Shown: positions 1-64,000 of the stretch, one piece after another
Numbering within the stretch: position 1 is the first letter of the stretch
Layout of the letters: the number at the start of each line of letters is the position of its first letter
Virus record (IMG/VR): IMGVR_UViG_3300042465_009257
Coordinates: 64,001 to 128,000 of that record
Direction: 5' to 3' (one strand)
DNA: 64,000 nt
Origin: a virus
The notes under the pieces: model-generated
Database searches by the model: none
The model's input: only the letters and a program-made list of their open reading frames with translations
What the model was told of the DNA's origin: nothing
Translations under genes and position numbers: made by a program

Positions 1-1187
1 AATCCTTTATCAACTGGGTCTACATCTACGATTCCCACAAGATAATTGATTAAACTCCCTGCACTAGAGCCTCGTCCGAAGCCATGAGCCAATTTATTTT
101 TACGAGCAAATCTCATCGTCATCCATACGAGTAGAATATAAGAATCAAAACTTGTTTTATCAAGCATATCTAGCTCATACTCAAATCGTTGGCGATATTC
201 CTCTTGTCTATCTTTACTTATGTCGCCATTATTTACTTTTTCTTTATATCCATGTCTGGATAAAATACGAAGAGTTTCAATATTCGTGGCACCCTCTGGA
301 ATATTAAATTCCAATCGATCTTCCTCATCTAACTTAAACTCAGGCAATCTTACTCCTGGTAGAAACAAATCCAAAGGAGTCTCAAACTGCTTTTCAAAAT
401 CAGACTCTCCATCGCCCAAGATATCCTTATTTTCATTCCAACTCTCTAAGCAAAACTCTGCTGAAGAGAAAAACTCCATATTTGGCTCTTCGATTGTATT
501 TCCACTACCAAAAGATTTTCTGTCCATTAGTTTCCGCGCTTGGAAATAAGTAAGATCTGCACGGTTCTTGTAATAACAGGTTTTAACCTCGACAGTCTTC
601 AATCCAAACGCCTTTGCATAATCCAAAGTCTTCTCCCTGATAATCCTATCAAAGAACATATCGCAATCTTCAAGAAACATGAAGGGTTGAATCTTACCAA
701 AATCAGGAATTGTGCTTGTTTTCCGAGTCAAGTTATTCATAACAAATCCGTCGTAATGAGGAATAGCTAATACCAATTCATCACTCCAAAGTTCCTGTAA
801 TTTCTTCCAATCAATTCGAGCCTCTTCAAAATATCCATCTACTTGGCCATAGGTTGCCAATTTCACTAAAGATTTCCATCCGGCCTCGCTGCGAACGAAT
901 ATAATGATTTTGGAAGAACTCTGCTTTTCCTTTTTCGTAGCGTCGTCACAAATTGAAACACGCCAGCCAAATACAAGGTTACAATTCAACGCTTTGGCTG
1001 CTTTATAAGCCGGGATAAACCCACCAACATTATCTTCACATAAAAACAGCGTTTTAAATCCATAATCTGCGATAATATCTTCTATGTTATCTGGCTGATC
1101 AGGTTTATTTTTTTCTCCTGATTTAATTGGAGAGATTTGAATAATACTTTTGCCGATACTCATATCGGTCTTGATAAGGGGTAGCAT
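1..1187 (-). CDS. dnaE: DNA polymerase III alpha subunit (DnaE-type), N-terminal part; runs off the left edge
   Basis: Not in the ORF track. Manual translation from ATG 1187 gives MLPLIKTDMSIGKSII... (degenerate PHP domain) ...RFEYELDML...YILLVW...HGFGRGSSAGSLINYLVGIVDVDPVDKG, the DnaE GRGS signature. Confidence 0.92.
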   Translation of the reverse strand, partial: MLPLIKTDMSIGKSIIQISPIKSGEKNKPDQPDNIEDIIADYGFKTLFLCEDNVGGFIPAYKAAKALNCNLVFGWRVSICDDATKKEKQSSSKIIIFVRSEAGWKSLVKLATYGQVDGYFEEARIDWKKLQELWSDELVLAIPHYDGFVMNNLTRKTSTIPDFGKIQPFMFLEDCDMFFDRIIREKTLDYAKAFGLKTVEVKTCYYKNRADLTYFQARKLMDRKSFGSGNTIEEPNMEFFSSAEFCLESWNENKDILGDGESDFEKQFETPLDLFLPGVRLPEFKLDEEDRLEFNIPEGATNIETLRILSRHGYKEKVNNGDISKDRQEEYRQRFEYELDMLDKTSFDSYILLVWMTMRFARKNKLAHGFGRGSSAGSLINYLVGIVDVDPVDKG

Positions 1188-1192
1188 GTATT

Positions 1193-1840
1193 TTAAATAT
1201 CTAGAGCGTAAATTAGTTTATTAAGTACAGAATTTGTCAACTGGCAATCATATTCTCCTCTGTGAGTTTTATTCGGATCGACTTCAATCTGAAATTCTTT
1301 GCACATTGCTGATAGGTTACTCTTCTTCGAACCACGTGCCGGTCGGCCTATTTCCTGCATCTGTGACCCAAGAAAATTCTCAATATCTGGACGAGTTCCA
1401 TTATGATACATTCTAGACAAACATAAAGTATCAATCACTCTCTCAATATATCCATTCCAACCTCGCCAATCACCGCAATCAATAGCAAGTTTTCTAATTA
1501 AGAAAATGTCGTATCCAATAAAATTATGACCCACAACTAAATAATCAGAATTATATAAAAAAGATGAAATTTCTTCCCATACTTCTTCTTTTGGAGTCGC
1601 TAAATCGCGATACCTTTCCATACTAAACCCTGTAATTTGCGCCGCTCTCTTTCCAACTTTTAAATCTGGGTAGAGTGGATAGAGAGACTTTGCCGCCAAT
1701 ACTTTATTCCCCTGATGGATAGAGTATGCAATTTCCCAAGGACGATGTAAGTGTAAAGAAAGACCCTCTGTCTCACTATCAGCTACGAAATATTTTTGCT
1801 GAAAGTTGTGACTCAATCTGGGAATTTTAAATTTACTCAT
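1193..1840 (-). CDS. DEDDh 3'-5' exonuclease (Pol III epsilon-like)
   Basis: ExoI VADSETEG, ExoII GHNFIGYD, ExoIII HRGEYD; directly upstream of dnaE. Confidence 0.88.
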   Translation of the reverse strand: MSKFKIPRLSHNFQQKYFVADSETEGLSLHLHRPWEIAYSIHQGNKVLAAKSLYPLYPDLKVGKRAAQITGFSMERYRDLATPKEEVWEEISSFLYNSDYLVVGHNFIGYDIFLIRKLAIDCGDWRGWNGYIERVIDTLCLSRMYHNGTRPDIENFLGSQMQEIGRPARGSKKSNLSAMCKEFQIEVDPNKTHRGEYDCQLTNSVLNKLIYALDI

Positions 1841-1843
1841 ATT

Positions 1844-2161
1844 TTATATTTTAAAGAAACTATATCCCTCCAATATTTCTACAGCATCCCGCATTTTCTC
1901 TTTTATATCTCCAGTATCAATATTCCCAATCTCATTTGCCGTCATCAAACGGAAACAATCTTCAGAACCATCAATCCCAGCAAACCTTAATCCATTTTTC
2001 CCGAAAGTCAAGACTAAAGTTATACTTTCTTCCGGCGCAGAAGCGATTTCTGAGGCCAAGTCTTGATACCGATCTATATTTTTCCAATCTGAGAGATAAG
2101 CAGCCGTTCGTTTGGCAATTAGTGACGGGGTATAAAGTTGAAATAATGAGGATATACGCAT
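1844..2161 (-). CDS. hypothetical protein
   Basis: 105-aa ORF packed in the minus-strand operon. Confidence 0.6.
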   Translation of the reverse strand: MRISSLFQLYTPSLIAKRTAAYLSDWKNIDRYQDLASEIASAPEESITLVLTFGKNGLRFAGIDGSEDCFRLMTANEIGNIDTGDIKEKMRDAVEILEGYSFFKI

Positions 2162-2202
2162 AATTTTAAAATAAATTATTCAAATTTAACGGACAGGAGA
2201 TC

Positions 2203-2226
2203 ATAGGAGGAGATATCTCCTCTTAT
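2203..2226. repeat. near-perfect palindrome with perfect 16-bp core GAGGAGATATCTCCTC (2207-2222)
   Basis: Read directly; intergenic. Confidence 0.7.
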
Positions 2227-2459
2227 AAAAAGAAAAATTGATCCTCCGCAAAAATTACCTCAATTACCTCATACCCTTTAGCCTCATAACTTTTCTTGAC
2301 TTCCCACTCTTCGCCCTTGATGCCTTCTAAGAAGAATGGTCCTACACCGCCACGGCAATCGATACGATAGCAGCCTGTCGGAATTTTTTTAGACTCTATA
2401 GCTGGTTTAACTATATAGCCCAGATTTTTTAAAAATTGGATGGCTGATTCCTCTGTCAT
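2223..2459 (-). CDS. hypothetical protein
   Basis: 78-aa ORF in operon orientation. Confidence 0.55.
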   Translation of the reverse strand: MTEESAIQFLKNLGYIVKPAIESKKIPTGCYRIDCRGGVGPFFLEGIKGEEWEVKKSYEAKGYEVIEVIFAEDQFFFL

Positions 2460-2491
2460 AATTTTGCTTCTTACTATGAATTTTTAAGATA

Positions 2492-3484
2492 TCAAGAATT
2501 ATTTTTTAGCTCTTCTCTCCAAGCCCAACAGCCTGGATGAGAACATTGCAAAATTAAATCCCCTTCTTTCTTTATTTTATCTAATTCAATTCGATTTCTA
2601 TCCGTTTTAATAGTTTTACCATCACGGGATAAAGCAAAATAAAGGAATGGTTTCCGATAATCACAGGCCCAGTGTTCACTGCCGTCAGGCTTTTTCGCGG
2701 TAAGATCTTTTTTCCCGCAGGCCCAACTTTTTCCTGGGCCTTTATCTTTCGGAGTGTTTCCCTTAGCATCCTCAAAGGTAAGAGAGTCAATATGTTGAGA
2801 AACCTCCTTGAGCCATACAGAAAATCCTTCCATTTCCCTTTCTCCAATGGTCGGTGCTGTTTGGGTAACTTTCGGGGGAAATTTCAAAAACTGGAAATCA
2901 AATGTCACTGTTTTCCCCGGCCATAGTTGTTGGGCGGCGTAAGTGTAGAAATAATTCTGTAGATTGAAATTGAGTTCTTCTTTGCTGAACTTCTTTTTGC
3001 TTGTTTTGTAGTCAATAATCCGAACGCTGTCTTTCCCAACCGCTGCTTTGTCGATAAATCCATTTAGAGTAAACCCATCCCCCTCAAGAAGAAAATGTCG
3101 CTCAATCTCTACCGAATCTGCGCCATCACAATAAAAATCGCTTTGAATTGCCGCGAGAATAAATTGTCGGATCATCTCAAAATTGTCATGGTCGTGAACC
3201 CCTTCTTTTACGGCTAAAATGTAAGCGAGTCGTCTTGTTGCTTCATCATGCCACGGGTCCTTTAATTCTGTCATTTTCTCCACTTTCTTCCGGCGCTTGG
3301 GGTTCGAAAGGCACTCTAAAACGGCGTGCGTAACTCCACCCCTTCTTGCTCCGTCATTAGAAGTTCCTGGGATTCCGCATTCTCCATTTTTGTGTCCTTT
3401 GTAACCGTACCAGTATTTTAACGAACAATCGAAAAAAGTTTTGGTCCTACTCGGGCTTAGTTTTAATTTGGACTTTTCTGACAT
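2492..3484 (-). CDS. Cas4/RecB-like PD-(D/E)xK exonuclease
   Basis: LSPSR...C...Y N-terminus, GFID...IIDYKT nuclease motifs, Q...Y helix and C-terminal Cys residues compatible with an Fe-S cluster. Confidence 0.85.
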   Translation of the reverse strand: MSEKSKLKLSPSRTKTFFDCSLKYWYGYKGHKNGECGIPGTSNDGARRGGVTHAVLECLSNPKRRKKVEKMTELKDPWHDEATRRLAYILAVKEGVHDHDNFEMIRQFILAAIQSDFYCDGADSVEIERHFLLEGDGFTLNGFIDKAAVGKDSVRIIDYKTSKKKFSKEELNFNLQNYFYTYAAQQLWPGKTVTFDFQFLKFPPKVTQTAPTIGEREMEGFSVWLKEVSQHIDSLTFEDAKGNTPKDKGPGKSWACGKKDLTAKKPDGSEHWACDYRKPFLYFALSRDGKTIKTDRNRIELDKIKKEGDLILQCSHPGCWAWREELKNNS

Positions 3485-3492
3485 TTATTTTA

Positions 3493-3618
3493 AAATTTAT
3501 TAACTTTGGTAATTATAAAAATGCCAAAGAGGCGGCGGAAGTCTACGATAGAAAAGCTATTGAATTAAAGGGCAAGAATGCCAGAACAAACTTCCCAATA
3601 AAAACTATATTAATTTAA
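3493..3618 (+). pseudogene. AP2 DNA-binding domain remnant (tail of a lost HNH-AP2 homing endonuclease)
   Basis: Intergenic + frame reads KFINFGNYKNAKEAAEVYDRKAIELKGKNARTNFPIKTILI*, matching the AP2 pattern GxF/Y...EAA..YD..A....G..A..NF; no ATG in this segment. Confidence 0.75.
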
Positions 3619-4873
3619 TTTCAGAACCTTTAGAATAAATAATCTGTTGTAATCCCCAATCTGCGAAAAGTAGTCCTTGTCCCGCCTGGACATTTCCCAC
3701 GTAACCGGCATCTACGTGGTATTTATCAGGAGGGCATAGCGCTGGACAGATCATAACCCGAATTCCCTTAATGTCAAGAAGTTTTTCCGTATGAGTATGA
3801 CCCCCGAGAACAAAAAATTGTTCATAATTTGAAACCTCTTTTTGGTTTTCTCTCATCATAATCAATGGGAGGTCCGCCAATTTAATGCCGTCTGTGTGAG
3901 TAAAACAAATTAAAGTTTTCTCAAATCCAAAGTATTTTCTATTTAGAGGGCGATTGTCTACACTTACATTTTCGTGATTGCGGAAAAAGGCTTTAACGTA
4001 ACTACCTAGTGCATATTCTGTCAACCTAGCATGGTTCCCACAAACAATCATTACCTCAACCTTGAATTGTGACGCGAGTTTCTGAACTACGTCAGTGATC
4101 ATTTCGCAAACCTCATTGTAAAGAGTGTGCCAACTACAGGCCCCTTCTAATCTCGTCCCCTTTGTAGTGGTCACTTGTTCATTTTCAAAATGAATTAGAT
4201 CAGAACCGCATACTAGCATAACTGTCCCGATTTCTCCAACAGGCGCACTTTTAATCAGTTCGTCAACAGCGTCTTTGTAAACCTGTTTCGCGATTTCCAA
4301 GTTATAATCGCCCCATCCAGTTTCGCTCGACTTCGCGATTTTTCCTCCATGCCAGTCCTGAAGATTGAGGATGTATAGTTTCCCACCATCTTTCGGTTTG
4401 GTGTATTTGAATGATTTGGGGGCAATCTTTTCGGCATTTTTCTCAAAACCTTCCAGTAAAGACTCAAGAGCTTTCTCTTCCACCTTCTTACGGAACTCGG
4501 CCTTTACCGACCAATCACCTTTCCAAACTCCAACGCTACTCTTCACCATCTCCCAAACTTCTAAGTCTACCCGTGCAGCTTCAATTAATCCGTCTAGAGT
4601 ACTGACTCCCTTAATTTCTGCTACCGCAGTATCACCATGATCTTGGAAACCTTCAACATTCACGAATACAGTTTCAACCTCTATTCGAGGAATAGCTGCC
4701 CGCTCCTTCTTAGTCAGACTTTTATCAATCTTATTATAATAATCGTTACCTTGCGTTTTGCCAAGGCCGCGTTCGTGCCGGATATATTTACGAATATCTG
4801 TTGGATTTTCCCCAGCCAGGATCTTTCCTTTGATTTTGGCGGCGAAACTGTCAGGGTCGAATGTGTCGTGCAT
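3605..4873 (-). CDS. calcineurin-like metallophosphoesterase with N-terminal extension
   Basis: Motifs DWH, GSD, GNH, TH, GHTH; start moved to ATG 4873 because a TTGACT-17-TATAAT promoter ends 7 nt upstream. Confidence 0.85.
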   Translation of the reverse strand: MHDTFDPDSFAAKIKGKILAGENPTDIRKYIRHERGLGKTQGNDYYNKIDKSLTKKERAAIPRIEVETVFVNVEGFQDHGDTAVAEIKGVSTLDGLIEAARVDLEVWEMVKSSVGVWKGDWSVKAEFRKKVEEKALESLLEGFEKNAEKIAPKSFKYTKPKDGGKLYILNLQDWHGGKIAKSSETGWGDYNLEIAKQVYKDAVDELIKSAPVGEIGTVMLVCGSDLIHFENEQVTTTKGTRLEGACSWHTLYNEVCEMITDVVQKLASQFKVEVMIVCGNHARLTEYALGSYVKAFFRNHENVSVDNRPLNRKYFGFEKTLICFTHTDGIKLADLPLIMMRENQKEVSNYEQFFVLGGHTHTEKLLDIKGIRVMICPALCPPDKYHVDAGYVGNVQAGQGLLFADWGLQQIIYSKGSEIKLI

Positions 4874-4880
4874 CGTGAAT

Positions 4881-4909
4881 ATTATACGGTTTATAAGAGA
4901 ATTAGTCAA
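4881..4909 (-). promoter_or_regulatory. sigma70-type promoter TTGACT-N17-TATAAT
   Basis: Near-consensus hexamers, 17-nt spacer, 7 nt before ATG 4873. Confidence 0.8.
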
Positions 4910-5498
4910 TGCTCCATTGTTGGGCAATTGCTTCCGCCATTCCTTCAAAACTTTTAGAGCGAATTTTCCAACGATCTGGTCCTGGAGGAGCGCGGTGAAT
5001 AGCAGACCATAGTTTATGTTCTTCGGTTCCTTTAACAGGAGGAGTCAATTTATGAGTCGGAACTAGCGGGGGTAAATTCTTTAGCCAAAAACAAGTTGCC
5101 TTAAAGGCCAGATCGCCAAACCACCAAGGCTGAACAATACAATCTGGCTTTCGATAACGGCTCGACATAATACCAATTGGATTTTCTACCGCAATTTTGG
5201 GGATTGGAGCATTAATGAGTTTCATAAAAAACTCAATTGCTGCTTGTTGTGATCCATCTGCAATCTTTTGAGGAAACCATCTCGCGCCACTCACGCAAAG
5301 ATGAGTGCATTCGGGGTGAAAAATAGCAAGATCCCATCCATCTTCTAAATGATTCATCACATCATCTTGAATATGAAAAGGAGAACCGTCATCAGCGGGA
5401 AGAATGTCAAGGCTCCAAGCATCATGGCCAAGTTTTCTAAAAGCTTCCCGAATTGTTCCGCTTGATTCACAGCCAACGAGGATTTTAAGTTTTTTCAT
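4902..5498 (-). CDS. short phage DNA (cytosine-5) methyltransferase-like protein
   Basis: SAM-binding start LVGCESSG, catalytic HPECT (PC-like), ENP motif, KATCFW; little or no target-recognition domain. Confidence 0.72.
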   Translation of the reverse strand: MKKLKILVGCESSGTIREAFRKLGHDAWSLDILPADDGSPFHIQDDVMNHLEDGWDLAIFHPECTHLCVSGARWFPQKIADGSQQAAIEFFMKLINAPIPKIAVENPIGIMSSRYRKPDCIVQPWWFGDLAFKATCFWLKNLPPLVPTHKLTPPVKGTEEHKLWSAIHRAPPGPDRWKIRSKSFEGMAEAIAQQWSID

Positions 5499-6151
5499 TT
5501 TTGTTTTGAATTTCTAATTTGCATTACCGCATCCTCAATATTCATTCCTTTTGTAGTGATTCTATATCTCAATTTTTCATAATCTACTTCTAAAGTCTCC
5601 GATAGCTCCACCATTGTAATTTCACGCCCTTGGTAATTAATAATATTATTATTCCTTTTATTTCTGCCCTGCTCTTTTAAAGATGACCATTTACAATTTT
5701 CAATACTGTATCCTTTATTATTATCTTTTCTATCTAAAGTTTTTCCTTCGGGCCTTTCCCCCATATCCAATAAAAATAAACTAAAATCTTTCCATCTTTC
5801 TTCTATGGTAATTCCTCTTCCTCCATAGTCTTTATACCTTTTCTTGTTTTTTTGATTGACTCTAGCCCACATTGATTCCCAAGATGAATAGGTTGGGCTT
5901 TTTATACTATTTTTAATATGCCCATGTTTAATACTTCTCTCTCCAATGTTATCCATGAATTCTTGAGCTAAACATCCGCAACTTTTTATTTTTCCGCTAG
6001 TTACACTCCACCGTAAATATTCCTTTTCTTTCCCGCAGTCACATTTAAAAAGATAAAGACGGTTTCCAACGTATTTTACTACTGTCAGTCGTTCAAATTT
6101 TAGCCCAGTTTGAAGATATTCTCTTGCCATATTTTTAATATTTAACGTCAA
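5495..6151 (-). CDS. HNH-type free-standing homing endonuclease
   Basis: KCDCG...KSCGC zinc motif, YGGRGI, TLDRKDNNKGYSIENCKW...EQGRNKR. Confidence 0.82.
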   Translation of the reverse strand: MTLNIKNMAREYLQTGLKFERLTVVKYVGNRLYLFKCDCGKEKEYLRWSVTSGKIKSCGCLAQEFMDNIGERSIKHGHIKNSIKSPTYSSWESMWARVNQKNKKRYKDYGGRGITIEERWKDFSLFLLDMGERPEGKTLDRKDNNKGYSIENCKWSSLKEQGRNKRNNNIINYQGREITMVELSETLEVDYEKLRYRITTKGMNIEDAVMQIRNSKQK

Positions 6152-7058
6152 ATTTATTTACCCAGTTTGAAATCTCTTCTTTATTCATCTCGCCAAAATC
6201 ACCTTTGCTTGGTGGGGCGTTGATAATTTTATCTGAAGAAAAAAAAGTAGAAAGCTTTATCTTTATTTTAGCAGCGGCGATTTGGCCCCTATTCTCCAAG
6301 CTGTCTGCATCATCATTCAGAGCTACGAAGATAGAGGTTGGGTTGATTTTTAATAAGAAGCTAAGTCTCGCCGCAGATAGAGACAACCCAAAATTACATA
6401 ATACATTCCAGTAGCCCGAATCACAAAGTTGCAATACATCTCCTATGCTTTCTACAATAATGATTTGACCAGTCTGCCGAATTGCTTCGATGTTCCTCTC
6501 AAATGCCGGGTAAATCCAATCACTCTTTGAGCCTTTAAGCTTCCATTTAACGACGCCCCTTTCTCCACGATTCAATGCGTCCCGTCCTGCCGCCCCAATC
6601 AATTTCCCCTTATCATTTCGGATCTTAAATACAATTCTTCCATAAAGGGGGCCATTTTGTGCTAAACCTGCCCCCATGTAATCTAATGTCTCTTTCGAAA
6701 TTCCGCGCCGCAAGAAGAAATCGTAGCTTTTTACCAAATCGGCGTAATCAGATTCTACTAGAAATTTTTGTACTTTTATCTTTTCCTTGTCTTGCTCTTC
6801 ATATTCGCCGTCATCAACATCAGTGCCCGTAAGCCACTTTTTTGCGTCGGCCTCGCTAATCTTTTTGCAAATAGAAACAAACTTTTCCCAAGTCAAGAAA
6901 CGAGATTCAATAGCATCCCAGACATTACTTTCGTAACACCAAGCACCATTAGGATTATTTCCGCCGCGATACTCGGTTGAGATTGCACAATAGTTGCCCC
7001 CAACATAGTTTACGGCAATACCTAGTCTATCTAGACGATTTCGGATTTTATCTAACAT
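6135..7058 (-). CDS. DNA primase (DnaG-like TOPRIM)
   Basis: RIVFKIRND..G..GR core, TOPRIM IIVESIGD and LNDD, C-terminal GDFGE. Confidence 0.85.
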   Translation of the reverse strand: MLDKIRNRLDRLGIAVNYVGGNYCAISTEYRGGNNPNGAWCYESNVWDAIESRFLTWEKFVSICKKISEADAKKWLTGTDVDDGEYEEQDKEKIKVQKFLVESDYADLVKSYDFFLRRGISKETLDYMGAGLAQNGPLYGRIVFKIRNDKGKLIGAAGRDALNRGERGVVKWKLKGSKSDWIYPAFERNIEAIRQTGQIIIVESIGDVLQLCDSGYWNVLCNFGLSLSAARLSFLLKINPTSIFVALNDDADSLENRGQIAAAKIKIKLSTFFSSDKIINAPPSKGDFGEMNKEEISNWVNKFDVKY

Positions 7059-7409
7059 TTATAAAGAAAATGGACTCCACTCTACACGATATCCCGCTTT
7101 TTGCAAATCTTCTACCATATTTTTTGCGGCAAATTCATTGTAACTATGTACCACAAATTCCTTAACATCGGGCTTATTAGCTGTAATAAATCTCACAACC
7201 TCTGAGCCAGTATTCTTCTCTGCGGGATTTTGATAAGCCTCTCCATTTAAATCATGATCTAAAGAAACGAGATCATACCGACCCTCTTTCAAAGCCTCAA
7301 TGCAATCTGCCGCGTTCCAAACCTGACGCAATTCATCACCCTGCTCTTTAGTTTGGAAGAACTTCGAGTGCCTGGACGAATCATCATCACAAAAAAGTAT
7401 TTTTTTCAT
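7059..7409 (-). CDS. stand-alone receiver-fold protein (cyclic-phosphate-processing REC type)
   Basis: ILFCDDD, LVSLDHDL, TG, VHSYN motifs. Confidence 0.72.
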   Translation of the reverse strand: MKKILFCDDDSSRHSKFFQTKEQGDELRQVWNAADCIEALKEGRYDLVSLDHDLNGEAYQNPAEKNTGSEVVRFITANKPDVKEFVVHSYNEFAAKNMVEDLQKAGYRVEWSPFSL

Positions 7410-7425
7410 ATTTGTTAAAATAAAA

Positions 7426-7452
7426 TTTCAAATTGTTTTACGCTCCCTGTAA
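7426..7452 (+). promoter_or_regulatory. class II promoter TTTCA-N17-TGTAA with overlapping TTAC-N7-GTAA palindrome (7438-7452)
   Basis: Same spacing as the motif before tail genes; 12 nt before ATG 7465. Confidence 0.65.
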
Positions 7453-7464
7453 CTAAAGGTATCT

Positions 7465-7620
7465 ATGAGATTAAAAATTGTTACCGAAAAATATCACTTC
7501 ACCTTTAGTAAGTCATTATCAGAATTGTTTAAGAGAATTGTTAAAGAGACTGACCTTTCTCAAATTCGCGTTATTGAGCGTGCCATCGAAGATTTCGCGG
7601 TTAAGAAGGGGGTAAAATAA
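7465..7620 (+). CDS. ribbon-helix-helix DNA-binding protein (51 aa), copy 1
   Basis: Not in the ORF track. MRLKIVTEKYHFTFSKSLSELFKRIVKETDLSQIRVIERAIEDFAVKKGVK: alternating beta strand then two amphipathic helices; 21/51 identical, ungapped, to 25571-25729. Confidence 0.8.
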   Translation: MRLKIVTEKYHFTFSKSLSELFKRIVKETDLSQIRVIERAIEDFAVKKGVK

Positions 7621-7621
7621 T

Positions 7622-8620
7622 ATGAAGAAGGGTCGTGGAAATTACAGGCTAGACAATTATGTTTATCTATACTTAGATAATCGGAAGCTTGGTAAATGGG
7701 AATTTAGAGACTGGACTTTTCTTTATCAGCCATTTTATGTCGGACGCGGTCTTGATGATAGAATTAACGCACATACAAAGCCGTCTGAACTTTCTAAACC
7801 TTTTCGGAAATCTAGGATAATAAATAAAATAAGACGAGTTCTAGGGGAGGAGGTTATCCGATTTAAACTTTATGAAGATTTATCTTACCAAGAATCGGCG
7901 TTCCTCGAAAAGGATATAATTGCATTTTTTGGGAGAGAGAAAAATGGAGGTATTTTGGTTAATCTCTCTAAGGACGAATGGGACCGCCCGGCGAAAGAAC
8001 GAACTTCAAAAACCTCAAATTCAAGAGCGTTACCCACGAGTAAAAGAGTTAATCAATATTCTTTAGATGGAGTTTTTATAAAAACTTGGGAGTATTTAAC
8101 AGAAATAAGAAACTCTCTGAGAGGGAAAAGTCGAGGGATTGAGTATAGAATCAGAGAATGTTGCAGGGGCGAAAGAGATAACTGTGATGGTTTTATTTGG
8201 AAATATGAGGGGACTTCCCCTTACTCTCCTCCTCGCATTCCTCAGCCACACTCTAAACCTGTTTTTCAATATTTCAATGGGAATTTTGTAAAAAGTTATG
8301 AATCTGGTGTCGAGGCGGCATTACAAACCGGATTAAATCATAAAGCTATATCACTATGTTGTCTAGGAAAAACTAAGACATCAGGAGGTTTTCGGTGGTT
8401 TTTCGAATATGTAGGAGAATCTATACCTCCTCTTGCAGCCACTGTTCGAAAACTATACGGAAGAGGTGTCAACTGTTTCGATTTGGAAATGAACTTTCTT
8501 GAAAAATATATAAATATCAAGGATTTTTCAAGATCCAACTCTATAAATGAATCTGCGGGCTATCGCGCTGTAAATACTGGTTTACCCGTTAAGGGGTTTT
8601 ATGTAAAATACTCTTCATAG
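7622..8620 (+). CDS. GIY-YIG (LEM-3-like) endonuclease with NUMOD1-type repeats
   Basis: YVYLY...FYVGRG...R...H, E in FLEKDII, LVN; repeats VNQYSLDGVFIKTW / VFQYFNGNFVKSY...GGFRW. Confidence 0.82.
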   Translation: MKKGRGNYRLDNYVYLYLDNRKLGKWEFRDWTFLYQPFYVGRGLDDRINAHTKPSELSKPFRKSRIINKIRRVLGEEVIRFKLYEDLSYQESAFLEKDIIAFFGREKNGGILVNLSKDEWDRPAKERTSKTSNSRALPTSKRVNQYSLDGVFIKTWEYLTEIRNSLRGKSRGIEYRIRECCRGERDNCDGFIWKYEGTSPYSPPRIPQPHSKPVFQYFNGNFVKSYESGVEAALQTGLNHKAISLCCLGKTKTSGGFRWFFEYVGESIPPLAATVRKLYGRGVNCFDLEMNFLEKYINIKDFSRSNSINESAGYRAVNTGLPVKGFYVKYSS

Positions 8621-8623
8621 TTT

Positions 8624-8884
8624 TCATTTCGTTAATTTCTCAACCTCATTTAATTTTTTAATAATCTTCCCAACATTCTTAATTGCCGCTAGATCAACTT
8701 TAACATCATAAATCACTAAACCTTTTTTAAAAGAAATATTGATTCCAAATGCAGCATCAGCGCTAATCCAACCTCCGTCAAATTCCGCCCAAGCTAGGTC
8801 GTCGGCGTGACCGATTTTAGTAACTTTGATCCCGGCTGATATTAAGATTTCGTTAATTTGGGCAATGGTCGCTTCTGTATCCAT
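8624..8884 (-). CDS. hypothetical protein
   Basis: 86-aa ORF in operon. Confidence 0.6.
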   Translation of the reverse strand: MDTEATIAQINEILISAGIKVTKIGHADDLAWAEFDGGWISADAAFGINISFKKGLVIYDVKVDLAAIKNVGKIIKKLNEVEKLTK

Positions 8885-8887
8885 TTC

Positions 8888-9154
8888 CTACCAGTTATAA
8901 TAGCTAATAGATGGGGCATGAATGTCTGAGGCTGATTTACCAAGATAATGTTTCTCATCTTTATCAGCACCACAATCCGCAGAAAAATAAAGAAATCCAT
9001 CTTCATCAATTTTTAAATCTCCTCTCTGCCCATAATAGAATGTATCGTCGCCTGGGCTTCTATTGGAAAAATATGCCCTTGCCGAACCTACTTCCGAGAC
9101 TTTTTCGTAAAGTTTTTTTAAAGTCATTATATTGGCTTTATTTCCAATTTTCAA
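8888..9154 (-). CDS. hypothetical protein
   Basis: 88-aa ORF in operon. Confidence 0.55.
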   Translation of the reverse strand: MKIGNKANIMTLKKLYEKVSEVGSARAYFSNRSPGDDTFYYGQRGDLKIDEDGFLYFSADCGADKDEKHYLGKSASDIHAPSISYYNW

Positions 9155-9614
9155 TTTCTTCTTCCTGTGCTGGAGTTAAAGTCGTTTCCAATTCACCAAT
9201 TCTATCATTTACATCAATTTCTGGAAATCCAAAAATCATTTCATGAAATTCTTTCACATGAGGCAGGTTTCGATCTGTTTGGTCTAAAGTAAGACGTAGA
9301 CCTGTTCCCATCATCAGATCGTCAATATCTTTTTCAAAATCATTAATTTCAATATAGTATCGCTCCCCTTCAGCGTCCCAGCTAATTACTTCATTTTCTT
9401 CGCCATAAATTGTTGTAATATTTTCTCGAACAACTTCTGTGCCAGTTCTTAAACTATCAATCATTTCTTGGGGAACATATTGGCTTGCCTCCGCCATTTG
9501 ATCCTTAGTGAGAGAGATACGATATGTACAAGGCTCTGATAAAAGAAATTGTTTAATTGAGTTTGGAAGGTCGCAGCTTCTTCCAATTGTCGGCGATAGC
9601 ATAAGTTTTGTCAT
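9138..9614 (-). CDS. hypothetical acidic protein
   Basis: 158-aa ORF. Confidence 0.6.
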   Translation of the reverse strand: MTKLMLSPTIGRSCDLPNSIKQFLLSEPCTYRISLTKDQMAEASQYVPQEMIDSLRTGTEVVRENITTIYGEENEVISWDAEGERYYIEINDFEKDIDDLMMGTGLRLTLDQTDRNLPHVKEFHEMIFGFPEIDVNDRIGELETTLTPAQEEEIENWK

Positions 9615-9685
9615 AGATTATATTTGATTGAGCTTGATTACCGTAGTCTGATTTTTTCTATTGTCAAATGGGCTTTCAGATTTAT

Positions 9686-10234
9686 TTAGTCGTCTGGATT
9701 GCATTCAGAGCATCCTGGGTCCCCACAATTACTTTCTCCACCTTGGTTTTCGTCCATAAGGAAGCTATCCATCAGTTGGAGGATTACAAAAGGTTCTTCC
9801 GGTAAAGGCATTCCAATCTGATTTTCACTCCAAGCCTCTTCGTCATCATCTTCCCATTCTTCCGGGTCAATGACATTAATTCCTGCTTCAAAACCTGTCT
9901 CTTTAACGAAGTTCTCTAAATCTTCCAAGGTCTCAGGCTGAATATAGAAGCGCCAGCCATTTTTATCCCAGTGCGTAAATGCGACCTCCTTCATTTCCAT
10001 ATCGCCGTCTTTCGTAAGCGAAACCATCTTCTGCATATCTTTTACTACCTCACGGGAGTTTTTCAGATCTTCTTTTGTCAAAATTTCAGAAGGTGCTGAG
10101 TGGCGATAAGTAGCTCTTTCTTTAAATGCTAATTCTTTTACATGGTCAAGCTGTTGCGAGGAATTAAAAATTTGGGATGTGATAAACCATTTTTTTGTTA
10201 CGGTTTTTTTAGGTTTCTGGATTTTTGCGGGCAT
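9686..10234 (-). CDS. hypothetical protein with acidic C-terminus ending in CGDPGCSEC
   Basis: 182-aa ORF preceded by a sigma70-type promoter. Confidence 0.65.
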   Translation of the reverse strand: MPAKIQKPKKTVTKKWFITSQIFNSSQQLDHVKELAFKERATYRHSAPSEILTKEDLKNSREVVKDMQKMVSLTKDGDMEMKEVAFTHWDKNGWRFYIQPETLEDLENFVKETGFEAGINVIDPEEWEDDDEEAWSENQIGMPLPEEPFVILQLMDSFLMDENQGGESNCGDPGCSECNPDD

Positions 10235-10253
10235 ATTAAAGTTTGACTAATTT

Positions 10254-10282
10254 AGTATATAGAGTTTTTAAGGATTGGTCAA
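10254..10282 (-). promoter_or_regulatory. sigma70-type promoter TTGACC-N17-TATACT
   Basis: Read directly. Confidence 0.78.
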
Positions 10283-10290
10283 TTTTAAGA

Positions 10291-11811
10291 TTATTTTGAA
10301 TATTTCGAGTAAGTTGCTTTATTGCGATCTGAAGAGCTTTGACGAGGAGTGAGTTGACCTGCTGATCCCAACGCCGCAACAACGTCCTTATAAGTTCCTG
10401 CCTCTGTAACTCGAAAATTAGAAAAATTTAGATTAATATGATTCTCTACCCAAACTGTTTGGTTTCCTTCTAATACTTCAAAAGGGCCAGACTCATCAGC
10501 GAATTCTCCAAGATTTCGTACAACAATCATACTCAGTTTGTGACTCCCAAATTTATTACTTTCTGTTCCAATCTCTTCTGGACTTTTACGGGTTAAGCTA
10601 AAAATTCCAGTGCTGTACCACTTTACCCGGTCAGCCTGTGCGATTTCTGAAGATCTATTTGTCTGGATGGCTGTAATGGAAATTGTTCTTGGCAGCTTTT
10701 CCGCTAATTGTTTCATAAGATCTGTTTTCATGCCGATTAGCTCATACTCTTTTAATGCTTGGCCTCCATTTCCAGCAGTTCGATCTTCATTTCCGGCAAA
10801 CTTTAGATAATCTAAAACGCATACAAAAATATCATCTGGTCCAACAAATTTAGAATGGAATCTTTTTGCTACACTTTCGATCTTATGAATATCCGCTGTT
10901 GGTAAATAATGATGGTAGATTGTTCCAGCCTTATCTCTAAACGATTGGAGCGAGTCTTGAGTTTTTTCTAAGCGATCTTTATCTTCCGCGAATTTGCCAT
11001 TGAGATAATAAAATGCATTTACTCCACTTTTCGCTGCCATTTTTCGGCAAGCTACCTCTCTTTTTGTCATTTCGGTATCAATAAAAAGAACCCGAATTTT
11101 CCCCTTCTCCCTCTTCGCTCCAAGTTCAACAAAATGATCTGTCAAAGCTGATAAAAAAGAACTCTTGCCTACCTTGGATGAAGCGGCAAAAACATACAGA
11201 CCTCCAATCATAAACTGCCCGTACCAACGATTAAAAATTGGGAAAGGCGACGGGAGTCCAAGCTCTCCTTTATTTCCTAATCCTTCGTTTAGCAAAGCCT
11301 CCATATCCCCATTGATATCGGTAAAGCTTTGGTCTTCTCCTAATACAGATTCAATTGTAACAGCATCAGTAACGATCTTCTCTGTCCCCGATAGAATATC
11401 TCGAAAATTAATCTCAGGATTTTCTAAACTTGTCTCAATAAATTTCTGCGCCTGAATAAGTTTCTTATATGTCTGCCGAGACCAATGGAATTTAGTTAAT
11501 TCGTCTAGGTATGCAATTTTGGCGTCTAAATTAATAGACATATGCGAAATTGAAGTAACGTAGTCGGCAACATCAAGGCCCTCTACGGAACTAAGTCCCA
11601 TCAAATTCAATCTAGAAATTAATAAATGCTCATCTAGTGTTTTTGTTTCAGCATAAAGAGTTTTAATTGCCGAAAATATCTTCTGATTAGGAGGAAAAGA
11701 GAAGAAGTCTGGCTTTAGATGTTCTCCAACTTCTCCAAGCCATCCAGGATCTTTGAAAAAACATGAAATCAAACAACGCTCAACTTCTCCGGTAATAATT
11801 CGTTTTGACAT
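10291..11811 (-). CDS. dnaB: replicative DnaB-like helicase
   Basis: DnaB N-terminal domain (ERCLI...F...NQKIF), Walker A ASSKVGKS, IDTEM, LDYL, IQTNR. Confidence 0.88.
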   Translation of the reverse strand: MSKRIITGEVERCLISCFFKDPGWLGEVGEHLKPDFFSFPPNQKIFSAIKTLYAETKTLDEHLLISRLNLMGLSSVEGLDVADYVTSISHMSINLDAKIAYLDELTKFHWSRQTYKKLIQAQKFIETSLENPEINFRDILSGTEKIVTDAVTIESVLGEDQSFTDINGDMEALLNEGLGNKGELGLPSPFPIFNRWYGQFMIGGLYVFAASSKVGKSSFLSALTDHFVELGAKREKGKIRVLFIDTEMTKREVACRKMAAKSGVNAFYYLNGKFAEDKDRLEKTQDSLQSFRDKAGTIYHHYLPTADIHKIESVAKRFHSKFVGPDDIFVCVLDYLKFAGNEDRTAGNGGQALKEYELIGMKTDLMKQLAEKLPRTISITAIQTNRSSEIAQADRVKWYSTGIFSLTRKSPEEIGTESNKFGSHKLSMIVVRNLGEFADESGPFEVLEGNQTVWVENHINLNFSNFRVTEAGTYKDVVAALGSAGQLTPRQSSSDRNKATYSKYSK

Positions 11812-11857
11812 CAATAATTAATTTTACAATAAAGGTTTTCTATGAAAACTAAAATTT

Positions 11858-12472
11858 TCATTTTCTCAAATTCAAAAAGTCCGCTAAGCTACTAGGAGCC
11901 TTCTTCTTGGCTACATACACTACCTCTGGAGCGTTTGCAAGCTCTAAAACCTCCTCTACCCCACCAGCTTCCTCTAAATCGATTTTAGGGGCCTCTATGA
12001 GCCTGACTGGTGCAAACTTCCTAAAGAATTCATCGCACCAAGATGCGATCATTCCACCCGTAAAAAAATATCTAAACGTCGGCGGCTGAATTCTTTCAGG
12101 AATCTTCATATTTCTTACGGTCTCCTTTCCGTACCTCTCAATCAATTGTCCACATTTTTGGTGCTCAATGGCATAATTACTTACTTGACCATCTAAAACA
12201 TGAAGCATGATCTCTTTAGTCTCTGGGTCCCATTTAGGCAATTTCTTTTCCTTCACTGGACCCTTCTTTAACTTAATTCCAGCTTCACGTAGAAATAACC
12301 GTAATTCAGTCAGCAAGACTGCACCTAAGCCATCTAGAGCCTTAATGTCTTGGAGAGTAAAATTTGAAAAATCCGCCGAAGTGTTGATTTGGGCGGATTG
12401 GAGAAGATTAATCGTGCGTTTTGATATAGGGAAATTCCCTATAGGAATAGGCTGTTTTTTGGGTCGGGGCAT
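11858..12472 (-). CDS. protein with N-terminal RNA polymerase alpha-CTD-like domain
   Basis: IGNFPISKRTINLLQSAQINTSADFSNFTLQDIKALDGLGAVLLTELRLFLREAGI follows the alpha-CTD pattern LSxRxxNxLxxxxIxTxxDL...L.....LG...LxEI...L. Confidence 0.7.
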   Translation of the reverse strand: MPRPKKQPIPIGNFPISKRTINLLQSAQINTSADFSNFTLQDIKALDGLGAVLLTELRLFLREAGIKLKKGPVKEKKLPKWDPETKEIMLHVLDGQVSNYAIEHQKCGQLIERYGKETVRNMKIPERIQPPTFRYFFTGGMIASWCDEFFRKFAPVRLIEAPKIDLEEAGGVEEVLELANAPEVVYVAKKKAPSSLADFLNLRK

Positions 12473-12508
12473 ATTTATTCCATTTAGATTAGGATTTACT
12501 TTGCCATC

Positions 12509-12649
12509 TTACATCTCGACAAGAGGCTCAATTTGTCGCATCACTGCTAGCATTTCATCAAAATCCAACGCTACTACAATTGGCCCAACCTTGATGTTGT
12601 GCTTTTCTTTTCTGCGGCGCAATTCACGTTCTAGATCTTCAGTTTCCAT
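12509..12649 (-). CDS. small hypothetical protein (46 aa)
   Basis: METEDLERELRRRKEKHNIKVGPIVVALDFDEMLAVMRQIEPLVEM; ATG 5 nt after a TATACT -10 element. Confidence 0.6.
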   Translation of the reverse strand: METEDLERELRRRKEKHNIKVGPIVVALDFDEMLAVMRQIEPLVEM

Positions 12650-12654
12650 TTTAA

Positions 12655-12683
12655 AGTATATAACCGTTTTGGGTGATTGTCAA
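12655..12683 (-). promoter_or_regulatory. sigma70-type promoter TTGACA-N17-TATACT
   Basis: Read directly. Confidence 0.8.
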
Positions 12684-13138
12684 CTATTTTTTCGCGGAAG
12701 TATATTTGGATAAGTTTTTTCAAACCACTTAATCGTAAGTTCTGGATCATCCTCAAAAAAACGAATTATAGGAAACTTTGAATTCTTAGCGGCGAATAGT
12801 TCTTTTAAACCGTCCCTCGTTAATTGATCTTCAAATTTTTCCATAGTTCCATGGAAATGTTTCGAAAAAATAGAATGCTGATTCCCATCCACTTCGATAA
12901 AAACTTTCTGCTTCTCCTCTTTTTTATCCTCAAAAACACAAAGGAAATCCCATCTAAGCCGATTGATATCTTTTCCACAGAGCGGCACCTCCTCATACCA
13001 TTCTAAATGCGAATAGTGATCACAGAAAAATTTCTTAATCCGGGTTTGAAACTTCGATAAGCTTGCGGCTTTCCATTTGATCTTGTATGGAGCTAGACCA
13101 AGCGGAATTTCATTGCCGCCGAGGGTAGTGAAGATCAT
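12680..13138 (-). CDS. Vsr/DUF559-like PD-(D/E)xK endonuclease, paralog A
   Basis: EE...LRWDF...IEVDGNQH...F......RD..K. Confidence 0.72.
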   Translation of the reverse strand: MIFTTLGGNEIPLGLAPYKIKWKAASLSKFQTRIKKFFCDHYSHLEWYEEVPLCGKDINRLRWDFLCVFEDKKEEKQKVFIEVDGNQHSIFSKHFHGTMEKFEDQLTRDGLKELFAAKNSKFPIIRFFEDDPELTIKWFEKTYPNILPRKNS

Positions 13139-13551
13139 AAGTCTACTCCTAATTCTGCAAATGTTTCCTTGCTTAAGTTTTTTAAATGTAAATCAGTTAA
13201 TTCAACATAATGAAATCCATTTTGTTCTGCCCAAACTCTCTTTTGCTCATCTCTTTTAATAGTTCCAAGAAATCCAATTCGCGACCCATGCATAAAAGGA
13301 TTGAACTTTTTATGAGTTGAGTTTGGCGAGACTTCCAAAAAAACCTTGGTTGTCAAATTAATCAAGTCTACCCGCAATCTACTCCCTGGAATAATAAATT
13401 CTTCAAGAATAGTAGACGTTTCCCAATATTGCCGTAAAAATAATTTAGTAGCTAATTGGGGCTTTGAAACTTTTCGATCCCAGTCTACTAAATATTTTGA
13501 GACTGAAATATTAACAATCTTTTCTGGATTGTTTAGCTTGGAGAATTTCAC
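13135..13551 (-). CDS. Vsr/DUF559-like PD-(D/E)xK endonuclease, paralog B
   Basis: EE...LRVDL...LEVSPNSTH...RDEQK..W...NG. Confidence 0.68.
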   Translation of the reverse strand: MKFSKLNNPEKIVNISVSKYLVDWDRKVSKPQLATKLFLRQYWETSTILEEFIIPGSRLRVDLINLTTKVFLEVSPNSTHKKFNPFMHGSRIGFLGTIKRDEQKRVWAEQNGFHYVELTDLHLKNLSKETFAELGVDL

Positions 13552-13554
13552 GGG

Positions 13555-14691
13555 TCAACCCTGTTCAACTCTTATAATAAACTCCTTGGAGAGAAAATCA
13601 ACGATTGCTGGATTATCATCCAGCCATTTGCCAACTGCTCCGATTCCCCGGAACTTTTCTTCTGGCTCAAATCCTCCACGAGCTAAATCCTTAATTAAAT
13701 TTGGATGCGGATAATACATCTGACCCTTACCTTCTGGTCGAGAAACAAGCTGCCACATTTCAAGCAAATCAAGAACCTCTTTTTCACGCCAAACAGATTT
13801 TCCATCAGTCTGTCCATAACGAATTGGATATCGAATTTCTCTCAAATAACTTTCGTTGTCAGATTTGACAATTTTGCATTTTGCGTAATGACCGATTGGC
13901 TTTGATTTTTTTTCGTCTCCTTCGCGAATGATATCCGTTTCCCAGCGAGGCTGAAAGTCTAAAACCCATCCAGCCGCGTGTTCTACAGCGTGTCCTCCAC
14001 TCGCAGATCCCTGCTTGGGATTACTTTTTTCGTAAGTATTGATCTTAATTGTATCTCGTACTTGGGAGATTAAAACCGTATAATGTCCACGCTTTGAAAG
14101 AGCAATTGATACGGTTTTAAAGAAAACTGATGTCAATAAAGCTCCTCCTGCAACTTGTCCAGCAACACCGAATGGTTTCAAAGCATCCTCTTTTTTAATC
14201 ATCATGTCAAGACTATCCATGATAAAGAAATATTTACACTTGGACTTATTGAACTGAAGCAGATCACGGATCATTTGGAAAACGAACTCAAAAATATTGC
14301 TGTCAACAATAAAACAGGTTCCGTTCTCCCACTCTTCTTCATTTTCTACGAATTTAATACCAGAGCGTTTTTGGGAATTTGGAGAAAGCTTTCCCTCGCA
14401 ACGGAAGTAAATCCCACGACGCTCAAATTTATCGCCATTGCCCTGAAGAAAATGAAACATATAATCTAGTGCCGCACTAGTTTTTCCTCCCGAAGGCGCT
14501 CCAATGAATCGATGCGCTCCTGGTTCTAATCCACCATCCATCTGTGAATTCATTAACATACTAGAAGACGGAACTTTATAGTAGATAGTATCTTCAAAGT
14601 TGTAATGATCTTCTTTATTTGCTTTCAGGATATTTGATAATACCCGAATTGATTCATTACCTTCTTCTTCTTTTTCCTTCTTAATTGCCAT
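13555..14691 (-). CDS. recA: RecA/UvsX-like recombinase
   Basis: Walker A GAPSGGKTS, IMDSL, ISQVR, SGGHAVEH, KIVKS. Confidence 0.88.
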   Translation of the reverse strand: MAIKKEKEEEGNESIRVLSNILKANKEDHYNFEDTIYYKVPSSSMLMNSQMDGGLEPGAHRFIGAPSGGKTSAALDYMFHFLQGNGDKFERRGIYFRCEGKLSPNSQKRSGIKFVENEEEWENGTCFIVDSNIFEFVFQMIRDLLQFNKSKCKYFFIMDSLDMMIKKEDALKPFGVAGQVAGGALLTSVFFKTVSIALSKRGHYTVLISQVRDTIKINTYEKSNPKQGSASGGHAVEHAAGWVLDFQPRWETDIIREGDEKKSKPIGHYAKCKIVKSDNESYLREIRYPIRYGQTDGKSVWREKEVLDLLEMWQLVSRPEGKGQMYYPHPNLIKDLARGGFEPEEKFRGIGAVGKWLDDNPAIVDFLSKEFIIRVEQG

Positions 14692-14702
14692 AATAATTAT
14701 TT

Positions 14703-14918
14703 TTAATTCCCAAATGGGCTAGTCGGCCTTTCTGCGGCATAACTCTTACATCCCTCACAAATTTTTGGGACGACTGGATTAATATTCTTTTTCCAACAAA
14801 AGTAGCCAGATGTCTGGCCCTTGAAACACCCGCCGCAACCGATTTGTGCAACGGAAACCACATTATGAGGCTCGTCGCTTCGGTAGCAGCAGGTGTCGAA
14901 TTTTTCTTGACCGGTCAA
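14703..14918 (-). CDS. small Cys-rich protein
   Basis: CC, CGGC, C and CEGC in 71 aa. Confidence 0.55.
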   Translation of the reverse strand: MTGQEKFDTCCYRSDEPHNVVSVAQIGCGGCFKGQTSGYFCWKKNINPVVPKICEGCKSYAAERPTSPFGN

Positions 14919-14969
14919 AACTTTTTAAGAAAAAGTGTAGTCAAAAATGGATAAATCAACAAAGCGGAT

Positions 14970-15149
14970 TTACTGAATAAAAGAACTGATCTTTTTCAGG
15001 ATAATCTCGCCGCTATTGACATCTCGAAATTTAACGGTTTGATCAGTAACTTTGAGGATCTTCGCGCAATAGCATTCTGTCTTATTCCCGTTACGGAAAG
15101 AGAGAGATGTGAAGCGCCCATTGTGGTTATTCAGTGTGTTTTTATTCAT
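14970..15149 (-). CDS. small hypothetical protein (59 aa)
   Basis: Manual translation MNKNTLNNHNGRFTSLSFRNGNKTECYCAKILKVTDQTVKFRDVNSGEIILKKISSFIQ fills the gap. Confidence 0.55.
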   Translation of the reverse strand: MNKNTLNNHNGRFTSLSFRNGNKTECYCAKILKVTDQTVKFRDVNSGEIILKKISSFIQ

Positions 15150-15171
15150 AAAAATTCCGGAAGCCCGGTAG

Positions 15172-15360
15172 CTATTGGGGGTCCATAGGGGACCTTAGCC
15201 CATTATTAAGAAATGGTACGATTACGGATTTAAATTCTGCATGAATAATCCTTTTCAGTGCCTTAAAATCTTCCTCGTCACGCCAAGCCATTTTGGAGTA
15301 ACTTACGGCACATTGCATTGCAAAATCCGAACCAAGCTCTTCTAATTCTTTTTCGTCCAT
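15172..15360 (-). CDS. hypothetical protein
   Basis: 62 aa; ATG 8 nt after TATAAT. Confidence 0.6.
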   Translation of the reverse strand: MDEKELEELGSDFAMQCAVSYSKMAWRDEEDFKALKRIIHAEFKSVIVPFLNNGLRSPMDPQ

Positions 15361-15368
15361 CTGTGTAT

Positions 15369-15397
15369 ATTATATAGGAAATTTAAAATTTGGTCAA
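15369..15397 (-). promoter_or_regulatory. sigma70-type promoter TTGACC-N17-TATAAT
   Basis: Read directly. Confidence 0.8.
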
Positions 15398-15401
15398 TCT
15401 A

Positions 15402-16268
15402 CTAAATTGAAGATTTGCATGTCATCGGCTCTAAACTTTTCTCATTTTGAATTTTTTGCCGATATTGCCCCCACCCGCAAAAGTTGCCTGACCATAAACG
15501 TCCCAGCTTGTCTTTATGGGTGAAAAAGATACTTGATTGGTCATAAAGTGGAGTTGCTTGATGTTCCATGGGTGAAAAATGAGCAGGTTCGCTATCGACC
15601 AATTTGTCGTAGATTCGGCAAGCCTTCTCTAAGCTTTCATCGGCTTTTCGGTATGATGTTTGAGCGCAAAGAGAAGCGGATAGTTTCAGTTTACTATCTA
15701 TGTCAAACTCTAGTCCATCATCTTCTACGTAAGGAAGATGCCATTCACCAGATTTTAATAGTTTAGGAGTACTTCCATCATGAGCCTTTTTCATATTAGC
15801 CGCCAATTGATGAATCGTAGGATCAGCATCTTTGTGATCTCGAAGCTTATACCAATTTTCAAAATTTGTCCCCGTCACTAAAACTTTGATAAAAGAAGAA
15901 GATTCAGTTAAACGATTAGCTATTTGCTTATGCGCTCCAATTTTTGAAAGGGCAAAAGAAAAAATACAATTGAATTTTGAGGATAAATCCCAAATCTTTT
16001 TTGCGGTAAATAGCCTCCAGCCTGTCAAATCTTCCTTTGCTGACATTCCTGCTTGGTTTTTTCCCCAGCTTACAGGTGCGGCAGGATTGTTCCATACAGC
16101 TTTAATCATCGTCAGAATTGGAATAGCTCTGGAACTCGCGGATGATTTTGATAGAATTTTATGTGTCAACAATTCTGAGTGAATGATCCGTGGATATTCT
16201 AGCTCAAATGTAATAATTTCTTGACCCCATTCAGTGATAGAATGTTTGATAATTTTGGCGGATGTCAT
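15402..16268 (-). CDS. thyX: FAD-dependent thymidylate synthase
   Basis: ELEYPRIIHSELLTHKILSKSSASSRAIP, HKQIANRL, LRDH.DA.P.I, HFSPMEHQA. Confidence 0.85.
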   Translation of the reverse strand: MTSAKIIKHSITEWGQEIITFELEYPRIIHSELLTHKILSKSSASSRAIPILTMIKAVWNNPAAPVSWGKNQAGMSAKEDLTGWRLFTAKKIWDLSSKFNCIFSFALSKIGAHKQIANRLTESSSFIKVLVTGTNFENWYKLRDHKDADPTIHQLAANMKKAHDGSTPKLLKSGEWHLPYVEDDGLEFDIDSKLKLSASLCAQTSYRKADESLEKACRIYDKLVDSEPAHFSPMEHQATPLYDQSSIFFTHKDKLGRLWSGNFCGWGQYRQKIQNEKSLEPMTCKSSI

Positions 16269-16652
16269 TTAGCTTGCTGCCTCCTCATTTAAATATTTGA
16301 AATCTTCAATTTTGTCTTGGCGAATTTGTGCCGCTGAATCAGAATATCCATCTGCATACCGCAACATTAGCTTTGCCTTATTCCCGTCAAGAATAGAAGA
16401 TCTTAAAAGACCTAGAATCTGTCGAATTCCTTCTGCGCCAAATTCAAGGTCTCCCATTTCTTCATGAATATTTTCAACATCTAGTTTTTTATTATAGACA
16501 ACGTGTTTTTTAACAGCGTCTAGAATTTCTGCCGCTTCACCCACTAGTAAAGTCGCCATGTGCCATAGGTCAACTTTTTCAGGAGTCAGCGTTTCTAGAA
16601 TTTGTTCGCCAGGTTTTTTCAGTGTTTTTACTAGTTCTTCGTGAGTCATCAT
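16269..16652 (-). CDS. MazG-like nucleotide pyrophosphohydrolase
   Basis: GEAAEILDAVKK...EEMGD...N.AKL..RY.DGYS. Confidence 0.85.
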   Translation of the reverse strand: MMTHEELVKTLKKPGEQILETLTPEKVDLWHMATLLVGEAAEILDAVKKHVVYNKKLDVENIHEEMGDLEFGAEGIRQILGLLRSSILDGNKAKLMLRYADGYSDSAAQIRQDKIEDFKYLNEEAAS

Positions 16653-16679
16653 AAATTTTAAAAAATTAATATATTGTGC

Positions 16680-16844
16680 TTATTCGCCAGTTTGTTTTTC
16701 TTTATTTGGAATCCTCTCGCATTTACATTGCCACGCCGTGAAAGAGCCATAGTAAAATCCTTGGTAAGTAACTGGTTTCATTTCAGCTTTACAATAAGGA
16801 CAGATCGGCATTTTTATACGATTTAACTTTATAGTAGATTTCAC
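16680..16844 (-). CDS. small zinc-ribbon-like protein (start uncertain)
   Basis: Manual translation ...MPICPYCKAEMKPVTYQGFYYGSFTAWQCKCERIPNKEKQTGE. Confidence 0.5.
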   Translation of the reverse strand: MKSTIKLNRIKMPICPYCKAEMKPVTYQGFYYGSFTAWQCKCERIPNKEKQTGE

Positions 16845-17071
16845 GAAATTCTTTTATATCCAGAAATGTTTTCAGGTATTTGATCGACCAAAGATTTACT
16901 TTGACCGCCCATTGCCCATTCATGCTTTATGAACACTCCATCTGTATTAACATAAAAATCAATTGCATTTGTAAACATCGCGCCCAACCCCTGCCGAAAC
17001 TCGGCTATTAACTTTGCCGAACAAAGTGATAATGTTGCCGTTTTTACATTTGTTTCTATAGCATGTTCCAT
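16841..17071 (-). CDS. hypothetical protein
   Basis: 76-aa ORF in operon. Confidence 0.55.
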   Translation of the reverse strand: MEHAIETNVKTATLSLCSAKLIAEFRQGLGAMFTNAIDFYVNTDGVFIKHEWAMGGQSKSLVDQIPENISGYKRIS

Positions 17072-17075
17072 ATTA

Positions 17076-17318
17076 TTATTTACTTAAGGTGTTGGCAACA
17101 AGCCATTCTTTAAATTTCGCTTTATCCTCCGCAGAATCGTCCCAATCATCTCTAAGAGATTTAATAGGCTCAATACTAGTAACTCTAGTGGAATAGTTTT
17201 CTGTCTTAGCCTTACGGACAACAACTAATGAACGGTAGTCTTCGCGGCTTTGAATTTCAGATGGGCAAAGTTTCCGTTTTGGCTTTTCCAGTGGTTTCGT
17301 TAGTTCTTTATGAGTCAT
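17076..17318 (-). CDS. hypothetical protein
   Basis: 80-aa ORF in operon. Confidence 0.55.
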   Translation of the reverse strand: MTHKELTKPLEKPKRKLCPSEIQSREDYRSLVVVRKAKTENYSTRVTSIEPIKSLRDDWDDSAEDKAKFKEWLVANTLSK

Positions 17319-17358
17319 ATTACACTACTACTACAGATTCAGAATAAGTCAACAAATT

Positions 17359-17817
17359 TCAGAAAAAATTTAAATTCAATGGCCAGTAGTCAACGATTTC
17401 TTGCAAGCGGTCAAGAGGAAAATCATTGGTCATAATAGTTTGCGCTGGAATATTAACAGATGGTTGAATAGTTATAATTCCATTGTCATTAACATTAATT
17501 AAATTTTCATACATGTAATCCCATACTGTTTGGAGCACCATGAAATCATCTTCATTTTCAATTTGATCCCAATCGTCTTGGCACTCCCATGTTTCAAAAT
17601 CTTGTAAATTATCAAGATTGTCAAAATATGCAACTAAACTACATTCTTGGCCAATGCTATATTTATCAAGCCATCTATATGCGGCCCATATTTTATAGCT
17701 AGAATCGGGTTCTGTTTTTTCTTCAATCCGAACTGTTACAACAGCTTCTACTTTTTTAGATTTCGGAGACTGCTTATAAAACAAATAATGAATATTATCA
17801 GATGTAGAATTTTCCAT
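17359..17817 (-). CDS. hypothetical acidic protein
   Basis: 152-aa ORF. Confidence 0.6.
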   Translation of the reverse strand: MENSTSDNIHYLFYKQSPKSKKVEAVVTVRIEEKTEPDSSYKIWAAYRWLDKYSIGQECSLVAYFDNLDNLQDFETWECQDDWDQIENEDDFMVLQTVWDYMYENLINVNDNGIITIQPSVNIPAQTIMTNDFPLDRLQEIVDYWPLNLNFF

Positions 17818-17826
17818 ATCACGCCT

Positions 17827-17973
17827 TTAATTGTATTTAGAGTCTACTTTTTTCCTAACTTCTTCCAACTTTTTAATCTCCTCAATTTCTGCTTGAATCT
17901 TTATTTTTTCCTTTTCAATATCAGTAATTATAGGAAAGATATATTTTGCCAATGATTTTAATTTTTTCTTCAT
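17827..17973 (-). CDS. small coiled-coil protein (48 aa)
   Basis: MKKKLKSLAKYIFPIITDIEKEKIKIQAEIEEIKKLEEVRKKVDSKYN; ATGA overlap with the upstream gene. Confidence 0.5.
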   Translation of the reverse strand: MKKKLKSLAKYIFPIITDIEKEKIKIQAEIEEIKKLEEVRKKVDSKYN

Positions 17974-18212
17974 CCTTCACCAGGCACCGAGACTTCCCAT
18001 CCTAGTCGGGAAATAATTTTATCCATTGACTCTTTAGTCCGAAAAGTATTAACTTGGCAAGTTTCATTACGACCTTCAAATGTCGAGGCGCTAATCTGTT
18101 TAATTTCTGAATCAGGAATTACCAACATAGAATCATCTATGAGGCGTAGCAGCATGGCGCGGATTTTTACAGCAGGCTTTTTTTTACTTAGGGCTTTATT
18201 TTTTACAATCAT
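17970..18212 (-). CDS. hypothetical protein (start revised to ATG 18212)
   Basis: The longer track ORF overlaps the tRNA. Confidence 0.55.
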   Translation of the reverse strand: MIVKNKALSKKKPAVKIRAMLLRLIDDSMLVIPDSEIKQISASTFEGRNETCQVNTFRTKESMDKIISRLGWEVSVPGEG

Positions 18213-18224
18213 AATATTAAATTT

Positions 18225-18314
18225 TGGTGGGAGATGAGGGAATTGCACCCATCGCCGCCTTCCACTTTGTTATAATGGCAACGGATTTACAGTCCGCCAA
18301 GTGGGGCATCGCCC
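18225..18314 (-). tRNA. tRNA-Tyr(GUA), atypical: no D arm, long variable arm, encoded CCA
   Basis: GGGCGAT/ATCTCCC-A-CCA acceptor (one mismatch), GCGGA-CTGTAAA-TCCGT anticodon arm, GA(T)GGG-TGCAATT-CCCTC T arm. Confidence 0.8.
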
Positions 18315-18321
18315 GTATTCA

Positions 18322-18350
18322 AGTATACGGCGGGAATTTTGAAAAGTCAA
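18322..18350 (-). promoter_or_regulatory. sigma70-type promoter TTGACT-N17-TATACT for the tRNA
   Basis: -10 element ends 7 nt before tRNA G1. Confidence 0.8.
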
Positions 18351-18375
18351 GAGAAATTATTATGCCAACATCAGT

Positions 18376-18422
18376 TTAAATGGTTCCTAAACCGTCATCT
18401 GTACGGAAAAGGAACCATTTAA
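18376..18422 (-). terminator. long hairpin after nrdA (terminator or processing site)
   Basis: TTAAATGGTTCCT/AGGAACCATTTAA 13-bp stem, 3x3 internal loop, CCGT/ACGG inner stem; no clear U-tract. Confidence 0.55.
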
Positions 18423-18432
18423 GCTTTGGATT

Positions 18433-20079
18433 CTACGCTTCGCAAGACGAACAATTAAGAATCGATCTGGCCAATTGCTGACTAGGATTACTAGAGCGTT
18501 GGTAATAGACTCCTTTTAGTCCTTTTCGCCACGCTTCAATCAAAAGAAGGCTCATGTCCTTTACAGGAGTCTCAGGAGGAATCATGAAATTGATACTTTG
18601 TCCTTGGTCAATATCTTTCTGCCGCGCCGAAGCCTGATTAATAATTTCCATCTGGCTAATTTCACCAAAAGTTTTGAATACATCTTTTTCATCTTGAGTC
18701 AAAAAGGTGAGATGCTGAACTGATCCCCCATGATTCAAGATAGATTTCCAAACTTCTGTAGAGTTTTCCCCTTTTTCTTTTAAGAGTTTTTTAACATACG
18801 GATTTTTAAAGGTGAACTTCCCTTTAGCTAAATCCTTAATGAAATAATTGGAGTTTAGTGGCTCAATCGACGGAGATACTTGGCCAAGAATAAACGAACT
18901 TGATGTTGTCGGGGCAACGGCACGAGTTGTACTATTCCTAATCCCATACCCCTTTAGAAGCTCAGGCTCTCCGAATAAAACCGCTAATTCTTGTGTAGCT
19001 TTATTGCACTTATTTGCAATATTTTTCCAAACTTGGGAGTTCAAAAGCTTTGCTTCCATGGACTCAAAGCTAATCATTTTTGACTGTAACAGAGAATGCC
19101 ATCCTAAAACTCCTAATCCAAGCGCTCGTTGGTTCATCGCAAAGCGCCGTGGAGCTTCCATGAATGCCATGCCTTCTGTTTTATTGATGAACTCTGTCAT
19201 CACTGCATCTAAAAAGTAAATTAGCGTCTCTACAGCGTCAGTATCTTTCCATTCATCATAATGAAGTAGATTCATTGAAGAAAGGTTGCAAACAAAAGAC
19301 TCTTTATCCGAATTAGCTAAATAAATTTCATTACACAGATTGGAATGGTTAATCTTTAGTCCTTTGTCTTTATAAACTTGCGGAGAGTTTTTATTTACTG
19401 TGTCAGAAAAGAAAAGATAAGGATATCCCGAACTCGACCGTTTCTCCAAAATCTTTTTCCAAACAGTCATATTCTCTTTTTTCTTCTCCAAGAGATCATT
19501 CATCCACTGATCGGAAATACAAACTCCTAAAGACATTTCTTGGATTGGATGCCCAGTATCGCGAATACGCAAAAACTCTAAAATATCAGGATGATCTACT
19601 GGAAGGTATGCCGCGAAAGATCCTCTGCGAACATTTCCTTGACTTACAACATTCATTAGCTTGTCGAAAATTTCCATAAAATGGACAGAACCAGTTGATT
19701 CACCACCAGACGAAATTTTGCTACCTCTGCCGCGAAGATCACCGAAAAAAGCAGAAGTTCCACCTCCAGCTTTTGTCATCATTCCTACTTCTGCCGCTTT
19801 GCCAAGAATATCTTCCATGCTATCCCCAATGTAACTTCCGAAACAGGAGATAGGCAAGCCACGAGACTTAGAGAAATTAGACCAAATTGGAGAGCTTAAG
19901 CTATACCAGCCGCGAGATAGGTAATCTTCAAATTTTTCGGCAAATCCATCAATTCCAAGATTTTTTTCTGCCTCTTTCGCGATTTCCCAAATTCGATCTT
20001 CGGCAGATTGTCCTTCTTCAAGATACCCCCTGGATAAATATTTGCGTGATTCCTCATTAAGCCAATAATATTTACTCAT
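18433..20079 (-). CDS. nrdA: ribonucleotide reductase alpha subunit (short, no ATP cone)
   Basis: PISCF, SNLCNEI, VCNLSS, APTTSSS, DQGQS, VYY, C-terminal CSSC. Confidence 0.95.
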   Translation of the reverse strand: MSKYYWLNEESRKYLSRGYLEEGQSAEDRIWEIAKEAEKNLGIDGFAEKFEDYLSRGWYSLSSPIWSNFSKSRGLPISCFGSYIGDSMEDILGKAAEVGMMTKAGGGTSAFFGDLRGRGSKISSGGESTGSVHFMEIFDKLMNVVSQGNVRRGSFAAYLPVDHPDILEFLRIRDTGHPIQEMSLGVCISDQWMNDLLEKKKENMTVWKKILEKRSSSGYPYLFFSDTVNKNSPQVYKDKGLKINHSNLCNEIYLANSDKESFVCNLSSMNLLHYDEWKDTDAVETLIYFLDAVMTEFINKTEGMAFMEAPRRFAMNQRALGLGVLGWHSLLQSKMISFESMEAKLLNSQVWKNIANKCNKATQELAVLFGEPELLKGYGIRNSTTRAVAPTTSSSFILGQVSPSIEPLNSNYFIKDLAKGKFTFKNPYVKKLLKEKGENSTEVWKSILNHGGSVQHLTFLTQDEKDVFKTFGEISQMEIINQASARQKDIDQGQSINFMIPPETPVKDMSLLLIEAWRKGLKGVYYQRSSNPSQQLARSILNCSSCEA

Positions 20080-20082
20080 AAA

Positions 20083-21069
20083 TTAAAATAGATCGTCGGT
20101 ATCAAAGCTCTGAGACTTCTTGCTATATTCTACAGGTCGGCGGGCAAAAAAGTCAGTAGATGTATTTCCTAAAACTTCTTCGTCAAACCAAAGAGTTTGC
20201 TTAATTAAAAATTCATCGATTTCAAAAGCTTTGCGGTAGCCAATCTCAATTAAAGAATCATTAATTCTATTCTTAACGAACTCTTTCAAGACTTCTGGAT
20301 TCAATCCATCTTCGGTTACTCCTTCTAAAGCCCAATCAATAATATTTGATTCAGCTTTAAATGCTTCTTTCGCCTCATGAATAATTTTTTCTTCTAAGTC
20401 TTGATCAAAAAGTTCTGGGTATTCATCTCGGATTACATTAATAATCTTGATTCCTACCATTGAATGAATTCTCTCCTCTTTCGCGGTATAAGCAGTCTGC
20501 TGAGTGACCGACTTTAAAACATTCTTGTGCCGATTTAGCCAATTGACAATATAGAATTGACTGAAAAGAGAAACATTTTCAACGAACAAAGTGAACAAAG
20601 TCACGGCGTAGAGATATTGCTTTTTCTTATCAGAGTATTCTTTTTTCCGATATTTACGAAGATAGTCTACACGACCCTTAAAAAAGGGCAACTTTAGATT
20701 CTTCTCAAAGACATCTTCGATCCCTAGTTCTTCCAAAAGTCTCCCATAAGCTTGGGAATGGGTTACCTCAATGGCTGCGAGTTTAAAACCAAGGTCAATT
20801 AAACTAGGATGCGGAAGATTTTCTCCTAATTTGCCCCAATAAACTTTTACTTCTGTTTCCACTTGGGAGATAGCAGAAAGAGTTCTAATGACACACTCTT
20901 TGATTTGTGGTGATAGAGCTACATTAAAATCTTGGATATCGCTAGCAAAAGAAAATTCTTTGTCTGTCCAGTGCCCTGAGTCCATTGCGTCAATGAATTC
21001 ATAAGCCCATGGATATCGGTCTGGCTTGCGACTAATTTGTTCATCAAAGATTCTAATTTTATCACTCAT
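20083..21069 (-). CDS. nrdB: ribonucleotide reductase beta subunit (class Id-like)
   Basis: QVETEVK, EVTHSQAY, ENVSLFSQF, EERIH, DFFARRPVEY. Confidence 0.93.
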   Translation of the reverse strand: MSDKIRIFDEQISRKPDRYPWAYEFIDAMDSGHWTDKEFSFASDIQDFNVALSPQIKECVIRTLSAISQVETEVKVYWGKLGENLPHPSLIDLGFKLAAIEVTHSQAYGRLLEELGIEDVFEKNLKLPFFKGRVDYLRKYRKKEYSDKKKQYLYAVTLFTLFVENVSLFSQFYIVNWLNRHKNVLKSVTQQTAYTAKEERIHSMVGIKIINVIRDEYPELFDQDLEEKIIHEAKEAFKAESNIIDWALEGVTEDGLNPEVLKEFVKNRINDSLIEIGYRKAFEIDEFLIKQTLWFDEEVLGNTSTDFFARRPVEYSKKSQSFDTDDLF

Positions 21070-21078
21070 ATTTAAAAT

Positions 21079-21486
21079 TTATAGTCCACTGCTAATTTCC
21101 ATCGCCTCTACCTCTGCCGCAATTTTTGCCTGCTCTGTTGTTGCGTTTATTGAGGCTTGTTTTGTTGCCTCTTTCGCTGCCGTATTCGTTACATCCGCCG
21201 CAGTCTTGGAGTTCTTCACGGATTGATAAGTGGCGTTCCCAGTGCTCCAGATATCAGTTGCTGCCCACGCCCCAATACCCCATTTAACAACCCCGCCCAA
21301 ATCAGAAAAGGATTTCTCATTATTGGCTCCCGCCATAACTACTGTATCTCCTTTCTTCACAAAAATCATATCCTTGCCGCCGACTCGGCTTCCAGATTTG
21401 ATAGAAATTCCATCTACAACTACTGAATTCGATGTGCTACATGCTACAAGAAAACACGGAAATGCTAAAAGGATTAGATTTTTCAT
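21079..21486 (-). CDS. putative lipoprotein
   Basis: MKNLILLAFPCFLVAC-S signal peptide with lipobox-like LVAC. Confidence 0.6.
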   Translation of the reverse strand: MKNLILLAFPCFLVACSTSNSVVVDGISIKSGSRVGGKDMIFVKKGDTVVMAGANNEKSFSDLGGVVKWGIGAWAATDIWSTGNATYQSVKNSKTAADVTNTAAKEATKQASINATTEQAKIAAEVEAMEISSGL

Positions 21487-21497
21487 TTAAATTTTAT

Positions 21498-21827
21498 TTA
21501 GCTAAGTTTTCCAAGGACCTCTAAAAAATCCTTAATAACAGGATCTTTGATCATCTTCTCATAGCTACGATAATTGGCTTTCTTCTTTTTGTCAAGAGCC
21601 GCTTTGGCTTTTTTCCATGCTGCATATAACTTTGCAGGATCAGTTTCTAAATCGCCAATAGGAAATTCCAGCAACAACCGCTCTGTTTCTAAGCCGCCGA
21701 CATTCTCTACATAAAATGAAAAAGTTGACTCCGTTACTGACGCCCCGCTATAAAAATTGCCTTCTAGCTTAGCAATAAATTCGCCAGCAATCTCATCAAT
21801 TTTTTCAAAAACTTCTTCTAATTCCAT
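21498..21827 (-). CDS. hypothetical protein
   Basis: 109-aa ORF in operon. Confidence 0.6.
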   Translation of the reverse strand: MELEEVFEKIDEIAGEFIAKLEGNFYSGASVTESTFSFYVENVGGLETERLLLEFPIGDLETDPAKLYAAWKKAKAALDKKKKANYRSYEKMIKDPVIKDFLEVLGKLS

Positions 21828-21842
21828 ATTAATTTTTAAAAT

Positions 21843-22223
21843 TTATTCAATTATAATGTCTCGACTTGGCTTTGCTTGTTTACCACGCTTTGCTTTTCCA
21901 CCTCTAGCATCACTATATTTTTTATCAGCTTCTGCTTTAAGAAGATCAACTCCACCCATTTTCTCGGCCCTAGCTTCGCTAAGATCAGAAGCGCGATCCC
22001 AGATATCACCCAAGGTTCCACCTTTTGAGGTTTTGTCAAGGAATTGTTTTGGGTTAAACGGGTCAGATTTAACGTCCATGCTAATCTGAGGTACGGTCCA
22101 GACCCGATCCCATTTTACTCCCGCAAGAATATATTCGTGAACATCGTTTACGGATAGAAAAAGAGAAATAATATCTCTGGGATCTTGTGGATTAGAAAAT
22201 TGATATTCTGGCATGGCTGGCAA
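21843..22223 (-). CDS. FmdB-like protein lacking Cys ligands
   Basis: MPEYQF... start and W.RV..VP motif; likely start ATG 22214. Confidence 0.45.
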   Translation of the reverse strand: MPAMPEYQFSNPQDPRDIISLFLSVNDVHEYILAGVKWDRVWTVPQISMDVKSDPFNPKQFLDKTSKGGTLGDIWDRASDLSEARAEKMGGVDLLKAEADKKYSDARGGKAKRGKQAKPSRDIIIE

Positions 22224-22229
22224 ATGATA

Positions 22230-22256
22230 TTACAGTAGTTCCTAAAAGGCTGGAAA
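22230..22256 (-). promoter_or_regulatory. class II promoter TTTCC-N17-TGTAA
   Basis: Read directly. Confidence 0.7.
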
Positions 22257-22264
22257 TATTTTCT

Positions 22265-22858
22265 TTAAGAAATTGAAAATTCAGAGCGGATTGTTAAATT
22301 AAATTCTGGAATTGAGATAGATGTGGCGATGCCTAGCTCTAAAGCTTTTTCGCTGGTAATCAACCAGTCATCCAATAAATTATTCTTTAATTGCTTTTTA
22401 ATCCAATCCTTGGGTTTCTTAAGATGCTTACTAAGAACTTCATTCATTAAATCATTTTCCTTACCGTGCCACTCAACGACTTGTCGAGCCTCTTGTAGAT
22501 TTCCCTCAAAGCCTAGTTGAGTACTGTGAAATAAGAGTGAAGAGAATTTCCCCATGTACCGGTGATCACAATACATGAAAACACAGCATCCTGCTGAAGC
22601 TGCTGTTCCAGATACTACGGCAGCAAATTGCATTCCCTTCTCACGATAACAATCCATGATTGACATAAAGCCAAACAAAATTGCTGCACTGCCTCCATCG
22701 CTTTGAATAAAGATGGGCATCAAAGGCTGAGAATTCTCATGAGCGCGATGCAGCGTCTTTGAGAATGCCTGCAAAGACCTTTCTGAAAAATCGGTAAGAT
22801 GAAAAACACCCGGCACTGCGACATCTCTGACTTGAGGCGATTGACTAATATTCCACAT
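22265..22858 (-). CDS. clpP: ClpP-like serine protease
   Basis: IQSDGGS, AASAG (Ser), LLFHS (His), DWLITSEKALELGIA (Asp). Confidence 0.85.
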   Translation of the reverse strand: MWNISQSPQVRDVAVPGVFHLTDFSERSLQAFSKTLHRAHENSQPLMPIFIQSDGGSAAILFGFMSIMDCYREKGMQFAAVVSGTAASAGCCVFMYCDHRYMGKFSSLLFHSTQLGFEGNLQEARQVVEWHGKENDLMNEVLSKHLKKPKDWIKKQLKNNLLDDWLITSEKALELGIATSISIPEFNLTIRSEFSIS

Positions 22859-22895
22859 AATTATTTTTTATTATTCTCTATTTTAGATATAAATT

Positions 22896-23987
22896 TTAAA
22901 AATCCAAAAGACAATCAACTGTATTTTTCACAGAAAACTTATCTGCCAAAGCTTTTCCAACCTCTGGATCTGGAACATCCATATTTAAGGCTTGTTCCAT
23001 TCCTGCAATTCCAGCGTCCTCATCCCAAGTAAAAATATTACCTTGGTTGTATGGCTGGCCTTTTTGGAAAAACATTCCATCTGTTGCGTCTTCTTTTCCA
23101 GAAGGCTCAACAAAAATAGAGTTCGTATCAGAACAATAGTCAGTATGAGCATGAGCACGTAGAACTACGCCTCTTTTGCCTAAACAGCGAGTTTGTAACA
23201 ATGGTAGTCCAAACCCTTCTCCACCGCTTAGTCCTAGATCGATATCAATTACATTTAGAGCTTGGTTGAACTCTTCCTTTGTAAGAAAACCAAATAGATT
23301 TACATTCCAAGGAAGCTCTCTTCCAATTTCCCGCTCAATAATTTGCTTGTGTGCTGCAATATGATTTTTAGGGTCTATTCCGCCCATGATGAATGGATTA
23401 AAGACATGGCAATGTAGCCGATATTTCTTATCCCCTCCAAAGCGTTTTACCCAAGCTCCGATTGTCTTGGTCGTCCACTTGCGCTTTTCAAGTTTGCCTA
23501 AAACTGAGAAGATTGTGACATCTTCAAGGCCCTTTCGTGGGGCATCTACGTGAGAAAACAGACTGGCGTCAAAGAAGTTAGGAGTTACGCCAGCCTGGAG
23601 ACCTTTAGCCTCAAAAGTTTGTTTAGAAAAATTCGATGGAACTAGAATCCTCGAATACTGAGCCATGATATTCTTTTCAGTATCCGTAATGGAGTCGATT
23701 TCATGAACTGTATAAAGAGTATTTATATCAGACAGTCTCGATTGGCTACCATTAATGTGCCAAACCTTAATTGCTGGTTCAGACTTTTTATAATTAGTTA
23801 ATGCTTTTCCACTGCAATACTGGAACCACTGTGGAAACCCTTCTGGTAAATTGGCATATCCAAAATCAGGATTTCCAATAATGAAGATATTCGGGGTCAA
23901 ACCTCTTTTAAAAAGTTCAACGGCAATACCCATTCCGACACTGCCAAGGCCGGTTTGATTTAGAGGGAGTTCAATACTAAACGTCAT
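22896..23987 (-). CDS. GT-B glycosyltransferase (GT4-like)
   Basis: VPSNF, GKLEKRK, SGGEGFGLPLLQ. Confidence 0.85.
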   Translation of the reverse strand: MTFSIELPLNQTGLGSVGMGIAVELFKRGLTPNIFIIGNPDFGYANLPEGFPQWFQYCSGKALTNYKKSEPAIKVWHINGSQSRLSDINTLYTVHEIDSITDTEKNIMAQYSRILVPSNFSKQTFEAKGLQAGVTPNFFDASLFSHVDAPRKGLEDVTIFSVLGKLEKRKWTTKTIGAWVKRFGGDKKYRLHCHVFNPFIMGGIDPKNHIAAHKQIIEREIGRELPWNVNLFGFLTKEEFNQALNVIDIDLGLSGGEGFGLPLLQTRCLGKRGVVLRAHAHTDYCSDTNSIFVEPSGKEDATDGMFFQKGQPYNQGNIFTWDEDAGIAGMEQALNMDVPDPEVGKALADKFSVKNTVDCLLDF

Positions 23988-23992
23988 GGTTG

Positions 23993-24021
23993 ATTCTACT
24001 TAAAGTTTTAGGATTGGTCAA
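23993..24021 (-). promoter_or_regulatory. sigma70-type promoter TTGACC-N17-TAGAAT
   Basis: 5 nt before the glycosyltransferase ATG. Confidence 0.78.
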
Positions 24022-24424
24022 TCTCTGTTTCTTCGATTTGAATGGTTTTGTCAAACTTTTTGATAAGAGCAAAAGATGAATCTAATCCAAATAAAGTTTC
24101 TGCCCAAGTTGAAATCCAGCCTTCAGTATTTTCAAGGGTTTCCCAAGAAGGGAGGTATAAAACTTCAGGAGGTCCATGCGGCTCAAAAACTTCAAAGCAT
24201 TGAATAATCCAATCCATTCCTGGTTTTAGAGAAGTGAAAATCCGCGCATCTTCTTCCATCGCTAAACTTTCTAAGTTGAATACTGAAACAGTCACAGTAA
24301 ATTTCTCATGCTGATCCTCAATCAATTGCGTCATCACCTGATATCGTATTCCACCATCAATAGATACCAAAAATGGTTCCCGATGGGAGAAACAGGCTGC
24401 ACGGACTAGGTTGGATTGAGACAT
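24008..24424 (-). CDS. hypothetical protein (start revised to MSQSNL)
   Basis: Revised start avoids a long overlap with the upstream gene. Confidence 0.55.
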   Translation of the reverse strand: MSQSNLVRAACFSHREPFLVSIDGGIRYQVMTQLIEDQHEKFTVTVSVFNLESLAMEEDARIFTSLKPGMDWIIQCFEVFEPHGPPEVLYLPSWETLENTEGWISTWAETLFGLDSSFALIKKFDKTIQIEETEIDQS

Positions 24425-24702
24425 TTGTTTTTTACGATAAACGCGATTATTGGACTTGTCAATGGAATATATAATGGAAAACCTGCGATAAGGCAAATCC
24501 CGAGAGATAGCCAAAGATTATGGCACAATTGGCATTTCCACAAGTTGAAAATTAAATCTGCACAAATTTTTTCAGCGGCGCGACGACTTTGCATCCAAAT
24601 CAGAAGCCTAGTTCTGAAATCTTCAAAAAGTGTAGACTCATGGGTTACAAAATTTAAATAAGACAGTAAAATGCCTACGCAAATAATTAGTTCTAAATTC
24701 AT
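24406..24702 (-). CDS. small membrane protein (DUF1360-like)
   Basis: Hydrophobic segments and L..CQLCHNLW motif. Confidence 0.55.
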   Translation of the reverse strand: MNLELIICVGILLSYLNFVTHESTLFEDFRTRLLIWMQSRRAAEKICADLIFNLWKCQLCHNLWLSLGICLIAGFPLYIPLTSPIIAFIVKNKCLNPT

Positions 24703-25388
24703 ACATCTTGTAAACCTTCTTTTAGCTCCGAGTCAACCCATTTTTCCATTTTTCTCACCATCTCGCCGCCTTCTTTCCACAAACCAGAATTTTCCTTCAT
24801 TACACGTTCCACCTCTAAACGTGGAATCGACTCTCCATTCTCAAATTTGCTAAAATCATGCCAGCGGAATTGAACATCAGCAGCTTTGCGGATTAGTGGG
24901 TCATTTTTCTCTTCCTCGCTGTTCGCTGGCTCTAGAACATGGAATTGCCCATACCAGTCCTTGCTGTCATATCTTTCAACGTGGACGATTTTCCCACCAT
25001 TAGATTTTACAAATCCAAGCTCGTCGCCGCCGCCAAATTCCGCAAAACGCAAATCCGTAATAAATCTTACTTGCGGTCCTTCTGGGGAAAGGAGAGTATC
25101 TCGGATTTTATTCAACCAATACTGCCCCTTACTATCATTTCTGCGGAGCTTGCCATATTGAACAAGCAATGGCCGAACCCTTGTCTTCTCTTCAGTAACC
25201 TCGGTAAACGCCGAAAATCCAAACTTATCAGTTATAAAATGGTCCAGGTCTCTCTTCAATTCGTCGGCGAAAGCCCATCGCCCGCAGGTGATTCCTTCTT
25301 CTTTGAGAAAATCAGAGGCGAATCTGTAAAAAGAGTCCTTGCCCGATCGCCCGACCCCCGAAAGGGCTATAATTTTAAATGATTTCAT
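24699..25388 (-). CDS. deoxynucleoside monophosphate kinase (T4 gp1-like)
   Basis: P-loop SGVGRSGKDS, AFADELK, R.LLVQYG, ITDLRF..E; start ATG 25388. Confidence 0.85.
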   Translation of the reverse strand: MKSFKIIALSGVGRSGKDSFYRFASDFLKEEGITCGRWAFADELKRDLDHFITDKFGFSAFTEVTEEKTRVRPLLVQYGKLRRNDSKGQYWLNKIRDTLLSPEGPQVRFITDLRFAEFGGGDELGFVKSNGGKIVHVERYDSKDWYGQFHVLEPANSEEEKNDPLIRKAADVQFRWHDFSKFENGESIPRLEVERVMKENSGLWKEGGEMVRKMEKWVDSELKEGLQDV

Positions 25389-25394
25389 TCCTTT

Positions 25395-25424
25395 ATTATA
25401 GGTGGAAACGAAAGAAAAAGTCAA
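25395..25424 (-). promoter_or_regulatory. sigma70-type promoter TTGACT-N18-TATAAT
   Basis: 6 nt before the kinase ATG. Confidence 0.75.
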
Positions 25425-25529
25425 CCGACTGTCTCAAAATGATTATTTTCGCGAAAAAAAATGGTTGAGGCTTTCGGATTTGACCAAAAAACGGGCAGGA
25501 AAAGAATCATTAATAATTTAAAATAAATT

Positions 25530-25556
25530 GTTCCCTTTTCTTTACCATTCCTGTAA
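25530..25556 (+). promoter_or_regulatory. class II promoter GTTCC-N17-TGTAA with TTAC-N7-GTAA palindrome (25542-25556)
   Basis: 14 nt before ATG 25571. Confidence 0.62.
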
Positions 25557-25570
25557 TTAAACATATAATT

Positions 25571-25729
25571 ATGAATCACCGAATTAAAACTAAACGCTAT
25601 AATTTTTGCTTTGACCCGAAAATTGACGAACTCTTGAAAAAAATTAAAGCAGAAACTTCAATAGGATTAACGAAAATTGTGGAGTTAGCTGTTGTTGATT
25701 TTGCCGAAAAGAAAGGAGTTTCTTTATGA
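25571..25729 (+). CDS. ribbon-helix-helix DNA-binding protein (52 aa), copy 2
   Basis: Not in the ORF track. MNHRIKTKRYNFCFDPKIDELLKKIKAETSIGLTKIVELAVVDFAEKKGVSL; ATGA overlap with the nuclease ORF. Confidence 0.8.
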   Translation: MNHRIKTKRYNFCFDPKIDELLKKIKAETSIGLTKIVELAVVDFAEKKGVSL

Positions 25730-26523
25730 TCGGTGTCGTTTTTAACATGAATATCGAATCTCTTGCGATTTGCCCAAGAACCAACGGAATTTACAAAATC
25801 ACAAATACGAAAACAGGAAGATTCTATATTGGCCGAGCAGAATACAAGAAAGGTTTTTTTCGCCGGTGGTATCACCATAGGTGGCAACTTAGAAAAAATA
25901 TCCATGAAAATCCTCATTTGCAAAACTCTTATAACAAATATGGAGAGTCTTGTTTCACCTTCGAGATTCTTGAAATTAAAGACTATGGAGATCCGTTAAT
26001 AGATCTAGAGTCAGAATATATCATAAATTTAAAAGCCATGTACTTTGAAGACGGGTATAATCTTACGAATGAAAGGTTTGCCGCAAAATATCCTAAAATA
26101 TACAGAGAAAATCATCATAACTCAAAAGAATTTGAACTGCTTGACCCAGAAGGAAATTTAATTAAAGGCAGGAATTTAAGTCAATTCTGTGAAGAACTAG
26201 ATGTGGGCGTAGGAGCCATGTGGGATGTCATCCACGGAGATAGAAAATCCTACAAAGGATTCAAATCTCCCAATCCCGAATTTCACGTAGTTAAAAAAGA
26301 GTATCGCTTGCTCTCGCCCGAAAAAGAATTGTTCGTATTTGACAACGCCGCAGAATTCGCGAGAAAGATAGGGGTAAACAAACGTTCTATACACAAAGTA
26401 TTAAAAGGGGAAAGGTCTAATGCCGAGGGCTACCATCTTGAAAATCCATTACCAGAACATCAAAGAAATCTTGATAATTATTTCAATAGGAAGCATCTCT
26501 CTGATCGAATCAACTTTCAATGA
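25726..26523 (+). CDS. GIY-YIG homing endonuclease (I-TevI/Seg-like)
   Basis: GIYKITN...FYIGRA...RRW..H...L....H.N..LQ..YNKYG...F.FEILE...E..I...GYN; two C-terminal HTH-like repeats. Confidence 0.88.
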   Translation: MIGVVFNMNIESLAICPRTNGIYKITNTKTGRFYIGRAEYKKGFFRRWYHHRWQLRKNIHENPHLQNSYNKYGESCFTFEILEIKDYGDPLIDLESEYIINLKAMYFEDGYNLTNERFAAKYPKIYRENHHNSKEFELLDPEGNLIKGRNLSQFCEELDVGVGAMWDVIHGDRKSYKGFKSPNPEFHVVKKEYRLLSPEKELFVFDNAAEFARKIGVNKRSIHKVLKGERSNAEGYHLENPLPEHQRNLDNYFNRKHLSDRINFQ

Positions 26524-26674
26524 ATCCGTCCAAATCCTTTTTTAGCTCATCAGCAAAAGCCCAGCGGCCACATGAAATTCCCTCCGTTTCTAGAAATTCC
26601 GAAGCGAAGCGGTAAAAAGAGTCCTTCCCCGCCCGACCGACGCCAGAGATTCCGATAATTTTAAATGGTTGCAT
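26510..26674 (-). pseudogene. truncated 5' copy (54 aa) of the dNMP kinase
   Basis: MQPFKIIGISGVGRAGKDSFYRFASEFLETEGISCGRWAFADELKKDLDGFIES*; 41/52 aa identical to the start of the full kinase. Confidence 0.85.
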
Positions 26675-26680
26675 TGATGA

Positions 26681-26710
26681 ATTGTATCGGGCTTTTGTGC
26701 GGAAAGTCAA
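26681..26710 (-). promoter_or_regulatory. sigma70-type promoter TTGACT-N18-TACAAT of the kinase remnant
   Basis: 6 nt before ATG 26674; same geometry as 25395-25424. Confidence 0.75.
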
Positions 26711-26731
26711 TCTTAGAATTTTTAAAATTAA

Positions 26732-26758
26732 ATTCCTTTTCTGCATATTCGCCTGTAA
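26732..26758 (+). promoter_or_regulatory. class II promoter ATTCC-N17-TGTAA
   Basis: Upstream of the PolA-like gene; followed by TTGACT-N17-TTTAAT (26765-26793). Confidence 0.55.
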
Positions 26759-26800
26759 AAGAACTTGACTTATTTGATTTCCGACTTTTTAATTACTGTG

Positions 26801-28345
26801 ATGCCTAAAATGAATTACTCTCTGGTAAACCCCGATAAAACGATTCTCAAAAATGAAAACATGATTCGAACAATAGGGTATGGGGGAGAGGGGACCATTG
26901 CTGGAGGGAGGGAGAGGGTGTCTCTTTATAAGGGGAGGTTTAGAGAAGTACAAGAAGTAATAGAGGGGAGGTCTATACTTAGTAATGATGTAGATTGGGA
27001 ATTTAAAGAGAAATCTTTCTTAATCCCTTCAGACTTTTCTAATAATGAGCTTCTTAGCCTTGGCTTGAAAGAGAAACATATTGCGAATGCTATGGTTTTT
27101 CTTTCCTTATTAAGGATTTCAACAAAGTACAAAGAGGTTGTTCTGAGGGATGTTAATCCATTCAGTAGAATTAACAGTATAGTTCTTTCGGAATTTATGT
27201 TAACTCTTGGCTCCGGTACGAAAGACATGTTGAAAAAATTAAGCATTGCACAATGGATTGAGATTGACCATTCTTACCAAGCAGGAATCAAATCAAAAGG
27301 ATATCGTCTTGGGAAAAGATTTGAAAACTCAAAATGGATTTCCGCAAATTGGAAAGAAAGTCTTGAAAAATTTGTCCCAGGTGTCCTGCAAGGAGGTTAT
27401 ATTTCTAGGAGCAGAGATGTTTTGTATGGACTCTGGGATAGAGCTTGTATATATTTTACCAACTGGCAGGCTATGGCTGACGGCCCTTTAAAGGAAATCT
27501 GCAAAAGAACGTCAGAAATAGGCCGTAAATTGATCGTAAGATACTGTGAGGCTCTGACTAAGGAAATTAATACAAACGCTGTAGAGCATATCAAATGCCC
27601 AGCAAATCAAGCATCTGTAGAAAATGGATGGACACTAGAGAAACAAATTCAAAATTATTGGGATTCTTTGTCGTATTTTGACGGTAAAAGTTTTTCTGTT
27701 ACCTGTCACGACGAAAGGTTTAAGTTTTTTACTTACCGTTTGTATTCAAATGTTGTAAATTTAAAATCTGAGTTTCGCCAATTTCTAGAACTAGATGGAC
27801 AGCAAATGGTGAACGTGGATATCCAATCCTGCCAAGTGGCTTTACTGGCGACATTCTATAACACTGAAGATTTAGTGGAAAAAGAGAAATTCATCAAAAT
27901 TATTTGCGAAAAAGATATTTATCTATTTATCGCGGGAGATAAAATTGAGCGGAAACAAGCGAAATCTGACTTTTTCTATATCATGTTCGACAAGAATTGT
28001 AACCAAAAAGGAGAAACTTGCCGCCGATTTAAAGAGGAATTTCCAATCTTAACTCAAAGGATTTACGACGAAAAGAAAAGAAATGGTTATAAAAGTGTAG
28101 CTCGTCTAATGCAGACAAAAGAAGCTTCTATTATGATATTAGGAGCATTGAATAAACTCCTTTTCGTAAATGAAATTGAAGCTTTTTCAATCCACGACTC
28201 TATCTTTTGTCTTCTTAAAGACGTAAAATTAGTAGAAGAAACTATCCGCTCCTTCTTTACAAATCAAATGGGCTTCTGCCCAGCAATTAAAGTGGAAGCG
28301 CCCAGAGTGGATGAATCTGCCAACCGTATTGGGCAGCAATCATAA
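26801..28345 (+). CDS. minimal family-A polymerase-like protein with putative winged-helix N-terminal region
   Basis: YRLYS...FRQFLELDG..MVNVDIQSCQ (motif A), RKQAK...IMF (motif B), IHDSI (motif C); no exonuclease motifs; start ATG 26801 inferred from promoter spacing. Confidence 0.68.
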   Translation: MPKMNYSLVNPDKTILKNENMIRTIGYGGEGTIAGGRERVSLYKGRFREVQEVIEGRSILSNDVDWEFKEKSFLIPSDFSNNELLSLGLKEKHIANAMVFLSLLRISTKYKEVVLRDVNPFSRINSIVLSEFMLTLGSGTKDMLKKLSIAQWIEIDHSYQAGIKSKGYRLGKRFENSKWISANWKESLEKFVPGVLQGGYISRSRDVLYGLWDRACIYFTNWQAMADGPLKEICKRTSEIGRKLIVRYCEALTKEINTNAVEHIKCPANQASVENGWTLEKQIQNYWDSLSYFDGKSFSVTCHDERFKFFTYRLYSNVVNLKSEFRQFLELDGQQMVNVDIQSCQVALLATFYNTEDLVEKEKFIKIICEKDIYLFIAGDKIERKQAKSDFFYIMFDKNCNQKGETCRRFKEEFPILTQRIYDEKKRNGYKSVARLMQTKEASIMILGALNKLLFVNEIEAFSIHDSIFCLLKDVKLVEETIRSFFTNQMGFCPAIKVEAPRVDESANRIGQQS

Positions 28346-28571
28346 GGGCATCTTTTAGAGGGATAGGAACTTGTGTCGGCCCGAAAGCTCCATCTTCGTC
28401 CTCAAAACCCGCTGACCAGCAAATATCATTTCCATTAAATTTTCCGAACTGTGGGCGAAGGCTCATCAAGTAAACGGTCATGTTTGGATCTGGGAAATCT
28501 TCTTTGTCAACGTCTCTCCAGTAATCTGGTGCCGCGACATTATCCCACAAATTTACTTTTTGATCTTCCAT
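28287..28571 (-). CDS. hypothetical protein
   Basis: 94 aa; own promoter TTGACT-N17-TAGAAT at 28580-28608. Confidence 0.6.
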   Translation of the reverse strand: MEDQKVNLWDNVAAPDYWRDVDKEDFPDPNMTVYLMSLRPQFGKFNGNDICWSAGFEDEDGAFGPTQVPIPLKDALMIAAQYGWQIHPLWALPL

Positions 28572-28604
28572 ACCGCTTGATTCTAAATTATTTTTTAAAT
28601 AAAG

Positions 28605-28928
28605 TCAAGTCATAAACGGTACAGCATGTCCATCAGCAACAATTAATTCATTTAAATTAACTTCATCTAAATATACAGTCGCCAGCCACCTTCCGTATTT
28701 ATCTGTAGGATTTTTGAAAGTTTCAATGGTAACTTCTTTTCCAACTGGTAACTTCGTTTTGACGTAAGCTGTTGCTTCTGAACCTCCTAAAGCATTTCTC
28801 TCTGGGGTATTAATTCCAATGAGTCTCACGCGAACCTCATGATTGATGCGAAATCCAAGAGACACGAAAAAGTCAATAGTGTCACCATCGACGACTCGCT
28901 GAACAGTAGCTTTATATTTGTAGTACAT
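28605..28928 (-). CDS. thermonuclease (SNase) family protein
   Basis: VVDGDTI, VRLIGINTPE, DKYGRWLA, N..IV..GHA. Confidence 0.9.
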   Translation of the reverse strand: MYYKYKATVQRVVDGDTIDFFVSLGFRINHEVRVRLIGINTPERNALGGSEATAYVKTKLPVGKEVTIETFKNPTDKYGRWLATVYLDEVNLNELIVADGHAVPFMT

Positions 28929-28943
28929 AATAGTTTTAAAAAG

Positions 28944-29630
28944 TTAATTTCGATAATACCCCGAGACTTTATCATAGGTGAATGGCAAGTCTTTCTTCTT
29001 GCCGCCCTGCTCTACTTTATAAATATCAGAAAAGTAACGAATTGATCCGCAATCAAAGTATTCAATATTTAAACGTCCATTTATAGGCTCAATTGAGAAA
29101 ATAGGTATATAAAGGGTGTAGGTCAAATTCCCTAATTCATCATATTTTAAACCAGAATTTTTTGGAATAGCCGTCCCTTGTTCAATCCGCGCCCATTGTG
29201 TGCTTAATTTTTCATAGTCGCCTCTTGTATACCCATATGGAATTTTCATCCAAAATAAGGTTTTCCCAACCTTATCTACAAAAAACCTCCCACCTGAGGC
29301 ATCATCTGGAGTTAAATATAAATTTTCGCTAGTCTCAGTATCAACATCAAACGCTGTAAGAGGGAAGTACTGAGAAATTTCATCTTTTCTTTTCTCCTTT
29401 ACTAAAAATGAATATAAGAAAATTGCAAACTCAGTTGCCGCAGGTGAATAAAAGTCCAAAAAAGAATTTCCTAAAACGCTTGAAGAAGATGATGCAACAT
29501 TAAAATCACGTAGAAGTTGCGGTCTAAATCGCGGCCCAACATTAATTTCATATTTTGAATCTGTTACGTCACGAACTGAAACTCGAAAGTCTCTTATTGG
29601 TTGAATATAAGTTGGTCTACTTTCAAACAC
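28944..29630 (-). CDS. hypothetical protein, end of tail operon
   Basis: 228 aa, coupled to the upstream gene; shares the MFES start with it. Confidence 0.6.
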   Translation of the reverse strand: MFESRPTYIQPIRDFRVSVRDVTDSKYEINVGPRFRPQLLRDFNVASSSSSVLGNSFLDFYSPAATEFAIFLYSFLVKEKRKDEISQYFPLTAFDVDTETSENLYLTPDDASGGRFFVDKVGKTLFWMKIPYGYTRGDYEKLSTQWARIEQGTAIPKNSGLKYDELGNLTYTLYIPIFSIEPINGRLNIEYFDCGSIRYFSDIYKVEQGGKKKDLPFTYDKVSGYYRN

Positions 29631-30573
29631 GGCAGAAAAAATGGTCGTTAAAGTCTTTTAGATCAGATGAAGAAGAGGTGCCCTTAAATTGAAAAACCTG
29701 TCGATATCTATTTTTACCAGAAATATCATCACGATATTCCTGAAGTAAATCTGGCGATATATTATTAATATCAATAGTAGTCCCTTTACTAAAAATTAAT
29801 TCAGTTGCAGATCCTAATCCAGAATAGCTAGAGTTTTCCCAAGAGTCCAATAAAGTAATAGAGACTTTATCTTTCATGTATGGCGCTCCTTCTTTTATTA
29901 TCCAAGACCCTCCAAGCTTCTCAAATACATTTTTAGCCATTAACTGGTCAAAGCTTATAATTTCTGCCCCTAGAACTCTTGAATAATTCTCTGGATTAAT
30001 GGGGGTTCCATCTGGATTGGCCTGTTTTTTAATTAAAAAATAAATTTGGCCCCTATTATAATTTATATTTTCAGGTTCTTTTGGCAATGCGTATCCATCT
30101 TGATCAAATTTAATTGTTGTCGTAAGAGTCGCCGCATCAATACTCTTTTGATCTTTAAAATCAATCTGTTTCATTTCAGTCCCATTAATCATTATCGGGA
30201 TACGGTACTTTTCTAATTCATCTTCAGTTAATATTAAATTCTGATTAAATGTGATAATATTATATGTCCCATCAGATAATTTTACTACTAAAAGCGGTTT
30301 AGTTCGAGACCTCTCAATACTAGAAATATCATAAAGTTTACCTCTTTGGATTGCCACTTTAATAGTTACCTCTAGATTTTTCGGCCCAGGAACTAAAAAA
30401 TTAGGAGTATCTTCATAAATTGGAGCATTTGATTCTAAATAATATTTTTTAAAAGGATAATCATCAGGATACGGCGCACCTATGATTGGCGCAATTAGCT
30501 CATTACGCTCGGTGCCAACCCACCTTCTATTTTGGAATCCTACCCAACGCGGGATATAACTCGATTCAAACAT
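29623..30573 (-). CDS. hypothetical protein, tail operon
   Basis: 316 aa, translationally coupled. Confidence 0.6.
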   Translation of the reverse strand: MFESSYIPRWVGFQNRRWVGTERNELIAPIIGAPYPDDYPFKKYYLESNAPIYEDTPNFLVPGPKNLEVTIKVAIQRGKLYDISSIERSRTKPLLVVKLSDGTYNIITFNQNLILTEDELEKYRIPIMINGTEMKQIDFKDQKSIDAATLTTTIKFDQDGYALPKEPENINYNRGQIYFLIKKQANPDGTPINPENYSRVLGAEIISFDQLMAKNVFEKLGGSWIIKEGAPYMKDKVSITLLDSWENSSYSGLGSATELIFSKGTTIDINNISPDLLQEYRDDISGKNRYRQVFQFKGTSSSSDLKDFNDHFFCRV

Positions 30574-33128
30574 TAAGTTGTAAATTGGTTGGTCAGAATA
30601 TTTACTTCACCAGTTTTTCCTCCTGCCTTCACACGTAGTGTGACCTCATCTGAAGAGTCAGTATCGGTTGAAGTATAATCAACTTTAACATACCCTTTTA
30701 TGAATCCAGCATCGTAATTATAAGGAGTTGGATTCATAAATTTAGTTGGAGAAAACCAGCCGTAATCTTTATAGCTTGTGCCGTAATTTCCATCTGTCTC
30801 AGAATAATAAAGATTAAATTTACTATTTATATTACCAGATGGAACATATCCATATCCATAAAATAATCCTGAGGCTGTCAGATTAATTGCAGGATCAGGA
30901 AACTCTAATGAAATAGTATTATAAATAATAGTTTCTTCCTCTCCAATAACTTCACGAGTTGCTGGATAAATAACAGGAAGTGGGATAAAAGCACGATCAC
31001 ATGTTCCGGCATAAGTACCAAAATATCCACCACTTTGAATAGAATACTCAACTTCAAAAGGGGTATCTGTTCCTTTTATAACGTATAGTCCAAATGTTTC
31101 TGATCCATCATCACTACTTCCAGAAGAGAAAATGCAACCCCGTCCGTAATAAGAATTCCCATTTGTCGCAATTATTCCATTTCCAACATAAGGATAAACC
31201 CCAGTATCATTTGGGCTTGAAAAGACTGGGCCTTGCATTGTAATACCAGGAAAATTAATATATCCTACTGTACGGCCTGTAAATCCAAATACGGCTGGAT
31301 TAACTACTCCTCCACTGGTTGGAGAATAACCCCCAGTTATATTTGGCACTGCAAGATTTTCATAAAATTCAAGCATCATTGGAGCTATAACAATATTAGA
31401 AGGTCCTGTAGGAAATCCCCAAGTTTGATATTGTTCAAGTGGAGCGCCAGTTCCATAAAAGCCTGTTATTCCATTAGAAATCCATCCTCTAGCGGTCGTA
31501 CTTGTTAAATTACATTCTGCCCCATAGCCCCATTCATCAGTGACAGGGCCGTAAGGAACTCCAATTCCATTTGGCTCCCAATCATAAGCGTTTCCAACAA
31601 AAGATACATCACCAGTACCACTTCCGTAAAGCTCAATTCGACTAGTGTAAGTGCGCCCTGTCCCCTCGCCAAAGAAAGAAGCAACAGGAGACTCTCTAGT
31701 TACAATACCTTCCCCTGTTTTTAAAACATTAACATTTCCTCCTCCAAGCCCAGTCGCAAATAAAGCTGGATTGTATGCATCAACTTTAACTCCACCATTA
31801 ACAAAAGGAGTTGTACTAGAGTCAACATAAAAATAAGGACTGTATCCAGAATTTAGATAACCATAACATCTTTCATTAAAAATATGAATTCCTTGCTCGG
31901 ATTCTATATAATCATGAGTCGCTACAACATCGCCCAAACCGCTAAATGAATACCCCATATAACCAGGATAAGGACCATTATAAAGACCATCAATTAAAAC
32001 TCCAGTAATTATAAAAGAATTTACACCAGTAAAATAAACTTGTGTAGTTCGTGATGGGGCAGCTTTTGAAATACTAATTATAGTATCTACAAGATTATAT
32101 TGGGTATTGAATGGTTCGTTTTCTGGATCTAAAAGGTTCGCAGTTCCAGTAATTTTTGGTGCAGAATAAATTAATCCACTTCCTCTTACATTCCCAGAAT
32201 AATTTAGAATACCCGTGCCTGTCCCCGAAAGATTAGAAGTCGCAAAACTAGAAGCCGTCTCTAATTCTAAAGTCATCTTATTATCATAATTAGAATAATA
32301 ATCAATTTCAAATTCTAAAGAGCTATTAGTTTGAACTAAATTAGATGGGCCGTAAAGACTTAAATAGATTCCTGAATCATATATGCCCGCAACGGTTGAC
32401 GTTCCTGTCGTCGCAATTAGCGTCTTTGAAATACGACCAAATAAAGTATCAAATTCAACATTAACGGATTGATTGCTGAAAATATTATTCCCACTAATAA
32501 TATAATGGACTCCACCAGATCCAGAAGCTTGGAAGCTTTTGACTGATCCATCTGACGCAGCAACAGAAACGCCTAATAATCCATAAGGAACGCTCTGAGA
32601 AGGATAACCACTTAGACCTGATTGTATAAGATTTCCAGAAAATAAGTTTTCTCCAATTCCAATAAGATTAGAATATTCAGTGGGCGGGGCGAATCCATTA
32701 ATTGATAAATCAAAATTTACATTTTCCGATCCTAGATTTTGAATAAAAAATCTATCAAATGGTTTTCCCGTATATCCAGAGTATAGATCCTCTGAAGAAA
32801 TTAACCGTCCATTAAATTTCTGATAACTATAGTAATCCTCTGTTCCAAGATTAAAGATTAATTCCTTTTTTAATCCATAATCAAAGCGGTTCTCTCCGCT
32901 CTGGTATGTGGTAATAAAACGGTCTTGATAATCAAATACTAGACCGCTTTTAAGAGTATATTGTGATCTTACTGTTCCGTCACTAGACTTAAGGCCGAAA
33001 ATAAGATTTTTTCCTGGCGAGTAAAGAGATAAAGAGTAATTAAAATCAAGATTATCTCCCAAGTAGTCAGGCGGAAGCTGCTGTTGGAATCGACGAGTTT
33101 TAGAGGTATTTCCTGAAACGGTAATCAT
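30573..33128 (-). CDS. putative virion (tail tip/baseplate) protein
   Basis: 851 aa, Gly/Ser/Thr/Tyr-rich; downstream of tape measure. Confidence 0.55.
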   Translation of the reverse strand: MITVSGNTSKTRRFQQQLPPDYLGDNLDFNYSLSLYSPGKNLIFGLKSSDGTVRSQYTLKSGLVFDYQDRFITTYQSGENRFDYGLKKELIFNLGTEDYYSYQKFNGRLISSEDLYSGYTGKPFDRFFIQNLGSENVNFDLSINGFAPPTEYSNLIGIGENLFSGNLIQSGLSGYPSQSVPYGLLGVSVAASDGSVKSFQASGSGGVHYIISGNNIFSNQSVNVEFDTLFGRISKTLIATTGTSTVAGIYDSGIYLSLYGPSNLVQTNSSLEFEIDYYSNYDNKMTLELETASSFATSNLSGTGTGILNYSGNVRGSGLIYSAPKITGTANLLDPENEPFNTQYNLVDTIISISKAAPSRTTQVYFTGVNSFIITGVLIDGLYNGPYPGYMGYSFSGLGDVVATHDYIESEQGIHIFNERCYGYLNSGYSPYFYVDSSTTPFVNGGVKVDAYNPALFATGLGGGNVNVLKTGEGIVTRESPVASFFGEGTGRTYTSRIELYGSGTGDVSFVGNAYDWEPNGIGVPYGPVTDEWGYGAECNLTSTTARGWISNGITGFYGTGAPLEQYQTWGFPTGPSNIVIAPMMLEFYENLAVPNITGGYSPTSGGVVNPAVFGFTGRTVGYINFPGITMQGPVFSSPNDTGVYPYVGNGIIATNGNSYYGRGCIFSSGSSDDGSETFGLYVIKGTDTPFEVEYSIQSGGYFGTYAGTCDRAFIPLPVIYPATREVIGEEETIIYNTISLEFPDPAINLTASGLFYGYGYVPSGNINSKFNLYYSETDGNYGTSYKDYGWFSPTKFMNPTPYNYDAGFIKGYVKVDYTSTDTDSSDEVTLRVKAGGKTGEVNILTNQFTT

Positions 33129-35620
33129 GATTTTCTAAAATAGTTCTTTGCTTTGCCAAGAATAGCTGCATTTTTTTTAAAATTTTTCTCTAAAATAGAG
33201 TCAGATTTGCTTTGCGGAGGTAAGTTTGAAAAAGAAAGAGAAGATCGCAGCCCGCTCTCGCTGACATTAATAGTAAAACTTTGTAGTCCGTCTTTTGCCG
33301 AAAAAGCCACGTTCGGAATCCCTGAAATATCATACCTCTTTTCAATTCTTTCAATATTTGGAAACATTTTTTGGCGAGCATTAAATTTAAATAATAGTTG
33401 CCGAATTGCATTATCGCTGTAACCACAAGTATTTGTTCCAGATGACTCAAGAAATTCTATCAAATTTTGAGTAGCATCTTCAAAAACCAATTCAGTTGAA
33501 ATATCTTTATTTGATTCCGTTATAGAGTCCCCTAGAATTACTTCTTTTTTCTCTAAAACTATATTATAGTCACTTGTAGAGTTGTCACTATTAGCAATAA
33601 CTCGATATCCTCCATAATTAGATCCAAATCTTGCTCCAGCTTGACTTGGAAGATGAATTTGTAGATTTGATCCAGCCGTTTTTATTACAAAATATTGAGT
33701 TTCTGATGAAAGCAGGCCATAAGGAGTTATCGTACCATCCCTTTCAGATGAAAGGCCAGTATTTTTAGAATCCAACGGATTTCTATCAGATTGAGTTTCC
33801 CCTTTTGTTATTTCAAGATCTAGTTTTTCTGGTTTTGGATAAACTTCAAAAATGGTATAATCATCATTTTCCGCAAATATACTTGTTGCCTCTGATCCCG
33901 TAAGATTTGCTCCGTCAATGTCCTCTTTACCTAATTCTATCATTCGATAAGGTCGGACTGTGTTTAAAACCTTTTCCATTACAGTAGAATTACGAGCGGG
34001 TGACCAAAGACCAGTTCTCTTCATCATTAGAAATTTTCCATGAGCCTGTGTTGAAGTAATAACTCCAGGCTCACTTTCCTGAGAAGATTCAATTAAATCT
34101 TGTAGAAAATCACTTGATTTTTGAATATCTTCAGGAAGATCATTGATAAAAGGGAATTGAATATCAGAGCCATTAGAATAATAATCAACTGTTCCATCTG
34201 GAGCATCAAACGAGTATCTTGTTCCATCAGCAAAAGGTCTAATCCAGTATTGGCCAATAAAATTTTCAGCTAAAGATGTTTCGAGTTTTTCCAATTTCTC
34301 TTGAGCGTCTTTTTCCCAAGAGGCTACAATAAAAAAGCCTTTCTTCTTCTTAAATTTTAAACCATCTTCAGCCTTCTTCTTCCCTAAAAGTTTTTTATAA
34401 ATACCTAAATATATTTTATTTTGCGAATCTGCGCTTAAAACAATTGTTGGTTTCAAATTTCCCAAAGCTGGAATTGACTTCTTTTTAGGATTTTTTATCC
34501 AATCTTCAAAAGCCTTAGCATCAACAAGTCCTTCTTTTTCATAAAGAAAATATAAATCTCTCAGAATTCCTGAATAGTAAGAAAGAACAATTGCATCATA
34601 GAAGTTTTCTAGTGCCGTTTTCGAACTCTTAACGTGTGGGTCGTAATTCTTTTTTAAGTAAGTGTCGGCTGGAGATGGAGAAGTTATTCCATCTGGTCCT
34701 GGCCTTGGTTCGTCAGTAAGAAGATCGTAGAGAGTTATAGGTTTTAAGACAATCGTTCGCGATCCTGAAGAAGAACAAGAATAGCTCCTTTCTTCTCCAT
34801 CTGCTCCAAAATATACGACTTTAGCTTTTGCTGAATTATCTCGAATTGATTTTGTTTCCGTATAGTTTGTAACGTTAAATCCAGTATCTAGTCCCGCTAC
34901 ATTAATATTTATTCCACGAGATAAATCATAAAAATAAACAGAATTCGATTCCCAGTAAAATCCAATTCCAAAATCGCCGCACCAGTTTTGCAGAACCTCA
35001 CGAACAGTTCCCGTGTAACTTGCTCGATATTCAGAATTAATAGATTCTGGAAAACCTCCAAATTGAATTTTAGATGATAGGGCTGCTTTCAGTTCAGGAA
35101 AGGAATAATCTACCTGTAGAATCTTTAATAGACGCTCTTTATTACAGTCAAAATTCTGTCTTTGACCTGCACTATCATCGCAGGCTGGAGCACACGGATC
35201 AGTTGGGGTATTAGTTACATTTTGACAAGGGTCTACTTGAGTTCCAACCAAGACAATATCAGAGCTAAAATTACCTGTAACTGCACTAGTAAATCCGGCA
35301 CCATGAATTCCACGCAAACCAATTACTGTTTTATCAAGAACAATACTTGAATCAACGTAAGTAATATGAAGGAGTTTTCCTCCATTTGGTGCAGAAGTAG
35401 TGGTCGTTTCTACTACATAAGCATCAATACTACGAAAATTCCCAATCTTTATCTTAACTAATTGGGTAGAGTCTGTTGATGGAACATCATAATCTCCATC
35501 TTTATTCACGAAGCTTAATGAAATCTCTGACGCCTCTGCGCCACCATCACTATAGTCAATTGAATAAGGGTAGACATTTTGTCCATCAACCAGAGTATTT
35601 GGAATAGCAATAATATTCAT
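33125..35620 (-). CDS. putative tail hub/baseplate protein
   Basis: 831 aa; GTVREVLQNWCGDFGIGFYW resembles hub-protein segments; position after tape measure. Confidence 0.5.
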   Translation of the reverse strand: MNIIAIPNTLVDGQNVYPYSIDYSDGGAEASEISLSFVNKDGDYDVPSTDSTQLVKIKIGNFRSIDAYVVETTTTSAPNGGKLLHITYVDSSIVLDKTVIGLRGIHGAGFTSAVTGNFSSDIVLVGTQVDPCQNVTNTPTDPCAPACDDSAGQRQNFDCNKERLLKILQVDYSFPELKAALSSKIQFGGFPESINSEYRASYTGTVREVLQNWCGDFGIGFYWESNSVYFYDLSRGININVAGLDTGFNVTNYTETKSIRDNSAKAKVVYFGADGEERSYSCSSSGSRTIVLKPITLYDLLTDEPRPGPDGITSPSPADTYLKKNYDPHVKSSKTALENFYDAIVLSYYSGILRDLYFLYEKEGLVDAKAFEDWIKNPKKKSIPALGNLKPTIVLSADSQNKIYLGIYKKLLGKKKAEDGLKFKKKKGFFIVASWEKDAQEKLEKLETSLAENFIGQYWIRPFADGTRYSFDAPDGTVDYYSNGSDIQFPFINDLPEDIQKSSDFLQDLIESSQESEPGVITSTQAHGKFLMMKRTGLWSPARNSTVMEKVLNTVRPYRMIELGKEDIDGANLTGSEATSIFAENDDYTIFEVYPKPEKLDLEITKGETQSDRNPLDSKNTGLSSERDGTITPYGLLSSETQYFVIKTAGSNLQIHLPSQAGARFGSNYGGYRVIANSDNSTSDYNIVLEKKEVILGDSITESNKDISTELVFEDATQNLIEFLESSGTNTCGYSDNAIRQLLFKFNARQKMFPNIERIEKRYDISGIPNVAFSAKDGLQSFTINVSESGLRSSLSFSNLPPQSKSDSILEKNFKKNAAILGKAKNYFRKS

Positions 35621-35621
35621 T

Positions 35622-37205
35622 TTAAATCCAATTCTCGTCTATATTGTTAAAAATTCCAGAAGCAGAACTAGTAGCATATTGTTTATTATGATATAAATGA
35701 TAACGATGAGTTTCTAAAAAGCTACTTTCTTGTAACCGATAAAGTGGTTCAAAAGAAAAAATTCCTGTAGCAACAAATGCTGTTCCAGGCCAATAGTCTC
35801 CAGTAGCTTTGCTTGAATTCGCCAAAGCTACTAATTGAATCCCAGACACTTCATCATAAATAATAGTATCGCTTGAAGCCTCATTATAAGCGAGAACATC
35901 AATCCTTCCATCCACGACAGTAAAACCAGTAACTTGTAAACCATTTAAATAAATTGGAATTCCGGTAGAAGCGCCAGAACCGAAAAATGCCCCTAAGGTT
36001 GAATCGAATACGGCTTCTTTCCCGACTTGATCAAAAGATCCAGGGACAACCCCAAAAACAATTTGACTTGAGTTTGGCGCAACGACACCATTCATTTCGT
36101 ACCCAGCAAAATAACCAGTATTAGAGGTTTGGACGAAAGACTCGTCGAAAGTCAGAGTCCACAGATCATTGAACCTTAAGCCTTGATATACTTCAGAAAT
36201 GTCATAAGTGAAATACATCTCTTGCGGCTGATAAATTGAAATCTCGTTATCTAAAGGGCCTATCGTAAAATTGATATTAACTGCAAAGCCAGTTGGGAAT
36301 AAACCAGTTTCAGCAAAAGTAAATTCATCGGTACCTCCCATTTGGATTGAAGCGCCAGTTTGGCAAAATCCAAGCTGCGATAAACCATAATAATTTCTTG
36401 TTGTAAATCCTCCAGAATGACCTGAAAATGTAATTCGGCCTAAATAATCCAGTCCCTCTTGAAGATTTTCTCCAGAAACGTAGTTCTGATAAACTCCAGT
36501 AAAATAATCTTGTAAACCTGACTGCATTCCAGAAGTAAATCCAGTATTTGAAATAAACCATTCACTAGAAGTTACTTCATATGTCCCCCAAATATCTTCT
36601 ACTACTGTTAAATTTGAGAAACCTGAGAAAATAGTGAGGGCATTTTGAGGAGATACTTTCTCAGAAAGAAATAAAAGTTGATCGACTTCTCCGTAAAAAT
36701 TATTAATTCCTGAAACAGCAGGTGTATATCCTCCGAAACGATACCCCGTTCCATTTAAATTAGTTAAAGCGCTGACTACTGTATTCTGTGTTGAAGTAAT
36801 TCCTGAAGATGGAATATTATAATTTAGAACTGAAAATAGATTATCTGATTTCTGTAAACAGATCGTATTTTTGCCTCCTAAATTAATCTTATCGAATGTA
36901 TAGCAATCCCCGTTAGTTTTTAAGTAAGGAAAATTTCCAGCATCTAAGCCAAAATCAAAACCATTCGTTCCGCTGATATTAGAAAAAAGAGAAACTGCTT
37001 TGTTATTAAAGGTAGACTGTTCTTTTTTATATGTAAAGAAAAGACTGAAGTCGTTGTAATTCAAACCAGAAACTACTCTTGTCGTCGTATTCGCGGTAGA
37101 ATTCGTCATAAAATCCCCCAATCCCACCGAGGCGTTGTAATCCCATTGGTCTCGGACAATGCCCGTTCCTAATTGCGTTAGACCATAAAAATATTCTAGA
37201 CTCAT
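35622..37205 (-). CDS. virion protein with N-terminal LamG/ConA-like domain
   Basis: FSLFF...FGG....NNFYGEVDQLLFLS. Confidence 0.5.
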   Translation of the reverse strand: MSLEYFYGLTQLGTGIVRDQWDYNASVGLGDFMTNSTANTTTRVVSGLNYNDFSLFFTYKKEQSTFNNKAVSLFSNISGTNGFDFGLDAGNFPYLKTNGDCYTFDKINLGGKNTICLQKSDNLFSVLNYNIPSSGITSTQNTVVSALTNLNGTGYRFGGYTPAVSGINNFYGEVDQLLFLSEKVSPQNALTIFSGFSNLTVVEDIWGTYEVTSSEWFISNTGFTSGMQSGLQDYFTGVYQNYVSGENLQEGLDYLGRITFSGHSGGFTTRNYYGLSQLGFCQTGASIQMGGTDEFTFAETGLFPTGFAVNINFTIGPLDNEISIYQPQEMYFTYDISEVYQGLRFNDLWTLTFDESFVQTSNTGYFAGYEMNGVVAPNSSQIVFGVVPGSFDQVGKEAVFDSTLGAFFGSGASTGIPIYLNGLQVTGFTVVDGRIDVLAYNEASSDTIIYDEVSGIQLVALANSSKATGDYWPGTAFVATGIFSFEPLYRLQESSFLETHRYHLYHNKQYATSSASGIFNNIDENWI

Positions 37206-37232
37206 TTTTTACCCGTCATCCTTACCATTATT

Positions 37233-37258
37233 ATACAGTTTCAAGGATAAAAAGGAAA
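37233..37258 (-). promoter_or_regulatory. variant class II promoter TTTCC-N16-TGTAT
   Basis: Intergenic; one nt shorter spacer and one mismatch. Confidence 0.45.
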
Positions 37259-37266
37259 TTAAATAA

Positions 37267-39156
37267 TCAATTATATTGGATGATAATTGCATTATAAACT
37301 ATTGCATTCCCATTATAAAGCAAGCCAGAGAAGTTCATGAACTCGCTTGCTATATATTTTGCATCAGCGCTCCAGCTAAAATTAAAGGAATAGAAGTCTC
37401 CATTTTTATCTTCTTCAATTTGACTATTGAGAAGAACCCTGTTTGACCCAGGGAAATATTTGAGCATAAGGAGATTAACTCTTGATTTAATTTCTCCTAT
37501 AGCAGATTCTTTAGAATAGCATTTTACCCTTTTTGCTGTTCCATTCATCGCAAACTGTTTGCGATTTTTAAATCCAAGATCTTGCACGCTATAATAACCC
37601 ATGCCATTTAAAATTGGCTCAGGCGCATACTTTTGAATTGATGGCGTAAAGTCCATCGTATATTTAAAAGCTTCAATTGCTGAACACTCAACTTCGACTT
37701 CAGCGCAATACTGAACCGAGAAAGAAATTTCTCCAGAAAAAGGATTATATGTAAGTGATTTGGAATTTGCGTTGGCATTTAAAGTTTCCCCATTTCCATA
37801 AATCGCCCATTTCTGTAAAACCCGCGCATCCCAATTTATGTTTTCAAAGAAAGTTTTAACTAGATCATAGCGAGTCCCTGGACATCCAGAGTCTGATTTC
37901 ACTTTTCCTGTATATTGGAAACAGGTTGGACCGCCTGATTTGCTAATAGAAACAGTTGAAGTATCTATGATATATGGAGAACTTTCCGCTTGGGAATTCC
38001 ATCCCATGTCAAAAGAAACTGTACCAAGATCTGGATTTTCAGTTATAGATAAGTTAACAATCGATGCCAAGATTAAAGTTCCGCCATTTGCGGTATATTC
38101 GCTTTGAGCAATTGCTTGGAAATCAATAGAGTCAAACGTTGTTTTGGCATTGACAATTTCATTTGCCGCCGCGTCAACCCGAGCAACTTGAATTTCGCCG
38201 GAAATATTAACGGTAGTCGTTCCTTCTGATTCGGAAACAGAAGTCGTATAAGTGATGATTCCGTATCCCGCGCCCGTGTATTCAGGATTATACAGCCAAG
38301 TTTCAACCATCCTAAATTCGCCAGTGAGACGATTGCAGAAGCTTTTTCTTGAAATCAGTGGATATTTGCGATTTTTAGAATCGACTAATAAAGGAGTTGT
38401 GTCATTATCTAATAAAAGGAATGTTTCTACTCCTCCGTCCATAAATAAGAAAACATCGTCTGCCCCATCTGATTGAGAAAATACGAAATCTCTTGCTTTT
38501 TCAAATGCTTGATTTCCAACCCCACGAGCCGAAACAGTATGGGTGATTGTAACTGTAGAATCTGCTGTCTCGTCAGTAGTCCACTGGTTTACTGGATCAA
38601 GAATATTTGAATCATTATAAGAGGCAATACAGTCGATGACAATCTCATATCGGTAAAATCCAGAGAAATTAGATTCTGGGAAAGAGATTGAAATAATCTT
38701 TGCGGCAGAATGATAAAAGATCTGATTAGAGTCTTCTAGAATTTCAAAAGTCTTAAACTGCTGAGAGAAATAATATTTGAGTAAATCAAAATCATTTTTA
38801 TAATCTAAGAAGGATGCGTTACAAGAAGACCCTTTTACCTCAAAAGGAGAATAAGTTGAACTTCCATCAGGTCGAAAAATTGAGGAGACCCCATCTGAAC
38901 GTATGTAAATAGAACCGCTTTCAGGAGATAGCTCTGTTCCAAAAAAAGAATCTCCATCTGAGTCGGCAATCAAGCTTCCGTCTGAATCAATAATAGAAAA
39001 AAATGCAGCATTCGGGCGAGGGCGAGTTCCAGAAAGAGTCAGCCGAGTGACTCCAGAAATATATCCATTAACCTCCTGCCGATTAAATTCGCGTGAAACG
39101 AAAGGAGTCCGAGTTCCGAATGGATTAACTCCATTATATTTAATTTCAATAGCCAT
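37267..39156 (-). CDS. putative tail tip protein
   Basis: 629 aa, repeated beta-rich units; after tape measure. Confidence 0.5.
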   Translation of the reverse strand: MAIEIKYNGVNPFGTRTPFVSREFNRQEVNGYISGVTRLTLSGTRPRPNAAFFSIIDSDGSLIADSDGDSFFGTELSPESGSIYIRSDGVSSIFRPDGSSTYSPFEVKGSSCNASFLDYKNDFDLLKYYFSQQFKTFEILEDSNQIFYHSAAKIISISFPESNFSGFYRYEIVIDCIASYNDSNILDPVNQWTTDETADSTVTITHTVSARGVGNQAFEKARDFVFSQSDGADDVFLFMDGGVETFLLLDNDTTPLLVDSKNRKYPLISRKSFCNRLTGEFRMVETWLYNPEYTGAGYGIITYTTSVSESEGTTTVNISGEIQVARVDAAANEIVNAKTTFDSIDFQAIAQSEYTANGGTLILASIVNLSITENPDLGTVSFDMGWNSQAESSPYIIDTSTVSISKSGGPTCFQYTGKVKSDSGCPGTRYDLVKTFFENINWDARVLQKWAIYGNGETLNANANSKSLTYNPFSGEISFSVQYCAEVEVECSAIEAFKYTMDFTPSIQKYAPEPILNGMGYYSVQDLGFKNRKQFAMNGTAKRVKCYSKESAIGEIKSRVNLLMLKYFPGSNRVLLNSQIEEDKNGDFYSFNFSWSADAKYIASEFMNFSGLLYNGNAIVYNAIIIQYN

Positions 39157-40799
39157 TATACTTTGTAGTCATTAAGTTGGCGATACTTCGAGTAAGTATA
39201 GTCGCGATTGAAAGAAAAAGAATAAGAGAAAGGATCAAAAGAAAATTTTTCATCTGAAATGAATGAAACGCCGCTGGGTACTCTAATTTCCTGAATGGCG
39301 CGGGCATAATAAGCAGGAATTATCACGCCTGGAGTTCCGATAATCTCTACCCGATTTGATAAAACTCCAAGAGTTGATTGATTTGATCCTTGAACCAATT
39401 CTTCACTATTAATAATAGTAAAATTATTTGCCAAATGAACTGGCTTGGTATCAGAATAAGTAGATTTTACTCTTCTAATAGTCCCAGATCCAATAAAAGA
39501 GGGATCGTCTGTAAAATTATAAGTATAATCAATCGATGGCGGGCGCTCAGTATATGATTTATCATTATTGGTTTCCACTAAAATTCCAGTATACCCAGTA
39601 GAGCAAACAGCGTTTTTAAAGAAACTGGATGAAGATGAGTATATTGAATTAACTCGACTCACAATTCCTGACTCAACACCAGACATTGCTAAAATTAAAA
39701 CCCCAATTTCCCCAGTAGTATATTTTTTACTTCTTAGGCCACCATTTTCAGATACTTCCGCCCATCCATCTTGGCTTTGTGAGATTTGATTTTCGTAGGA
39801 CCAGTAGTAGCCCGATTGATTTGATGGGTCATTAGAATAAGAATATCCATAAGAGACGCTTCCCTCAAAATAATTCTTAGAAACACTTTTTTCAATTGGA
39901 TCGTTTAGAAACTCACAAGTAGAATCATAAACGCCAGACCAACGGGAGTATACTCCTGAAATTCGATTAAAAATTCCAGTTTCAACTATAGCCCATCCCA
40001 AAAGAGCAGAATTAATTTTACTATCTTCAGCTATATTCCTACGAGTGGATATAATTTTCCCATTTTCCGCAACAGTAGAAACCCCATTTTCCGAATAAGT
40101 CAGATTATGACTATAGTCCCAATTATAAGGAAGTCCAGATTGATAAGAGTATGATTCGCCGTAGGAATAAGTCCCATTAATTTCGTCAAGAGATGATGAA
40201 CTTTGTTTGATTCCTTGACCACTGAAATATTGACCTGGTTGAATCGGATGGTAAATTCCAAAATCTGTTAGCGTCCCTAGAATCGTCGCTTGAATCCCAC
40301 TCGCTCCAGACAGAGTATTAGTGAAACCGCGCTCAAAATTAATATCCAGATTACGGCTAAAATCAACTGTTCGATTATGGTCTTGAGAGTAGTCAAAGGT
40401 TTCAGTAAAAGAGTTTAAATAAGGGAAAAAAGAAGTATTACCAGCATATCCAGAAAATAATTGACCCGTTAGAAAAGCTAAATCGCCAGTTTTAAGAATT
40501 TGAAAGCCGACATTATAAAGTTTATTAGAGATGTCCTGCCCGCCTTCAGAAGAAAAAGAGGTGATTTTTCCTGAGCCAAGATTAACTCCGTTTGCGTAAA
40601 TTTGAAAATAATCCCCTGTAATATAAGGAGTCAGTCCTGAAATTCCAGACCAAAGTGGCGCGGCGAGACCTAAGTAAGTTTTAAATCTGGCGCGGGCTGT
40701 ATAATCCTCGACATTACGGTAATTGATGGTATCTCCCCAGAAATCACATCTTTGGGAGAAACCAAGAACTTCGGCGCAATCTAGGAAAAAGTCAGGCAT
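39156..40799 (-). CDS. putative distal tail protein
   Basis: 547 aa immediately after tape measure; repeated V.ENG/YSY units. Confidence 0.5.
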   Translation of the reverse strand: MPDFFLDCAEVLGFSQRCDFWGDTINYRNVEDYTARARFKTYLGLAAPLWSGISGLTPYITGDYFQIYANGVNLGSGKITSFSSEGGQDISNKLYNVGFQILKTGDLAFLTGQLFSGYAGNTSFFPYLNSFTETFDYSQDHNRTVDFSRNLDINFERGFTNTLSGASGIQATILGTLTDFGIYHPIQPGQYFSGQGIKQSSSSLDEINGTYSYGESYSYQSGLPYNWDYSHNLTYSENGVSTVAENGKIISTRRNIAEDSKINSALLGWAIVETGIFNRISGVYSRWSGVYDSTCEFLNDPIEKSVSKNYFEGSVSYGYSYSNDPSNQSGYYWSYENQISQSQDGWAEVSENGGLRSKKYTTGEIGVLILAMSGVESGIVSRVNSIYSSSSSFFKNAVCSTGYTGILVETNNDKSYTERPPSIDYTYNFTDDPSFIGSGTIRRVKSTYSDTKPVHLANNFTIINSEELVQGSNQSTLGVLSNRVEIIGTPGVIIPAYYARAIQEIRVPSGVSFISDEKFSFDPFSYSFSFNRDYTYSKYRQLNDYKV

Positions 40800-40800
40800 A

Positions 40801-43800
40801 TTAGACCGTTGCGGTAGATGGTGCTAGAACTGGGGTTACACCTTTTGATTCTTCTTCATATTGTATGTATAAACGTTTAAAAGTAGAAGCAAGTTCTTCT
40901 GTAGCTTTTGGAGTATTAAAAGGTCCAGTGACGGCAACATTTACATTAGCATTAGTATTGATATTTTGGACTGTTCCTTTTGCAAAGAGTTCGGCGGCAG
41001 TCTGAATAGCAGCGGCGCTGACTTCAAAAGACCTCGCAGAATCTTCGGTTTTCTTTTGAGAATCTTCCAAAGCTTTCTTCTCTGCTTCTTTTGTTTTTTG
41101 ATCAGATTTGATTTTACTTTCTTGTTGGTCTAAAGGCGATAAATTTAGATTAGTATCTAGAGACGGAAGTTTTTGCAGTACCCCTCTAGACAATTGTTCA
41201 AAACGCCCCTGAGGAAGTTTTTCTTTTAAAAATGCTTCTTTATCTTGTAAATTTCCAGGCATACTATAAGCCTGTCGAAGTAAACCTGCCTCCTGATCAT
41301 TAATTTTATTATTAACTAAATTAGCTTGTCTTTCTCCAGCTTGAGGCCCAGCCATATCAGTATAGTTACTATATCTAGCTGTATCAGGAGCTTTTAGAGC
41401 ATTTCCAATTACATTTTCTATAGTAGATCTATCACCTTGCATTTTAAGACGATCATCAGCAATCTTTTTTAAATCGGCATTTGATTTTTCTAAAGATTTT
41501 GTTAATTCTGAAATCTTCGAGTCTCTTTCAAATCCTTTTGTTTGATCTGATAAAGAAACCTCTTTCGGAGTAATATTAACTAAATCCTTAATTTCTTTAT
41601 CTGCCTCAGCGCTAATTCTAGTGTACTCTGCAATATTTTTAAGATTTATAGCGTTTTCAGTTTCTAAATTAGCGAGAGGACCCGCTTTTAGATTTCTCTC
41701 ACTTTCAGCTACAATCTGATCTTGAAGTTTAGCCTTATCTTCGTCTTTCACACCGATCAAATTAGAAACCATTTTACTGGCTTCCATAAAATCACCTTTT
41801 AGAACAGAAGCTTGTATTTTCTTTCCAGTCGATGCATTTATATCTTTTGATGATTTATTTTGGTATTTAAATTGATCACCACTCAACAAATTAGTAATTT
41901 CATCTCCAATGATAGAACTCCCCTGCCGCTGATTAACCTGTTCAGCTTTTGTTTTAGTAGCAAGAATTCTAATAGGATCAGAGAAAGCCCCTTCTCTCCC
42001 AAGTGTTTTTTGATCCTCATCAGCCTTACGAATAGCATCTGCTTCAGCCTCCGTTAAAGTAGCTTTTTTATCTGGAGTTTCTTTCCTTTTTCTTTCATTA
42101 AAAGCTCGTTCAGCGGCCTTACCAGCACTCAAGGAAGAAATAGCTTCAGACTGATCTGCATTTAAATCTCCAAAAGTATTTCTAAGGGCATCATCTTTAG
42201 CTTTTTTTAGCTGAGCATCTGTCAAAGCCTTTAAAGAAAGTTTAGCTAAATCTGCTTTAGTTCTAGATTTGTCTAATTCATCAGTAAAGCCCTCCATAGA
42301 CTTTGTCACAGATTTTATTGTAAGCTCATCAATACCAAGAGACTTCAAATCACCTCCAATATTATTAATATTATAATCTTGTGAAGTGAATTTTTCCAAA
42401 AACTTAGAGACTTTCGCTTGATCTTCTGAGCTTTTAGCAGACTTATTAAGATCTTGTGAGATCCCCATTTTTACTGCAAGCTTAGCAGCTTTCTGTTCTT
42501 CTGAGGCCGAAATAGAAATTTCTGCTAAGCCTTTAGCATAAGACTCTTGGACTTGTTGCATTTCGTTTCCGGCTCCATCAAAAACACCAGCAGCAGAAAG
42601 ACGAGACTTAAGACCAGCAGTTTTACGTTCATCATCTTTAGCAGTTTTTTCAAATGATCTTGAAATAGCTTTTTCAAAATTAGCCGTTAATTGACGAGTA
42701 GAAATAGCAAGCTTAGCTTGGGCATCACTGAATTTTTTAGTTGCATCTTTTGCCGCTAAAGCTTCAAAAACAAGTAAAGCCAATGCTTCTGAACCGCCTT
42801 CAAAATTAGTAGTTAAAATTTCAAAATTAGGAACAAGGCTTGAAATTACATCTTTAATACCAGAAGATTCACCAGTTTGAATAAAGTTAGACTGAAGAAC
42901 AGGGATAGCCTTAGTAATTTTTGAAAGATCAATAGAACCAACTACAGAATCTACAAGAGGTTTTGCATCAGCCTTATTAAGAGTTTTTTGATAACCGAAA
43001 AGAGACAAAGCTTTTTCAAAACCATTATATGATTTTTCAGCTAAATCATTTGCATTTACCATTGATAAAAGTGCAGACTGAGCGCGTTCAGAAGATTCCG
43101 TTAACTTTTCATAAGCGGACGCAAGTTTTTCTGGATCAGTAATACTTAATAGTGAAGTAAAATCGCCTGTTAATGAGCCACCAGCAGTTGCTAAATTCTT
43201 ACGTGATCTTTCGATCAAATTTTGATCACCATCTTCTAAAGCTTTATTAAATTCAAATTGTGCTTGTAAATATGCTTCGCCAGCCTTACCTTCTTTTTGC
43301 TTTTGTAAAATCTCATCTGTTAATTTTACATTTAAATCTTTAAAATTACCGAAAAGCTCTTCAGTGACAGTCGAAAGAAGTTTAAATCCTCCCACCGCCG
43401 CTGCAATTGGTGCCGCAATCCCGCCAATAGCCAAACCAACAGCCGCGATTCCAAGTCCTTGTCCTGCTGATTCGGCAATCCTTCCCCCTTTTCCTCCGAT
43501 AGCTTGCCCAACGGCAGAGCCGATTAATGGAGCTAAGAAGGAAGCTCCAAAAGCTCCACCTCTTATTGTTTGAGAGCGGTCAGCTCTAGATTGAGCAATC
43601 CTATCTTTAACTACTTGTTTATTTTCGCTTACTCCCTGACTTCTGGCAAACTCTTTCTCTCTTTTCGCAATTCCGAAAAACCCACCTTGACGGGCAGTTT
43701 GACTATAAGCTCCCTCTCTTGATAATTTTTCTCTAGCATAAGCTGATGATCCAGCCTTATTTTGAGCCGCCCTAGTTGATACTTGAGCATTATAGTTTGA

Positions 43801-45441
43801 CATGTCCCTAAGGTAATTCCTAGGAAGGGACGATGTAGGTTGAGCCGTTAAAGATATTGATTGTCTATATTTTGGATCAGCCCTATCAGGCTTAATGATT
43901 GGAGAATTATTAGGTAAAAATCTACCACCACCTAAAGGATTTGGCCCATATGGGGCAGAAGGAGCCATAGTGGTAGCGCCAGTTCTACCAGATGCTCCTG
44001 CCCCATAAACTCTACCTGATAAAGCAGCTAATCTCTCCATCAAAGCCACTTGAGATGAAAGTTGTGAAGTAATTCCTTTTAATAAACCTTGGCTGGAGGC
44101 AAAACCATTATTCATGCCAATGACACTCTTAGTCGCATTAAATAAATCAGTGCCTATCTTTTTTATCAGCTTTAAAATCAACGCGCCCCCAAGAATCAAA
44201 ACAGGACCCCCTAATACTCCAGAAATCCCTGCCGCTAAAGCCTTGCCTACTGGATTCTCTTTTTCAAAAATAGATCCAAGAGTTGTGGCGGCATTACTTG
44301 CGAAGTCACTAAGACCTTTAATAGCATCCGTAAAAATTCCACCAATATTAGTCGTAGCTAATTTAGTAACAGCGTTTTGCAAACGTTGAATAGAAGTCTC
44401 TGTAGTATCATTTAGAGTCGCCAATCGCTCTGCAATAGAACCTCCAGCATTATTCGCTACATCAAGAGCTTTTTGGGAAACCCCTTGATTCTGAGCAAAA
44501 ATTGCGCCTTGGAGAACGTTCTTATTATATTTTCCAGCGACTTTAAAAGTAATATTAGCTTGTTGAGCATCAGTCAGATTCTCGTAAGCCTTGGCTAGAT
44601 TTTGTAAAATCTTTTCAGCATCAATAAAAGATCCATCTAAATTACGAGTCTCGACCCCAATCGCCCGAAGTTCTTCTTGAACCTTATCCGTACCAATGTT
44701 GGTAAAAATAGATTTAAAAGCATTACCAATAACCGCTTCAGAACGACCTGTCACCTGCTTAGTCGCCGCAATTAAAGCCGACATTTCTGTAAAACTGACC
44801 CCTACATCATTAGCAATCGAAGCTACTCGAGCTAGACCTTCCGCCAAGCCTGTCGTAGTAGTAGAGAAAGCCGCGTCTAATGCGCCCAAGGTATCAGCTA
44901 CTTCGCTGTAAGCTAGAGCCTCATTACCGAAAGCGGAGCTAATAGCTACCAAATCGCCAACAGTCTTTGTAAGATTGCCCCCGGACACGCGGGCGAGAGA
45001 CATTGCGGCCTCAGTTGCCTTGAGAGTTTTCTCAAGAGATAAACCTTGGCGGGAGAATTCTTCAGCGGCCATCGCTGCCTCAGTAAAGCCCAAGCCAGTT
45101 TTGTTTGCCAAATCAAAAAGAGAACTAGTAAAACTATTTAAGTCAGAACTAGTTGCTTGTAGAATACTTTGGATTTTGGAAATGGCAGTTTCTACCGAAA
45201 TGGCATCAGTAGCCAAGCGGCGCATTGCGGTCCCAACAGAGGCTAAGACTGTAGTAGCGGCGGTAAAACTAAGAACGCGATTAGTAGCCTGATCTAAAGA
45301 ACGATTAAAACCTTTTGAATCTAAATTTAACTGGTAACCATTTTTAGAAAAAAGGGTATTTCCTTGCCTGTGAAGATCCAGCAGAACCTTGCGGGCCTGA
45401 TCTCCGTTTAAATTAAGAATGAAATCGACGTTTTGTGCCAT
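40801..45441 (-). CDS. tail tape measure protein
   Basis: 1546 aa, helical and Ala-rich; TP901-like core (EFSRQG, LAEGLARVAS, GRSEAVIGNAFKSIF). Confidence 0.9.
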   Translation of the reverse strand: MAQNVDFILNLNGDQARKVLLDLHRQGNTLFSKNGYQLNLDSKGFNRSLDQATNRVLSFTAATTVLASVGTAMRRLATDAISVETAISKIQSILQATSSDLNSFTSSLFDLANKTGLGFTEAAMAAEEFSRQGLSLEKTLKATEAAMSLARVSGGNLTKTVGDLVAISSAFGNEALAYSEVADTLGALDAAFSTTTTGLAEGLARVASIANDVGVSFTEMSALIAATKQVTGRSEAVIGNAFKSIFTNIGTDKVQEELRAIGVETRNLDGSFIDAEKILQNLAKAYENLTDAQQANITFKVAGKYNKNVLQGAIFAQNQGVSQKALDVANNAGGSIAERLATLNDTTETSIQRLQNAVTKLATTNIGGIFTDAIKGLSDFASNAATTLGSIFEKENPVGKALAAGISGVLGGPVLILGGALILKLIKKIGTDLFNATKSVIGMNNGFASSQGLLKGITSQLSSQVALMERLAALSGRVYGAGASGRTGATTMAPSAPYGPNPLGGGRFLPNNSPIIKPDRADPKYRQSISLTAQPTSSLPRNYLRDMSNYNAQVSTRAAQNKAGSSAYAREKLSREGAYSQTARQGGFFGIAKREKEFARSQGVSENKQVVKDRIAQSRADRSQTIRGGAFGASFLAPLIGSAVGQAIGGKGGRIAESAGQGLGIAAVGLAIGGIAAPIAAAVGGFKLLSTVTEELFGNFKDLNVKLTDEILQKQKEGKAGEAYLQAQFEFNKALEDGDQNLIERSRKNLATAGGSLTGDFTSLLSITDPEKLASAYEKLTESSERAQSALLSMVNANDLAEKSYNGFEKALSLFGYQKTLNKADAKPLVDSVVGSIDLSKITKAIPVLQSNFIQTGESSGIKDVISSLVPNFEILTTNFEGGSEALALLVFEALAAKDATKKFSDAQAKLAISTRQLTANFEKAISRSFEKTAKDDERKTAGLKSRLSAAGVFDGAGNEMQQVQESYAKGLAEISISASEEQKAAKLAVKMGISQDLNKSAKSSEDQAKVSKFLEKFTSQDYNINNIGGDLKSLGIDELTIKSVTKSMEGFTDELDKSRTKADLAKLSLKALTDAQLKKAKDDALRNTFGDLNADQSEAISSLSAGKAAERAFNERKRKETPDKKATLTEAEADAIRKADEDQKTLGREGAFSDPIRILATKTKAEQVNQRQGSSIIGDEITNLLSGDQFKYQNKSSKDINASTGKKIQASVLKGDFMEASKMVSNLIGVKDEDKAKLQDQIVAESERNLKAGPLANLETENAINLKNIAEYTRISAEADKEIKDLVNITPKEVSLSDQTKGFERDSKISELTKSLEKSNADLKKIADDRLKMQGDRSTIENVIGNALKAPDTARYSNYTDMAGPQAGERQANLVNNKINDQEAGLLRQAYSMPGNLQDKEAFLKEKLPQGRFEQLSRGVLQKLPSLDTNLNLSPLDQQESKIKSDQKTKEAEKKALEDSQKKTEDSARSFEVSAAAIQTAAELFAKGTVQNINTNANVNVAVTGPFNTPKATEELASTFKRLYIQYEEESKGVTPVLAPSTATV

Positions 45442-45461
45442 GACCTTTTACCTATCACATA

Positions 45462-45488
45462 TTACAATCGACTACTCCAAAATGGAAA
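45462..45488 (-). promoter_or_regulatory. class II promoter TTTCC-N17-TGTAA
   Basis: 20 nt before the tape measure ATG. Confidence 0.75.
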
Positions 45489-45489
45489 T

Positions 45490-46362
45490 TTAATTGCGTT
45501 TTTTCTTACTCTGCGCCAAATCAGCCTCAACCTCCGATCCCGACAATTCTTTTTCCTCTGGCGGCGCGTTATTTTTAACGATAGCGTAGGTCTCCAGCAT
45601 TTTCGGCTCTTTATAGAAATCCTCTGGCGCTTCCCAAGCAATTTTAATAACCTCATTATATCTCTTAGCCAAACGAAGCAAATTCATTTGATATACTGTC
45701 AATTCCGGCGCGGGTTTTTTAAAGAAATCTCCTGGATTTGAAACGTAATTATCAAAAACAGAATAGAAAAAAGAAGAAACAACAAGAAGTTCTAGGTATT
45801 CCTCATTGAATTTTAATACTTTATTAGAGTAATCATTGCGCAAAATGGTCAATTCAACTTCGCCCAATAGATTAAATTCTTCTTCTTCAAAGAACGGCGA
45901 CCCATCAAGTTTGCGGCTGGCCAAGAAAATTTCAAAATCATACGAGCGACTATAGGCATAAGACTCGCAACAATCCTGGGTAGCAATATTCCGCTTCATA
46001 GCGTCAGAATCAATGTCGTCCTTCATCTCCCGCAAAGTCTCATGGAAGCTTCGAATATTCTGCACCATTCCCATTGCCGGAATTTTGGAACGCCGCGCCC
46101 AAATCATCTTATAATCATCTAATTTTCTTTTAAATGATTCTTCATTTTCTTGGCTCCAAAAAGTCGGATCATTAAATTTATTTAATATAGTATCCCGCAA
46201 CTCTACTCCGTGATCTTTGGCCCATTTTAGATGTTTCTCGCGGTCCTCATCTACTAAACACTGGTCAAAAATAGATTGATGAATATATACGATAGGCTGG
46301 CCCCTGAAAACAGAGGTAGTCTTACCTTCGCAAATCTCTTTATATCCGAAAACTTGGCTCAC
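45490..46362 (-). CDS. putative tail assembly chaperone
   Basis: Between tail tube and tape measure; FFKKPAPELTVYQ; GTGA overlap. Confidence 0.5.
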   Translation of the reverse strand: MSQVFGYKEICEGKTTSVFRGQPIVYIHQSIFDQCLVDEDREKHLKWAKDHGVELRDTILNKFNDPTFWSQENEESFKRKLDDYKMIWARRSKIPAMGMVQNIRSFHETLREMKDDIDSDAMKRNIATQDCCESYAYSRSYDFEIFLASRKLDGSPFFEEEEFNLLGEVELTILRNDYSNKVLKFNEEYLELLVVSSFFYSVFDNYVSNPGDFFKKPAPELTVYQMNLLRLAKRYNEVIKIAWEAPEDFYKEPKMLETYAIVKNNAPPEEKELSGSEVEADLAQSKKKRN

Positions 46363-47060
46363 TCGGTTCTAATGAGTTCGGCAAAATCTTCCATTTTATC
46401 TTCTGTAACCCCCTTGAAAAGGAAAGCGTCAAGAATTAGAAAGGCTCTTTCAAAGGCGGCAATTTCAGCACCGTGCGTTTCTACACCGTCGAAAGCCTCG
46501 TAGTAATGAGTGCGCCGCGTTTCGTCTGCATGGCCCGCAAAGACAGGTTGACCTGATTCCCAGTGAAGAAGATTCAAGACCGCCCAGAGGCACGTTTCGC
46601 GCTCAGAAATCGATTCTGCGGTATGTTCATAAACCTCCAAGAGTCGCGCTTCCATTTTCTGGACCTGTTCGTAAAGATCTTGGAATTCCAGTTCAACTTT
46701 AGAGGTATCGCCACCTTCAACCTTAATTTTCTGGTATTCGTTACGCTTAATATTCAATTCCGGCAGGATAACATCAAGTTCTTCCAAATCAGCCTTGGCA
46801 TAAGCAAAACCACCTTGATTTAGAATTGCAGTTCGCATTGATTCGCGGCTTTGAACACCCATAGCGACAGCTTTGCCGAATTCGGCGGATTGAATTACCC
46901 GCATTTGCTCAATTTCGCGGCGACCTGGGAGTTTGACAAAACATCCAACATCCTCAACTAATTTTACTTCTTTGGTAAGAATTCCATCTTCTGTTTTTTC
47001 TTCAACTTTTTTAGTAATCGTCTTCGGGACGGTAAACGTGTGTAATTTCTTAATAGTCAT
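46359..47060 (-). CDS. putative tail assembly chaperone (start revised to MTIKK)
   Basis: Position and helical, acidic composition. Confidence 0.5.
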   Translation of the reverse strand: MTIKKLHTFTVPKTITKKVEEKTEDGILTKEVKLVEDVGCFVKLPGRREIEQMRVIQSAEFGKAVAMGVQSRESMRTAILNQGGFAYAKADLEELDVILPELNIKRNEYQKIKVEGGDTSKVELEFQDLYEQVQKMEARLLEVYEHTAESISERETCLWAVLNLLHWESGQPVFAGHADETRRTHYYEAFDGVETHGAEIAAFERAFLILDAFLFKGVTEDKMEDFAELIRTE

Positions 47061-47125
47061 ATGCTTTTTAGAAAAGTATGGCAAAATTTAATAGCCAAGC
47101 TTAGTTTTAATTTTTAATAAATAGT

Positions 47126-47416
47126 TTATAATCCTCTCCGTAATTCTCCACCGTAATCCAGCAATTTTTTCCTGTAGACTTGGTACTGAGCCTCACCTAA
47201 AGATTCTGCGTGTTTTGCCAAATGGGTCAATTCCACATCAATCCCTGATTTTTCGAAAACAAATAATTCATATTCCGAAAGCGACTCTCCAAGCTTCTCT
47301 ACTTGGGTTTCCTGCTGCACACGGGCATCCTCAAGAATTCCAAGACAGTATTTGACCATCTCTGTGATTCTCCGCTCGGCACGAAACCGCAGAACTTCTT
47401 CTTTCACCTCATCCAT
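47126..47416 (-). CDS. hypothetical protein
   Basis: 96 aa, preceded by TTTCT-N17-TGTAA (47432-47458). Confidence 0.6.
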   Translation of the reverse strand: MDEVKEEVLRFRAERRITEMVKYCLGILEDARVQQETQVEKLGESLSEYELFVFEKSGIDVELTHLAKHAESLGEAQYQVYRKKLLDYGGELRRGL

Positions 47417-47474
47417 ATTCCTTAATCTATTTTACAAGAAAAAGGAAAAAAAGAGAAAGTTTATTTAAATAAAA

Positions 47475-49268
47475 TTAAAAAACCGGACCTGTAAAGAACT
47501 GGCGTGAAGTATTTACTGGGTTTGACGGATTGACCGGATCATAAGCTCCTCCACTAGGCGATCCGGCTACTGGTGTATAAGGTAAAGTGGTCGTCCATGC
47601 GTAGGCATTCCCACGGCTGTAGTGGGCAATACCAGCTAGTCCCTGAATCGTTGGCGACTGACCTTGACCAAATGCTCGGATATTTTTATTATACATTGCG
47701 TCACGAATCAGGAAAGTTACTCCACCGCTGCATTTCAGCCCGTTAATGTTTACGCGGTCTTTGACATTATACGGAACGGGATTAAGGGCAACTGTTGAGT
47801 ACGCTCTGCTAATTAAAACGCCAGTTCCGTAGCCAAAGTAACGTGTAGAATCATTAGTTGCATTGTATGTAATTGCATTTACCGCCGTTACTTCTGATTC
47901 ATTTGCAAAATCTACTCCAGAAAGTCCATCTTCATAATATAATGCGCCTCGTGCAGGGTCTTGCAGTTGCCAGATATTCAAACTCGTTAAACTAATATTA
48001 TTTCCGCCTGTGCTATTTTCTTCAACATGGATACCAACGACCGGACCTTCAATGTGAATATTTGAAACAGACATATTTCCTTGCGCCTTAATTCCGATCA
48101 GTGGATATGTAACAACCCATGCAGGTTCTGGGTCCGCAGGCGCAACATTCCAAGCTGAGCTGATTCTTTTTACCATGCTCATGTCGATTGTTCCAACATT
48201 GACACTCGCGTTATTGGTAGCATATGAAAAATAAATAGGTATCATATCACGAACAGTACGCCCGGTAATCCAGAAATTTTTAATACTTAGACCGTTGACA
48301 ACTGATGCTGGATAAGACCCTCCTGCGACCCTATGGGAGCAGAACCCAATTCCAAACCCAGTTGGATTTGAAATAACAACTTCATCAATAATTGAACATT
48401 CCTCGACATTTCCTTTAGAGGAAATCCCTGAGATTCGTTTATTAGTTAAACGGTAGGCAAACGAAGCGTAGTAACATTCAATTAAGACTCCCGTAACTTG
48501 ATTGCGATAAGTCGCTCCACCTCCAGGTCCTCCAATCCAAATAACTGCTCCGTGATTTGGCACATCCAGTGAAGGGTTATCCCAGACATCCGACTGAAGC
48601 CAAGTGTCTGCCACCCATTCAGATGTGGCAGTGATAGAAGTTTGCGCTGAGCCTGATCCTTTGATGTGAATGTATCCGCCATGGCAGTCGATTGGTCTCG
48701 CAACGTAGTAGATGCGTGGGCCAAGGCTGACGGTAGTCCCATGCCAATCAGGATATGTTAAACCAACGGCTCCGGCGCGGGTAGATGACTGAATCGCGCA
48801 GTTGATGGCAATGTCGTGACGGTCAGTTTGCAAGCCCCACCACTCAGGGTAGACTTCTGTTCTGCCGAACATTCCGACGATATCTCCTGCATCAAATCCG
48901 CTAAAGATCTGACTTCTATCGGCCAAGCACTGGCCAAAGAATTTCAAGGTAGATCCAGAGCCTTTTATTAATTTAAAAGTATTAAAATCAATTGTTTTTT
49001 CTACTGGAATTACTGTAGATCCAGCAGGAAGAGTAATATTTGCCCCAAGTCTAAGAGTTAAAGTTCCAGCTTCCGCTAAAGCGCTTGTTAATTGAGCTTG
49101 AGTAGTAATAAATCTTAAAGAGGAATCGGAATTAGTCTGTAACCAATTTTGCATTGCCGCCCGATCAGCCTTTGAATCTCCACTACTATCAATAAGATAA
49201 GTAAAGGCCGCACTACTAGGAGCGGTAGCTAAAGGTAAATCGCGAATTCTGTCTCCTGCTGTTGCCAT
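47475..49268 (-). CDS. tailspike, pectate-lyase-like beta-helix
   Basis: N-terminal RIRDLPLAT anchor-like segment, PEWWG...DIAINCAI, G.YY...PI...IKGSG and beta-helix periodicity. Confidence 0.7.
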   Translation of the reverse strand: MATAGDRIRDLPLATAPSSAAFTYLIDSSGDSKADRAAMQNWLQTNSDSSLRFITTQAQLTSALAEAGTLTLRLGANITLPAGSTVIPVEKTIDFNTFKLIKGSGSTLKFFGQCLADRSQIFSGFDAGDIVGMFGRTEVYPEWWGLQTDRHDIAINCAIQSSTRAGAVGLTYPDWHGTTVSLGPRIYYVARPIDCHGGYIHIKGSGSAQTSITATSEWVADTWLQSDVWDNPSLDVPNHGAVIWIGGPGGGATYRNQVTGVLIECYYASFAYRLTNKRISGISSKGNVEECSIIDEVVISNPTGFGIGFCSHRVAGGSYPASVVNGLSIKNFWITGRTVRDMIPIYFSYATNNASVNVGTIDMSMVKRISSAWNVAPADPEPAWVVTYPLIGIKAQGNMSVSNIHIEGPVVGIHVEENSTGGNNISLTSLNIWQLQDPARGALYYEDGLSGVDFANESEVTAVNAITYNATNDSTRYFGYGTGVLISRAYSTVALNPVPYNVKDRVNINGLKCSGGVTFLIRDAMYNKNIRAFGQGQSPTIQGLAGIAHYSRGNAYAWTTTLPYTPVAGSPSGGAYDPVNPSNPVNTSRQFFTGPVF

Positions 49269-49276
49269 AATGTTTA

Positions 49277-49303
49277 TTACAATTCTTTTTTAAAAAATGG
49301 AAA
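49277..49303 (-). promoter_or_regulatory. class II promoter TTTCC-N17-TGTAA
   Basis: 8 nt before the tailspike ATG. Confidence 0.75.
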
Positions 49304-49343
49304 AAAATAAAGAGCCGCCCCGGAACTTTCCAGAGCGACTCTT
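49301..49343 (-). terminator. intrinsic terminator after the tail tube gene
   Basis: AAGAGTCGCTCTGG-AAAGTT-CCGGGGCGGCTCTT followed by TATTTTTTT. Confidence 0.8.
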
Positions 49344-49396
49344 CATAAACCTACTCAGAGAATTCCAAGGGGGTCCATAGGGAAATTTATCCCCTA

Positions 49397-50476
49397 TTAA
49401 GTGTTTGCGATACCAGACATAAACAATCCATTCAGAGAATCATTACCGCCACCGACAGTTCCTTGGAAGTTCATTGTTACCGTGGAAGCGTCCCCACCGA
49501 TAGAGAAATCATGAGCTTGGCTTTCGTAAGAGAGGTTTTTCAGGCGGAAAAGAGAGGCAACTGCGCCAGTTCCAGAACAGTTTGGACGACGGATGGTGAC
49601 ATCAACACTATAAGATCCGGTTTCACAAGCAAAAGTGGACAAACGCCCAGCCGTCATATCTTTTGCAAGGAATTCAACCGCAAAAGTTACAGGGATAACA
49701 TCAGCAATAATACTATCTTTACGATAGAAAGCGCCGAGACATTGCTGCTGCTGACGACCGAACTCAACTCCAATATCTACACTTTGCACGCAGGCATTGG
49801 CTAAATCGTAGAAAACCCCAGACGCGCCGGAAAGGTTGACGCTGATATCGCGGGGACGGAGAATTGGGTCGCGACCACCGAAAGCATTTCCAGAAGCGGT
49901 CGGTAGAGTAAATGTACCAGTGGCAATCGCTCCAGTATTTACGTTAATAGCGGGCAAACGCTCAGCACTAGAATCAACGTAGTATTCCGCGTCAACAGCC
50001 TCAAAAGACATGGAAACAGTAGGATAAGAGCCGACTGCCGCATTAAAATTATACGAAGAGATCGTAGCATTTCCGAAACCAATACAAGGAGTAGAGCCAG
50101 GAACTGCGCCGATAGCATCAATCCCATCCGAAGAAATCATCGCAAAAATGTTACGTTCATCTTTCGTTCCGTCAAGAAGATTTGAAAAAGCGCCGCTGAT
50201 AGTACTATCAGTGATAAATCCGAAGCTTTTCTCGTTATCGAAATTACTTAGGTAGTAAGATAGATCAAAAGTCACTACGGGAGCAGCAGGATCTTCGCGA
50301 CGATCAGCGGCACGTTTACCGAAGACCAGGATATCTTCCTTAGAGGTTGCGAAATTGTAACCAAAACTCTGAGTTCCGTAGATCTCTTTAATATTGGCGG
50401 TAGTATGTGTTCCAGTCGCAGGAGATGGGCCTGCGTAAAGGACAACGTTGGAAGAGGCGATTTTTTTGCGTGGCAT
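49397..50476 (-). CDS. major tail tube protein (putative)
   Basis: 359 aa, beta-rich with two repeated halves; own promoter and terminator; upstream of chaperones and tape measure. Confidence 0.68.
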   Translation of the reverse strand: MPRKKIASSNVVLYAGPSPATGTHTTANIKEIYGTQSFGYNFATSKEDILVFGKRAADRREDPAAPVVTFDLSYYLSNFDNEKSFGFITDSTISGAFSNLLDGTKDERNIFAMISSDGIDAIGAVPGSTPCIGFGNATISSYNFNAAVGSYPTVSMSFEAVDAEYYVDSSAERLPAINVNTGAIATGTFTLPTASGNAFGGRDPILRPRDISVNLSGASGVFYDLANACVQSVDIGVEFGRQQQQCLGAFYRKDSIIADVIPVTFAVEFLAKDMTAGRLSTFACETGSYSVDVTIRRPNCSGTGAVASLFRLKNLSYESQAHDFSIGGDASTVTMNFQGTVGGGNDSLNGLFMSGIANT

Positions 50477-50499
50477 ACAGTAAAATTAGTTAATATTCT

Positions 50500-50526
50500 T
50501 TACAATCAGTCGGTTTTAAATGGAAA
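50500..50526 (-). promoter_or_regulatory. class II promoter TTTCC-N17-TGTAA
   Basis: 23 nt before the tail tube ATG. Confidence 0.78.
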
Positions 50527-50551
50527 TTTTAATTTTTGTTTTTTAATTAGC

Positions 50552-52168
50552 TTAAGGGGCCACTATTGGAGGTGCAGTTACAATGACTAAACGAGGGCGA
50601 ATAGAGGCAACAAGATTATTAGCTGAATTAAATTGTAATCCATCTCCACTACTTTCATCAGGCCCTTGAAGTAGCCAACCATTATTAGAAGATGGAGTCG
50701 TAACCCAGCCTTGTACGGTAGCTACATTTAGATTTATTGTGCAAAATCCAGTATAATTATCCAAGCCTTGCCCTACAGGAGTGGGACCATAAATTGTTTC
50801 AGGAGTACTTACAGCATCTACGTTATTAGCGCTGATTCCATTTACAAGGGTATCCCAAGTATCTGTAGCTACCCATGGAATTAAGATCTTATGCATTACG
50901 AAGCCAAGCCCTTCAGTTCCGATAAGTATTTCCAGATAAGCCTGGATTACTATTTGATCTGTAGGTATAGATGATAAATCAAACTGAATAAATGCTTGTC
51001 TTGTTCTAGAGACAGTTGGATAAGCCGAATAATCCCAGTCAACCACCAAAGTTGTTGATGTTCCATTCGCAGTAGTAGGAAGACTTGAATCTAAATACGT
51101 ATCAACATTTCCCGTGTAAGATGATACCCCTTGTTGAAAACTATAAGTAGTAGGTGCTCCCAATGAACGATCAAAGCGAAAAAGTGGATAATTCGTACTA
51201 GTCCCGCCGTGTGTTGTAACGTATTCAGAACAGGTATAATAATATAAACCAGATGAGTCAAAGCAGATTGCTTCCCCCTGAGGTTCTGCGTTGGTTTGAA
51301 CAGCTTTAAAACCACTTGCTTTTATTCCTGTCGCGCATGGCATTTGAGTTGGCGCAGTCGCCAAAGCATCATAAACGGTTTGAGTTGATGGATTGCGGGA
51401 AAAACGAGAGACTTTATCGTAAGAGCGAACTAGAATTTCGGTTCCATTTGGGGAAATACAGCCCCCGGTCGCATACCCATCATTACCAGAAGGTGTGGTG
51501 GAAAGTGTATTAAAAGTAGCATCTGCCGAAAGTTCCCCCATGTAAGTCAGCGTTTGAGTTCCGGTGTAACTCGCGGCCCATGACAATTTATAACATAAAG
51601 TTGGTGTAATTCTCTTTGTAATAATAAAAAGATCTCCAGTAAGAGGGTCTATAATCGCCGCCTCAACATCTTTATGCGTAGGAATATTCCCTCCTGGAAA
51701 GGCACAGACGATTTCTTCCCAATCAGTTCCGCTGGCTAAAGTCCCATCACTTCCTGTGACAACTGGCTCTTTTATCCGAAATACTTTAAATGTAGCCCTG
51801 GCATTGGCATTATCACCAGTATCCAGTAAATATACATAAGCGATGCCGCCGCGCCGAACTGAGCCGCATTCTTCTACGTCAGAAACACTCGCTCCAGTAA
51901 GAACCCACTTTCCTGCATTGGCGGCAGTGGCGCGATTAATGGCGATAATATGAGGATTTGCGCCGTCCTCAATTGCCCAAATATAATTCTTATTTTCTTG
52001 ACGTTGAGCAGTAGCTAATCCAGAAAGTTCAACATAAGCAATCGGTAAATTGCCAACCTTGACTGGGCCATAAAACCACCCTTTTTTACTCTGCTGTGAA
52101 GCAGCAGGATGCCCTGATAAGCTGACAACCGATAAGAGTAAAAAAATAATAAATAGAATACGATTCAT
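50552..52168 (-). CDS. signal-peptide protein: beta-propeller plus C-terminal DNRLRE/CBM96-like domain
   Basis: MNRILFIIFLLLSVVSLSG signal; ELSGL, DTGDN, DVEA, QGEAI blades; DTYLDS..P...FIQFDLS.IP...VQGW...NNGW...RPRLVI. Confidence 0.65.
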   Translation of the reverse strand: MNRILFIIFLLLSVVSLSGHPAASQQSKKGWFYGPVKVGNLPIAYVELSGLATAQRQENKNYIWAIEDGANPHIIAINRATAANAGKWVLTGASVSDVEECGSVRRGGIAYVYLLDTGDNANARATFKVFRIKEPVVTGSDGTLASGTDWEEIVCAFPGGNIPTHKDVEAAIIDPLTGDLFIITKRITPTLCYKLSWAASYTGTQTLTYMGELSADATFNTLSTTPSGNDGYATGGCISPNGTEILVRSYDKVSRFSRNPSTQTVYDALATAPTQMPCATGIKASGFKAVQTNAEPQGEAICFDSSGLYYYTCSEYVTTHGGTSTNYPLFRFDRSLGAPTTYSFQQGVSSYTGNVDTYLDSSLPTTANGTSTTLVVDWDYSAYPTVSRTRQAFIQFDLSSIPTDQIVIQAYLEILIGTEGLGFVMHKILIPWVATDTWDTLVNGISANNVDAVSTPETIYGPTPVGQGLDNYTGFCTINLNVATVQGWVTTPSSNNGWLLQGPDESSGDGLQFNSANNLVASIRPRLVIVTAPPIVAP

Positions 52169-52169
52169 A

Positions 52170-53909
52170 TTATTGCAGATTTCCAGAGATTACAACGGCA
52201 TTGGTGGCGTAGCTCATTATATCTACGACAGCGAATTGACCTTGGGTGGAGAGAAGAGTTCCGAAACTATTAATGGTCGCCGAAGCTCCTGGCGCGAGAG
52301 TAACAACGCCCGCTCCCCCTTGAACGATTTTGCAGGTAAAGTTCGCGGCGAGACCACTTGGAACAGTAAGAGTAATAGCTGAAGCATTTGTAAGAGTCAC
52401 AACCTTATCTTTATCAGAAGCTTGAAGAGTATAAGTAGTTCCTGTTTGGGCATTAATACCCCCAAGTGTAGCCCATTGTGGAGCAGTTGCCCCAGCATTA
52501 ACTTGCAAAACTTGTCCAGCTGTTCCAATTGCAAGCCGAGTCGCTGTGTCGGAACCAGTCCCATAGGCAAGATCTCCAGCTACATTCCATAATACATCAG
52601 TAGCCATATTCCCGCCTGAGGAAGGAGTCTGCCATGTTGCAGTTGTCCCACTTGTTGCCATTAGAACTTGACCATTAGTTGGAGCGGTTGCGGCTGATAC
52701 GCTTACAGTGGTGGTCGCAGATCTTAAAGCATTAGAAGTTCCAGCTGTAAATCCATTAGCAGTTCCGCTAATATTCGTTCCAACCAAAGTAGAAGGAGTT
52801 CCTAAATTAGGATTTATTAGGGTTGGCGAATCATTCATGACAACGAATCCCGTTCCTGTTTCATTAGAAATTACTCCTGCAAATTGGGCCGAGGTTGTGG
52901 CGGCAAATTGACTAAGGGGATTAGTAGTTAAAGCGTTTCCTGATGTAGCAGGATTTTGCCAACTTGCGACGCTTGAACTTGTGGCCGTTAAAATTTGACC
53001 AGCACTAGGAGCAGCAGAGGCCGATACACTGACAGTCGTAGTAGCAGACTTTAATGCATTGGAAACGCCAGAAGTAAGATTAGCAGCAGTTCCACTAATG
53101 TTTGTTCCGACTAAAGTGGAAGGAGTTCCTAAATTTGGAGCAATCAGAGTAGGATTATTGTTCATAACAACAAAACCAATTCCCGTTTCATCTGAAATCG
53201 CATTGGCAAAATTTCCACTGCTAGGAGTTCCCAAAAAGGTGGCAACTGCTGGCCCTAAACCGCTTACACCAGTACTGATTGGCAAGCCCGTCGCATTCGT
53301 TAAAGTCACGCTGGTCGGAGTTCCTAAAATTGGAGTTACTAAAGTTGGGGAGGTATTATAAACTAAAAGATTAGTTCCTGTTTCATTTGACATAACTCCG
53401 GCGAGTTGGGCGGAAGTCGTTGCCGCAAACTGGCTGAGAGGATTTTCCGTTAAAGCATTCCCTGATCCAACCGAAACAGTTGCCCCGTTAATTCTAGCTT
53501 TTAAAGCATTTGCGGTAGAATCATACCATAAATCACCGTTGACAAGAGTTGATGGATCAGAGGCTACCGCGCCGACATTAATGCCCGCCACTGTAGCACC
53601 AGGATTAAAACTAATGCGGACATTATCAAGCCAAGTCGCCGCGCCATTGACGGTCAAAGACGCGAAAGTCCCCGCGCCTGGAGTCACTGCCCCGATTGCG
53701 CCGGGTGCCCCCATCATTGTAGAAAGCAACGTACTATAATAGAGATTTTGGGTGGCATTGGTTCCAGAGTCCCAAAATAGAAAGGCATCCCCGGCGGCGG
53801 GGGTAGAATTAGTTGGGTAATCAGTTCCAGACCCTTGTTTCTTCCACGCGCCAAAAGAGGAGGTCGTAAGAGCCAGGACTAAAATCAGAGAGAGATAGAT
53901 TTTATTCAT
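52170..53909 (-). CDS. fibre-like protein with signal peptide
   Basis: MNKIYLSLILVLALTTSSFGA signal; repeats ATTSAQ.AGV.SNETG and LGTPSTLVGTNISGTA; GDLAYGTG..RLAIGTAGQVL; INAQTGTTYTL C-terminal domain. Confidence 0.7.
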   Translation of the reverse strand: MNKIYLSLILVLALTTSSFGAWKKQGSGTDYPTNSTPAAGDAFLFWDSGTNATQNLYYSTLLSTMMGAPGAIGAVTPGAGTFASLTVNGAATWLDNVRISFNPGATVAGINVGAVASDPSTLVNGDLWYDSTANALKARINGATVSVGSGNALTENPLSQFAATTSAQLAGVMSNETGTNLLVYNTSPTLVTPILGTPTSVTLTNATGLPISTGVSGLGPAVATFLGTPSSGNFANAISDETGIGFVVMNNNPTLIAPNLGTPSTLVGTNISGTAANLTSGVSNALKSATTTVSVSASAAPSAGQILTATSSSVASWQNPATSGNALTTNPLSQFAATTSAQFAGVISNETGTGFVVMNDSPTLINPNLGTPSTLVGTNISGTANGFTAGTSNALRSATTTVSVSAATAPTNGQVLMATSGTTATWQTPSSGGNMATDVLWNVAGDLAYGTGSDTATRLAIGTAGQVLQVNAGATAPQWATLGGINAQTGTTYTLQASDKDKVVTLTNASAITLTVPSGLAANFTCKIVQGGAGVVTLAPGASATINSFGTLLSTQGQFAVVDIMSYATNAVVISGNLQ

Positions 53910-53930
53910 TTTTAAATTATTTAAATAATA

Positions 53931-55433
53931 TTATGCTAGAGTGAGGGAGACGGATCTGACTACGCCATCAGAGCCTTTCAGTCTGAGAGTTAATGAGGTA
54001 TTACTAGTTGCCTCGACAACAAGGTCACCGTTGCTAGCTGGAATTACAGATGCCAAGGGCTGCTGTACGAAAGTTCCATTATTTGTAATTTTAACCGTTT
54101 TACCATTTGCGTTCGCTTCAAGTAAATTATCGCATGTAACACTAGTTGAATTAAGAACAATTCCTTTATGACCATTTGGAACTGAAACCCCCACCTCAGT
54201 AGAGCCAAGGGCGGCTCCAGCAACCATTATTTTAGCTACAGAAAATGTACATACACTTGATATATTATTAGAATCTAACATTCTTAAAACAGTAGTGCCG
54301 CCTAATATAAAATCAATCCCACGATTATCAGCGTAAGATCCGCCTTTCTCCGTCCCAATCCTTAGAATATTACTTGTCCAGCCAAATGTCGCCCGGTCAA
54401 AATTGGTGGCTGGGGTGGCGTCAGTAGAATTATAAACGCGGAATGTTTGAGCGTTACCAATATTACGCTGGGCTAGAGTTCCGGTTGCATCTCGAAATAA
54501 AAATAAATCGTTGCCGCCGTTGTAATTATTATTTACGTTATTCCACCCAATACGAGCGGTACTAATTAAGCTAATACCGTTATAGTTCCCAGTTGGATGG
54601 TAAATATTATTTCCAATTAATGCCCCATCTGCCCCAGCGATATAAACATTACCGCCTCCATGGGCAGAAATTCCCGCCCCTCCACCGCAATAGATTAATC
54701 CTGATTTATTTACAGTAAACTTACTTATCCCACCAACTTGCAAATCTATCAAATTTGATGAAATATTCGACGCCGTATCAGTCACATTCAACTTCACACT
54801 TGTAAACAACTGCTGAATCGTCCCCCCGGAAACCCAGGTAGCCGTAGTAGCATTTGCATAAGAAACTGAAGTCGTAGTAGAAGCAGTCACCACAAAAGTC
54901 CCGTTATATCCAGCTGGATTGATACTCGCGACGACAATAGTAGATCCAACCACTATCGCGGCACTTTGCGCGGCAAAAGTAATAGTCGCAATCGAACCCG
55001 TGCCGCTTGCGCCCGTGACGGTGATATTACTATTCCAAGTTTCGGCGATGTCGAGTTTGGCCGTTGGCGCGGGATTACCGATACCAATTTTATTATCATT
55101 AACAACCAAAGCATTACTTCCGTAAGTCCCCATTGTAATTTTGTCCGTAAAATTAGATTCAACTTCAACAATAGGCAGGCCCGCCGCGTCATTGACGGAA
55201 AATACAACCCCAGTCACACTATCGGACACGCCGAATAATCTGCCGTAAGAGCCGTCAACAGTAAATCTATCCAAGAAGCTTTCCCCGGTAGTGTAGCTGC
55301 TTATATTCAAGCCGCCAGCATTATCGTAAGACAATCGCGGCGCGGCGGAAAGGGGGGAAATTCCGCTGAAATTCGGCGATTGTGAATCGAAAATAATAGC
55401 GCCTGAAGCGGGAATCATTAATATATTTGCCAT
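53931..55433 (-). CDS. tail fibre-like protein
   Basis: IGIGNPAPTAKLDI, TLAQRN..AQTFRVYN modules shared with 57564-62416. Confidence 0.72.
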   Translation of the reverse strand: MANILMIPASGAIIFDSQSPNFSGISPLSAAPRLSYDNAGGLNISSYTTGESFLDRFTVDGSYGRLFGVSDSVTGVVFSVNDAAGLPIVEVESNFTDKITMGTYGSNALVVNDNKIGIGNPAPTAKLDIAETWNSNITVTGASGTGSIATITFAAQSAAIVVGSTIVVASINPAGYNGTFVVTASTTTSVSYANATTATWVSGGTIQQLFTSVKLNVTDTASNISSNLIDLQVGGISKFTVNKSGLIYCGGGAGISAHGGGNVYIAGADGALIGNNIYHPTGNYNGISLISTARIGWNNVNNNYNGGNDLFLFRDATGTLAQRNIGNAQTFRVYNSTDATPATNFDRATFGWTSNILRIGTEKGGSYADNRGIDFILGGTTVLRMLDSNNISSVCTFSVAKIMVAGAALGSTEVGVSVPNGHKGIVLNSTSVTCDNLLEANANGKTVKITNNGTFVQQPLASVIPASNGDLVVEATSNTSLTLRLKGSDGVVRSVSLTLA

Positions 55434-55451
55434 TTTAATTATTTATTAGTT

Positions 55452-56138
55452 TTAGAGTAATCCAAATCTGGATTTAGTCGCGTTAAAATTTTGTTTGATT
55501 TCTTGAGGAGATAAGGCTCTGTTGTAAATAGATGTTTGAGCAATATTACCTTTCCAAAAACTATTGCCAGCAACACTTCCATTTCCAATCCATGGACCAT
55601 CAGGAAATCCCGCAGATGATCCAGCAGATGATTGAGATAATAATACTGAATTTACATATATTTTAGCGGCTCCATCATAAACTGCGACTGCATTATACCA
55701 AGTATTGATTAAAGGCGCATTATTATTATTATTTGTTTGTATAGCTGGACCTAAATATAAATTAAATCCATTTGCGCCATTATTTCCGACATTAATTCCA
55801 AAAAAAGAACCAATGCCACCTCCAACGTAAACCTTAGGACATGCTATCATTGGAAAATTTCCAGCGCCAGAAATAAGATAGACCCAAGAAGATATAGTAA
55901 AAAAACTATTAGATGTGATAATAGATGACGTATCTACATAATCATTTGTCCCATCAAAAACTATATTTCCACCATTAGCGCCACTAAATGTGGAACCATT
56001 AATTAATGTCCCATTATTCCCATTCCCGCTCCGATCAAACCAAGTCGCGCCGCTGCCAGGATAACTTTTCTTATCCGCCGCGTCTAAACATAATACCAAA
56101 CCATTTGTCACAATATCAGGACTGGCGCTAGAACTCAT
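55452..56138 (-). CDS. LamG/ConA-like lectin domain protein 3
   Basis: IVTNGLVLCLDAADKKSYPG, FDGTNDY, IYNRALS..EI.QNFNA. Confidence 0.85.
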   Translation of the reverse strand: MSSSASPDIVTNGLVLCLDAADKKSYPGSGATWFDRSGNGNNGTLINGSTFSGANGGNIVFDGTNDYVDTSSIITSNSFFTISSWVYLISGAGNFPMIACPKVYVGGGIGSFFGINVGNNGANGFNLYLGPAIQTNNNNNAPLINTWYNAVAVYDGAAKIYVNSVLLSQSSAGSSAGFPDGPWIGNGSVAGNSFWKGNIAQTSIYNRALSPQEIKQNFNATKSRFGLL

Positions 56139-56830
56139 ATTCCATACCTCCCTCTTGTGGCGTTGAAGTTTTGGAGGATTTCTTGTGCTGTGAGCGCTCT
56201 ATTGTATATTTTAACGCCACCAATGCTACCACCAAATCCTGAACCTCCAGAACGAGAGCCTATAAGTAAAGGTTGAGTGTGGCCCGTTGGTCCATTTAAA
56301 ATAGAGGAATTGGTGTTTCTTAAAATGCCATTAACATAAATTTTAGCCGTAGTTACCGTTCGATCATAAGTTCCTACTACATGATACCAGTTTCCATCAT
56401 TAGTAACAATTCCAGTAACTACCCAATTATCACTATTAGGTTGTAACATAAAAACTAATTGACCAGGTATTCCAGGTGATCCTAGCGAACTACTAAAAAT
56501 TTGAAGTTGATAGTGACTGTTAATACTAGATTTCTCTATTAATACAGTGTTAAGAGGTGTCGTATATTTTACCCATGTCTCTAAACTAATAGTATTTACT
56601 AAATTTATATTATCGCTATTAGGTACTGTTACATAATCTGTTCCATCAAAACTCAAAGAACCTCCATTGCCACTATTAAATGTTGGGGTACTTACTAATG
56701 TTCCATTATTCCCATTCCCGCTCCGATCAGTCCAAAGCGTTCCAGTCCCAGGATAACTCTTCTTATCGGCGGCGTCTAAACACAAGACCAGCCCATTAGT
56801 TACAATTTTAGGAGAGTGACTTAAGCTCAT
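56135..56830 (-). CDS. LamG/ConA-like lectin domain protein 2
   Basis: Same terminal motifs; WYHVVGTYD. Confidence 0.85.
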   Translation of the reverse strand: MSLSHSPKIVTNGLVLCLDAADKKSYPGTGTLWTDRSGNGNNGTLVSTPTFNSGNGGSLSFDGTDYVTVPNSDNINLVNTISLETWVKYTTPLNTVLIEKSSINSHYQLQIFSSSLGSPGIPGQLVFMLQPNSDNWVVTGIVTNDGNWYHVVGTYDRTVTTAKIYVNGILRNTNSSILNGPTGHTQPLLIGSRSGGSGFGGSIGGVKIYNRALTAQEILQNFNATRGRYGI

Positions 56831-57561
56831 ATTCCGAACCTTCCTCTTGTTGAATTGAAGTTTTGTTGAATTTCTGCTGTAGAGAATGCTCTATTATAAA
56901 ATCGTATTAGCGGTATAGTTCCTATCCAGTTATTTGCTCCGCCACTGGACCTTGAACCAATGTTCCTATGGGTTGTTCCAGCACCTAGTGTATTTACATT
57001 CGGTCTGCCGTTTCCAATCTGATTTGTACTAGTAGTACTTTGTAATACTCCATTTAAGTATATAGAAACGCTAGATCCATTCCAAGAGCATACTAAATAG
57101 TAAAAAGTGTTTGCGAATAATGTTGAAGTAGTTCTTGCTCCTGTATTAAAACCTCCAGCATTGTCAAACCAACCTGATCCATTATTTAAATCTATTCCAA
57201 AAGCTATTACACCAGAAGGATTATAAAGCGCTATCCAAGTGCTATTTTCTTGAATATAAAGTTGATGATAGTTTCCTACTGTTGGTAGTGAATTTGAATA
57301 GCAAATAAATTCATACGTAGCCGAAGTAAATCCTGATTGTATATTTGTTGTCAAATTAACATGATCATTGGTCCCATCAAAAATAATAGACCCGCCATTG
57401 GCACTGCTAAATGTAGGTCCATTTGTTAAAGTGCCATTATTTCCTCTACCACTCCTATCCGCCCAAACAGTGCCGCTTCCAGGATAGCTCTTCTTATCCG
57501 CCGCATCTAAACACAGCACCAGCCCATTACTCACAATCTTATTCTGATAATTACACGCCAT
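56827..57561 (-). CDS. LamG/ConA-like lectin domain protein 1
   Basis: Same terminal motifs. Confidence 0.85.
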   Translation of the reverse strand: MACNYQNKIVSNGLVLCLDAADKKSYPGSGTVWADRSGRGNNGTLTNGPTFSSANGGSIIFDGTNDHVNLTTNIQSGFTSATYEFICYSNSLPTVGNYHQLYIQENSTWIALYNPSGVIAFGIDLNNGSGWFDNAGGFNTGARTTSTLFANTFYYLVCSWNGSSVSIYLNGVLQSTTSTNQIGNGRPNVNTLGAGTTHRNIGSRSSGGANNWIGTIPLIRFYNRAFSTAEIQQNFNSTRGRFGI

Positions 57562-57563
57562 AT

Positions 57564-60500
57564 TTAAATCTCAGTCTGTAGTTTATCAACGTCTTTGCGC
57601 TCCCCGAAAATTACGTAATTGTAAAAACCATCAACATTGCCCACCTCGACGCTCTCGGAATTCTGAGACGCGACGAATAGCTGCTGGGGCTTGCCGATTT
57701 GCGTGAGGGTGACGGTGACGGAATCTTCGTCTACTAATTCGCGCCAATACTCCGGCAAAAGAATAATGGATTCATTTGTTTTGCCGCGAATGTAAACGCC
57801 GTTTTCTGGACCTTCCAAACAGGCGTATTGGAGTTGTTTGGCGGCTTTGGTGGGATGCGGGATTAGGAATGATTTAGTCGCGGCGGAAAAGTGGCCGGAG
57901 ACTTTGGCATTGCCGACAACGTCGAGTTTTTCTGTGGGAAGGGCTATCCCAATACCAATATTTCCTGTTCTTAATATAGTTAAAGATGGAGTAGCATTCC
58001 ATGATCCTAATTTAGAATCAATATTAAAACTGCCGTTAAGATCAAGTCTAAATGCGCAGTATATATTGCTTGTGCCTGCTTGGCCAAGCATTACAGAACT
58101 ATCAGTCGATCCAATAGTACTGGTTAAAGGGCTTTGTACATTTAGTCTTGCGCCTGGAGCATTTGTTCCAATACCAACATCCCCAGTACTAGTAACCGTC
58201 ATTCGAGTCGTACCGTCCGTCTGAAACTCCATCGCACGAGCCGCGCCGCCGACGCTCCCCTTCTCAGTCCCGATCTTCAGAACATTAGTGTCCCATTTCA
58301 GATTTAAGCGCTCAAATGTCGTCGCGTCTGTGTAGGTGTTATAGAGTCTGAAGGTTTGAGCGTTGGCAAGATTACGTTGAGCTAGGATTCCTGCTCCTTC
58401 TCTGGAAAGGACAATATCTTGAGCTACTAATCCCCAGCTTAAAGTACATCCCGTCATTTCATATTGTAGCCCCGAATAAGCAGTTGTATCATTTAAACTG
58501 CTTACTCCGCTCATAGCGAATTGTATTTTATAACTACTAGGGCTATATACACCTACTGCATAGCTACCAGACAATGGGAATGCTAAAGCAGGACTATTAG
58601 AAGCTCCTGATGCTCCTCCAATGTAACTTCCGTATTTTGTAACTTTAGCTTTACTTACTCCACCAACTTGGAAATCTAAAAGATTACTACCAACATTCGA
58701 TGCCGTATCAGTCACATTAAGCTTTACCGCTGTAAATAATTGCTGCACAGTTCCTCCAGAAACCCAGGCTGCCGTAGTTGTATTCGCGTAAGAAACCGAA
58801 GTTAAACTCGAAGCCGTTACAATGAAAGTTCCATTATATCCAGAAGGATTAATACCCGTGACAACAATCGTAGATCCAACTGGAATTACAGCAGTTTGCG
58901 TAGCGAAAGTAATTGTTGCAATTGTGCCCGTGCCACTCGCTCCAGTAATAGCCACGCTATTATTATTCCATGTTTCTGCTATATCTAGTTTAGCAAATGG
59001 CGCGGCAGTTCCGATGCCGACATTACCAATTGCGGTAGTGCCATCATGAGCCAGAATTACATCTCCGTCTTTCGGACTAGTATTGGCCGCAACAGCTTTG
59101 CCGCCATAAACAAAAATTTTACCGCCAAAATTAAGACCACCTGTTGCTGCACTATTAGCGTCACCAGCCTTAAGTTTTAGCATTTCTCCAGGATGACCAG
59201 TTGACGCAGTTTCATTGATTTGGATAAATCTAGAACCTGTACCATTAGTTCCTGTTGTACTAAATTGGATTCCCGTATTGGTATAGTTGCCACCCTGATC
59301 ACCGGGGTTTTGAACTAGATTTCCTGATGAATCTAGTTGCCACATTCTTCTCAAAACTCCAGCAGAATCTGAGATAAAGAAGTTTAAAGAATTAAATCCT
59401 GCGGGGCGATACGCAGATCCTTCAATTTTAGCTGACTCGTAATTCCCTTGGCTATTATTAGAATGAAAACTAATTGATGGTAATACATAAACTGCTCCTG
59501 CATCGTAACCTTCGATTTTGATTGTAGGGGATACGCCGCCGCGCAAATGAAGAAGAGTGGAAGGAGTCGTGGTTCCAATACCAACATTCCCTGCGCTTGG
59601 ATTAAGAAGAACTTTCCCATTATCACCATTGAAAATTTGAATCTTAGATAATTGATCTGATGATCCTAAAGAGTTATAAACTGTAAAGTTAATTGCAGGA
59701 TTTGTCGTATCCCCTGATGGAAACCAGTTTGAAGTTAACTTTAACTGATTATATGTAGCCCCTGCAATACTACTACTTGTAATAGTTTTTACATGTAACC
59801 CAACTCCATCAAATGAGAATAAAGTATTACCTGTATTTCCAGAATCTATAACACTAAATCCTCCTCCACCAAGTTGTAATGTTGTTCCAAAAACCCCTTG
59901 TACGAAAGCCTCTATAGATGTATTATACGGCTTAAAGCTTATACGAGAATTATTTGATGTATCACCAAAACTTCCAATAATAACGCCCGTACCGCCAGAC
60001 TTTTTAACATCAAGAAGATATGAAGGAGCATTCGTACCAATACCAACATTCCCCGTACTTAATACCCTTAATCTTTCCGTCGCATCAGTTTCTAAAACAA
60101 GATCTCTCGCCGCGCCGCCGACACTGCCTTTTTCAGTCCCGATCTTCAGAACATTCGTGTCCCATTTTAGGTTTAGTCTCTCGAAGGCAGTGGCATCTGT
60201 ATATGTATTATAAAGTCGGAAGGTTTGAGCGTTTAATCCGTTTCGTTGGGCTAGGGTCCCTGTCGCATCTCTAAAAAGTGCTAAATCTCCATTACCATTT
60301 GCGGCATAACTTAAAGAGGACCATGAAAAACTTCCATTATTAGCTAATTGGACTAGTCCAAGAAGACTTTCCCAAAATGCAATTTTAGATGTATTTGGAG
60401 TTAAAACATTAGCTTTGCTTCCAATTTCAATCCATCCGCTTGGAGCAGCACCTTTTATGGCGAAAGCATCGTCTAAAATAATTGCATTTGCTCCAAGATT

Positions 60501-62416
60501 TGCATATGTAGAATCATCCGCCAGTCTAATATCTAGCCCCGCGCCGTTGCGTTTAATCGCGGGGAATGAGGAAGTAATTCCTCCTATACAAAGAGAATTA
60601 GCTACGTTTGGACTTGCGCGAAGTAATAATTGCGCTCCAGAAGCAGGATCAGAATTTGAGTTTGAAAAATGAATAGGAGCATCTCTTAATGTGAAATAAC
60701 CCCCATTTGCTAAAACACTACTTCCTACATAAAGATTCCTTGGTCTAGTCGCCCCACTTGCGCCAATATCATAGATATTGTCAGTATTAGCTAGTAAATA
60801 CCCAGCATTAGATATTTTCCATTTTACTGCTGTTCCAGTTTTAAAACGGATTTCTTGGGATGTATTATCGCCGTAGATTCCAGTCCCACTGCCCGATTCT
60901 GCCGTTAACGAGCCAAAGGAAAATGAGCCTACATTAATAGTTGAGTTTGTCGCTACGCTACGTGCGAATAAGTTTCCTGAACCGTCAATATAGGTTTCAT
61001 TTGGACTACTCGCCCAGCCCCATGACTGTAATTTGGCGGCTTGACCTCCACTTTGCCCCAAAACGGTAATAGCCTGCGTATTTGTATCAGGGGTACTAAT
61101 TGTAATAGTTGGGGTAATGACACTTGTCCCAAAATAGCCAGTCCTCGGCCTAGTCGCCCCACTTGCGCCGATGTCCTTGGTGTTATCCGTCCCAGTCAAC
61201 AAGTGACCGGCACTAAAGGTCCAGTCTACTCCTGCATTTGCTAAAGAGCCAAATCCCACAACTGATGATCCGCCAGTAATATTGATGGGTCTCGCAATTC
61301 CTGTTCCTGACCATTCTCTGCCAATCACAAAAGTGCCAGCAGACCAGCCATTGAAATCCGCTCGTAATCAACTCCTGAGTTAGTATATGTATTATAAATT
61401 CTAAAAGTCTGAGCAACTCCTGCATTACGTAATGCTAGACTATTTGCAGCATCACGCTGTAAGTAAACATCAGGATTCGGCGTACTTGCTCCCATAGCAA
61501 GGTGACCTACCGTTACTAGTCCATTTGTACTAGTCTGAAAGATGCGATTTGTGCCATCTATAATAGAGAAACTGCGACTGCCTCCACCAGCAGGAACTTT
61601 AAAAGAAAAGTCATTATACTACCCTCCAATTGTAATATTACGATCACTATCAATAGTTAAAGCTGCTAATAAAGCATTCTGAGCAGAGCCTGAGCTTCCT
61701 GCGGGGGCGACTTGAAAGATTACAGATCCACCCGCCCCAGTCCCCGTTCCTTGGGACCCGGCGATGGTTAAGTTTGTTCCAGCGGTATTAGTTGTTCCCG
61801 CTATTACGGATTGAACGGATATAGTTTGAGCTATTGGGGCGGCGACATCTGTGTTTCCTAATCTAATGTTGGCGGCAGCGCGGCGAGTGAGAAATAAATC
61901 ATAACTACCACCATCGGCAAAAGATCCAGTAGACCACTGTAGGGCCAAAGAGTTTCCTAGAAATAATCCTGCAAATTGACCATTATAAAGACCCGCTCCA
62001 GCATAAGCTTGCGTTGGCACGTCGCCACGAGCAAAAATAACTAATTGACCAGTACCACTATTAATAACTGATCTTTGATTAGGGGTATTTGATGGACCGA
62101 AATCCATAGCCCCTGTCTTAGTAATTTTAAATCTACTAATTGCATTAAGCTGCAAATCTAAAAGATTACTAGACGGACTAGAAAATACATCATTGACATT
62201 CAGCTTTATAGCCGAAGGAATCCCACTGGTATTCCAAGTCGTCGCCAGATCCAGCAGCGAATTCGCCGCCGTCCCAGTGATAGACTGCCCCGTTAATACC
62301 AGTGATGAAAAACCCGCGCTACCAGAAGACCCAAGGCCAATCGAAGAGCGTATTTGCGCTTGCTGCTGAGGGGTCGGCGGGGTGCCTTTCGGCATGTCTC
62401 CAAGGTCAATTGCCAT
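57564..62416 (-). pseudogene. long tail fibre gene (~1617 aa if intact) interrupted by TAG at 61619-61621 and a 1-nt deletion near 61348
   Basis: The frame of 61619-62416 continues past TAG with fibre motifs (LQRDAANSLALRNAGVAQTFRIYNTYT...DYERISM) and joins the 57564-61328 frame (WSAGTFVIG); C-terminus KSFLIPHP...LEGPE...GERKD is chaperone-like. Confidence 0.75.
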
Positions 62417-62432
62417 AATTAGTTAGTACTAA

Positions 62433-62459
62433 TTACAAATATTGAAGGGAAAATGGAAA
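62433..62459 (-). promoter_or_regulatory. class II promoter TTTCC-N17-TGTAA
   Basis: 16 nt before ATG 62416. Confidence 0.78.
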
Positions 62460-62498
62460 TTTTAATTTCTAATATTATTAGCTCCCTATTTACATATA

Positions 62499-64000
62499 TT
62501 AAAAGATTAATGTCCTATAAGCTTTCGTTCCAGTGTGCTGCATCAGGTATAGATAAGGAACCCCATCTACAGATTTAACGATTTCCATCCTATTCCCAAC
62601 TGTCGCGGTTGAGTGCAAGTCCGTAAGCTGGAAAGCGGCCCTTTGTTCTTCAGTTACAACATTGAGAGAAAACACCCTGCCCGTCCCGTCCTTATGCAAG
62701 TAAATGGTATCAACTCCGTCATAAGCATACATTGAGCCGGTAGTATAAGTCTCTTGCTGAGGGGAGAAGAACGATCCATAATTCCAAGTTCCGGTTGTGA
62801 GATCGTAAATGTCAAACATATTCGAAACACCGCCCCTTGGAGCGAACATATACTTGCCCTTGGTCGCAGTATCCGAAGTTCCCCACAGCCAGAGCAACTG
62901 AATGCCTGCGCCGCGTTGAGGAATTCCAAGAATTGCATATGTAGAAGTTATGTCAGGAGCAGTCATTGCGCCAGTCGTCAAAACGGTTGACGTATTTGAT
63001 GCAATTGTAACTTCTTGACCCAATCCGGTTCCAGCCGTTACGCGAAGACGTTTACCGCCAAACGCATTTACAGCCCAGTTCTTTGTTCCCGTTTCTGTAA
63101 CAGAGCTTGCGCTACCGGCAGTCATGAGACCCCATGTATCAGCAATCTCATAGAATGTTGCAGCGGTTGGAGTAAATGTCTGCGTAGCATAAGTCAAAGT
63201 ATTAGCAGTGTTCGAGATAATAGCAATAATACCAAAACCAAGTCCTGGACCAGCCTCAATCCTAATTTTATATCCAGCCCATTGATTGATAAACCAATTT
63301 TTGGTTGAATCTACAAGAGTTGCAGTTGTGCCGCCAGTTGCAAATCCGTCACGGCCTTTATCAGCTTGTTTGTATTGCTCATCAACACCAAATACTTTGG
63401 AATCTTCAATAACGTATTTTGAAGTTCCGTTAATACCAGCAACAATTGGTGCGACTACAAGGGAGCTTGCGGTGTTGGATATAATCCACCTTTTTTGAGC
63501 GGTGCCGCCAGTGCCAGCAGTAATAAGACTTACAATTCTTCCTGCGTGCTCGTTTATAGTCCAGTTCTTTGAGCTATCAACAATTAGGGTTGTTGTCTGC
63601 GTAAGAGACGGAGCCATATTCGCAGCAGCCGAAGTGGTAATGTCAAAAGACGTAATACCATTTGCGCATAATACAGTTGTCGATACATTATAAGGAGTTT
63701 CCGTACAGCCAGAAATGGTAATGTTATCGCCTTTTTCGAGGAAATGGCTTGTTGCTGTAACTACTTTACAAACAACTCCAACGGAGGTGATTGAAATAGT
63801 GCAACCAGTTCCAGTGCCGCCAGTTGTTGCTTGCCCAGTTGCAACGGTATAACCCGTGGTTACGCCAGCATTTTGCAATTCAATAGCCGTGACAACACCG
63901 CCAGTTGTAATGCCTGTAACAATTACTTGCGCTCCAGTTCCGCCAACAGAACAGGTCAATACATCACCAAGGGAATAGTTTGTTCCGCCAGCAGTTGGTG
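62499..64000 (-). CDS. virion fibre/baseplate-like protein, C-terminal part; starts beyond the right edge
   Basis: Three repeats D/ET.KNW..N...G...RI.AG.G.G...I.SNT; propeller-like C-terminus. Confidence 0.65.
   Translation of the reverse strand, partial: PTAGGTNYSLGDVLTCSVGGTGAQVIVTGITTGGVVTAIELQNAGVTTGYTVATGQATTGGTGTGCTISITSVGVVCKVVTATSHFLEKGDNITISGCTETPYNVSTTVLCANGITSFDITTSAAANMAPSLTQTTTLIVDSSKNWTINEHAGRIVSLITAGTGGTAQKRWIISNTASSLVVAPIVAGINGTSKYVIEDSKVFGVDEQYKQADKGRDGFATGGTTATLVDSTKNWFINQWAGYKIRIEAGPGLGFGIIAIISNTANTLTYATQTFTPTAATFYEIADTWGLMTAGSASSVTETGTKNWAVNAFGGKRLRVTAGTGLGQEVTIASNTSTVLTTGAMTAPDITSTYAILGIPQRGAGIQLLWLWGTSDTATKGKYMFAPRGGVSNMFDIYDLTTGTWNYGSFFSPQQETYTTGSMYAYDGVDTIYLHKDGTGRVFSLNVVTEEQRAAFQLTDLHSTATVGNRMEIVKSVDGVPYLYLMQHTGTKAYRTLIF

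Follow-up and report, generated by a model that had tools for sequence, protein, structure and literature searches.

A short cassette consisting of a gene for a small ribbon-helix-helix (RHH) protein and, directly after it, a nuclease gene is repeated six times in the 173-kb genome of an uncultured phage. A nuclease gene follows the RHH open reading frame in 6/6 copies, and all six cassettes (c1 to c6) lie on the minority strand. Of the nuclease partners, five are GIY-YIG enzymes, drawn from two subfamilies, and the sixth is a DUF723 zinc-ribbon nuclease. This six-copy set suggests that homing endonucleases may share an exchangeable control module, a reading drawn from the sequence. Two cassettes, 5 and 6, lie in the window, the 64,000-nucleotide stretch analyzed here, in which both are encoded on the + strand among − strand neighbours. 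The following features were assigned:

7423..7453, + strand: class II (late-type) promoter of cassette 5, AAATTTCA-N17-TGTAAC, from a whole-genome motif scan
7465..7620, + strand: gene for the 51-aa CopG/Arc-like ribbon-helix-helix protein of cassette 5
7622..8620, + strand: LEM-3-like GIY-YIG homing endonuclease with NUMOD1 modules, cassette 5 (Pfam, PHROG)
24699..25424, − strand: complete dNMP kinase gene with its own sigma70-like promoter (25424-25395)
25525..25557, + strand: class II promoter variant of cassette 6, AAATTGTTCC...TGTAAT
25571..25729, + strand: gene for the 52-aa RHH protein of cassette 6 (Pfam RHH_3, E 3e-4)
25726..26523, + strand: Seg/I-TevI-like GIY-YIG homing endonuclease with NUMOD-like DNA-binding domain, cassette 6, ATGA overlap with the RHH gene
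26510..26746, − strand: orphan 5' fragment of a dNMP kinase gene, about 54 homologous codons plus promoter TTGACT-18-TACAAT

The two small open reading frames at 7465-7620 and 25571-25729 (+), singled out in the initial annotation, were both present, and their products align without gaps with 21/50 identical residues (BLASTP E 7e-14). The claimed coupling to the nuclease genes was likewise seen: in cassette 5 the last base of the RHH stop codon is 7620 and the nuclease start codon follows at 7622, after a 1-nt gap, and in cassette 6 stop and start share the ATGA at 25726-25729. Both pairs are indeed inverted relative to the surrounding operon, being + strand genes amid − strand genes, and their nucleases belong, as had been stated, to different subfamilies without significant mutual similarity (E 0.09). 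The promoter is separated from the RHH ATG by 11 nt in cassette 5 and 13 nt in cassette 6. Pfam analysis of the cassette 5 nuclease yielded LEM-3_GIY-YIG under the curated cut-off (E 8e-5) and NUMOD1 over the cut-off; for the cassette 6 nuclease, GIY-YIG/SegE fell under and an I-HmuI NUMOD-like domain over the curated cut-off, with a PHROG match to homing endonucleases at E 1e-19. Both 7622-8620 and 25726-26523 show the architecture of homing endonucleases, with N-terminal GIY-YIG and C-terminal NUMOD/HTH modules.

Cassette 6 is embedded in a duplicated dNMP kinase segment. The 5' end of the complete kinase gene is a diverged duplicate (74% at the nucleotide level) of the orphan fragment, and the two kinase 5'-end/promoter copies flank the RHH and nuclease genes on both sides. 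Judged from its sequence, the orphan fragment is probably the remainder left by insertion of cassette 6. The spacing between helicase and primase genes is 3.2 kb in this phage, compared with 0-600 nt in 36 distant relatives. No close cassette-free relative of the phage was found, no relatives of the dNMP kinase were found in IMG/VR, and window positions 5000-11000 had no near or distant DNA relatives among GenBank phages.

The initial annotation had ascribed an RHH fold to the small protein, and this was borne out by profile and structure comparisons. A family profile built from 61 members matched CopG (1b01/2cpg) with E 4e-6 and covered residues 5-46 of 51, while Pfam RHH_3 or RHH_1 was detected in 26/61 members. 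The AF2 monomer model (pLDDT 87) has an extended N-terminus and helices at residues 16-29 and 33-48; its best Foldseek matches were CopG, Arc and ORF56 with TM values of 0.7-0.85, in a list consisting uniformly of RHH proteins. By sequence and predicted structure, the small protein is a member of the ribbon-helix-helix superfamily and is nearest to CopG. An alternating pattern in the family, (R/K)-x-(N/H/S/T)-F-x-F, corresponds in the alignment to CopG R4-L5-T6-I7-T8-L9. The predicted base-contact residues, at the positions of CopG R4, T6 and T8, vary among paralogues (K/R, H/N/T/S and T/C/A/L, respectively) and are identical in c1 and c2. The family is rare and unannotated, with 57 cluster representatives among 1.84 billion, all of them 45-72 aa long and none fused to another domain. 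Searching two RHH proteins against 50,697 GenBank phage records by tblastn gave no match, and scanning IMG/VR for patterns derived from the RHH alignment yielded nothing that could be confirmed.

RHH genes evolve under purifying selection, with dN/dS values of 0.04-0.05 and synonymous sites near saturation; the value is 0.04 for the cassette 5 gene and its 92%-identical relative in the outside locus L114. These ratios indicate that the RHH reading frame is a functional protein-coding gene and more than a leader. The idea of a translational leader, in which a small open reading frame would throttle nuclease translation by coupling and its product would have no function, does draw on the layout of the cassettes: start/stop overlaps of 4-17 nt are typical, and the codons for the C-terminal KKG of the RHH protein also serve as the ribosome-binding site of the nuclease gene in c4, c5, c6, L114 and L117, the Shine-Dalgarno sequence of the cassette 5 nuclease lying within them. 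Selection at the protein level and an RHH fold preserved over 57 diverged cluster representatives speak against it, however, and we regard it as extremely improbable.

Linkage to nucleases extends beyond this genome. The expectation that homologues would be enriched upstream of nucleases held: a nuclease gene lies directly downstream in 9/11 informative metagenomic phage relatives, and at least five nuclease families are represented. Taking all informative family members together, a nuclease follows in 15/17 (binomial tail 4e-18, with the background set at 5%). The downstream genes of the outside relatives encode LEM-3-like GIY-YIG, HNH_3(+AP2), T5orf172 or phrog_99 proteins, or are decayed remnants, and most of these gene pairs overlap by 4-17 nt and are inverted relative to their neighbours. 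The gap of 890 nt downstream of the RHH gene in relative L016 contained no detectable nuclease remnant. In L114, an intact and well-conserved RHH gene adjoins an internally deleted nuclease gene, so the RHH protein could have a role beyond nuclease control.

RHH genes and nucleases have been shuffled against each other. DNA homology between c1 and c2 is confined to −47 to +132; their RHH proteins are 84% identical and their nucleases unrelated. Conversely, the c2/c5 and c1/c6 nuclease pairs are each 36% identical (over 250 aa in case of c1/c6), with corresponding RHH proteins of only about 30-36% identity. In L117, a c4-like nuclease at a syntenic site is paired with a c5-like RHH protein. Homology between L114 and the window is restricted to 7401-7621, and homology between cassettes breaks off at the promoter on one side and at the 3' end of the RHH gene on the other. 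The view that the conserved part comprises the promoter and the small gene and excludes the nuclease is thus upheld, and the promoter-RHH unit is portable, because similarities of RHH proteins and nucleases are uncoupled and DNA homology is confined to promoter and RHH gene.

The same data bear on the suggestion, also made initially, that the RHH protein acts as a direct antitoxin-like inhibitor; it would then bind the nuclease and block it until needed. Gene order resembles that of type II toxin-antitoxin operons (a small RHH gene, then a harmful enzyme, with overlap), and some members weakly match the antitoxin-type RHH families PSK_trans_fac and TacA1 in Pfam. However, such systems are characterized by a C-terminal toxin-binding extension and by co-evolving pairs, and we found neither here. 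The protein is a bare RHH domain without a toxin-binding extension, since it ends 3-8 residues after helix 2, and fused forms do not occur. Its partners come from at least five unrelated nuclease families; near-identical RHH proteins accompany unrelated nucleases and related nucleases accompany dissimilar RHH proteins, a mismatch that argues against a co-evolving protein interface. Direct inhibition is therefore disfavoured and appears very unlikely. Complex prediction for the cassette 5 nuclease with an RHH dimer scored 0.01, which allows no verdict and counts as evidence neither way.

All cassettes share a promoter of the phage's general late-type class (class II), AAATTTCC-N17-TGTAAT. A whole-genome scan for this motif gave 40 matches versus 4-8 in shuffled sequences, and the promoter is also found upstream of about 20 other genes, among them the tape measure gene. 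No sigma domain was detected by Pfam at E <= 0.01 in the putative phage sigma factor at genome position 156.7-157.5 kb. Of the portable promoter-operator-RHH unit envisaged in the initial annotation, portability stood; the promoter proved to belong to the general class instead of being specific to the cassettes, and comparison of RHH-cassette class II promoters with controls revealed no common operator that would be specific to the RHH proteins. TTAC half-sites near the −10 element were rejected as an operator, occurring in 5/15 promoters of RHH cassettes and 6/21 control class II promoters (p = 1), as were inverted repeats around −10, the length of which was not above controls except in c1 and c2. 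These two cassettes, both outside the window, have a common 8-9 nt inverted repeat, a candidate cis element, that brackets −10 and has no other perfect occurrence in the genome; palindromes containing TGTAAT are also present in non-RHH promoters. TTAC-N7-GTAA, a candidate operator, occurs in c5, c6 and L114; it is absent from L117 despite contact residues identical to those of c5. Neither this motif nor the c1/c2 repeat is enriched over control promoters.

Two further explanations assign the RHH protein a different DNA target or sign of action. As a homing accessory or immunity factor it would bind DNA other than the promoter and might shield the phage's own target copy, mark the allele that bears the cassette, or assist cleavage or repair. 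Contact residues that differ among paralogues would be expected if each protein reads another site, no common operator was found, and the RHH gene travels with its nuclease inside the duplicated kinase segment. Yet the contact residues of c1 and c2 are identical although the two cassettes occupy different loci and carry unrelated nucleases, nothing in the sequence ties the RHH protein to a target site, and target polymorphism alone is known to give free-standing homing endonucleases of the T4 Seg/Mob type self-immunity without a protein factor; we consider this role quite unlikely. Alternatively, the protein might be a controller-like timer that first activates and then represses, or a trans regulator of other class II or divergent promoters that offsets the cost of antisense insertion. 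A small DNA-binding gene overlapping a nuclease gene is the layout of C-R operons, an HTH mini-gene occupies the RHH position in two further cassettes of the same genome, the late-gene promoter class is common to all cassettes, and the cassette 6 promoter stands back-to-back with the kinase promoter. On the other hand, the fold is RHH and not the HTH of C proteins, C-box-like repeats were not found, and no conserved outward-facing sigma70-like promoter was found within the RHH genes. The differing contact residues of six paralogues are also hard to square with one common trans target. We hold regulation of this kind to be unlikely.

RHH genes are not obligatory for such cassettes, because in this genome the promoter class also precedes two LAGLIDADG genes and a LEM-3-like gene whose cassettes lack an RHH gene and have either an HTH mini-gene or nothing in its place. 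A crude first count of RHH presence against antisense/autonomous placement gave 3/9 versus 1/31 (p = 0.03).

The account we lean towards, if only slightly, is that the RHH protein is a negative autoregulator of the CopG/Arc style which caps nuclease dose. A copy of the phage late-type promoter would drive a gene for a CopG/Arc-like RHH protein of about 50 aa and then the nuclease gene, and translation of both is probably coupled because the nuclease start either overlaps the RHH stop or lies next to it. The promoter-RHH module would have recombined ahead of unrelated nucleases, namely Seg-like GIY-YIG, LEM-3-like GIY-YIG, HNH_3, T5orf172 and DUF723/phrog_559. An RHH dimer or tetramer would most likely bind the cassette promoter or DNA close to it and repress its own bicistronic transcript; DNA binding, operator and sign of regulation are what we infer, repression by analogy with known systems. 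Nuclease dose would thereby stay low during phage genome replication, whatever the copy number of the template. Control of repB by CopG, of ant by Arc and of tnpA/tnpB by the Arc protein of IS605 serves as a model for such dose limitation.

A more speculative extension of this autoregulation, which we find rather doubtful, is that the 220-bp promoter-RHH unit is the persistent core of the element, a nuclease-capture platform that outlives a decayed nuclease, as in L114, and may be re-armed with a new one. Any nuclease gene captured in this way would gain autonomous, dose-limited late expression from the antisense strand, which would offer a modular path for the birth of new phage homing endonuclease genes.

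Among the selfish elements of large phages, genes for homing endonucleases are the most common. A dedicated and swappable controller used across GIY-YIG, HNH, T5orf172 and other nucleases would, if confirmed, represent a new layer of their control, explain the antisense placement of nuclease genes inside essential operons and tie the homing endonucleases of phages to IS605/TnpB elements, which are regulated by Arc. An open reading frame of about 50 aa, a size that falls under common annotation cut-offs, can evidently be the conserved centre of a mobile element. From a practical standpoint, the RHH family may provide compact, putative repressor-promoter pairs with which toxic nucleases could be dosed.

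Mechanisms known to control homing endonuclease genes in phages include autorepression by T4 I-TevI, late or middle promoters, hairpins sequestering the ribosome-binding site, and mobE of Aeh1. To our knowledge, a separate dedicated DNA-binding gene is absent among them, and we found none in the literature on their control. The cassettes resemble the T4-type genes in their late-type promoter and apparent tight dose control, and free-standing GIY-YIG genes adjoining replication and nucleotide-metabolism genes are common to both. In T4, however, control is exerted by I-TevI itself or by RNA structure, compared with a putative separate RHH gene here, and most T4 homing endonuclease genes have the same orientation as their neighbours, whereas the cassettes are antisense islands. 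Restriction-modification C proteins are likewise portable and encoded by a small DNA-binding gene just upstream of, and often overlapping, the endonuclease gene. They are HTH activator-repressors with defined C-boxes, whereas the cassettes encode an RHH protein and have neither detectable boxes or conserved repeats nor a methyltransferase partner.

The closest parallels are copG-repB of pMV158, ORF56-ORF904 of pRN1 and Arc-Ant of P22, in which a minimal RHH protein of 45-53 aa is likewise encoded by the first gene of a short operon whose second gene product is needed at low dose, as supposed for the nuclease here. CopG is the best match in sequence and structure, with size, beta-strand pattern and both helices aligning. 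The downstream product in those operons is a replication initiator or antirepressor and here a homing endonuclease; further, unlike those operons, our cassettes are antisense mobile inserts in a lytic-type phage, with a late-type promoter and operators that are only candidates. In IS605-family elements, an Arc RHH protein represses the native promoter, and arc genes beside homing endonuclease genes were remarked upon by the same authors (bioRxiv 10.64898/2026.09.24.754181). There the partners are TnpA/TnpB, with arc and tnpB in many cases transcribed divergently, whereas here the partners are co-directional, overlapping, protein-only homing endonucleases. About 20 RHH loci contained no TnpA/TnpB and thus lack the tnpA/tnpB neighbour that marks IS605 elements; their neighbours were GIY-YIG, HNH_3 and T5orf172 nucleases and phage genes. 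Likened by description, both cases comprise a small (about 50 aa) and often unannotated RHH protein in a nuclease-dependent selfish element.

We searched the whole IMG/VR record that holds the window (173,358 bp, 39% GC; the window comprises its bases 64001-128000) for the small ORF found ahead of nuclease genes. Six copies were recovered, every one on the + strand, and the corresponding cassettes, each consisting of a promoter, a gene for a ribbon-helix-helix (RHH) protein of about 50 aa and a nuclease gene, were numbered by the genome start of the RHH gene:

c1: RHH gene from genome 5765, + strand; Seg-like GIY-YIG nuclease downstream
c2: RHH gene from genome 9921, + strand; LEM-3-like GIY-YIG nuclease downstream
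c3: RHH gene from genome 39712, + strand; DUF723 zinc-ribbon nuclease downstream (PHROG 559, E 4e-55)
c4: RHH gene from genome 59669, + strand; GIY-YIG nuclease downstream
c5: RHH gene from genome 71465 (window 7465-7620), + strand; LEM-3-like GIY-YIG nuclease with NUMOD1 downstream (window 7622-8620, + strand)
c6: RHH gene from genome 89571 (window 25571-25729), + strand; Seg/I-TevI-like GIY-YIG nuclease with NUMOD-like domain downstream (window 25726-26523, + strand)

The initial annotation had described c5 and c6 as homologous small genes coupled to nucleases of different subfamilies and inverted against their surroundings, which was borne out throughout. Both small ORFs are present and give an ungapped alignment with 21/50 identical residues (E 7e-14), the two nucleases show no significant mutual similarity, and both pairs form + strand islands surrounded by - strand genes. 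RHH and nuclease genes are separated by a 1-nt gap in c5 (7620/7622) and share an ATGA overlap in c6 (25726-25729). Further, in c4, c5, c6 and two loci outside this genome (L114 and L117), the C-terminal KKG codons of the RHH gene double as the nuclease ribosome-binding site, so that the two genes are hard-wired together.

Searching 1.84 billion cluster representatives with a profile yielded 57 matches (E <= 1e-3) to this unannotated family, which was absent from 50,697 GenBank phage records when two members were used as queries. All matches are 45-72 aa long and fused forms are therefore absent. The predicted RHH fold was confirmed, as a 61-sequence family profile matched CopG (PDB 1b01, 2cpg) over nearly its full length (E 4e-6) and an AF2 model (pLDDT 87; extended N-terminus, helices 16-29 and 33-48) retrieved uniformly RHH proteins (CopG, Arc, ORF56) in Foldseek with TM 0.7-0.85. 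With dN/dS values of 0.05 (c1 vs c2) and 0.04 (c5 vs L114), the small ORF codes for a protein under selection rather than a mere leader.

To place family members in context, 12 loci outside the genome were inspected, 11 of which were informative, one contig ending before any neighbour. A nuclease gene lies directly downstream of the RHH gene in 9/11, usually overlapping it by 4-17 nt:

P0004, P0012: LEM-3-like GIY-YIG
P0007, P0009, P0021, P0028: HNH_3 with or without AP2
P0033: T5orf172
P0037: PHROG 99 nuclease
P0061 (in L114): LEM-3 remnant, internally deleted

The two exceptions are an RHH gene followed by 890 nt without an ORF and a solitary RHH gene, the furthest relative among those sampled (E 3e-4). 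Scanning metagenomes gave two more loci, L118 with a LEM-3-like nuclease and L117 with a c4-like GIY-YIG. Assuming a 5% background, RHH homologs are strongly enriched upstream of nucleases, both for the outside loci (9/11, tail ~1e-10) and together with the six copies of this genome (15/17, tail 4e-18). In at least 8 loci the neighbouring gene upstream lies on the other strand, so antisense placement of the cassettes recurs.

Relatedness of the RHH proteins is uncoupled from that of the nucleases. The RHHs of c1 and c2 are 84% and those of c4 and c5 60% identical, with unrelated nucleases in both pairs. Conversely, the c2/c5 and c1/c6 nucleases share 36% identity over 250-306 aa, their RHHs only ca. 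30-36%. At L117, a locus in synteny with the c4 site, the nuclease is c4-like but the RHH is closer to c5 (78% identity) than to c4 (57%). DNA homology between c1 and c2 spans positions -47 to +132, counted from the RHH ATG, and the 80% match of L114 to the window is limited to 7401-7621, i.e. promoter and RHH gene, ending at the nuclease start. The initial annotation was therefore right that promoter and small gene form the conserved part. Its suggestion of a direct, antitoxin-like inhibitor at the protein level is unlikely, since the RHH lacks a tail and its partner nucleases are unrelated and shuffled among RHHs. In L114 (164-800), an intact RHH, 92% identical to that of c5, stands beside a frame-broken LEM-3-like nuclease lacking ~190 internal residues; this would fit a possible part in homing, in immunity or in regulation in trans.

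The RHH genes are preceded by AAATTTCC-N17-TGTAA(T/C/A), with the ATG 9-17 nt further downstream, and those of metagenomic relatives show the same promoter architecture. The motif occurs 40 times in the genome compared with 4-8 times in shuffles and, on both strands, lies ahead of ~20 further genes such as that encoding the tail tape measure, so it represents the phage's general late-type (class II) promoter. A candidate sigma-factor gene of the phage (genome 156.7-157.5 kb) gave no sigma-domain match in Pfam at E <= 0.01. Of the proposed promoter-operator unit, the promoter is shared but not cassette-specific. TTAC half-sites near the -10 are equally common in RHH promoters (5/15) and control class II promoters (6/21), and inverted repeats around the -10 do not stand out save in c1 (9 nt) and c2 (8 nt). 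A perfect pairing of the c1/c2 arms, TAATAAGT and ACTTATTA, is confined to these two sites in the genome, and the predicted base-contact residues, from alignment to CopG R4/T6/T8, are identical in both proteins. TTAC-N7-GTAA is common to c5, c6 and L114 and missing in L117. Judged by sequence, candidate operators would be plausible for RHH subgroups.

Genome-wide, start codons mostly lie only 5-28 nt from AAATTTCC-N17-TGTAAT (in the window, for example, 45461-45491, 50499-50529 and 62432-62462, all - strand), and the sigma70-like kinase promoters lie 6 nt from their ATG; many transcripts of this phage would accordingly have little or no leader.

The c6 insert is bracketed by a complete dNMP kinase gene and, on its far side, an orphan copy of the sigma70-like kinase promoter and first ~54 codons. 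The copies (window 24699-26746) are 74% identical in nucleotides and flank both RHH and nuclease genes, an arrangement resembling the trace of imprecise homing from a diverged donor. Immediately past the kinase fragment comes a 526-aa ORF (26765-28345, + strand), whose TTG start lies 5 nt behind the TGTAAA of a class II promoter and which has no convincing Pfam or PHROG match (none at E <= 0.001; weak phrog_4756, E 0.0011); it may be another inserted gene. Helicase and primase genes (window 6135-11814) are 3.2 kb apart compared with 0-600 nt in 36 distantly related IMG/VR phages, and the interval, holding four small genes, c5 and a cREC gene, looks like an insertion hotspot. The latter (7059-7409, - strand), between the primase gene and c5, codes for a protein with a cREC_REC (cyclic-phosphate processing receiver) domain (Pfam E 1e-13), an uncommon passenger in the replication module of a phage.

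Three cassettes outside the window (L026-L028) lack this RHH and are likewise antisense with the same promoter class:

Genome 13340-14811, + strand: LEM-3-like GIY-YIG nuclease (at 13642) preceded by another type of small ORF that by eye resembles an HTH gene and has no Pfam or PHROG match
Genome 51445-52553, + strand: LAGLIDADG nuclease (at 51615) behind a 57-aa HTH mini-gene resembling the nuclease's own N-terminal HTH
Genome 29933-30970, + strand: LAGLIDADG gene without mini-gene

Only 1/48 LEM-3-like nuclease loci in IMG/VR (L080) has an upstream match to this family, and the RHH is thus optional for nuclease genes. About four others, in unrelated phages, carry different RHH-like-looking ORFs (47-52 aa) overlapping the nuclease start, 3/4 antisense to the upstream neighbour:

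L071, 2365-2508: no Pfam support
L098, 2344-2493: no Pfam support
L105, 2337-2492: weak Pfam support
L084, 2320-2460: no Pfam support

Their occurrence in unrelated phages suggests that this design has also arisen from other RHH families. By a crude count, such ORFs are commoner where the gene upstream lies on the other strand (3/9 vs 1/31, p = 0.03), and the RHH may accompany nuclease genes transcribed as autonomous units.

No paper on RHH-coupled free-standing homing endonucleases in phages was found in the literature. The closest published precedent is a passing remark that arc genes adjoin homing endonuclease genes, in a preprint reporting that Arc RHH proteins repress the native promoter of IS605 elements (bioRxiv 10.64898/2026.09.24.754181). 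By analogy, we lean towards the RHH being a negative autoregulator of its cassette, which would cap nuclease dose while genome copy number climbs late in infection. This reading is favoured because of the Arc repression and the layout of copG-repB, arc-ant and ORF56-ORF904, where, as in our cassettes, a minimal RHH gene comes first, the second gene overlaps it, the pair has its own promoter, and the second product is harmful in excess.

Follow-up and report, generated by a model that had tools for sequence, protein, structure and literature searches.

The closest described systems include the mORF gene hybrids of fungal mitochondria, reported for atp6 of Allomyces macrogynus and for atp6, atp9, cox2 and nad3 of Glomus (PMC3630166), as well as the C-terminal duplications of atp6 and cob that occur beside GIY-YIG and LAGLIDADG ORFs, also in fungal mitochondria (PMC6279837). 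Among phages, the free-standing GIY-YIG endonucleases of the Seg type from T4-like phages display intronless homing, co-conversion and marker exclusion, and the insertion of nuclease genes has generated genes in pieces, such as nrdA-mobE in Aeh1, gene 39/60-mobA in T4 and gene 43 in phage 25 (PMC2988022). Additionally, one-sided illegitimate repair was observed in T4 in the laboratory, with introns (work from 1999 cited in PMC2988022).

The DNA analysed here, designated the window, is a stretch of 64,000 nt (positions 64,001–128,000 of IMG/VR record IMGVR_UViG_3300042465_009257); the host genome is that of an uncultured phage, of 173 kb. A second phage contig, L015, is collinear with the window over 9.8 kb and contains the same nuclease cassette at an identical junction sequence; these are the two occupied genomes known. 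Conversely, kinase loci L003, L004, L005, L103 and L006 are empty, with the kinase and the neighboring 526-aa gene side by side and no cassette, so that presence of the cassette is polymorphic at a single site. In L003, the 526-aa gene ends at 2790 and the kinase starts at 2881, leaving a spacer of 90 bp. The features of the window locus are as follows:

25388 to 24699, minus strand: coding sequence of the working dNMP-kinase-like gene, 229 aa, an ORF with an intact P-loop, chimeric.
25059–25178, minus strand: transition patch of the working kinase (nt 211–330), with 17% difference between the two occupied genomes.
25179–25388, minus strand: nt 1–210 of the working kinase, a foreign 5′ tract carried with the cassette, recognized by its divergence from L103 and its long branch in the 5′ tree.
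25395–25424, minus strand: sigma70-like promoter TTGACT-18-TATAAT of the working kinase, carried with the 5′ tract.
25531–25557, plus strand: motif TTCC-N17-TGTAAT preceding the RHH gene, with 11 matches in the window versus 1.4 expected.
25571–25729, plus strand: ribbon-helix-helix (RHH) gene, 52 aa (Pfam RHH_3, 3e-4).
25726–26523, plus strand: GIY-YIG homing endonuclease with a NUMOD-like DNA-binding domain, 265 aa (Pfam, PHROG and alignment).
26674 to 26510, minus strand: kinase 5′ remnant, 54 codons followed by TGA, homologous to the kinase over 26516–26674 (ORF, and BLASTP against the working kinase).
26675–26764, no strand: native divergent intergenic spacer, 90 bp, of the same length as in the empty sites.
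26681–26710, minus strand: native kinase promoter-like site TTGACT-18-TACAAT, with a near-identical promoter at empty sites L003 and L103.
26765–28345, plus strand: 526-aa gene, highly variable, the native upstream neighbor of the kinase (ORF, and comparison with L015).

Read on the minus strand, the order is promoter and 54-aa remnant, inverted nuclease and RHH genes, second promoter and complete kinase, with every part lying where the sequence-only reading had placed it. Our comparisons suggest, with a probability of roughly 0.7, that an intron-free homing-endonuclease cassette sits inside the kinase ORF, at around codon 57–59, accompanied by a foreign 5′ end that it carried. The cassette is real and intron-free, and it is probably mobile.

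The working kinase, for which we found 36 homologues, has its full length and can be aligned over its entire extent with uninterrupted ones; it matches phrog_139 (dNMP kinase, 4e-14) in the PHROG comparison and, weakly, Pfam DNMK, whereas a profile of its family gave no match against PDB sequences. The nuclease contains a separate DNA-binding module, with a match above cut-off to Pfam PF22083 (I-HmuI_NUMOD-like, 7.6e-8), and a GIY-YIG catalytic domain: although its match to Pfam PF01541 reached only 2e-3, under the cut-off of this family, the GIY...YIG, Arg, Glu and Asn motifs are conserved in the alignment, and PHROG homing-endonuclease families were retrieved at 1.4e-19 and 8e-18. It lacks the final module, of ~57 aa, present in its 321-aa relatives. 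The RHH gene overlaps the start of the nuclease gene via ATGA, and its paralogues stand before other nuclease genes of the same genome. In comparisons with L015, dN/dS was 0.10 for the nuclease and 0.06 for RHH, indicating that both cassette genes are kept by purifying selection. An Rfam search at E ≤ 1 over positions 24400–27000 retrieved no intron model, which led us to reject a group I or II intron and agrees with the splicing-free insertion postulated earlier; likewise, an in-frame intein was rejected because the nuclease is encoded on the strand opposite to the kinase.

The remnant duplicates the first 53–57 codons of the working kinase; we reproduced the 41 identical residues out of 52 previously counted between both N-termini (BLASTP E 3e-29), while the DNA shares 110 of 159 nt (69%). 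The last codons of the remnant overlap the stop codon of the nuclease gene, and in the window small deletions adjoin the junction; judged from the better-kept copy of L015, the duplication extends to about kinase nt 170–177 (codons 57–59). An insertion near codon 53, as first proposed, is therefore right in placing the cassette inside the kinase ORF but falls short of the end of the duplicated stretch. Homology of the empty-site kinases to the remnant ends at window positions 26519–26520. As anticipated for a native sequence, the remnant is 82–83% identical (nt) to the 5′ ends of the cassette-free alleles of L003, L103 and L006, compared to 71–77% for the working 5′ end; these identities support the remnant as the displaced native 5′ end of the kinase. 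The remnant of L015 is altered at four otherwise invariant residues (R15W, D19E, W39C and D48H), as expected from its relic status, and over codons 14–43 it hardly differs from the working copy, reflecting gene conversion between the copies.

Divergence is not evenly distributed along the working kinase, which is chimeric: with respect to L103, the closest empty allele, nt 1–210 are 29% different and nt 331–687 only 12%, whereas nt 1–210 differ by 2% between the two occupied genomes. Both the remnant (17%) and the 3′ part of the working gene (16%) are similarly distant from L103 (p = 0.71), unlike the working 5′ part (29%; p = 0.0003). The ratio of 5′ to 3′ divergence is 1.8 for the working gene versus 0.05–0.97 for pairs of cassette-free alleles, and its maximum chi-square break was reached in 0 of 1000 permutations. 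The tree of the 3′ part places the working gene as sister to L103/L003 (support 91); in the 5′ tree, poorly resolved with its 159 nt only, the working 5′ part forms a long separate branch. The breakpoint maps to approximately nt 210–330 (codons 70–110), that is, 15–50 codons downstream of the duplication edge; a chimeric kinase had thus been correctly predicted, although with a breakpoint near codon 50–55. Its location beyond the insertion point is as a short co-conversion tract would give, and the transition patch is likely the variable end of this tract.

Codons differ at 25 of the 41 positions with the same residue in the remnant and the working copy (Nei-Gojobori pS = 0.91). Random codon draws predict 23.0 ± 2.8 differing codons, so synonymous sites are saturated without any excess; most synonymous positions do differ, as the sequence-only reading held, but at the level of random draws, and we reject a recoding beyond chance. 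The carried 5′ tract is synonymously saturated against every known allele and, on these comparisons, its donor lineage lies outside the sampled alleles. Together with the outlying position of the working 5′ tract only, this saturation supports the origin of both copies in separate lineages rather than in a recent duplication.

Instead of a mobile cassette, the two occupied genomes might owe the partial duplication to illegitimate repair or recombination that occurred just once, in their common ancestor; it would have been inherited vertically since, with a nuclease that targets another site or none and with flanks reshuffled by mosaic recombination. They share one common junction and are close relatives, 90–98% identical on the kinase side (working kinase, 94–97%; RHH, 94%; nuclease, 91%), and two close relatives as the sole occupied genomes are compatible with one insertion in an ancestor, after which the right flank recombined in the ordinary way. 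Beyond the junction, where L015 has another remnant and another right-hand flank, identity falls sharply to 72% in the remnant, 54% in the spacer and 67% in the 526-aa gene (dS ~2). In general this region is a hot spot of recombination, and its flank is mosaic: the 526-aa gene of L015 is L003-like and its spacer and remnant are L006-like, which also led us to reject the window and L015 as representatives of two clean backbone types (L003-like and L006-like). Additionally, there was no second kinase N-terminus near the gene, and hence no further occupied site, in 136 more distant kinase loci. We nevertheless consider this alternative unlikely: the exchange boundary lies no more than ~10–15 nt from the junction, which a crossover at a random point of a 170-nt repeat would seldom produce; the nuclease and RHH genes are under strong purifying selection; and the end of the conversion tract, within kinase nt 211–330, differs between the two occupied genomes. 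This variable end and the identity step at the junction would fit one-way transfer with co-conversion of the flanks, as far as a comparison of only two occupied genomes allows. This region gave no blastn match in the phage GenBank collection; in IMG/VR, nothing close was retrieved when the kinase alone, the nuclease or a 267-aa protein served as query, and an alignment-based scan found distant kinases only (30–48%).

Also against a one-off event, a second cassette of the same genome follows the same logic. It comprises a LAGLIDADG nuclease with a foreign 3′ gene end, its site is empty in a relative, and the native 3′ remnant matches homologues without the nuclease. This case was detected by ORF-level blastp alone; tblastx searches for duplicated gene ends flanking 13 of its nuclease cassettes retrieved the kinase case only.

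Direct repeats flank the kinase cassette and gene conversion between them is seen in L015, as would also occur if the promoter and 5′ end had been duplicated in tandem, later split by a free-standing nuclease unit, and had diverged in place. This is very improbable, because the copies are synonymously saturated while native alleles differ at only 9–18 synonymous codons, the remnant is as near to L103 as is the 3′ part of the gene, leaving the working 5′ tract as the sole outlier, and the foreign tract is longer than the duplicated segment. We give practically no credence to the merging of two strain variants into one contig by the assembler, conceivable for a metagenome-derived sequence when similar samples contain several kinase alleles together, given that architecture and junction are repeated in the independent assembly L015, which is 3–46% different along the region, and that the ORFs are intact and under selection.

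Under the favored reading, a cassette that carries a gene start, the mobile unit would consist, in kinase orientation, of the GIY-YIG gene and then the RHH gene, both inverted, a divergent promoter region, and a foreign version of the kinase promoter with its first ~57–70 codons. The foreign 5′ end continues in frame into the resident 3′ portion, which keeps the kinase whole, and the resident promoter and 5′ end are left as a dead-end remnant. The nuclease would cut cassette-free kinase alleles near nt 170–210; on the left of the break, the kinase 5′ end native to the recipient would pair with the donor remnant, on the right the pairing would be with the kinase 3′ part, and repair would copy the cassette, the foreign 5′ tract and a variable stretch further on. 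The working allele is presumed to escape cleavage owing to its diverged sequence across the site, and the ~31% DNA divergence of the two repeats would also hinder repeat-mediated loss of the cassette. A single origin of the composite is most likely, through one-sided homologous plus illegitimate repair, the source being an RHH-nuclease unit that stood free ahead of a distant kinase allele; there is a possible GATTC microhomology at the junction. The repair described in T4, with one homologous and one microhomology junction, offers a possible route, although that source describes no natural outcome in which a duplicated gene start is retained.

The parallel drawn earlier with the endonucleases that duplicate 3′ gene ends in fungal mitochondria is apt (PMC3630166). 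In both cases an endonuclease ORF lies within a protein gene without an intron, a diverged foreign copy of a gene end restores the ORF, and the displaced native end is kept as a remnant that matches relatives, which here is more similar to the empty alleles than to the working copy; the identity of the duplicates is also comparable (63.5% in Glomus atp6 versus 69% in the kinase). However, the mORF replaces the 3′ end, with its ORF downstream or in phase, whereas the kinase cassette replaces the 5′ end, so promoter and start codon travel with it; its nuclease gene runs antisense from a start of its own, without in-frame fusion, and has an RHH partner, a promoter-like motif and a phage host. The LAGLIDADG cassette, with a foreign duplicate of the 3′ end, is a closer counterpart of the fungal hybrids. 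Like the Seg endonucleases, the kinase-cassette nuclease is a free-standing GIY-YIG enzyme with a NUMOD-type domain, polymorphic in its presence at one locus, with a flank linked to its gene, and it stands at a boundary of exchange, as other nuclease genes do (PMC10448857); seg genes are nevertheless intergenic, while this cassette is inside an ORF, offset by the duplicated, diverged gene start. It also resembles genes in pieces in that the nuclease gene interrupts a conserved enzyme gene without splicing, but these encode two non-overlapping parts, both needed, whose polypeptides reassemble, and here the kinase is complete and the leftover piece redundant.

A full-text literature search, of incomplete coverage, found no phage precedent for a nuclease-linked partial gene duplication. 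As far as we found, carrying a gene end is known for fungal mitochondria and apparently new for gene starts and for phages. More tentatively, both cassettes could represent an undescribed phage class that enters conserved ORFs, without intron or intein, by carrying a diverged gene start plus promoter, or a gene end; the displaced native piece would serve as homology arm for the next homing, its promoter would fire antisense into the nuclease gene, and repeat divergence would provide both cleavage immunity and a guard against repeat-mediated loss. On the favored reading, the kinase cassette shows a third way, in addition to introns or inteins and to gene splitting, in which a selfish nuclease can reside harmlessly inside a phage gene, and it broadens the gene hybrid principle to include viruses as well as gene starts, for which the promoter must move too. 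It also explains how phage genomes come by short stretches of foreign sequence and by orphan fragments of genes, the latter being homing footprints and not annotation noise. The two natural occupied and three natural empty alleles provide a test system for a new GIY-YIG specificity, repeat immunity and stability.

The two promoter-like sites of the kinase copies are the two best sigma70-type matches of the region, and that of the working gene ends 6 nt upstream of its ATG, in a leaderless-like arrangement. This layout is conserved upstream of the kinase in every allele; the replacement promoter suggested earlier is thus present as a promoter-like site, but it is of the same conserved type and not a novel element. 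Transcription from the native promoter would now cover the remnant and continue antisense into the cassette. The TTCC-N17-TGTAAT motif also precedes the 526-aa gene, and is a candidate phage-type promoter for the cassette.

The IMG/VR phage record that holds the window (its bases 64001–128000) comprises 173,358 bases; almost all genes of the window are carried by the minus strand, with nuclease genes in a few plus-strand islands. The kinase locus contains, in the order of kinase transcription:

26710–26681, minus strand: sigma70-like site TTGACT-18-TACAAT, the first element
26674–26510, minus strand: ORF of 54 codons starting MQPFKIIGISGVGRAGKDSFYRFAS, the kinase remnant
25726–26523, plus strand, opposite to the kinase: GIY-YIG nuclease gene
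25571–25729, plus strand: RHH gene of 52 codons, preceding the nuclease gene with an ATGA overlap
25424–25395, minus strand: second sigma70-like site, TTGACT-18-TATAAT
25388–24699, minus strand: complete (working) kinase gene of 229 codons

All the parts described by the sequence-only reading, from the first promoter and 5′ fragment through the inverted nuclease and RHH genes to the second promoter and complete kinase, are thus present. The complete gene encodes a dNMP-kinase-like P-loop protein (phrog_139, 4e-14; Pfam DNMK, weak), many of whose relatives retrieved by protein search contain PF21448, and the nuclease matches homing-endonuclease PHROGs (1e-19) and, above the cut-off, the NUMOD-like PF22083. 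The remnant and the working kinase are identical at 41 of 52 residues (E 3e-29) and at 110 of 159 nt, and use different codons at 25 of the 41 same-residue positions; therefore, the reported combination of similar N-termini with mostly different codons is correct. In the window copy, this homology begins at the −35 box and ends past codon 53. No intron model matches the kinase and cassette region, as expected from the proposed insertion without splicing.

A protein search found 15 close kinase relatives, whose contigs show an uninterrupted locus. Contigs L003, L004, and L005 have the same 526-aa neighbor gene, then a spacer of 90 bp, exactly as long as that separating this gene from the remnant in the window, and then the kinase; contigs L103 and L006 likewise lack the cassette. 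The DNA homology of L003, L103, and L006 to the window spans the 526-aa gene, spacer, and 5′ end of the kinase, stops at 26519–26520, and resumes at the ATG of the working gene. Among more distantly related kinase loci, 136 in total, none showed a second N-terminus.

Using L103, the closest empty allele, as reference, nt 1–159 of the working gene differ by 29% and its 3′ part by 16% (Fisher p = 0.0003), whereas the remnant differs by 17%, the same as the 3′ part (p = 0.71). Among cassette-free allele pairs (n = 15) the ratio of 5′ to 3′ divergence was 0.05–0.97, the 5′ part never exceeding the 3′ part, versus 1.8 for the working gene. Phylogenetically, L103/L003 form the sister group of the 3′ part (support 91); in the weakly resolved 5′ tree the working 5′ end stands alone on a long branch and the window remnant falls among the cassette-free alleles, as its predicted kinship with their 5′ ends required. 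The full gene had also been expected to be chimeric, with its breakpoint near codon 50–55: a breakpoint exists, but a little downstream of the duplication edge, with the maximum chi-square at around nt 252 (reached by 0 of 1,000 permutations). Nucleotides 1–210 differ by 29% from L103 and by 2% between the two occupied genomes, the window and contig L015 (see below), and nt 331–687 by 12% and 3%, respectively; the intervening nt 211–330 differ by 17% between the occupied genomes, which looks like two different conversion-tract ends.

Compared with any sampled allele, the working 5′ end shows as many synonymous differences as random codon choice would give (25 of 41 against the remnant; 23.0 ± 2.8 expected), while native alleles differ among themselves at only 9–18 such codons versus about 25 expected. 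The encoded protein is nevertheless 75–87% identical to the sampled alleles. The carried tract therefore derives from a remote kinase lineage, absent from the sampled alleles and subject to the same constraint on the protein, and not from a recent local duplication, which agrees with the earlier argument for separate lineages under protein-level selection; no sign of recoding in excess of saturation was seen.

The closest relative of the nuclease (P0037, 93%) is encoded on an 11-kb NCBI contig, L015, collinear with the window across 9.8 kb and with the same order of kinase, RHH, nuclease, remnant, and 526-aa gene. Identity between both phages is 97.5% for the working kinase 5′ tract, 94% for its 3′ part, 96–98% for the genes downstream, 94% for RHH, 91% for the nuclease, 72% for the remnant, 54% for the spacer, and 67% for the 526-aa gene. 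Identity drops from around 91 to 72% precisely at the remnant/nuclease junction, with differences beginning within about 10–15 nt of it, and the right flank is mosaic, the 526-aa gene of L015 being L003-like and its spacer and remnant L006-like. Thus, the cassette and carried 5′ tract are linked together and to the kinase side, with the remnant belonging to the variable neighbor side. The L015 remnant retains kinase homology to about nt 170–177, followed by the nuclease 3′ end, and its junction sequence is that of the window, including a GATTC that is a possible microhomology. The window remnant still encodes the consensus protein, whereas that of L015 has changes at (nearly) invariant family residues (R15W, D19E, W39C, and D48H) and its codons 14–43 were converted to the working-copy sequence; therefore, the two repeats interact, and the remnant is decaying in L015. 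The 526-aa gene (26765–28345), without family matches, shows a dS of about 2 and a dN of 0.26 between both phages; it is extremely variable among otherwise similar phages, with mosaic relationships, and constitutes a hot spot of local diversity.

In the comparison of the window with L015, dN/dS is 0.10 for the nuclease (dS 0.35, dN 0.036) and 0.06 for RHH, so selection maintains both genes. Compared with its 321-aa relatives, the nuclease is missing the final ~57 residues, and a 263-aa relative at a terminase locus stops at the same boundary, so this C-terminal stretch is a separable module. The nuclease's closest paralog and relatives lie between ERCC4-like and large terminase genes (genome 153724–154701, in L008; L021 5001–5792); both long (321 aa) and short (263 aa) versions occur, so gain or loss of the C-terminal DNA-binding module has taken place between loci.

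The finding is genuine and the original interpretation largely right, with cleavage by the nuclease and immunity of the carried allele being putative. The nuclease would cut empty kinase alleles near nt 170–210, beside the conserved KFGFSAFTE motif; the left end of the recipient would pair with the donor remnant, its right end with the 3′ part of the kinase. Repair would then copy the cassette together with the foreign 5′ tract, leaving a variable tract end downstream, and the recipient's own 5′ end would become the new remnant. The working allele is presumably immune through its differences across the cut site, and with the repeats diverged by 31%, recombination between them should also remove the cassette less readily. 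The first composite may stem from repair by homology on one side and microhomology on the other, as observed in T4 experiments (PMC2988022), perhaps favored because the neighbor gene is too divergent (54–67%) to serve as homology arm. That the arrangement is instead a one-off relic, no longer moving, seems to us unlikely. A tandem duplication diverging in place is disfavored by the synonymous saturation and the outlier pattern of the working 5′ end, and an assembly artifact is excluded by L015, an independent and diverged assembly with the same arrangement.

The promoter carried with the foreign tract is of the type preceding every kinase allele, with a −35 TTGACT/A. In all alleles compared (window 25389–25424 and 26675–26710; L003, L103, L006, L104, and L106) the −10 element ends 6–7 nt ahead of the ATG, without space for a ribosome-binding site, which suggests a leaderless kinase message conserved across alleles. 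The motif TTCC-N17-TGTAAT occurs directly ahead of RHH (25531–25557) and of the 526-aa gene (26733–26759); thus, the cassette spacer has a putative divergent promoter pair, as does the native spacer, which fits an ancestral RHH-nuclease unit standing free between kinase and neighbor. The window contains 11 sites TTCC-N16-18-TGTAAW versus 1.4 expected, often right before gene starts, making this a candidate phage-specific promoter class.

The parallel drawn with fungal 3′-end-duplicating endonucleases holds: the closest system is that of the mitochondrial mORF gene hybrids, whose endonuclease ORF supplies a foreign C-terminus and displaces the native one (PMC3630166, PMC6279837). There the gene end is replaced, whereas here it is the gene start and promoter; in addition, the nuclease here is antisense, has an RHH partner, and resides in a phage. 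Insertion of nucleases within phage genes is known in the form of split genes, and the Seg nucleases of T4 type lie between genes, unlike the one described here; a T4 review (PMC2988022) makes no mention of duplications beside intragenic insertions, and we found no phage precedent in the full-text literature, whose coverage was incomplete.

Carried gene ends were detectable at only two of the 13 nuclease cassettes of the genome. The second, outside the window (G000:C1 about 51220–53331; L019 1721–3832), comprises HTH (57 aa) and LAGLIDADG (312 aa) genes converging on a 267-aa gene. A 3′ remnant of this gene (...CGAVHEECYKLEGTELAEYMNKKREEILNKLKA) lies downstream, its peptide nearly equal to the C-termini of cassette-free homologs, from which the working C-terminus is an outlier, i.e., foreign; the foreign tract begins near codon 141, and contig L160 has the empty site. 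This cassette mirrors the kinase case at a 3′ end and is a close phage analog of the fungal hybrids.

Related small RHH-like ORFs precede plus-strand nuclease genes of different families (blastp pairs; window 7453–8620 and 25571–26523; genome 5747–6881, 9906–11121, from 39688, and 59534–60914) and resemble a regulator or partner module that the cassettes have in common. In relatives, an IS605 OrfB/TnpB-like (Cas12f-like) gene follows the kinase downstream at a distance of a few genes (L003 4297–5292; L017 9945–11174); it is absent at that place from the window phage. Ahead of the window, genome positions 14800–22500 are densely packed with short repeated mini-ORFs, which gave hundreds of self-matches by ORF blastp.

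What the first reader, a model, noticed from the sequence alone, without database searches (positions are those of the whole stretch)
26801..28345. Stand-alone minimal family-A polymerase-like gene in a phage that already has DnaE, epsilon, primase and DnaB
Seen: recognisable motifs A (VDIQSCQ), B (RKQAK) and C (IHDS), no exonuclease motifs, and a winged-helix-like segment (MLKKLSIAQWIEIDHSYQAGIKSKGYRL). The gene is on the opposite strand near the junction of the replication and virion regions and has two candidate promoters. Known: this fold is shared by PolA and T7-type RNA polymerases. Inference: probably not the replicase; it could be an origin-specific primase or initiator, a specialised RNA polymerase, or a mobile passenger.
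Basis: partly seen in the sequence, partly recalled or inferred. Interest (0 to 1): 0.7.

Follow-up and report, generated by a model that had tools for sequence, protein, structure and literature searches.

The report
Accessory minimal family-A polymerase in phage
A 173-kb uncultured phage that already has a full DnaE-type replication kit also carries a stripped-down, proofreading-less relative of DNA polymerase I with its catalytic residues intact, always paired with a tiny gene of unknown fold; phage polymerases of this kind were noted in 2024 (divPolA2) but none has been tested at the bench.

Summary
ORF 26801-28345(+) is real and encodes a 514-aa protein. Its predicted fold matches family-A polymerases best: Aquifex Pol I at Z 13.1, T7 DNAP 12.3, Klenow 11.9, T7 RNAP 9.5.

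The residues of motifs A, B and C are nearly invariant in 151 relatives. There is no exonuclease domain. The N-terminal region is winged-helix-like, on weaker evidence.

Standard Pfam models miss the protein. It belongs to a large unnamed family, with 1550 clusters at E<=1e-3. The catalytic core of that family is homologous to the 'divPolA2' phage polymerases of Yutin et al. 2024 (hhalign 98.4%, E 5e-15). The N-terminal half differs, and motif C reads HDS rather than HDE.

New here:
- In 8 of 8 loci the gene sits next to a ~94-aa gene whose confident model matches no known fold. In 7 the two converge with overlapping 3' ends.
- The pair is a divergent island (46-75% nt identity) between flanks up to 99% identical in a sister phage.
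- A phage late-type promoter motif precedes the gene in both phages.
- The neighbouring GIY-YIG cassette is a separate insertion.

Most likely it is an active, non-replicative, DNA-templated polymerase, either a primer maker or a short-patch DNA polymerase. An RNA polymerase is not excluded. I class it as a new variant of a known kind, of moderate interest.

The parts
26801..28345 (+). Gene for a 514-aa minimal family-A-like polymerase. Residues 1-69 are a disordered Gly/Arg-rich tail. About 70-195 is a winged-helix-like domain. About 200-310 is a helical region, possibly a reduced thumb. Residues 311-499 are the palm-fingers core. An alternative TTG start lies at 26765.
   Evidence: ORF; model; fold matches to Pol I; invariant residues; homology to divPolA2; residue mapping to E. 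coli Pol I.
27815..27838 (+). Motif A (VNVDIQSCQ region). D340 is the predicted metal ligand. Q345 sits at the position of the Klenow steric gate E710.
   Evidence: alignment. D340 is kept in 149/151 and Q345 in 144/151.
27950..27988 (+). Motif B in the fingers (R384-x3-K388-x3-F392-x3-F396), aligned to Klenow R754, K758, F762 and Y766.
28190..28201 (+). Motif C, I-H465-D466-S467. D466 is the second predicted metal ligand. Ser replaces the Glu of DNA Pol I, as in T7-type and mitochondrial RNAPs.
   Evidence: In one search: H 147/151, D 149/151, S 123/151, and never E.
27227..27310 (+). Winged-helix-like segment (residues 143-170). It comprises a helix at 140-149 followed by a beta-hairpin at 153-170. 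The consensus L...G.IE.D..Y..G..S.GYR is kept across the wide family.
   Evidence: secondary structure; TubR, ORC2 and Nse winged-helix hits, Z 6.2-6.5; consensus.
28287..28571 (-). Partner gene of 94 aa, convergent with the polymerase gene. The 3' ends overlap by 59 nt. The model is confident but matches no known fold or family.
   Evidence: present in 8/8 loci; pLDDT 87; no fold match; no family.
26732..26758 (+). Late-type phage promoter motif ATTCC-N17-TGTAA, one mismatch from TTTCC-N17-TGTAA. It ends 42 nt before the ATG.
   Evidence: 17 matches against 8.0 +/- 2.9 expected; a perfect copy at the same place in sister phage L005.
26765..26793 (+). Weak sigma-70-like site TTGACT-N17-TTTAAT. 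It is conserved in L005 and ends 7 nt before the ATG.
   Evidence: Read. The consensus scan did not report it.
28580..28608 (-). Sigma-70-like promoter TTGACT-N17-TAGAAT, 9 nt upstream of the partner gene's ATG. It is identical in L005. A near-consensus equivalent is present in L006.

Best explanation
The gene encodes a catalytically competent but heavily reduced member of the family-A (Pol I / T7 RNAP) polymerase superfamily. It has a palm-fingers core, no proofreading domain, a short helical region where the thumb would be, and an N-terminal winged-helix-like DNA-binding domain behind a disordered Gly/Arg-rich tail.

It is an accessory enzyme, not the replicase. The phage has its own DnaE, exonuclease subunit, DnaB, primase and UvsX.

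**Shown:**
- the fold;
- the conserved catalytic residues;
- homology of the core to the divPolA2 phage polymerases;
- a conserved pairing with a ~94-aa protein of unknown fold;
- a late-type promoter motif upstream.

**Inferred mechanism.**
- The winged-helix domain, possibly helped by the small partner, places the low-processivity core on a specific DNA site or structure.
- There the enzyme makes short DNA-templated products.
- The products are most likely DNA. The steric-gate position is an invariant Gln, isosteric with the Glu of DNA polymerases, and the rNTP-selecting Tyr of T7 RNAP is Phe.
- It would then act either as a primase-polymerase, in the manner of the SCCmec CcPol-MP pair, or as a gap-filling or repair polymerase late in infection.
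For: **Fold.**
- Foldseek's top 50 are all Pol I-type enzymes, with E from 4e-6.
- VIA-align gives Z 13.1 (Aquifex Pol I), 12.3 (T7 DNAP) and 11.9 (Klenow) over residues ~220-503, with 262-265 residues aligned.

**Catalytic residues.**
- R313, D340, Q345, K388, Q438, E441 and D466 are invariant in 90 sequences. They are kept in 144-150 of 151.
- They map to Klenow D705, E710, R754, K758, F762, Y766, Q849 and H881-D882.
- The 'TGR..NL' motif upstream of motif A is also kept.

**Family.**
- There are 1550 representative clusters at E<=1e-3.
- The core is homologous to divPolA2: hhalign 98.4%, E 5e-15.
- A direct HMM search also hits the Aeromonas phage, ICP1 and Barba18A proteins.

**Non-replicative role.**
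- DnaE, exonuclease subunit, primase, DnaB and UvsX are present.
- The gene is single-copy.

**Partner.**
- It is adjacent in 8/8 loci, down to 33% polymerase identity and in otherwise different neighbourhoods.
- Pair and flanks have different histories: 46-75% against 96-99% nt identity.

**Precedent.**
- An exo-less A-family polymerase becomes a DNA primase once a small partner supplies template binding (PMC7581432, PMC10061031).
- T7 and N4 RNAPs need an added DNA-binding domain to start de novo (PMC7581432, discussion).
Against: - No biochemical data exist for any member of the family.
- DNA versus RNA product is unsettled. Motif C is HDS, as in T7-type RNAPs, and never HDE.
- The only PDB sequences the family HMM reaches are mitochondrial RNAPs and N4 RNAPII, weakly and at motif C only.
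- One family member nearly reaches the Pfam RNA_pol cut-off: 21.1 against 22 bits.
- The partner is not an OB fold (best Z 2.8). It is transcribed convergently rather than in an operon, so the CcPol-MP analogy is loose.
- The partner could equally be a regulator or inhibitor.
- The winged-helix assignment rests on Z 6.2-6.5 matches, which are below the level the tool calls safe.
- A late-type promoter fits poorly with origin priming early in replication.
- The phage already has a DnaG-type primase.
Confidence: 0.6

Rival explanations
1. It is a single-subunit RNA polymerase, or a maker of RNA primers. The winged-helix domain recognises a promoter or origin, and the core starts RNA chains de novo, as T7 and N4 RNAPs do. 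If it is expressed late it might even be packaged for the next infection, as N4 vRNAP is.
For: - Motif C is HDS, as in T7 and mitochondrial RNAPs.
- N4 RNAPII matches at Z 9.7 with the lowest rmsd (3.0 A over 157 residues). T7 RNAP matches at Z 9.5 and yeast mtRNAP at 9.3.
- Family member P0095 scores 21.1 bits on Pfam RNA_pol, against a cut-off of 22.
- The authors of divPolA2 raise the same possibility (PMC11348598).
- No T7-type RNAP was found elsewhere in the genome, though that search's control did not ring.
Against: - DNA polymerases match better, at Z 12-13 against 9-10.
- hhalign to E. coli Pol I spans the whole core (E 1e-3). Against T7 RNAP only motif C aligns (E 0.06).
- Motif A has Pol I spacing, with an invariant Gln where T7 RNAP has Gly (recalled).
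- The Tyr that T7 RNAP needs for rNTP selection (Y639, recalled) is Phe in 116 of 151 members.
- Earlier notes of this scan attribute the phage's late promoters to a phage sigma factor working with the host RNAP. I did not check this.
Confidence: 0.2
2. The polymerase gene and its small partner form a selfish two-gene cassette, a TV-Pol-like self-replicating passenger. The polymerase would serve the cassette's own spread or maintenance rather than the phage.
For: - The polymerase gene runs against the flow of almost all phage genes, here and in L008, L009 and L010.
- The pair occurs in unrelated neighbourhoods in different phages.
- It forms a sharply bounded divergent island between conserved flanks.
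- divPolA2 genes sit in variable neighbourhoods, sometimes with 2-3 paralogs per genome (PMC11348598).
- TV-Pols were proposed to replicate transposons, including one inside phage Ma-LMM01 (PMC2579912).
Against: - No integrase, transposase, resolvase or helicase lies beside it.
- No flanking direct or inverted repeats were found.
- The genome has a single copy.
- It sits at the same locus in the sister phage. It is more diverged than its flanks, the opposite of a recent transfer.
- The nearby GIY-YIG/RHH cassette is a separate insertion that L005 lacks.
- Neither the A2 nor the A5 HMM hits anything in Ma-LMM01.
Confidence: 0.12
3. It is an arms-race module. The polymerase-like enzyme and its partner would act in phage-phage or phage-host conflict, for example by making decoy or blocking nucleic acids, or by excluding competitors, rather than in genome replication or repair.
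For: - The pair diverges far faster than its neighbours: 65% aa identity, against 100% for the adjacent SNase-like nuclease.
- The two genes are convergent and each has its own promoter-like site, a layout seen in some conflict systems.
- The partner has a novel fold.
Against: - Neither protein hits PADLOC.
- No nearby defence or anti-defence genes were recognised.
- Fast divergence can also come from allele swapping by recombination.
Confidence: 0.08

Closest known systems
divPolA2, a divergent second PolA of barbaviruses, ICP1-like Vibrio phages and Aeromonas phages (Yutin et al. 2024, PMC11348598)
   Same: - The palm-fingers core is homologous: hhalign 98.4%, E 5e-15 over 193 columns.
- There is no exonuclease domain and no canonical thumb.
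- It is encoded in addition to a regular replicase.
- It lies outside the replication gene cluster.
- It is uncharacterised, and the same DNAP-or-RNAP question is open.
   Different: - The N-terminal halves do not align. Ours has a winged-helix-like domain, which is kept across the wide family.
- Motif C is HDS here, against HDE/FDE in divPolA2.
- The replicase here is DnaE, whereas in barbaviruses it is PolB.
- The ~94-aa convergent partner was not found within 1-3 kb in five of the divPolA2 loci (L014-L018); around L002 no convergent small gene is annotated.
TV-Pol family (Iyer, Abhiman and Aravind 2008, PMC2579912)
   Same: - It has the same minimal architecture as defined there: a conserved Arg before the palm, two catalytic Asp, a fingers RxxxK motif, and no nuclease fusion.
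- It occurs in a phage that keeps its own replication enzymes.
   Different: - There is no D5-like helicase fusion or neighbour, and no integrase, resolvase or transposase.
- The family HMM detected no sequence link in Ma-LMM01, a phage reported to carry a TV-Pol.
CcPol-MP primase-polymerase of SCCmec (Bebel et al. 2020, PMC7581432; Rice 2023, PMC10061031)
   Same: An exo-less A-family polymerase paired with a ~100-aa protein. This is a precedent for such a pair making DNA primers de novo.
   Different: - CcPol is recognisable as PolA by standard models. Ours is not.
- MP is an OB fold in the same operon, followed by a helicase. Our partner has no OB fold (Z<=2.8), is convergent, and has no helicase nearby.
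T7 / N4 / mitochondrial single-subunit RNA polymerases
   Same: - Same superfamily fold (Z 9.3-9.7).
- Motif C is HDS.
- An extra N-terminal DNA-binding domain is present.
   Different: - It is half the size or less.
- Motif A has Pol I spacing, with Gln rather than Gly.
- The motif B Tyr is Phe.
- Pfam RNA_pol does not match.
Bacterial DNA polymerase I (Klenow/Taq polymerase domain)
   Same: - It is the best structural match (Z 11.9-13.1).
- The core motifs align in order.
   Different: - There are no 5'-3' or 3'-5' exonuclease domains.
- PF00476 does not match at E<=10.
- Three residues differ from Klenow: E710 is Gln, Y766 is Phe, and E883 is Ser.

Membership tests
Family-A DNA polymerase (Pfam DNA_pol_A, PF00476) | Match to the family profile above its curated cut-off | tested here: not met
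   There is no Pfam hit at E<=1. PF00476 has no hit in the whole phage genome at E<=10, while 10 control genomes rang.
Family-A DNA polymerase (Pfam DNA_pol_A, PF00476) | Right-hand palm-fingers fold, with motifs A, B and C in order and two catalytic Asp | tested here: met
   Z is 13.1 to 11.9 against Pol I-type structures, and Foldseek gives E 4e-6. D340 aligns to D705, R384/K388 to R754/K758, and D466 to D882. These are kept in 131-149 of 151.
Family-A DNA polymerase (Pfam DNA_pol_A, PF00476) | Glu steric gate in motif A and Glu after the motif C Asp (HDE) | tested here: not met
   Q345 stands in place of E710 (144/151 Gln). S467 stands in place of E883 (S 123, A 16, G 8, never E).
divPolA2 (PMC11348598) | Sequence homology of the catalytic core to barbavirus, Vibrio phage and Aeromonas phage divPolA2 | tested here: met
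   Profile-profile hhalign gives 98.4%, E 5e-15. Against the single sequence AUR84708 it gives 90%, E 1.5e-6. The A2 HMM hits L018, L016, L014 and L015.
divPolA2 (PMC11348598) | Encoded alongside a regular DNA polymerase, with no exonuclease | tested here: met
   DnaE plus an exonuclease subunit are in the window. The protein itself has no exonuclease domain.
divPolA2 (PMC11348598) | The same N-terminal globular domain | tested here: not met
   The hhalign alignment starts only at residue ~284 of the query and column ~206 of divPolA2. The N-terminal halves are not aligned.
TV-Pol (PMC2579912) | Minimal core: a conserved Arg before the palm, two Asp, and fingers RxxxK | tested here: met
   R313 is kept in 150/151, D340 in 149, D466 in 149, R384 in 131 (plus K 9) and K388 in 149.
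TV-Pol (PMC2579912) | Fusion or linkage to a D5-like helicase, or to an integrase, resolvase or transposase | tested here: not met
   The neighbours are a dNMP kinase, a GIY-YIG cassette, the 94-aa partner and an SNase-like nuclease. None of the required genes appears in L005-L010 either.
TV-Pol (PMC2579912) | Sequence relatedness to a named TV-Pol | tested here: inconclusive
   The A2 and A5 HMMs find nothing in the Ma-LMM01 genome, even with filters off. However, I could not identify which Ma-LMM01 ORF is the TV-Pol, and I had no Sputnik or SCCmec sequence to hand.
CcPol-MP / PolA-SSB primases (PMC7581432, PMC10061031) | A small OB-fold ssDNA-binding partner in the same operon, with a helicase | tested here: not met
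   The partner model (pLDDT 87) has no OB match, with best Z 2.8. The partner is convergent rather than co-transcribed, and no helicase is adjacent.
T7-like single-subunit RNAP (Pfam RNA_pol, PF00940) | Match to the family profile | tested here: inconclusive
   P0001 has no hit. The genome search was blank, but its controls did not ring. Family member P0095 scores 21.1 bits against a cut-off of 22, at motif C only. hhalign to T7 RNAP gives E 0.06.
T7-like single-subunit RNAP (Pfam RNA_pol, PF00940) | Motif B Tyr (T7 Y639) for rNTP selection | tested here: not met
   The aligned position, F396, is Phe in 116 and Tyr in 28 of 151. The mapping goes through Klenow Y766. The equivalence to T7 Y639 is from established knowledge and was not aligned here.

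The most novel reading that the evidence does not exclude
The winged-helix-tethered minimal family-A core and its novel-fold ~94-aa partner form a previously unrecognised two-component, primer-independent polymerase of phages. It would be a third route to priming, or a new kind of small RNA polymerase, alongside DnaG and AEP primases. Its family is very large (more than 1500 clusters) and entirely untested. It would be expressed late and might act at a specific DNA site.
Probability: 0.2. Interest if true: 0.8.

Novelty: new variant of a known kind. Interest (0 to 1): 0.5.

Why it matters
Family-A polymerases are among the best understood and most used enzymes. Even so, this reduced branch, with more than 1500 clusters at 50% identity and members in cultured phages such as ICP1, has no assigned activity.

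A roughly 300-residue core that keeps all catalytic residues helps define the minimal working unit of the superfamily. The core carries Gln at the steric gate, Phe for the motif B Tyr, and HDS in motif C.

This mix of DNAP-like and RNAP-like signatures makes the family a natural test case for how sugar selection and de novo initiation arise.

The conserved small partner gives a concrete two-protein system to express and assay. If the pair primes or transcribes, it would add a new component to phage replication or transcription, and possibly a compact new enzyme for biotechnology.

Tried and rejected
**Family and sequence searches that found nothing**
- P0001 had no hit in Pfam, NCBIfam or PADLOC. 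The only PHROG hit was weak, to an unknown family (phrog_4756, E 1e-3).
- phmmer against PDB sequences found nothing relevant.
- tblastn against INPHARED phages found nothing. megablast of the region found nothing.

**Context searches**
The long contigs of homologs (34-44 kb) could not be fetched, so contexts come from short metagenome contigs only.
- Viral-contig scans with P0001, A1, the dNMP kinase, P0036 and P0100 found no relatives.
- The genome-contig scan with A1 found none. A2 and A6 were too diverse to scan with. No host or prophage context was obtained.
- The protein atlas gave only unnamed clusters.

**Readings rejected**
- 'The GIY-YIG cassette and the polymerase form one mobile unit.' Sister phage L005 has the polymerase and partner next to an intact dNMP kinase, with no cassette.
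- 'The partner is an SSB-like OB fold.' No fold match was found.
- 'Inactive pseudo-enzyme.' The catalytic residues are nearly invariant.
- 'Replicase.' A full DnaE set is present.

**Other**
- No repeats bound the gene pair.
Full report
**1. The observation**

The window holds an open frame at 26765..28345 on the + strand. Its ATG at 26801 gives a 514-aa protein, P0001. Homolog P0003 starts at the matching position, so the finding's coordinates are right.

Almost every other gene of the window lies on the minus strand.

The record is a 173,358-bp IMG/VR virus genome rated complete. The window covers 64001-128000 of it, and the gene is single-copy.

The phage encodes its own replication and nucleotide-metabolism genes:
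- DnaE (PHP and Pol III alpha domains), a polymerase exonuclease subunit, a primase and a DnaB helicase;
- a UvsX-like recombinase and an SbcD-like exonuclease;
- ribonucleotide reductase and a dNMP kinase.

**2. What the protein is**

Standard libraries miss it. Pfam, NCBIfam and PADLOC gave nothing, and the only PHROG hit was weak and to an unknown family. PF00476 and PF00940 find nothing in the whole genome at E<=10.

An AlphaFold2 model built on nine homologs has mean pLDDT 73.6. Residues 1-69 are disordered and the C-terminal half is mostly above 85.

Foldseek against the PDB returns only Pol I-type enzymes at the top (Taq, Klenow, Bst, Aquifex, apicoplast Pol), with E from 4e-6.

VIA-align against 48,161 chains gives these matches:

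| Structure | Z | Note |
|---|---|---|
| Aquifex Pol I | 13.1 | 265 residues, rmsd 4.1, model 220-501 |
| Apicoplast Pol | 13.1 | |
| T7 DNA polymerase | 12.3 | |
| Pol nu | 12.0 | |
| Klenow | 11.9 | |
| N4 RNAPII | 9.7 | |
| T7 RNAP | 9.5 | |
| Yeast mtRNAP | 9.3 | |

Unrelated folds begin at about Z 7.6.

Residues ~76-185 separately draw winged-helix proteins: TubR at Z 6.5, the ORC2 winged-helix domain at 6.4, and Nse1/3/4 at 6.2. The model shows helix-helix-hairpin there. These scores are below the level the tool regards as safe, so the winged helix is likely but not proven.

**3. The family**

An exhaustive phmmer search of 1.84 billion representatives gives 1550 clusters at E<=1e-3, and 204 at E<=1e-10. 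Most share only residues ~311-499. Typical lengths are 380-560 aa.

In a 90-sequence alignment (A2), R313, D340, Q345, K388, Q438, E441 and D466 are invariant. The consensus reads 'TGRxFxNxTNL...R..L...LVExDIxxxQPxLL', 'RxxxKxxxFxxxF' and 'IHDSI'. Counts over 151 proteins confirm this.

hhalign of A2 against the E. coli Pol I polymerase domain aligns the whole core in order, with E 1e-3:

| This protein | Klenow |
|---|---|
| D340 | D705 |
| Q345 | E710 |
| R384 | R754 |
| K388 | K758 |
| F392 | F762 |
| F396 | Y766 |
| Q438 | Q849 |
| H465-D466-S467 | H881-D882-E883 |

Against T7 RNAP only motif C aligns, with E 0.06.

The family HMM, run against PDB sequences, reaches only mitochondrial RNAPs (best E 0.006) and N4 RNAPII, again through motif C alone. 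One member, P0095, scores 21.1 bits on Pfam RNA_pol, whose cut-off is 22.

The family is therefore Pol I-like across the core and RNAP-like at motif C.

**4. Literature**

Three published groups bear on this.

- *TV-Pols* (PMC2579912) are minimal A-family polymerases of transposons and viruses. They are defined by a reduced thumb, a conserved Arg, two Asp and a fingers RxxxK, and they are never linked to nucleases. They were proposed to be primase-polymerases, and one was noted inside phage Ma-LMM01, which keeps its own replication enzymes.
- *CcPol-MP* of SCCmec (PMC7581432, PMC10061031) is the only member tested. CcPol alone extends primers. With the small partner MP, an OB fold, it makes DNA primers de novo.
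- *divPolA2* (PMC11348598, section 'Two novel phage PolAs') is a second, exo-less, thumb-less PolA of barbaviruses and other phages. It sits in variable neighbourhoods, and its authors suggest a repair DNAP or an RNAP.

I fetched the paper's representative, AUR84708, and five relatives from ICP1, Barba18A, two Aeromonas phages and another Vibrio phage.

Profile-profile hhalign of A2 against these gives 98.4% probability and E 5e-15 over 193 core columns. The N-terminal halves do not align.

The A2 HMM also hits these proteins directly.

No link to anything in Ma-LMM01 could be detected.

The protein is thus a relative of divPolA2, with a different N-terminal domain and a different motif C. It has the TV-Pol type of architecture but not the TV-Pol gene context.

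**5. Surroundings**

The adjacent + strand genes are an RHH gene (25571-25729) and a GIY-YIG/NUMOD endonuclease (25726-26523).

A 78-aa fragment at 26510-26746(-) is 70% identical to the N-terminus of the dNMP kinase at 24699-25424(-).

A metagenome contig from a sister phage, L005, shows the ancestral order: intact dNMP kinase(-), polymerase(+), 93-aa gene(-), SNase-like nuclease(-). It has no endonuclease cassette. The cassette is therefore a separate, later insertion. Earlier notes of this scan reached the same reading.

**6. The partner gene**

Immediately downstream of the polymerase gene, and convergent with it, lies a 94-aa ORF at 28287-28571(-).

Homologs of it sit beside the polymerase gene in all eight loci available (window, L005-L011). 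In seven they are convergent, with 3' ends overlapping by 4 to 71 nt. In L010 the partner is divergent and upstream.

This holds down to 33% polymerase identity, and the other neighbours differ between loci.

The partner's model is confident (pLDDT 87, pTM 0.80). It matches nothing in the PDB: best VIA Z is 2.8, and Foldseek finds no hit at E<=0.001. It matches no Pfam, PHROG or PADLOC family.

It was not found near the megaphage homologs or the divPolA2 genes examined.

**7. Evolution and expression**

Between the window and L005, nucleotide identity is as follows:

| Region | Identity |
|---|---|
| SNase-like gene | 96-99% |
| dNMP kinase, 3' part | 83-92% |
| Polymerase plus partner | 46-75% |

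The boundary is sharp and falls at the partner's start. The pair is a divergent island, not a recent transfer.

Upstream of the polymerase gene lies ATTCC-N17-TGTAA (26732-26758). This is one mismatch from the TTTCC-N17-TGTAA motif that precedes virion genes here. Five exact copies occur, all upstream of minus-strand genes, and matches with at most one mismatch number 17 against 8.0 +/- 2.9 expected.

L005 has a perfect copy at the same spot. Earlier notes call this the phage's late promoter class, read by a phage sigma factor. I did not test that.

The partner has its own sigma-70-like site, identical in L005 and near-consensus in L006.

**8. Mechanism**

Shown: an intact family-A-type active site, no proofreading domain, an added N-terminal domain, a conserved partner, and a full separate replisome.

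Inferred: a low-processivity, DNA-templated polymerase that is placed on a particular DNA site or structure by the N-terminal domain, the partner, or both.

I favour DNA products for two reasons.
- The invariant Gln at the steric-gate position is isosteric with the Glu that excludes the 2'-OH in Pol I.
- The Tyr that T7 RNAP needs for rNTP choice is Phe here.

Both arguments rest on established knowledge of Klenow E710 and T7 Y639, not on a test made here.

The HDS motif C and the RNAP-leaning sequence hits keep the RNAP reading alive at about 0.2.

A selfish-cassette reading (about 0.12) is weakened by the lack of any recombinase or repeats, and by the stable locus.

**9. Verdict**

The gene is a new variant of a recently noted but untested kind. 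The partner gene and the winged-helix-like domain are the new elements.

Limits of this work:
- no complex prediction could be run;
- no bona fide TV-Pol sequence was available for direct comparison.

Noticed in passing
window 25571-26746 and 24699-25424: An RHH plus GIY-YIG/NUMOD homing-endonuclease cassette sits in the dNMP kinase locus. It left a 78-aa fragment of the kinase's N-terminus (70% aa identity to the working copy). Sister phage L005 has an intact kinase and no cassette.
   Followed up: partly
window 28605-28928 (-) and L005 2607-2930: A 107-aa SNase-like nuclease (Pfam SNase, E 5e-11) is 100% identical in protein between the two phages, while the genes on either side differ by 15-50%. 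This suggests strong conservation or a recent exchange of this one gene.
   Followed up: no
window 26876-26971: A G-rich stretch at the 5' end of the polymerase gene encodes a disordered Gly/Arg-rich tail (GYGGEGTIAGGRER). Similar G-rich, Gly/Arg-coding starts occur in L009 and L010. Whether the constraint acts on the protein or on the DNA is open.
   Followed up: no
L014 3001-4305 (Vibrio phage ICP1, MW794165.1 57667-58971): The well-studied cholera phage ICP1 carries a divPolA2-type gene annotated only as a hypothetical protein. It lies among small early-looking genes (between GP97.1 and GP103). This offers a tractable system for testing the family's function.
   Followed up: partly
L012 2318-3511 and L013 1880-3136 (megaphages LR756501, LR745206): Huge uncultured phages of 630-735 kb carry 397-418-aa members of the same family. 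They keep the winged-helix-like consensus and an HDS motif C, but the 94-aa partner is absent nearby.
   Followed up: partly
L008 2646-2690 (minus strand): A TTTCA-N17-TGTAA site lies just upstream of the partner gene in a distant phage. This hints that the late-type promoter class of this phage is shared by a wider group of phages.
   Followed up: no
window 28234-28282 (-): Two terminator-like hairpins on the minus strand lie just after the partner gene's stop, inside the 3' end of the polymerase ORF. The two convergent transcripts would therefore overlap only briefly.
   Followed up: no
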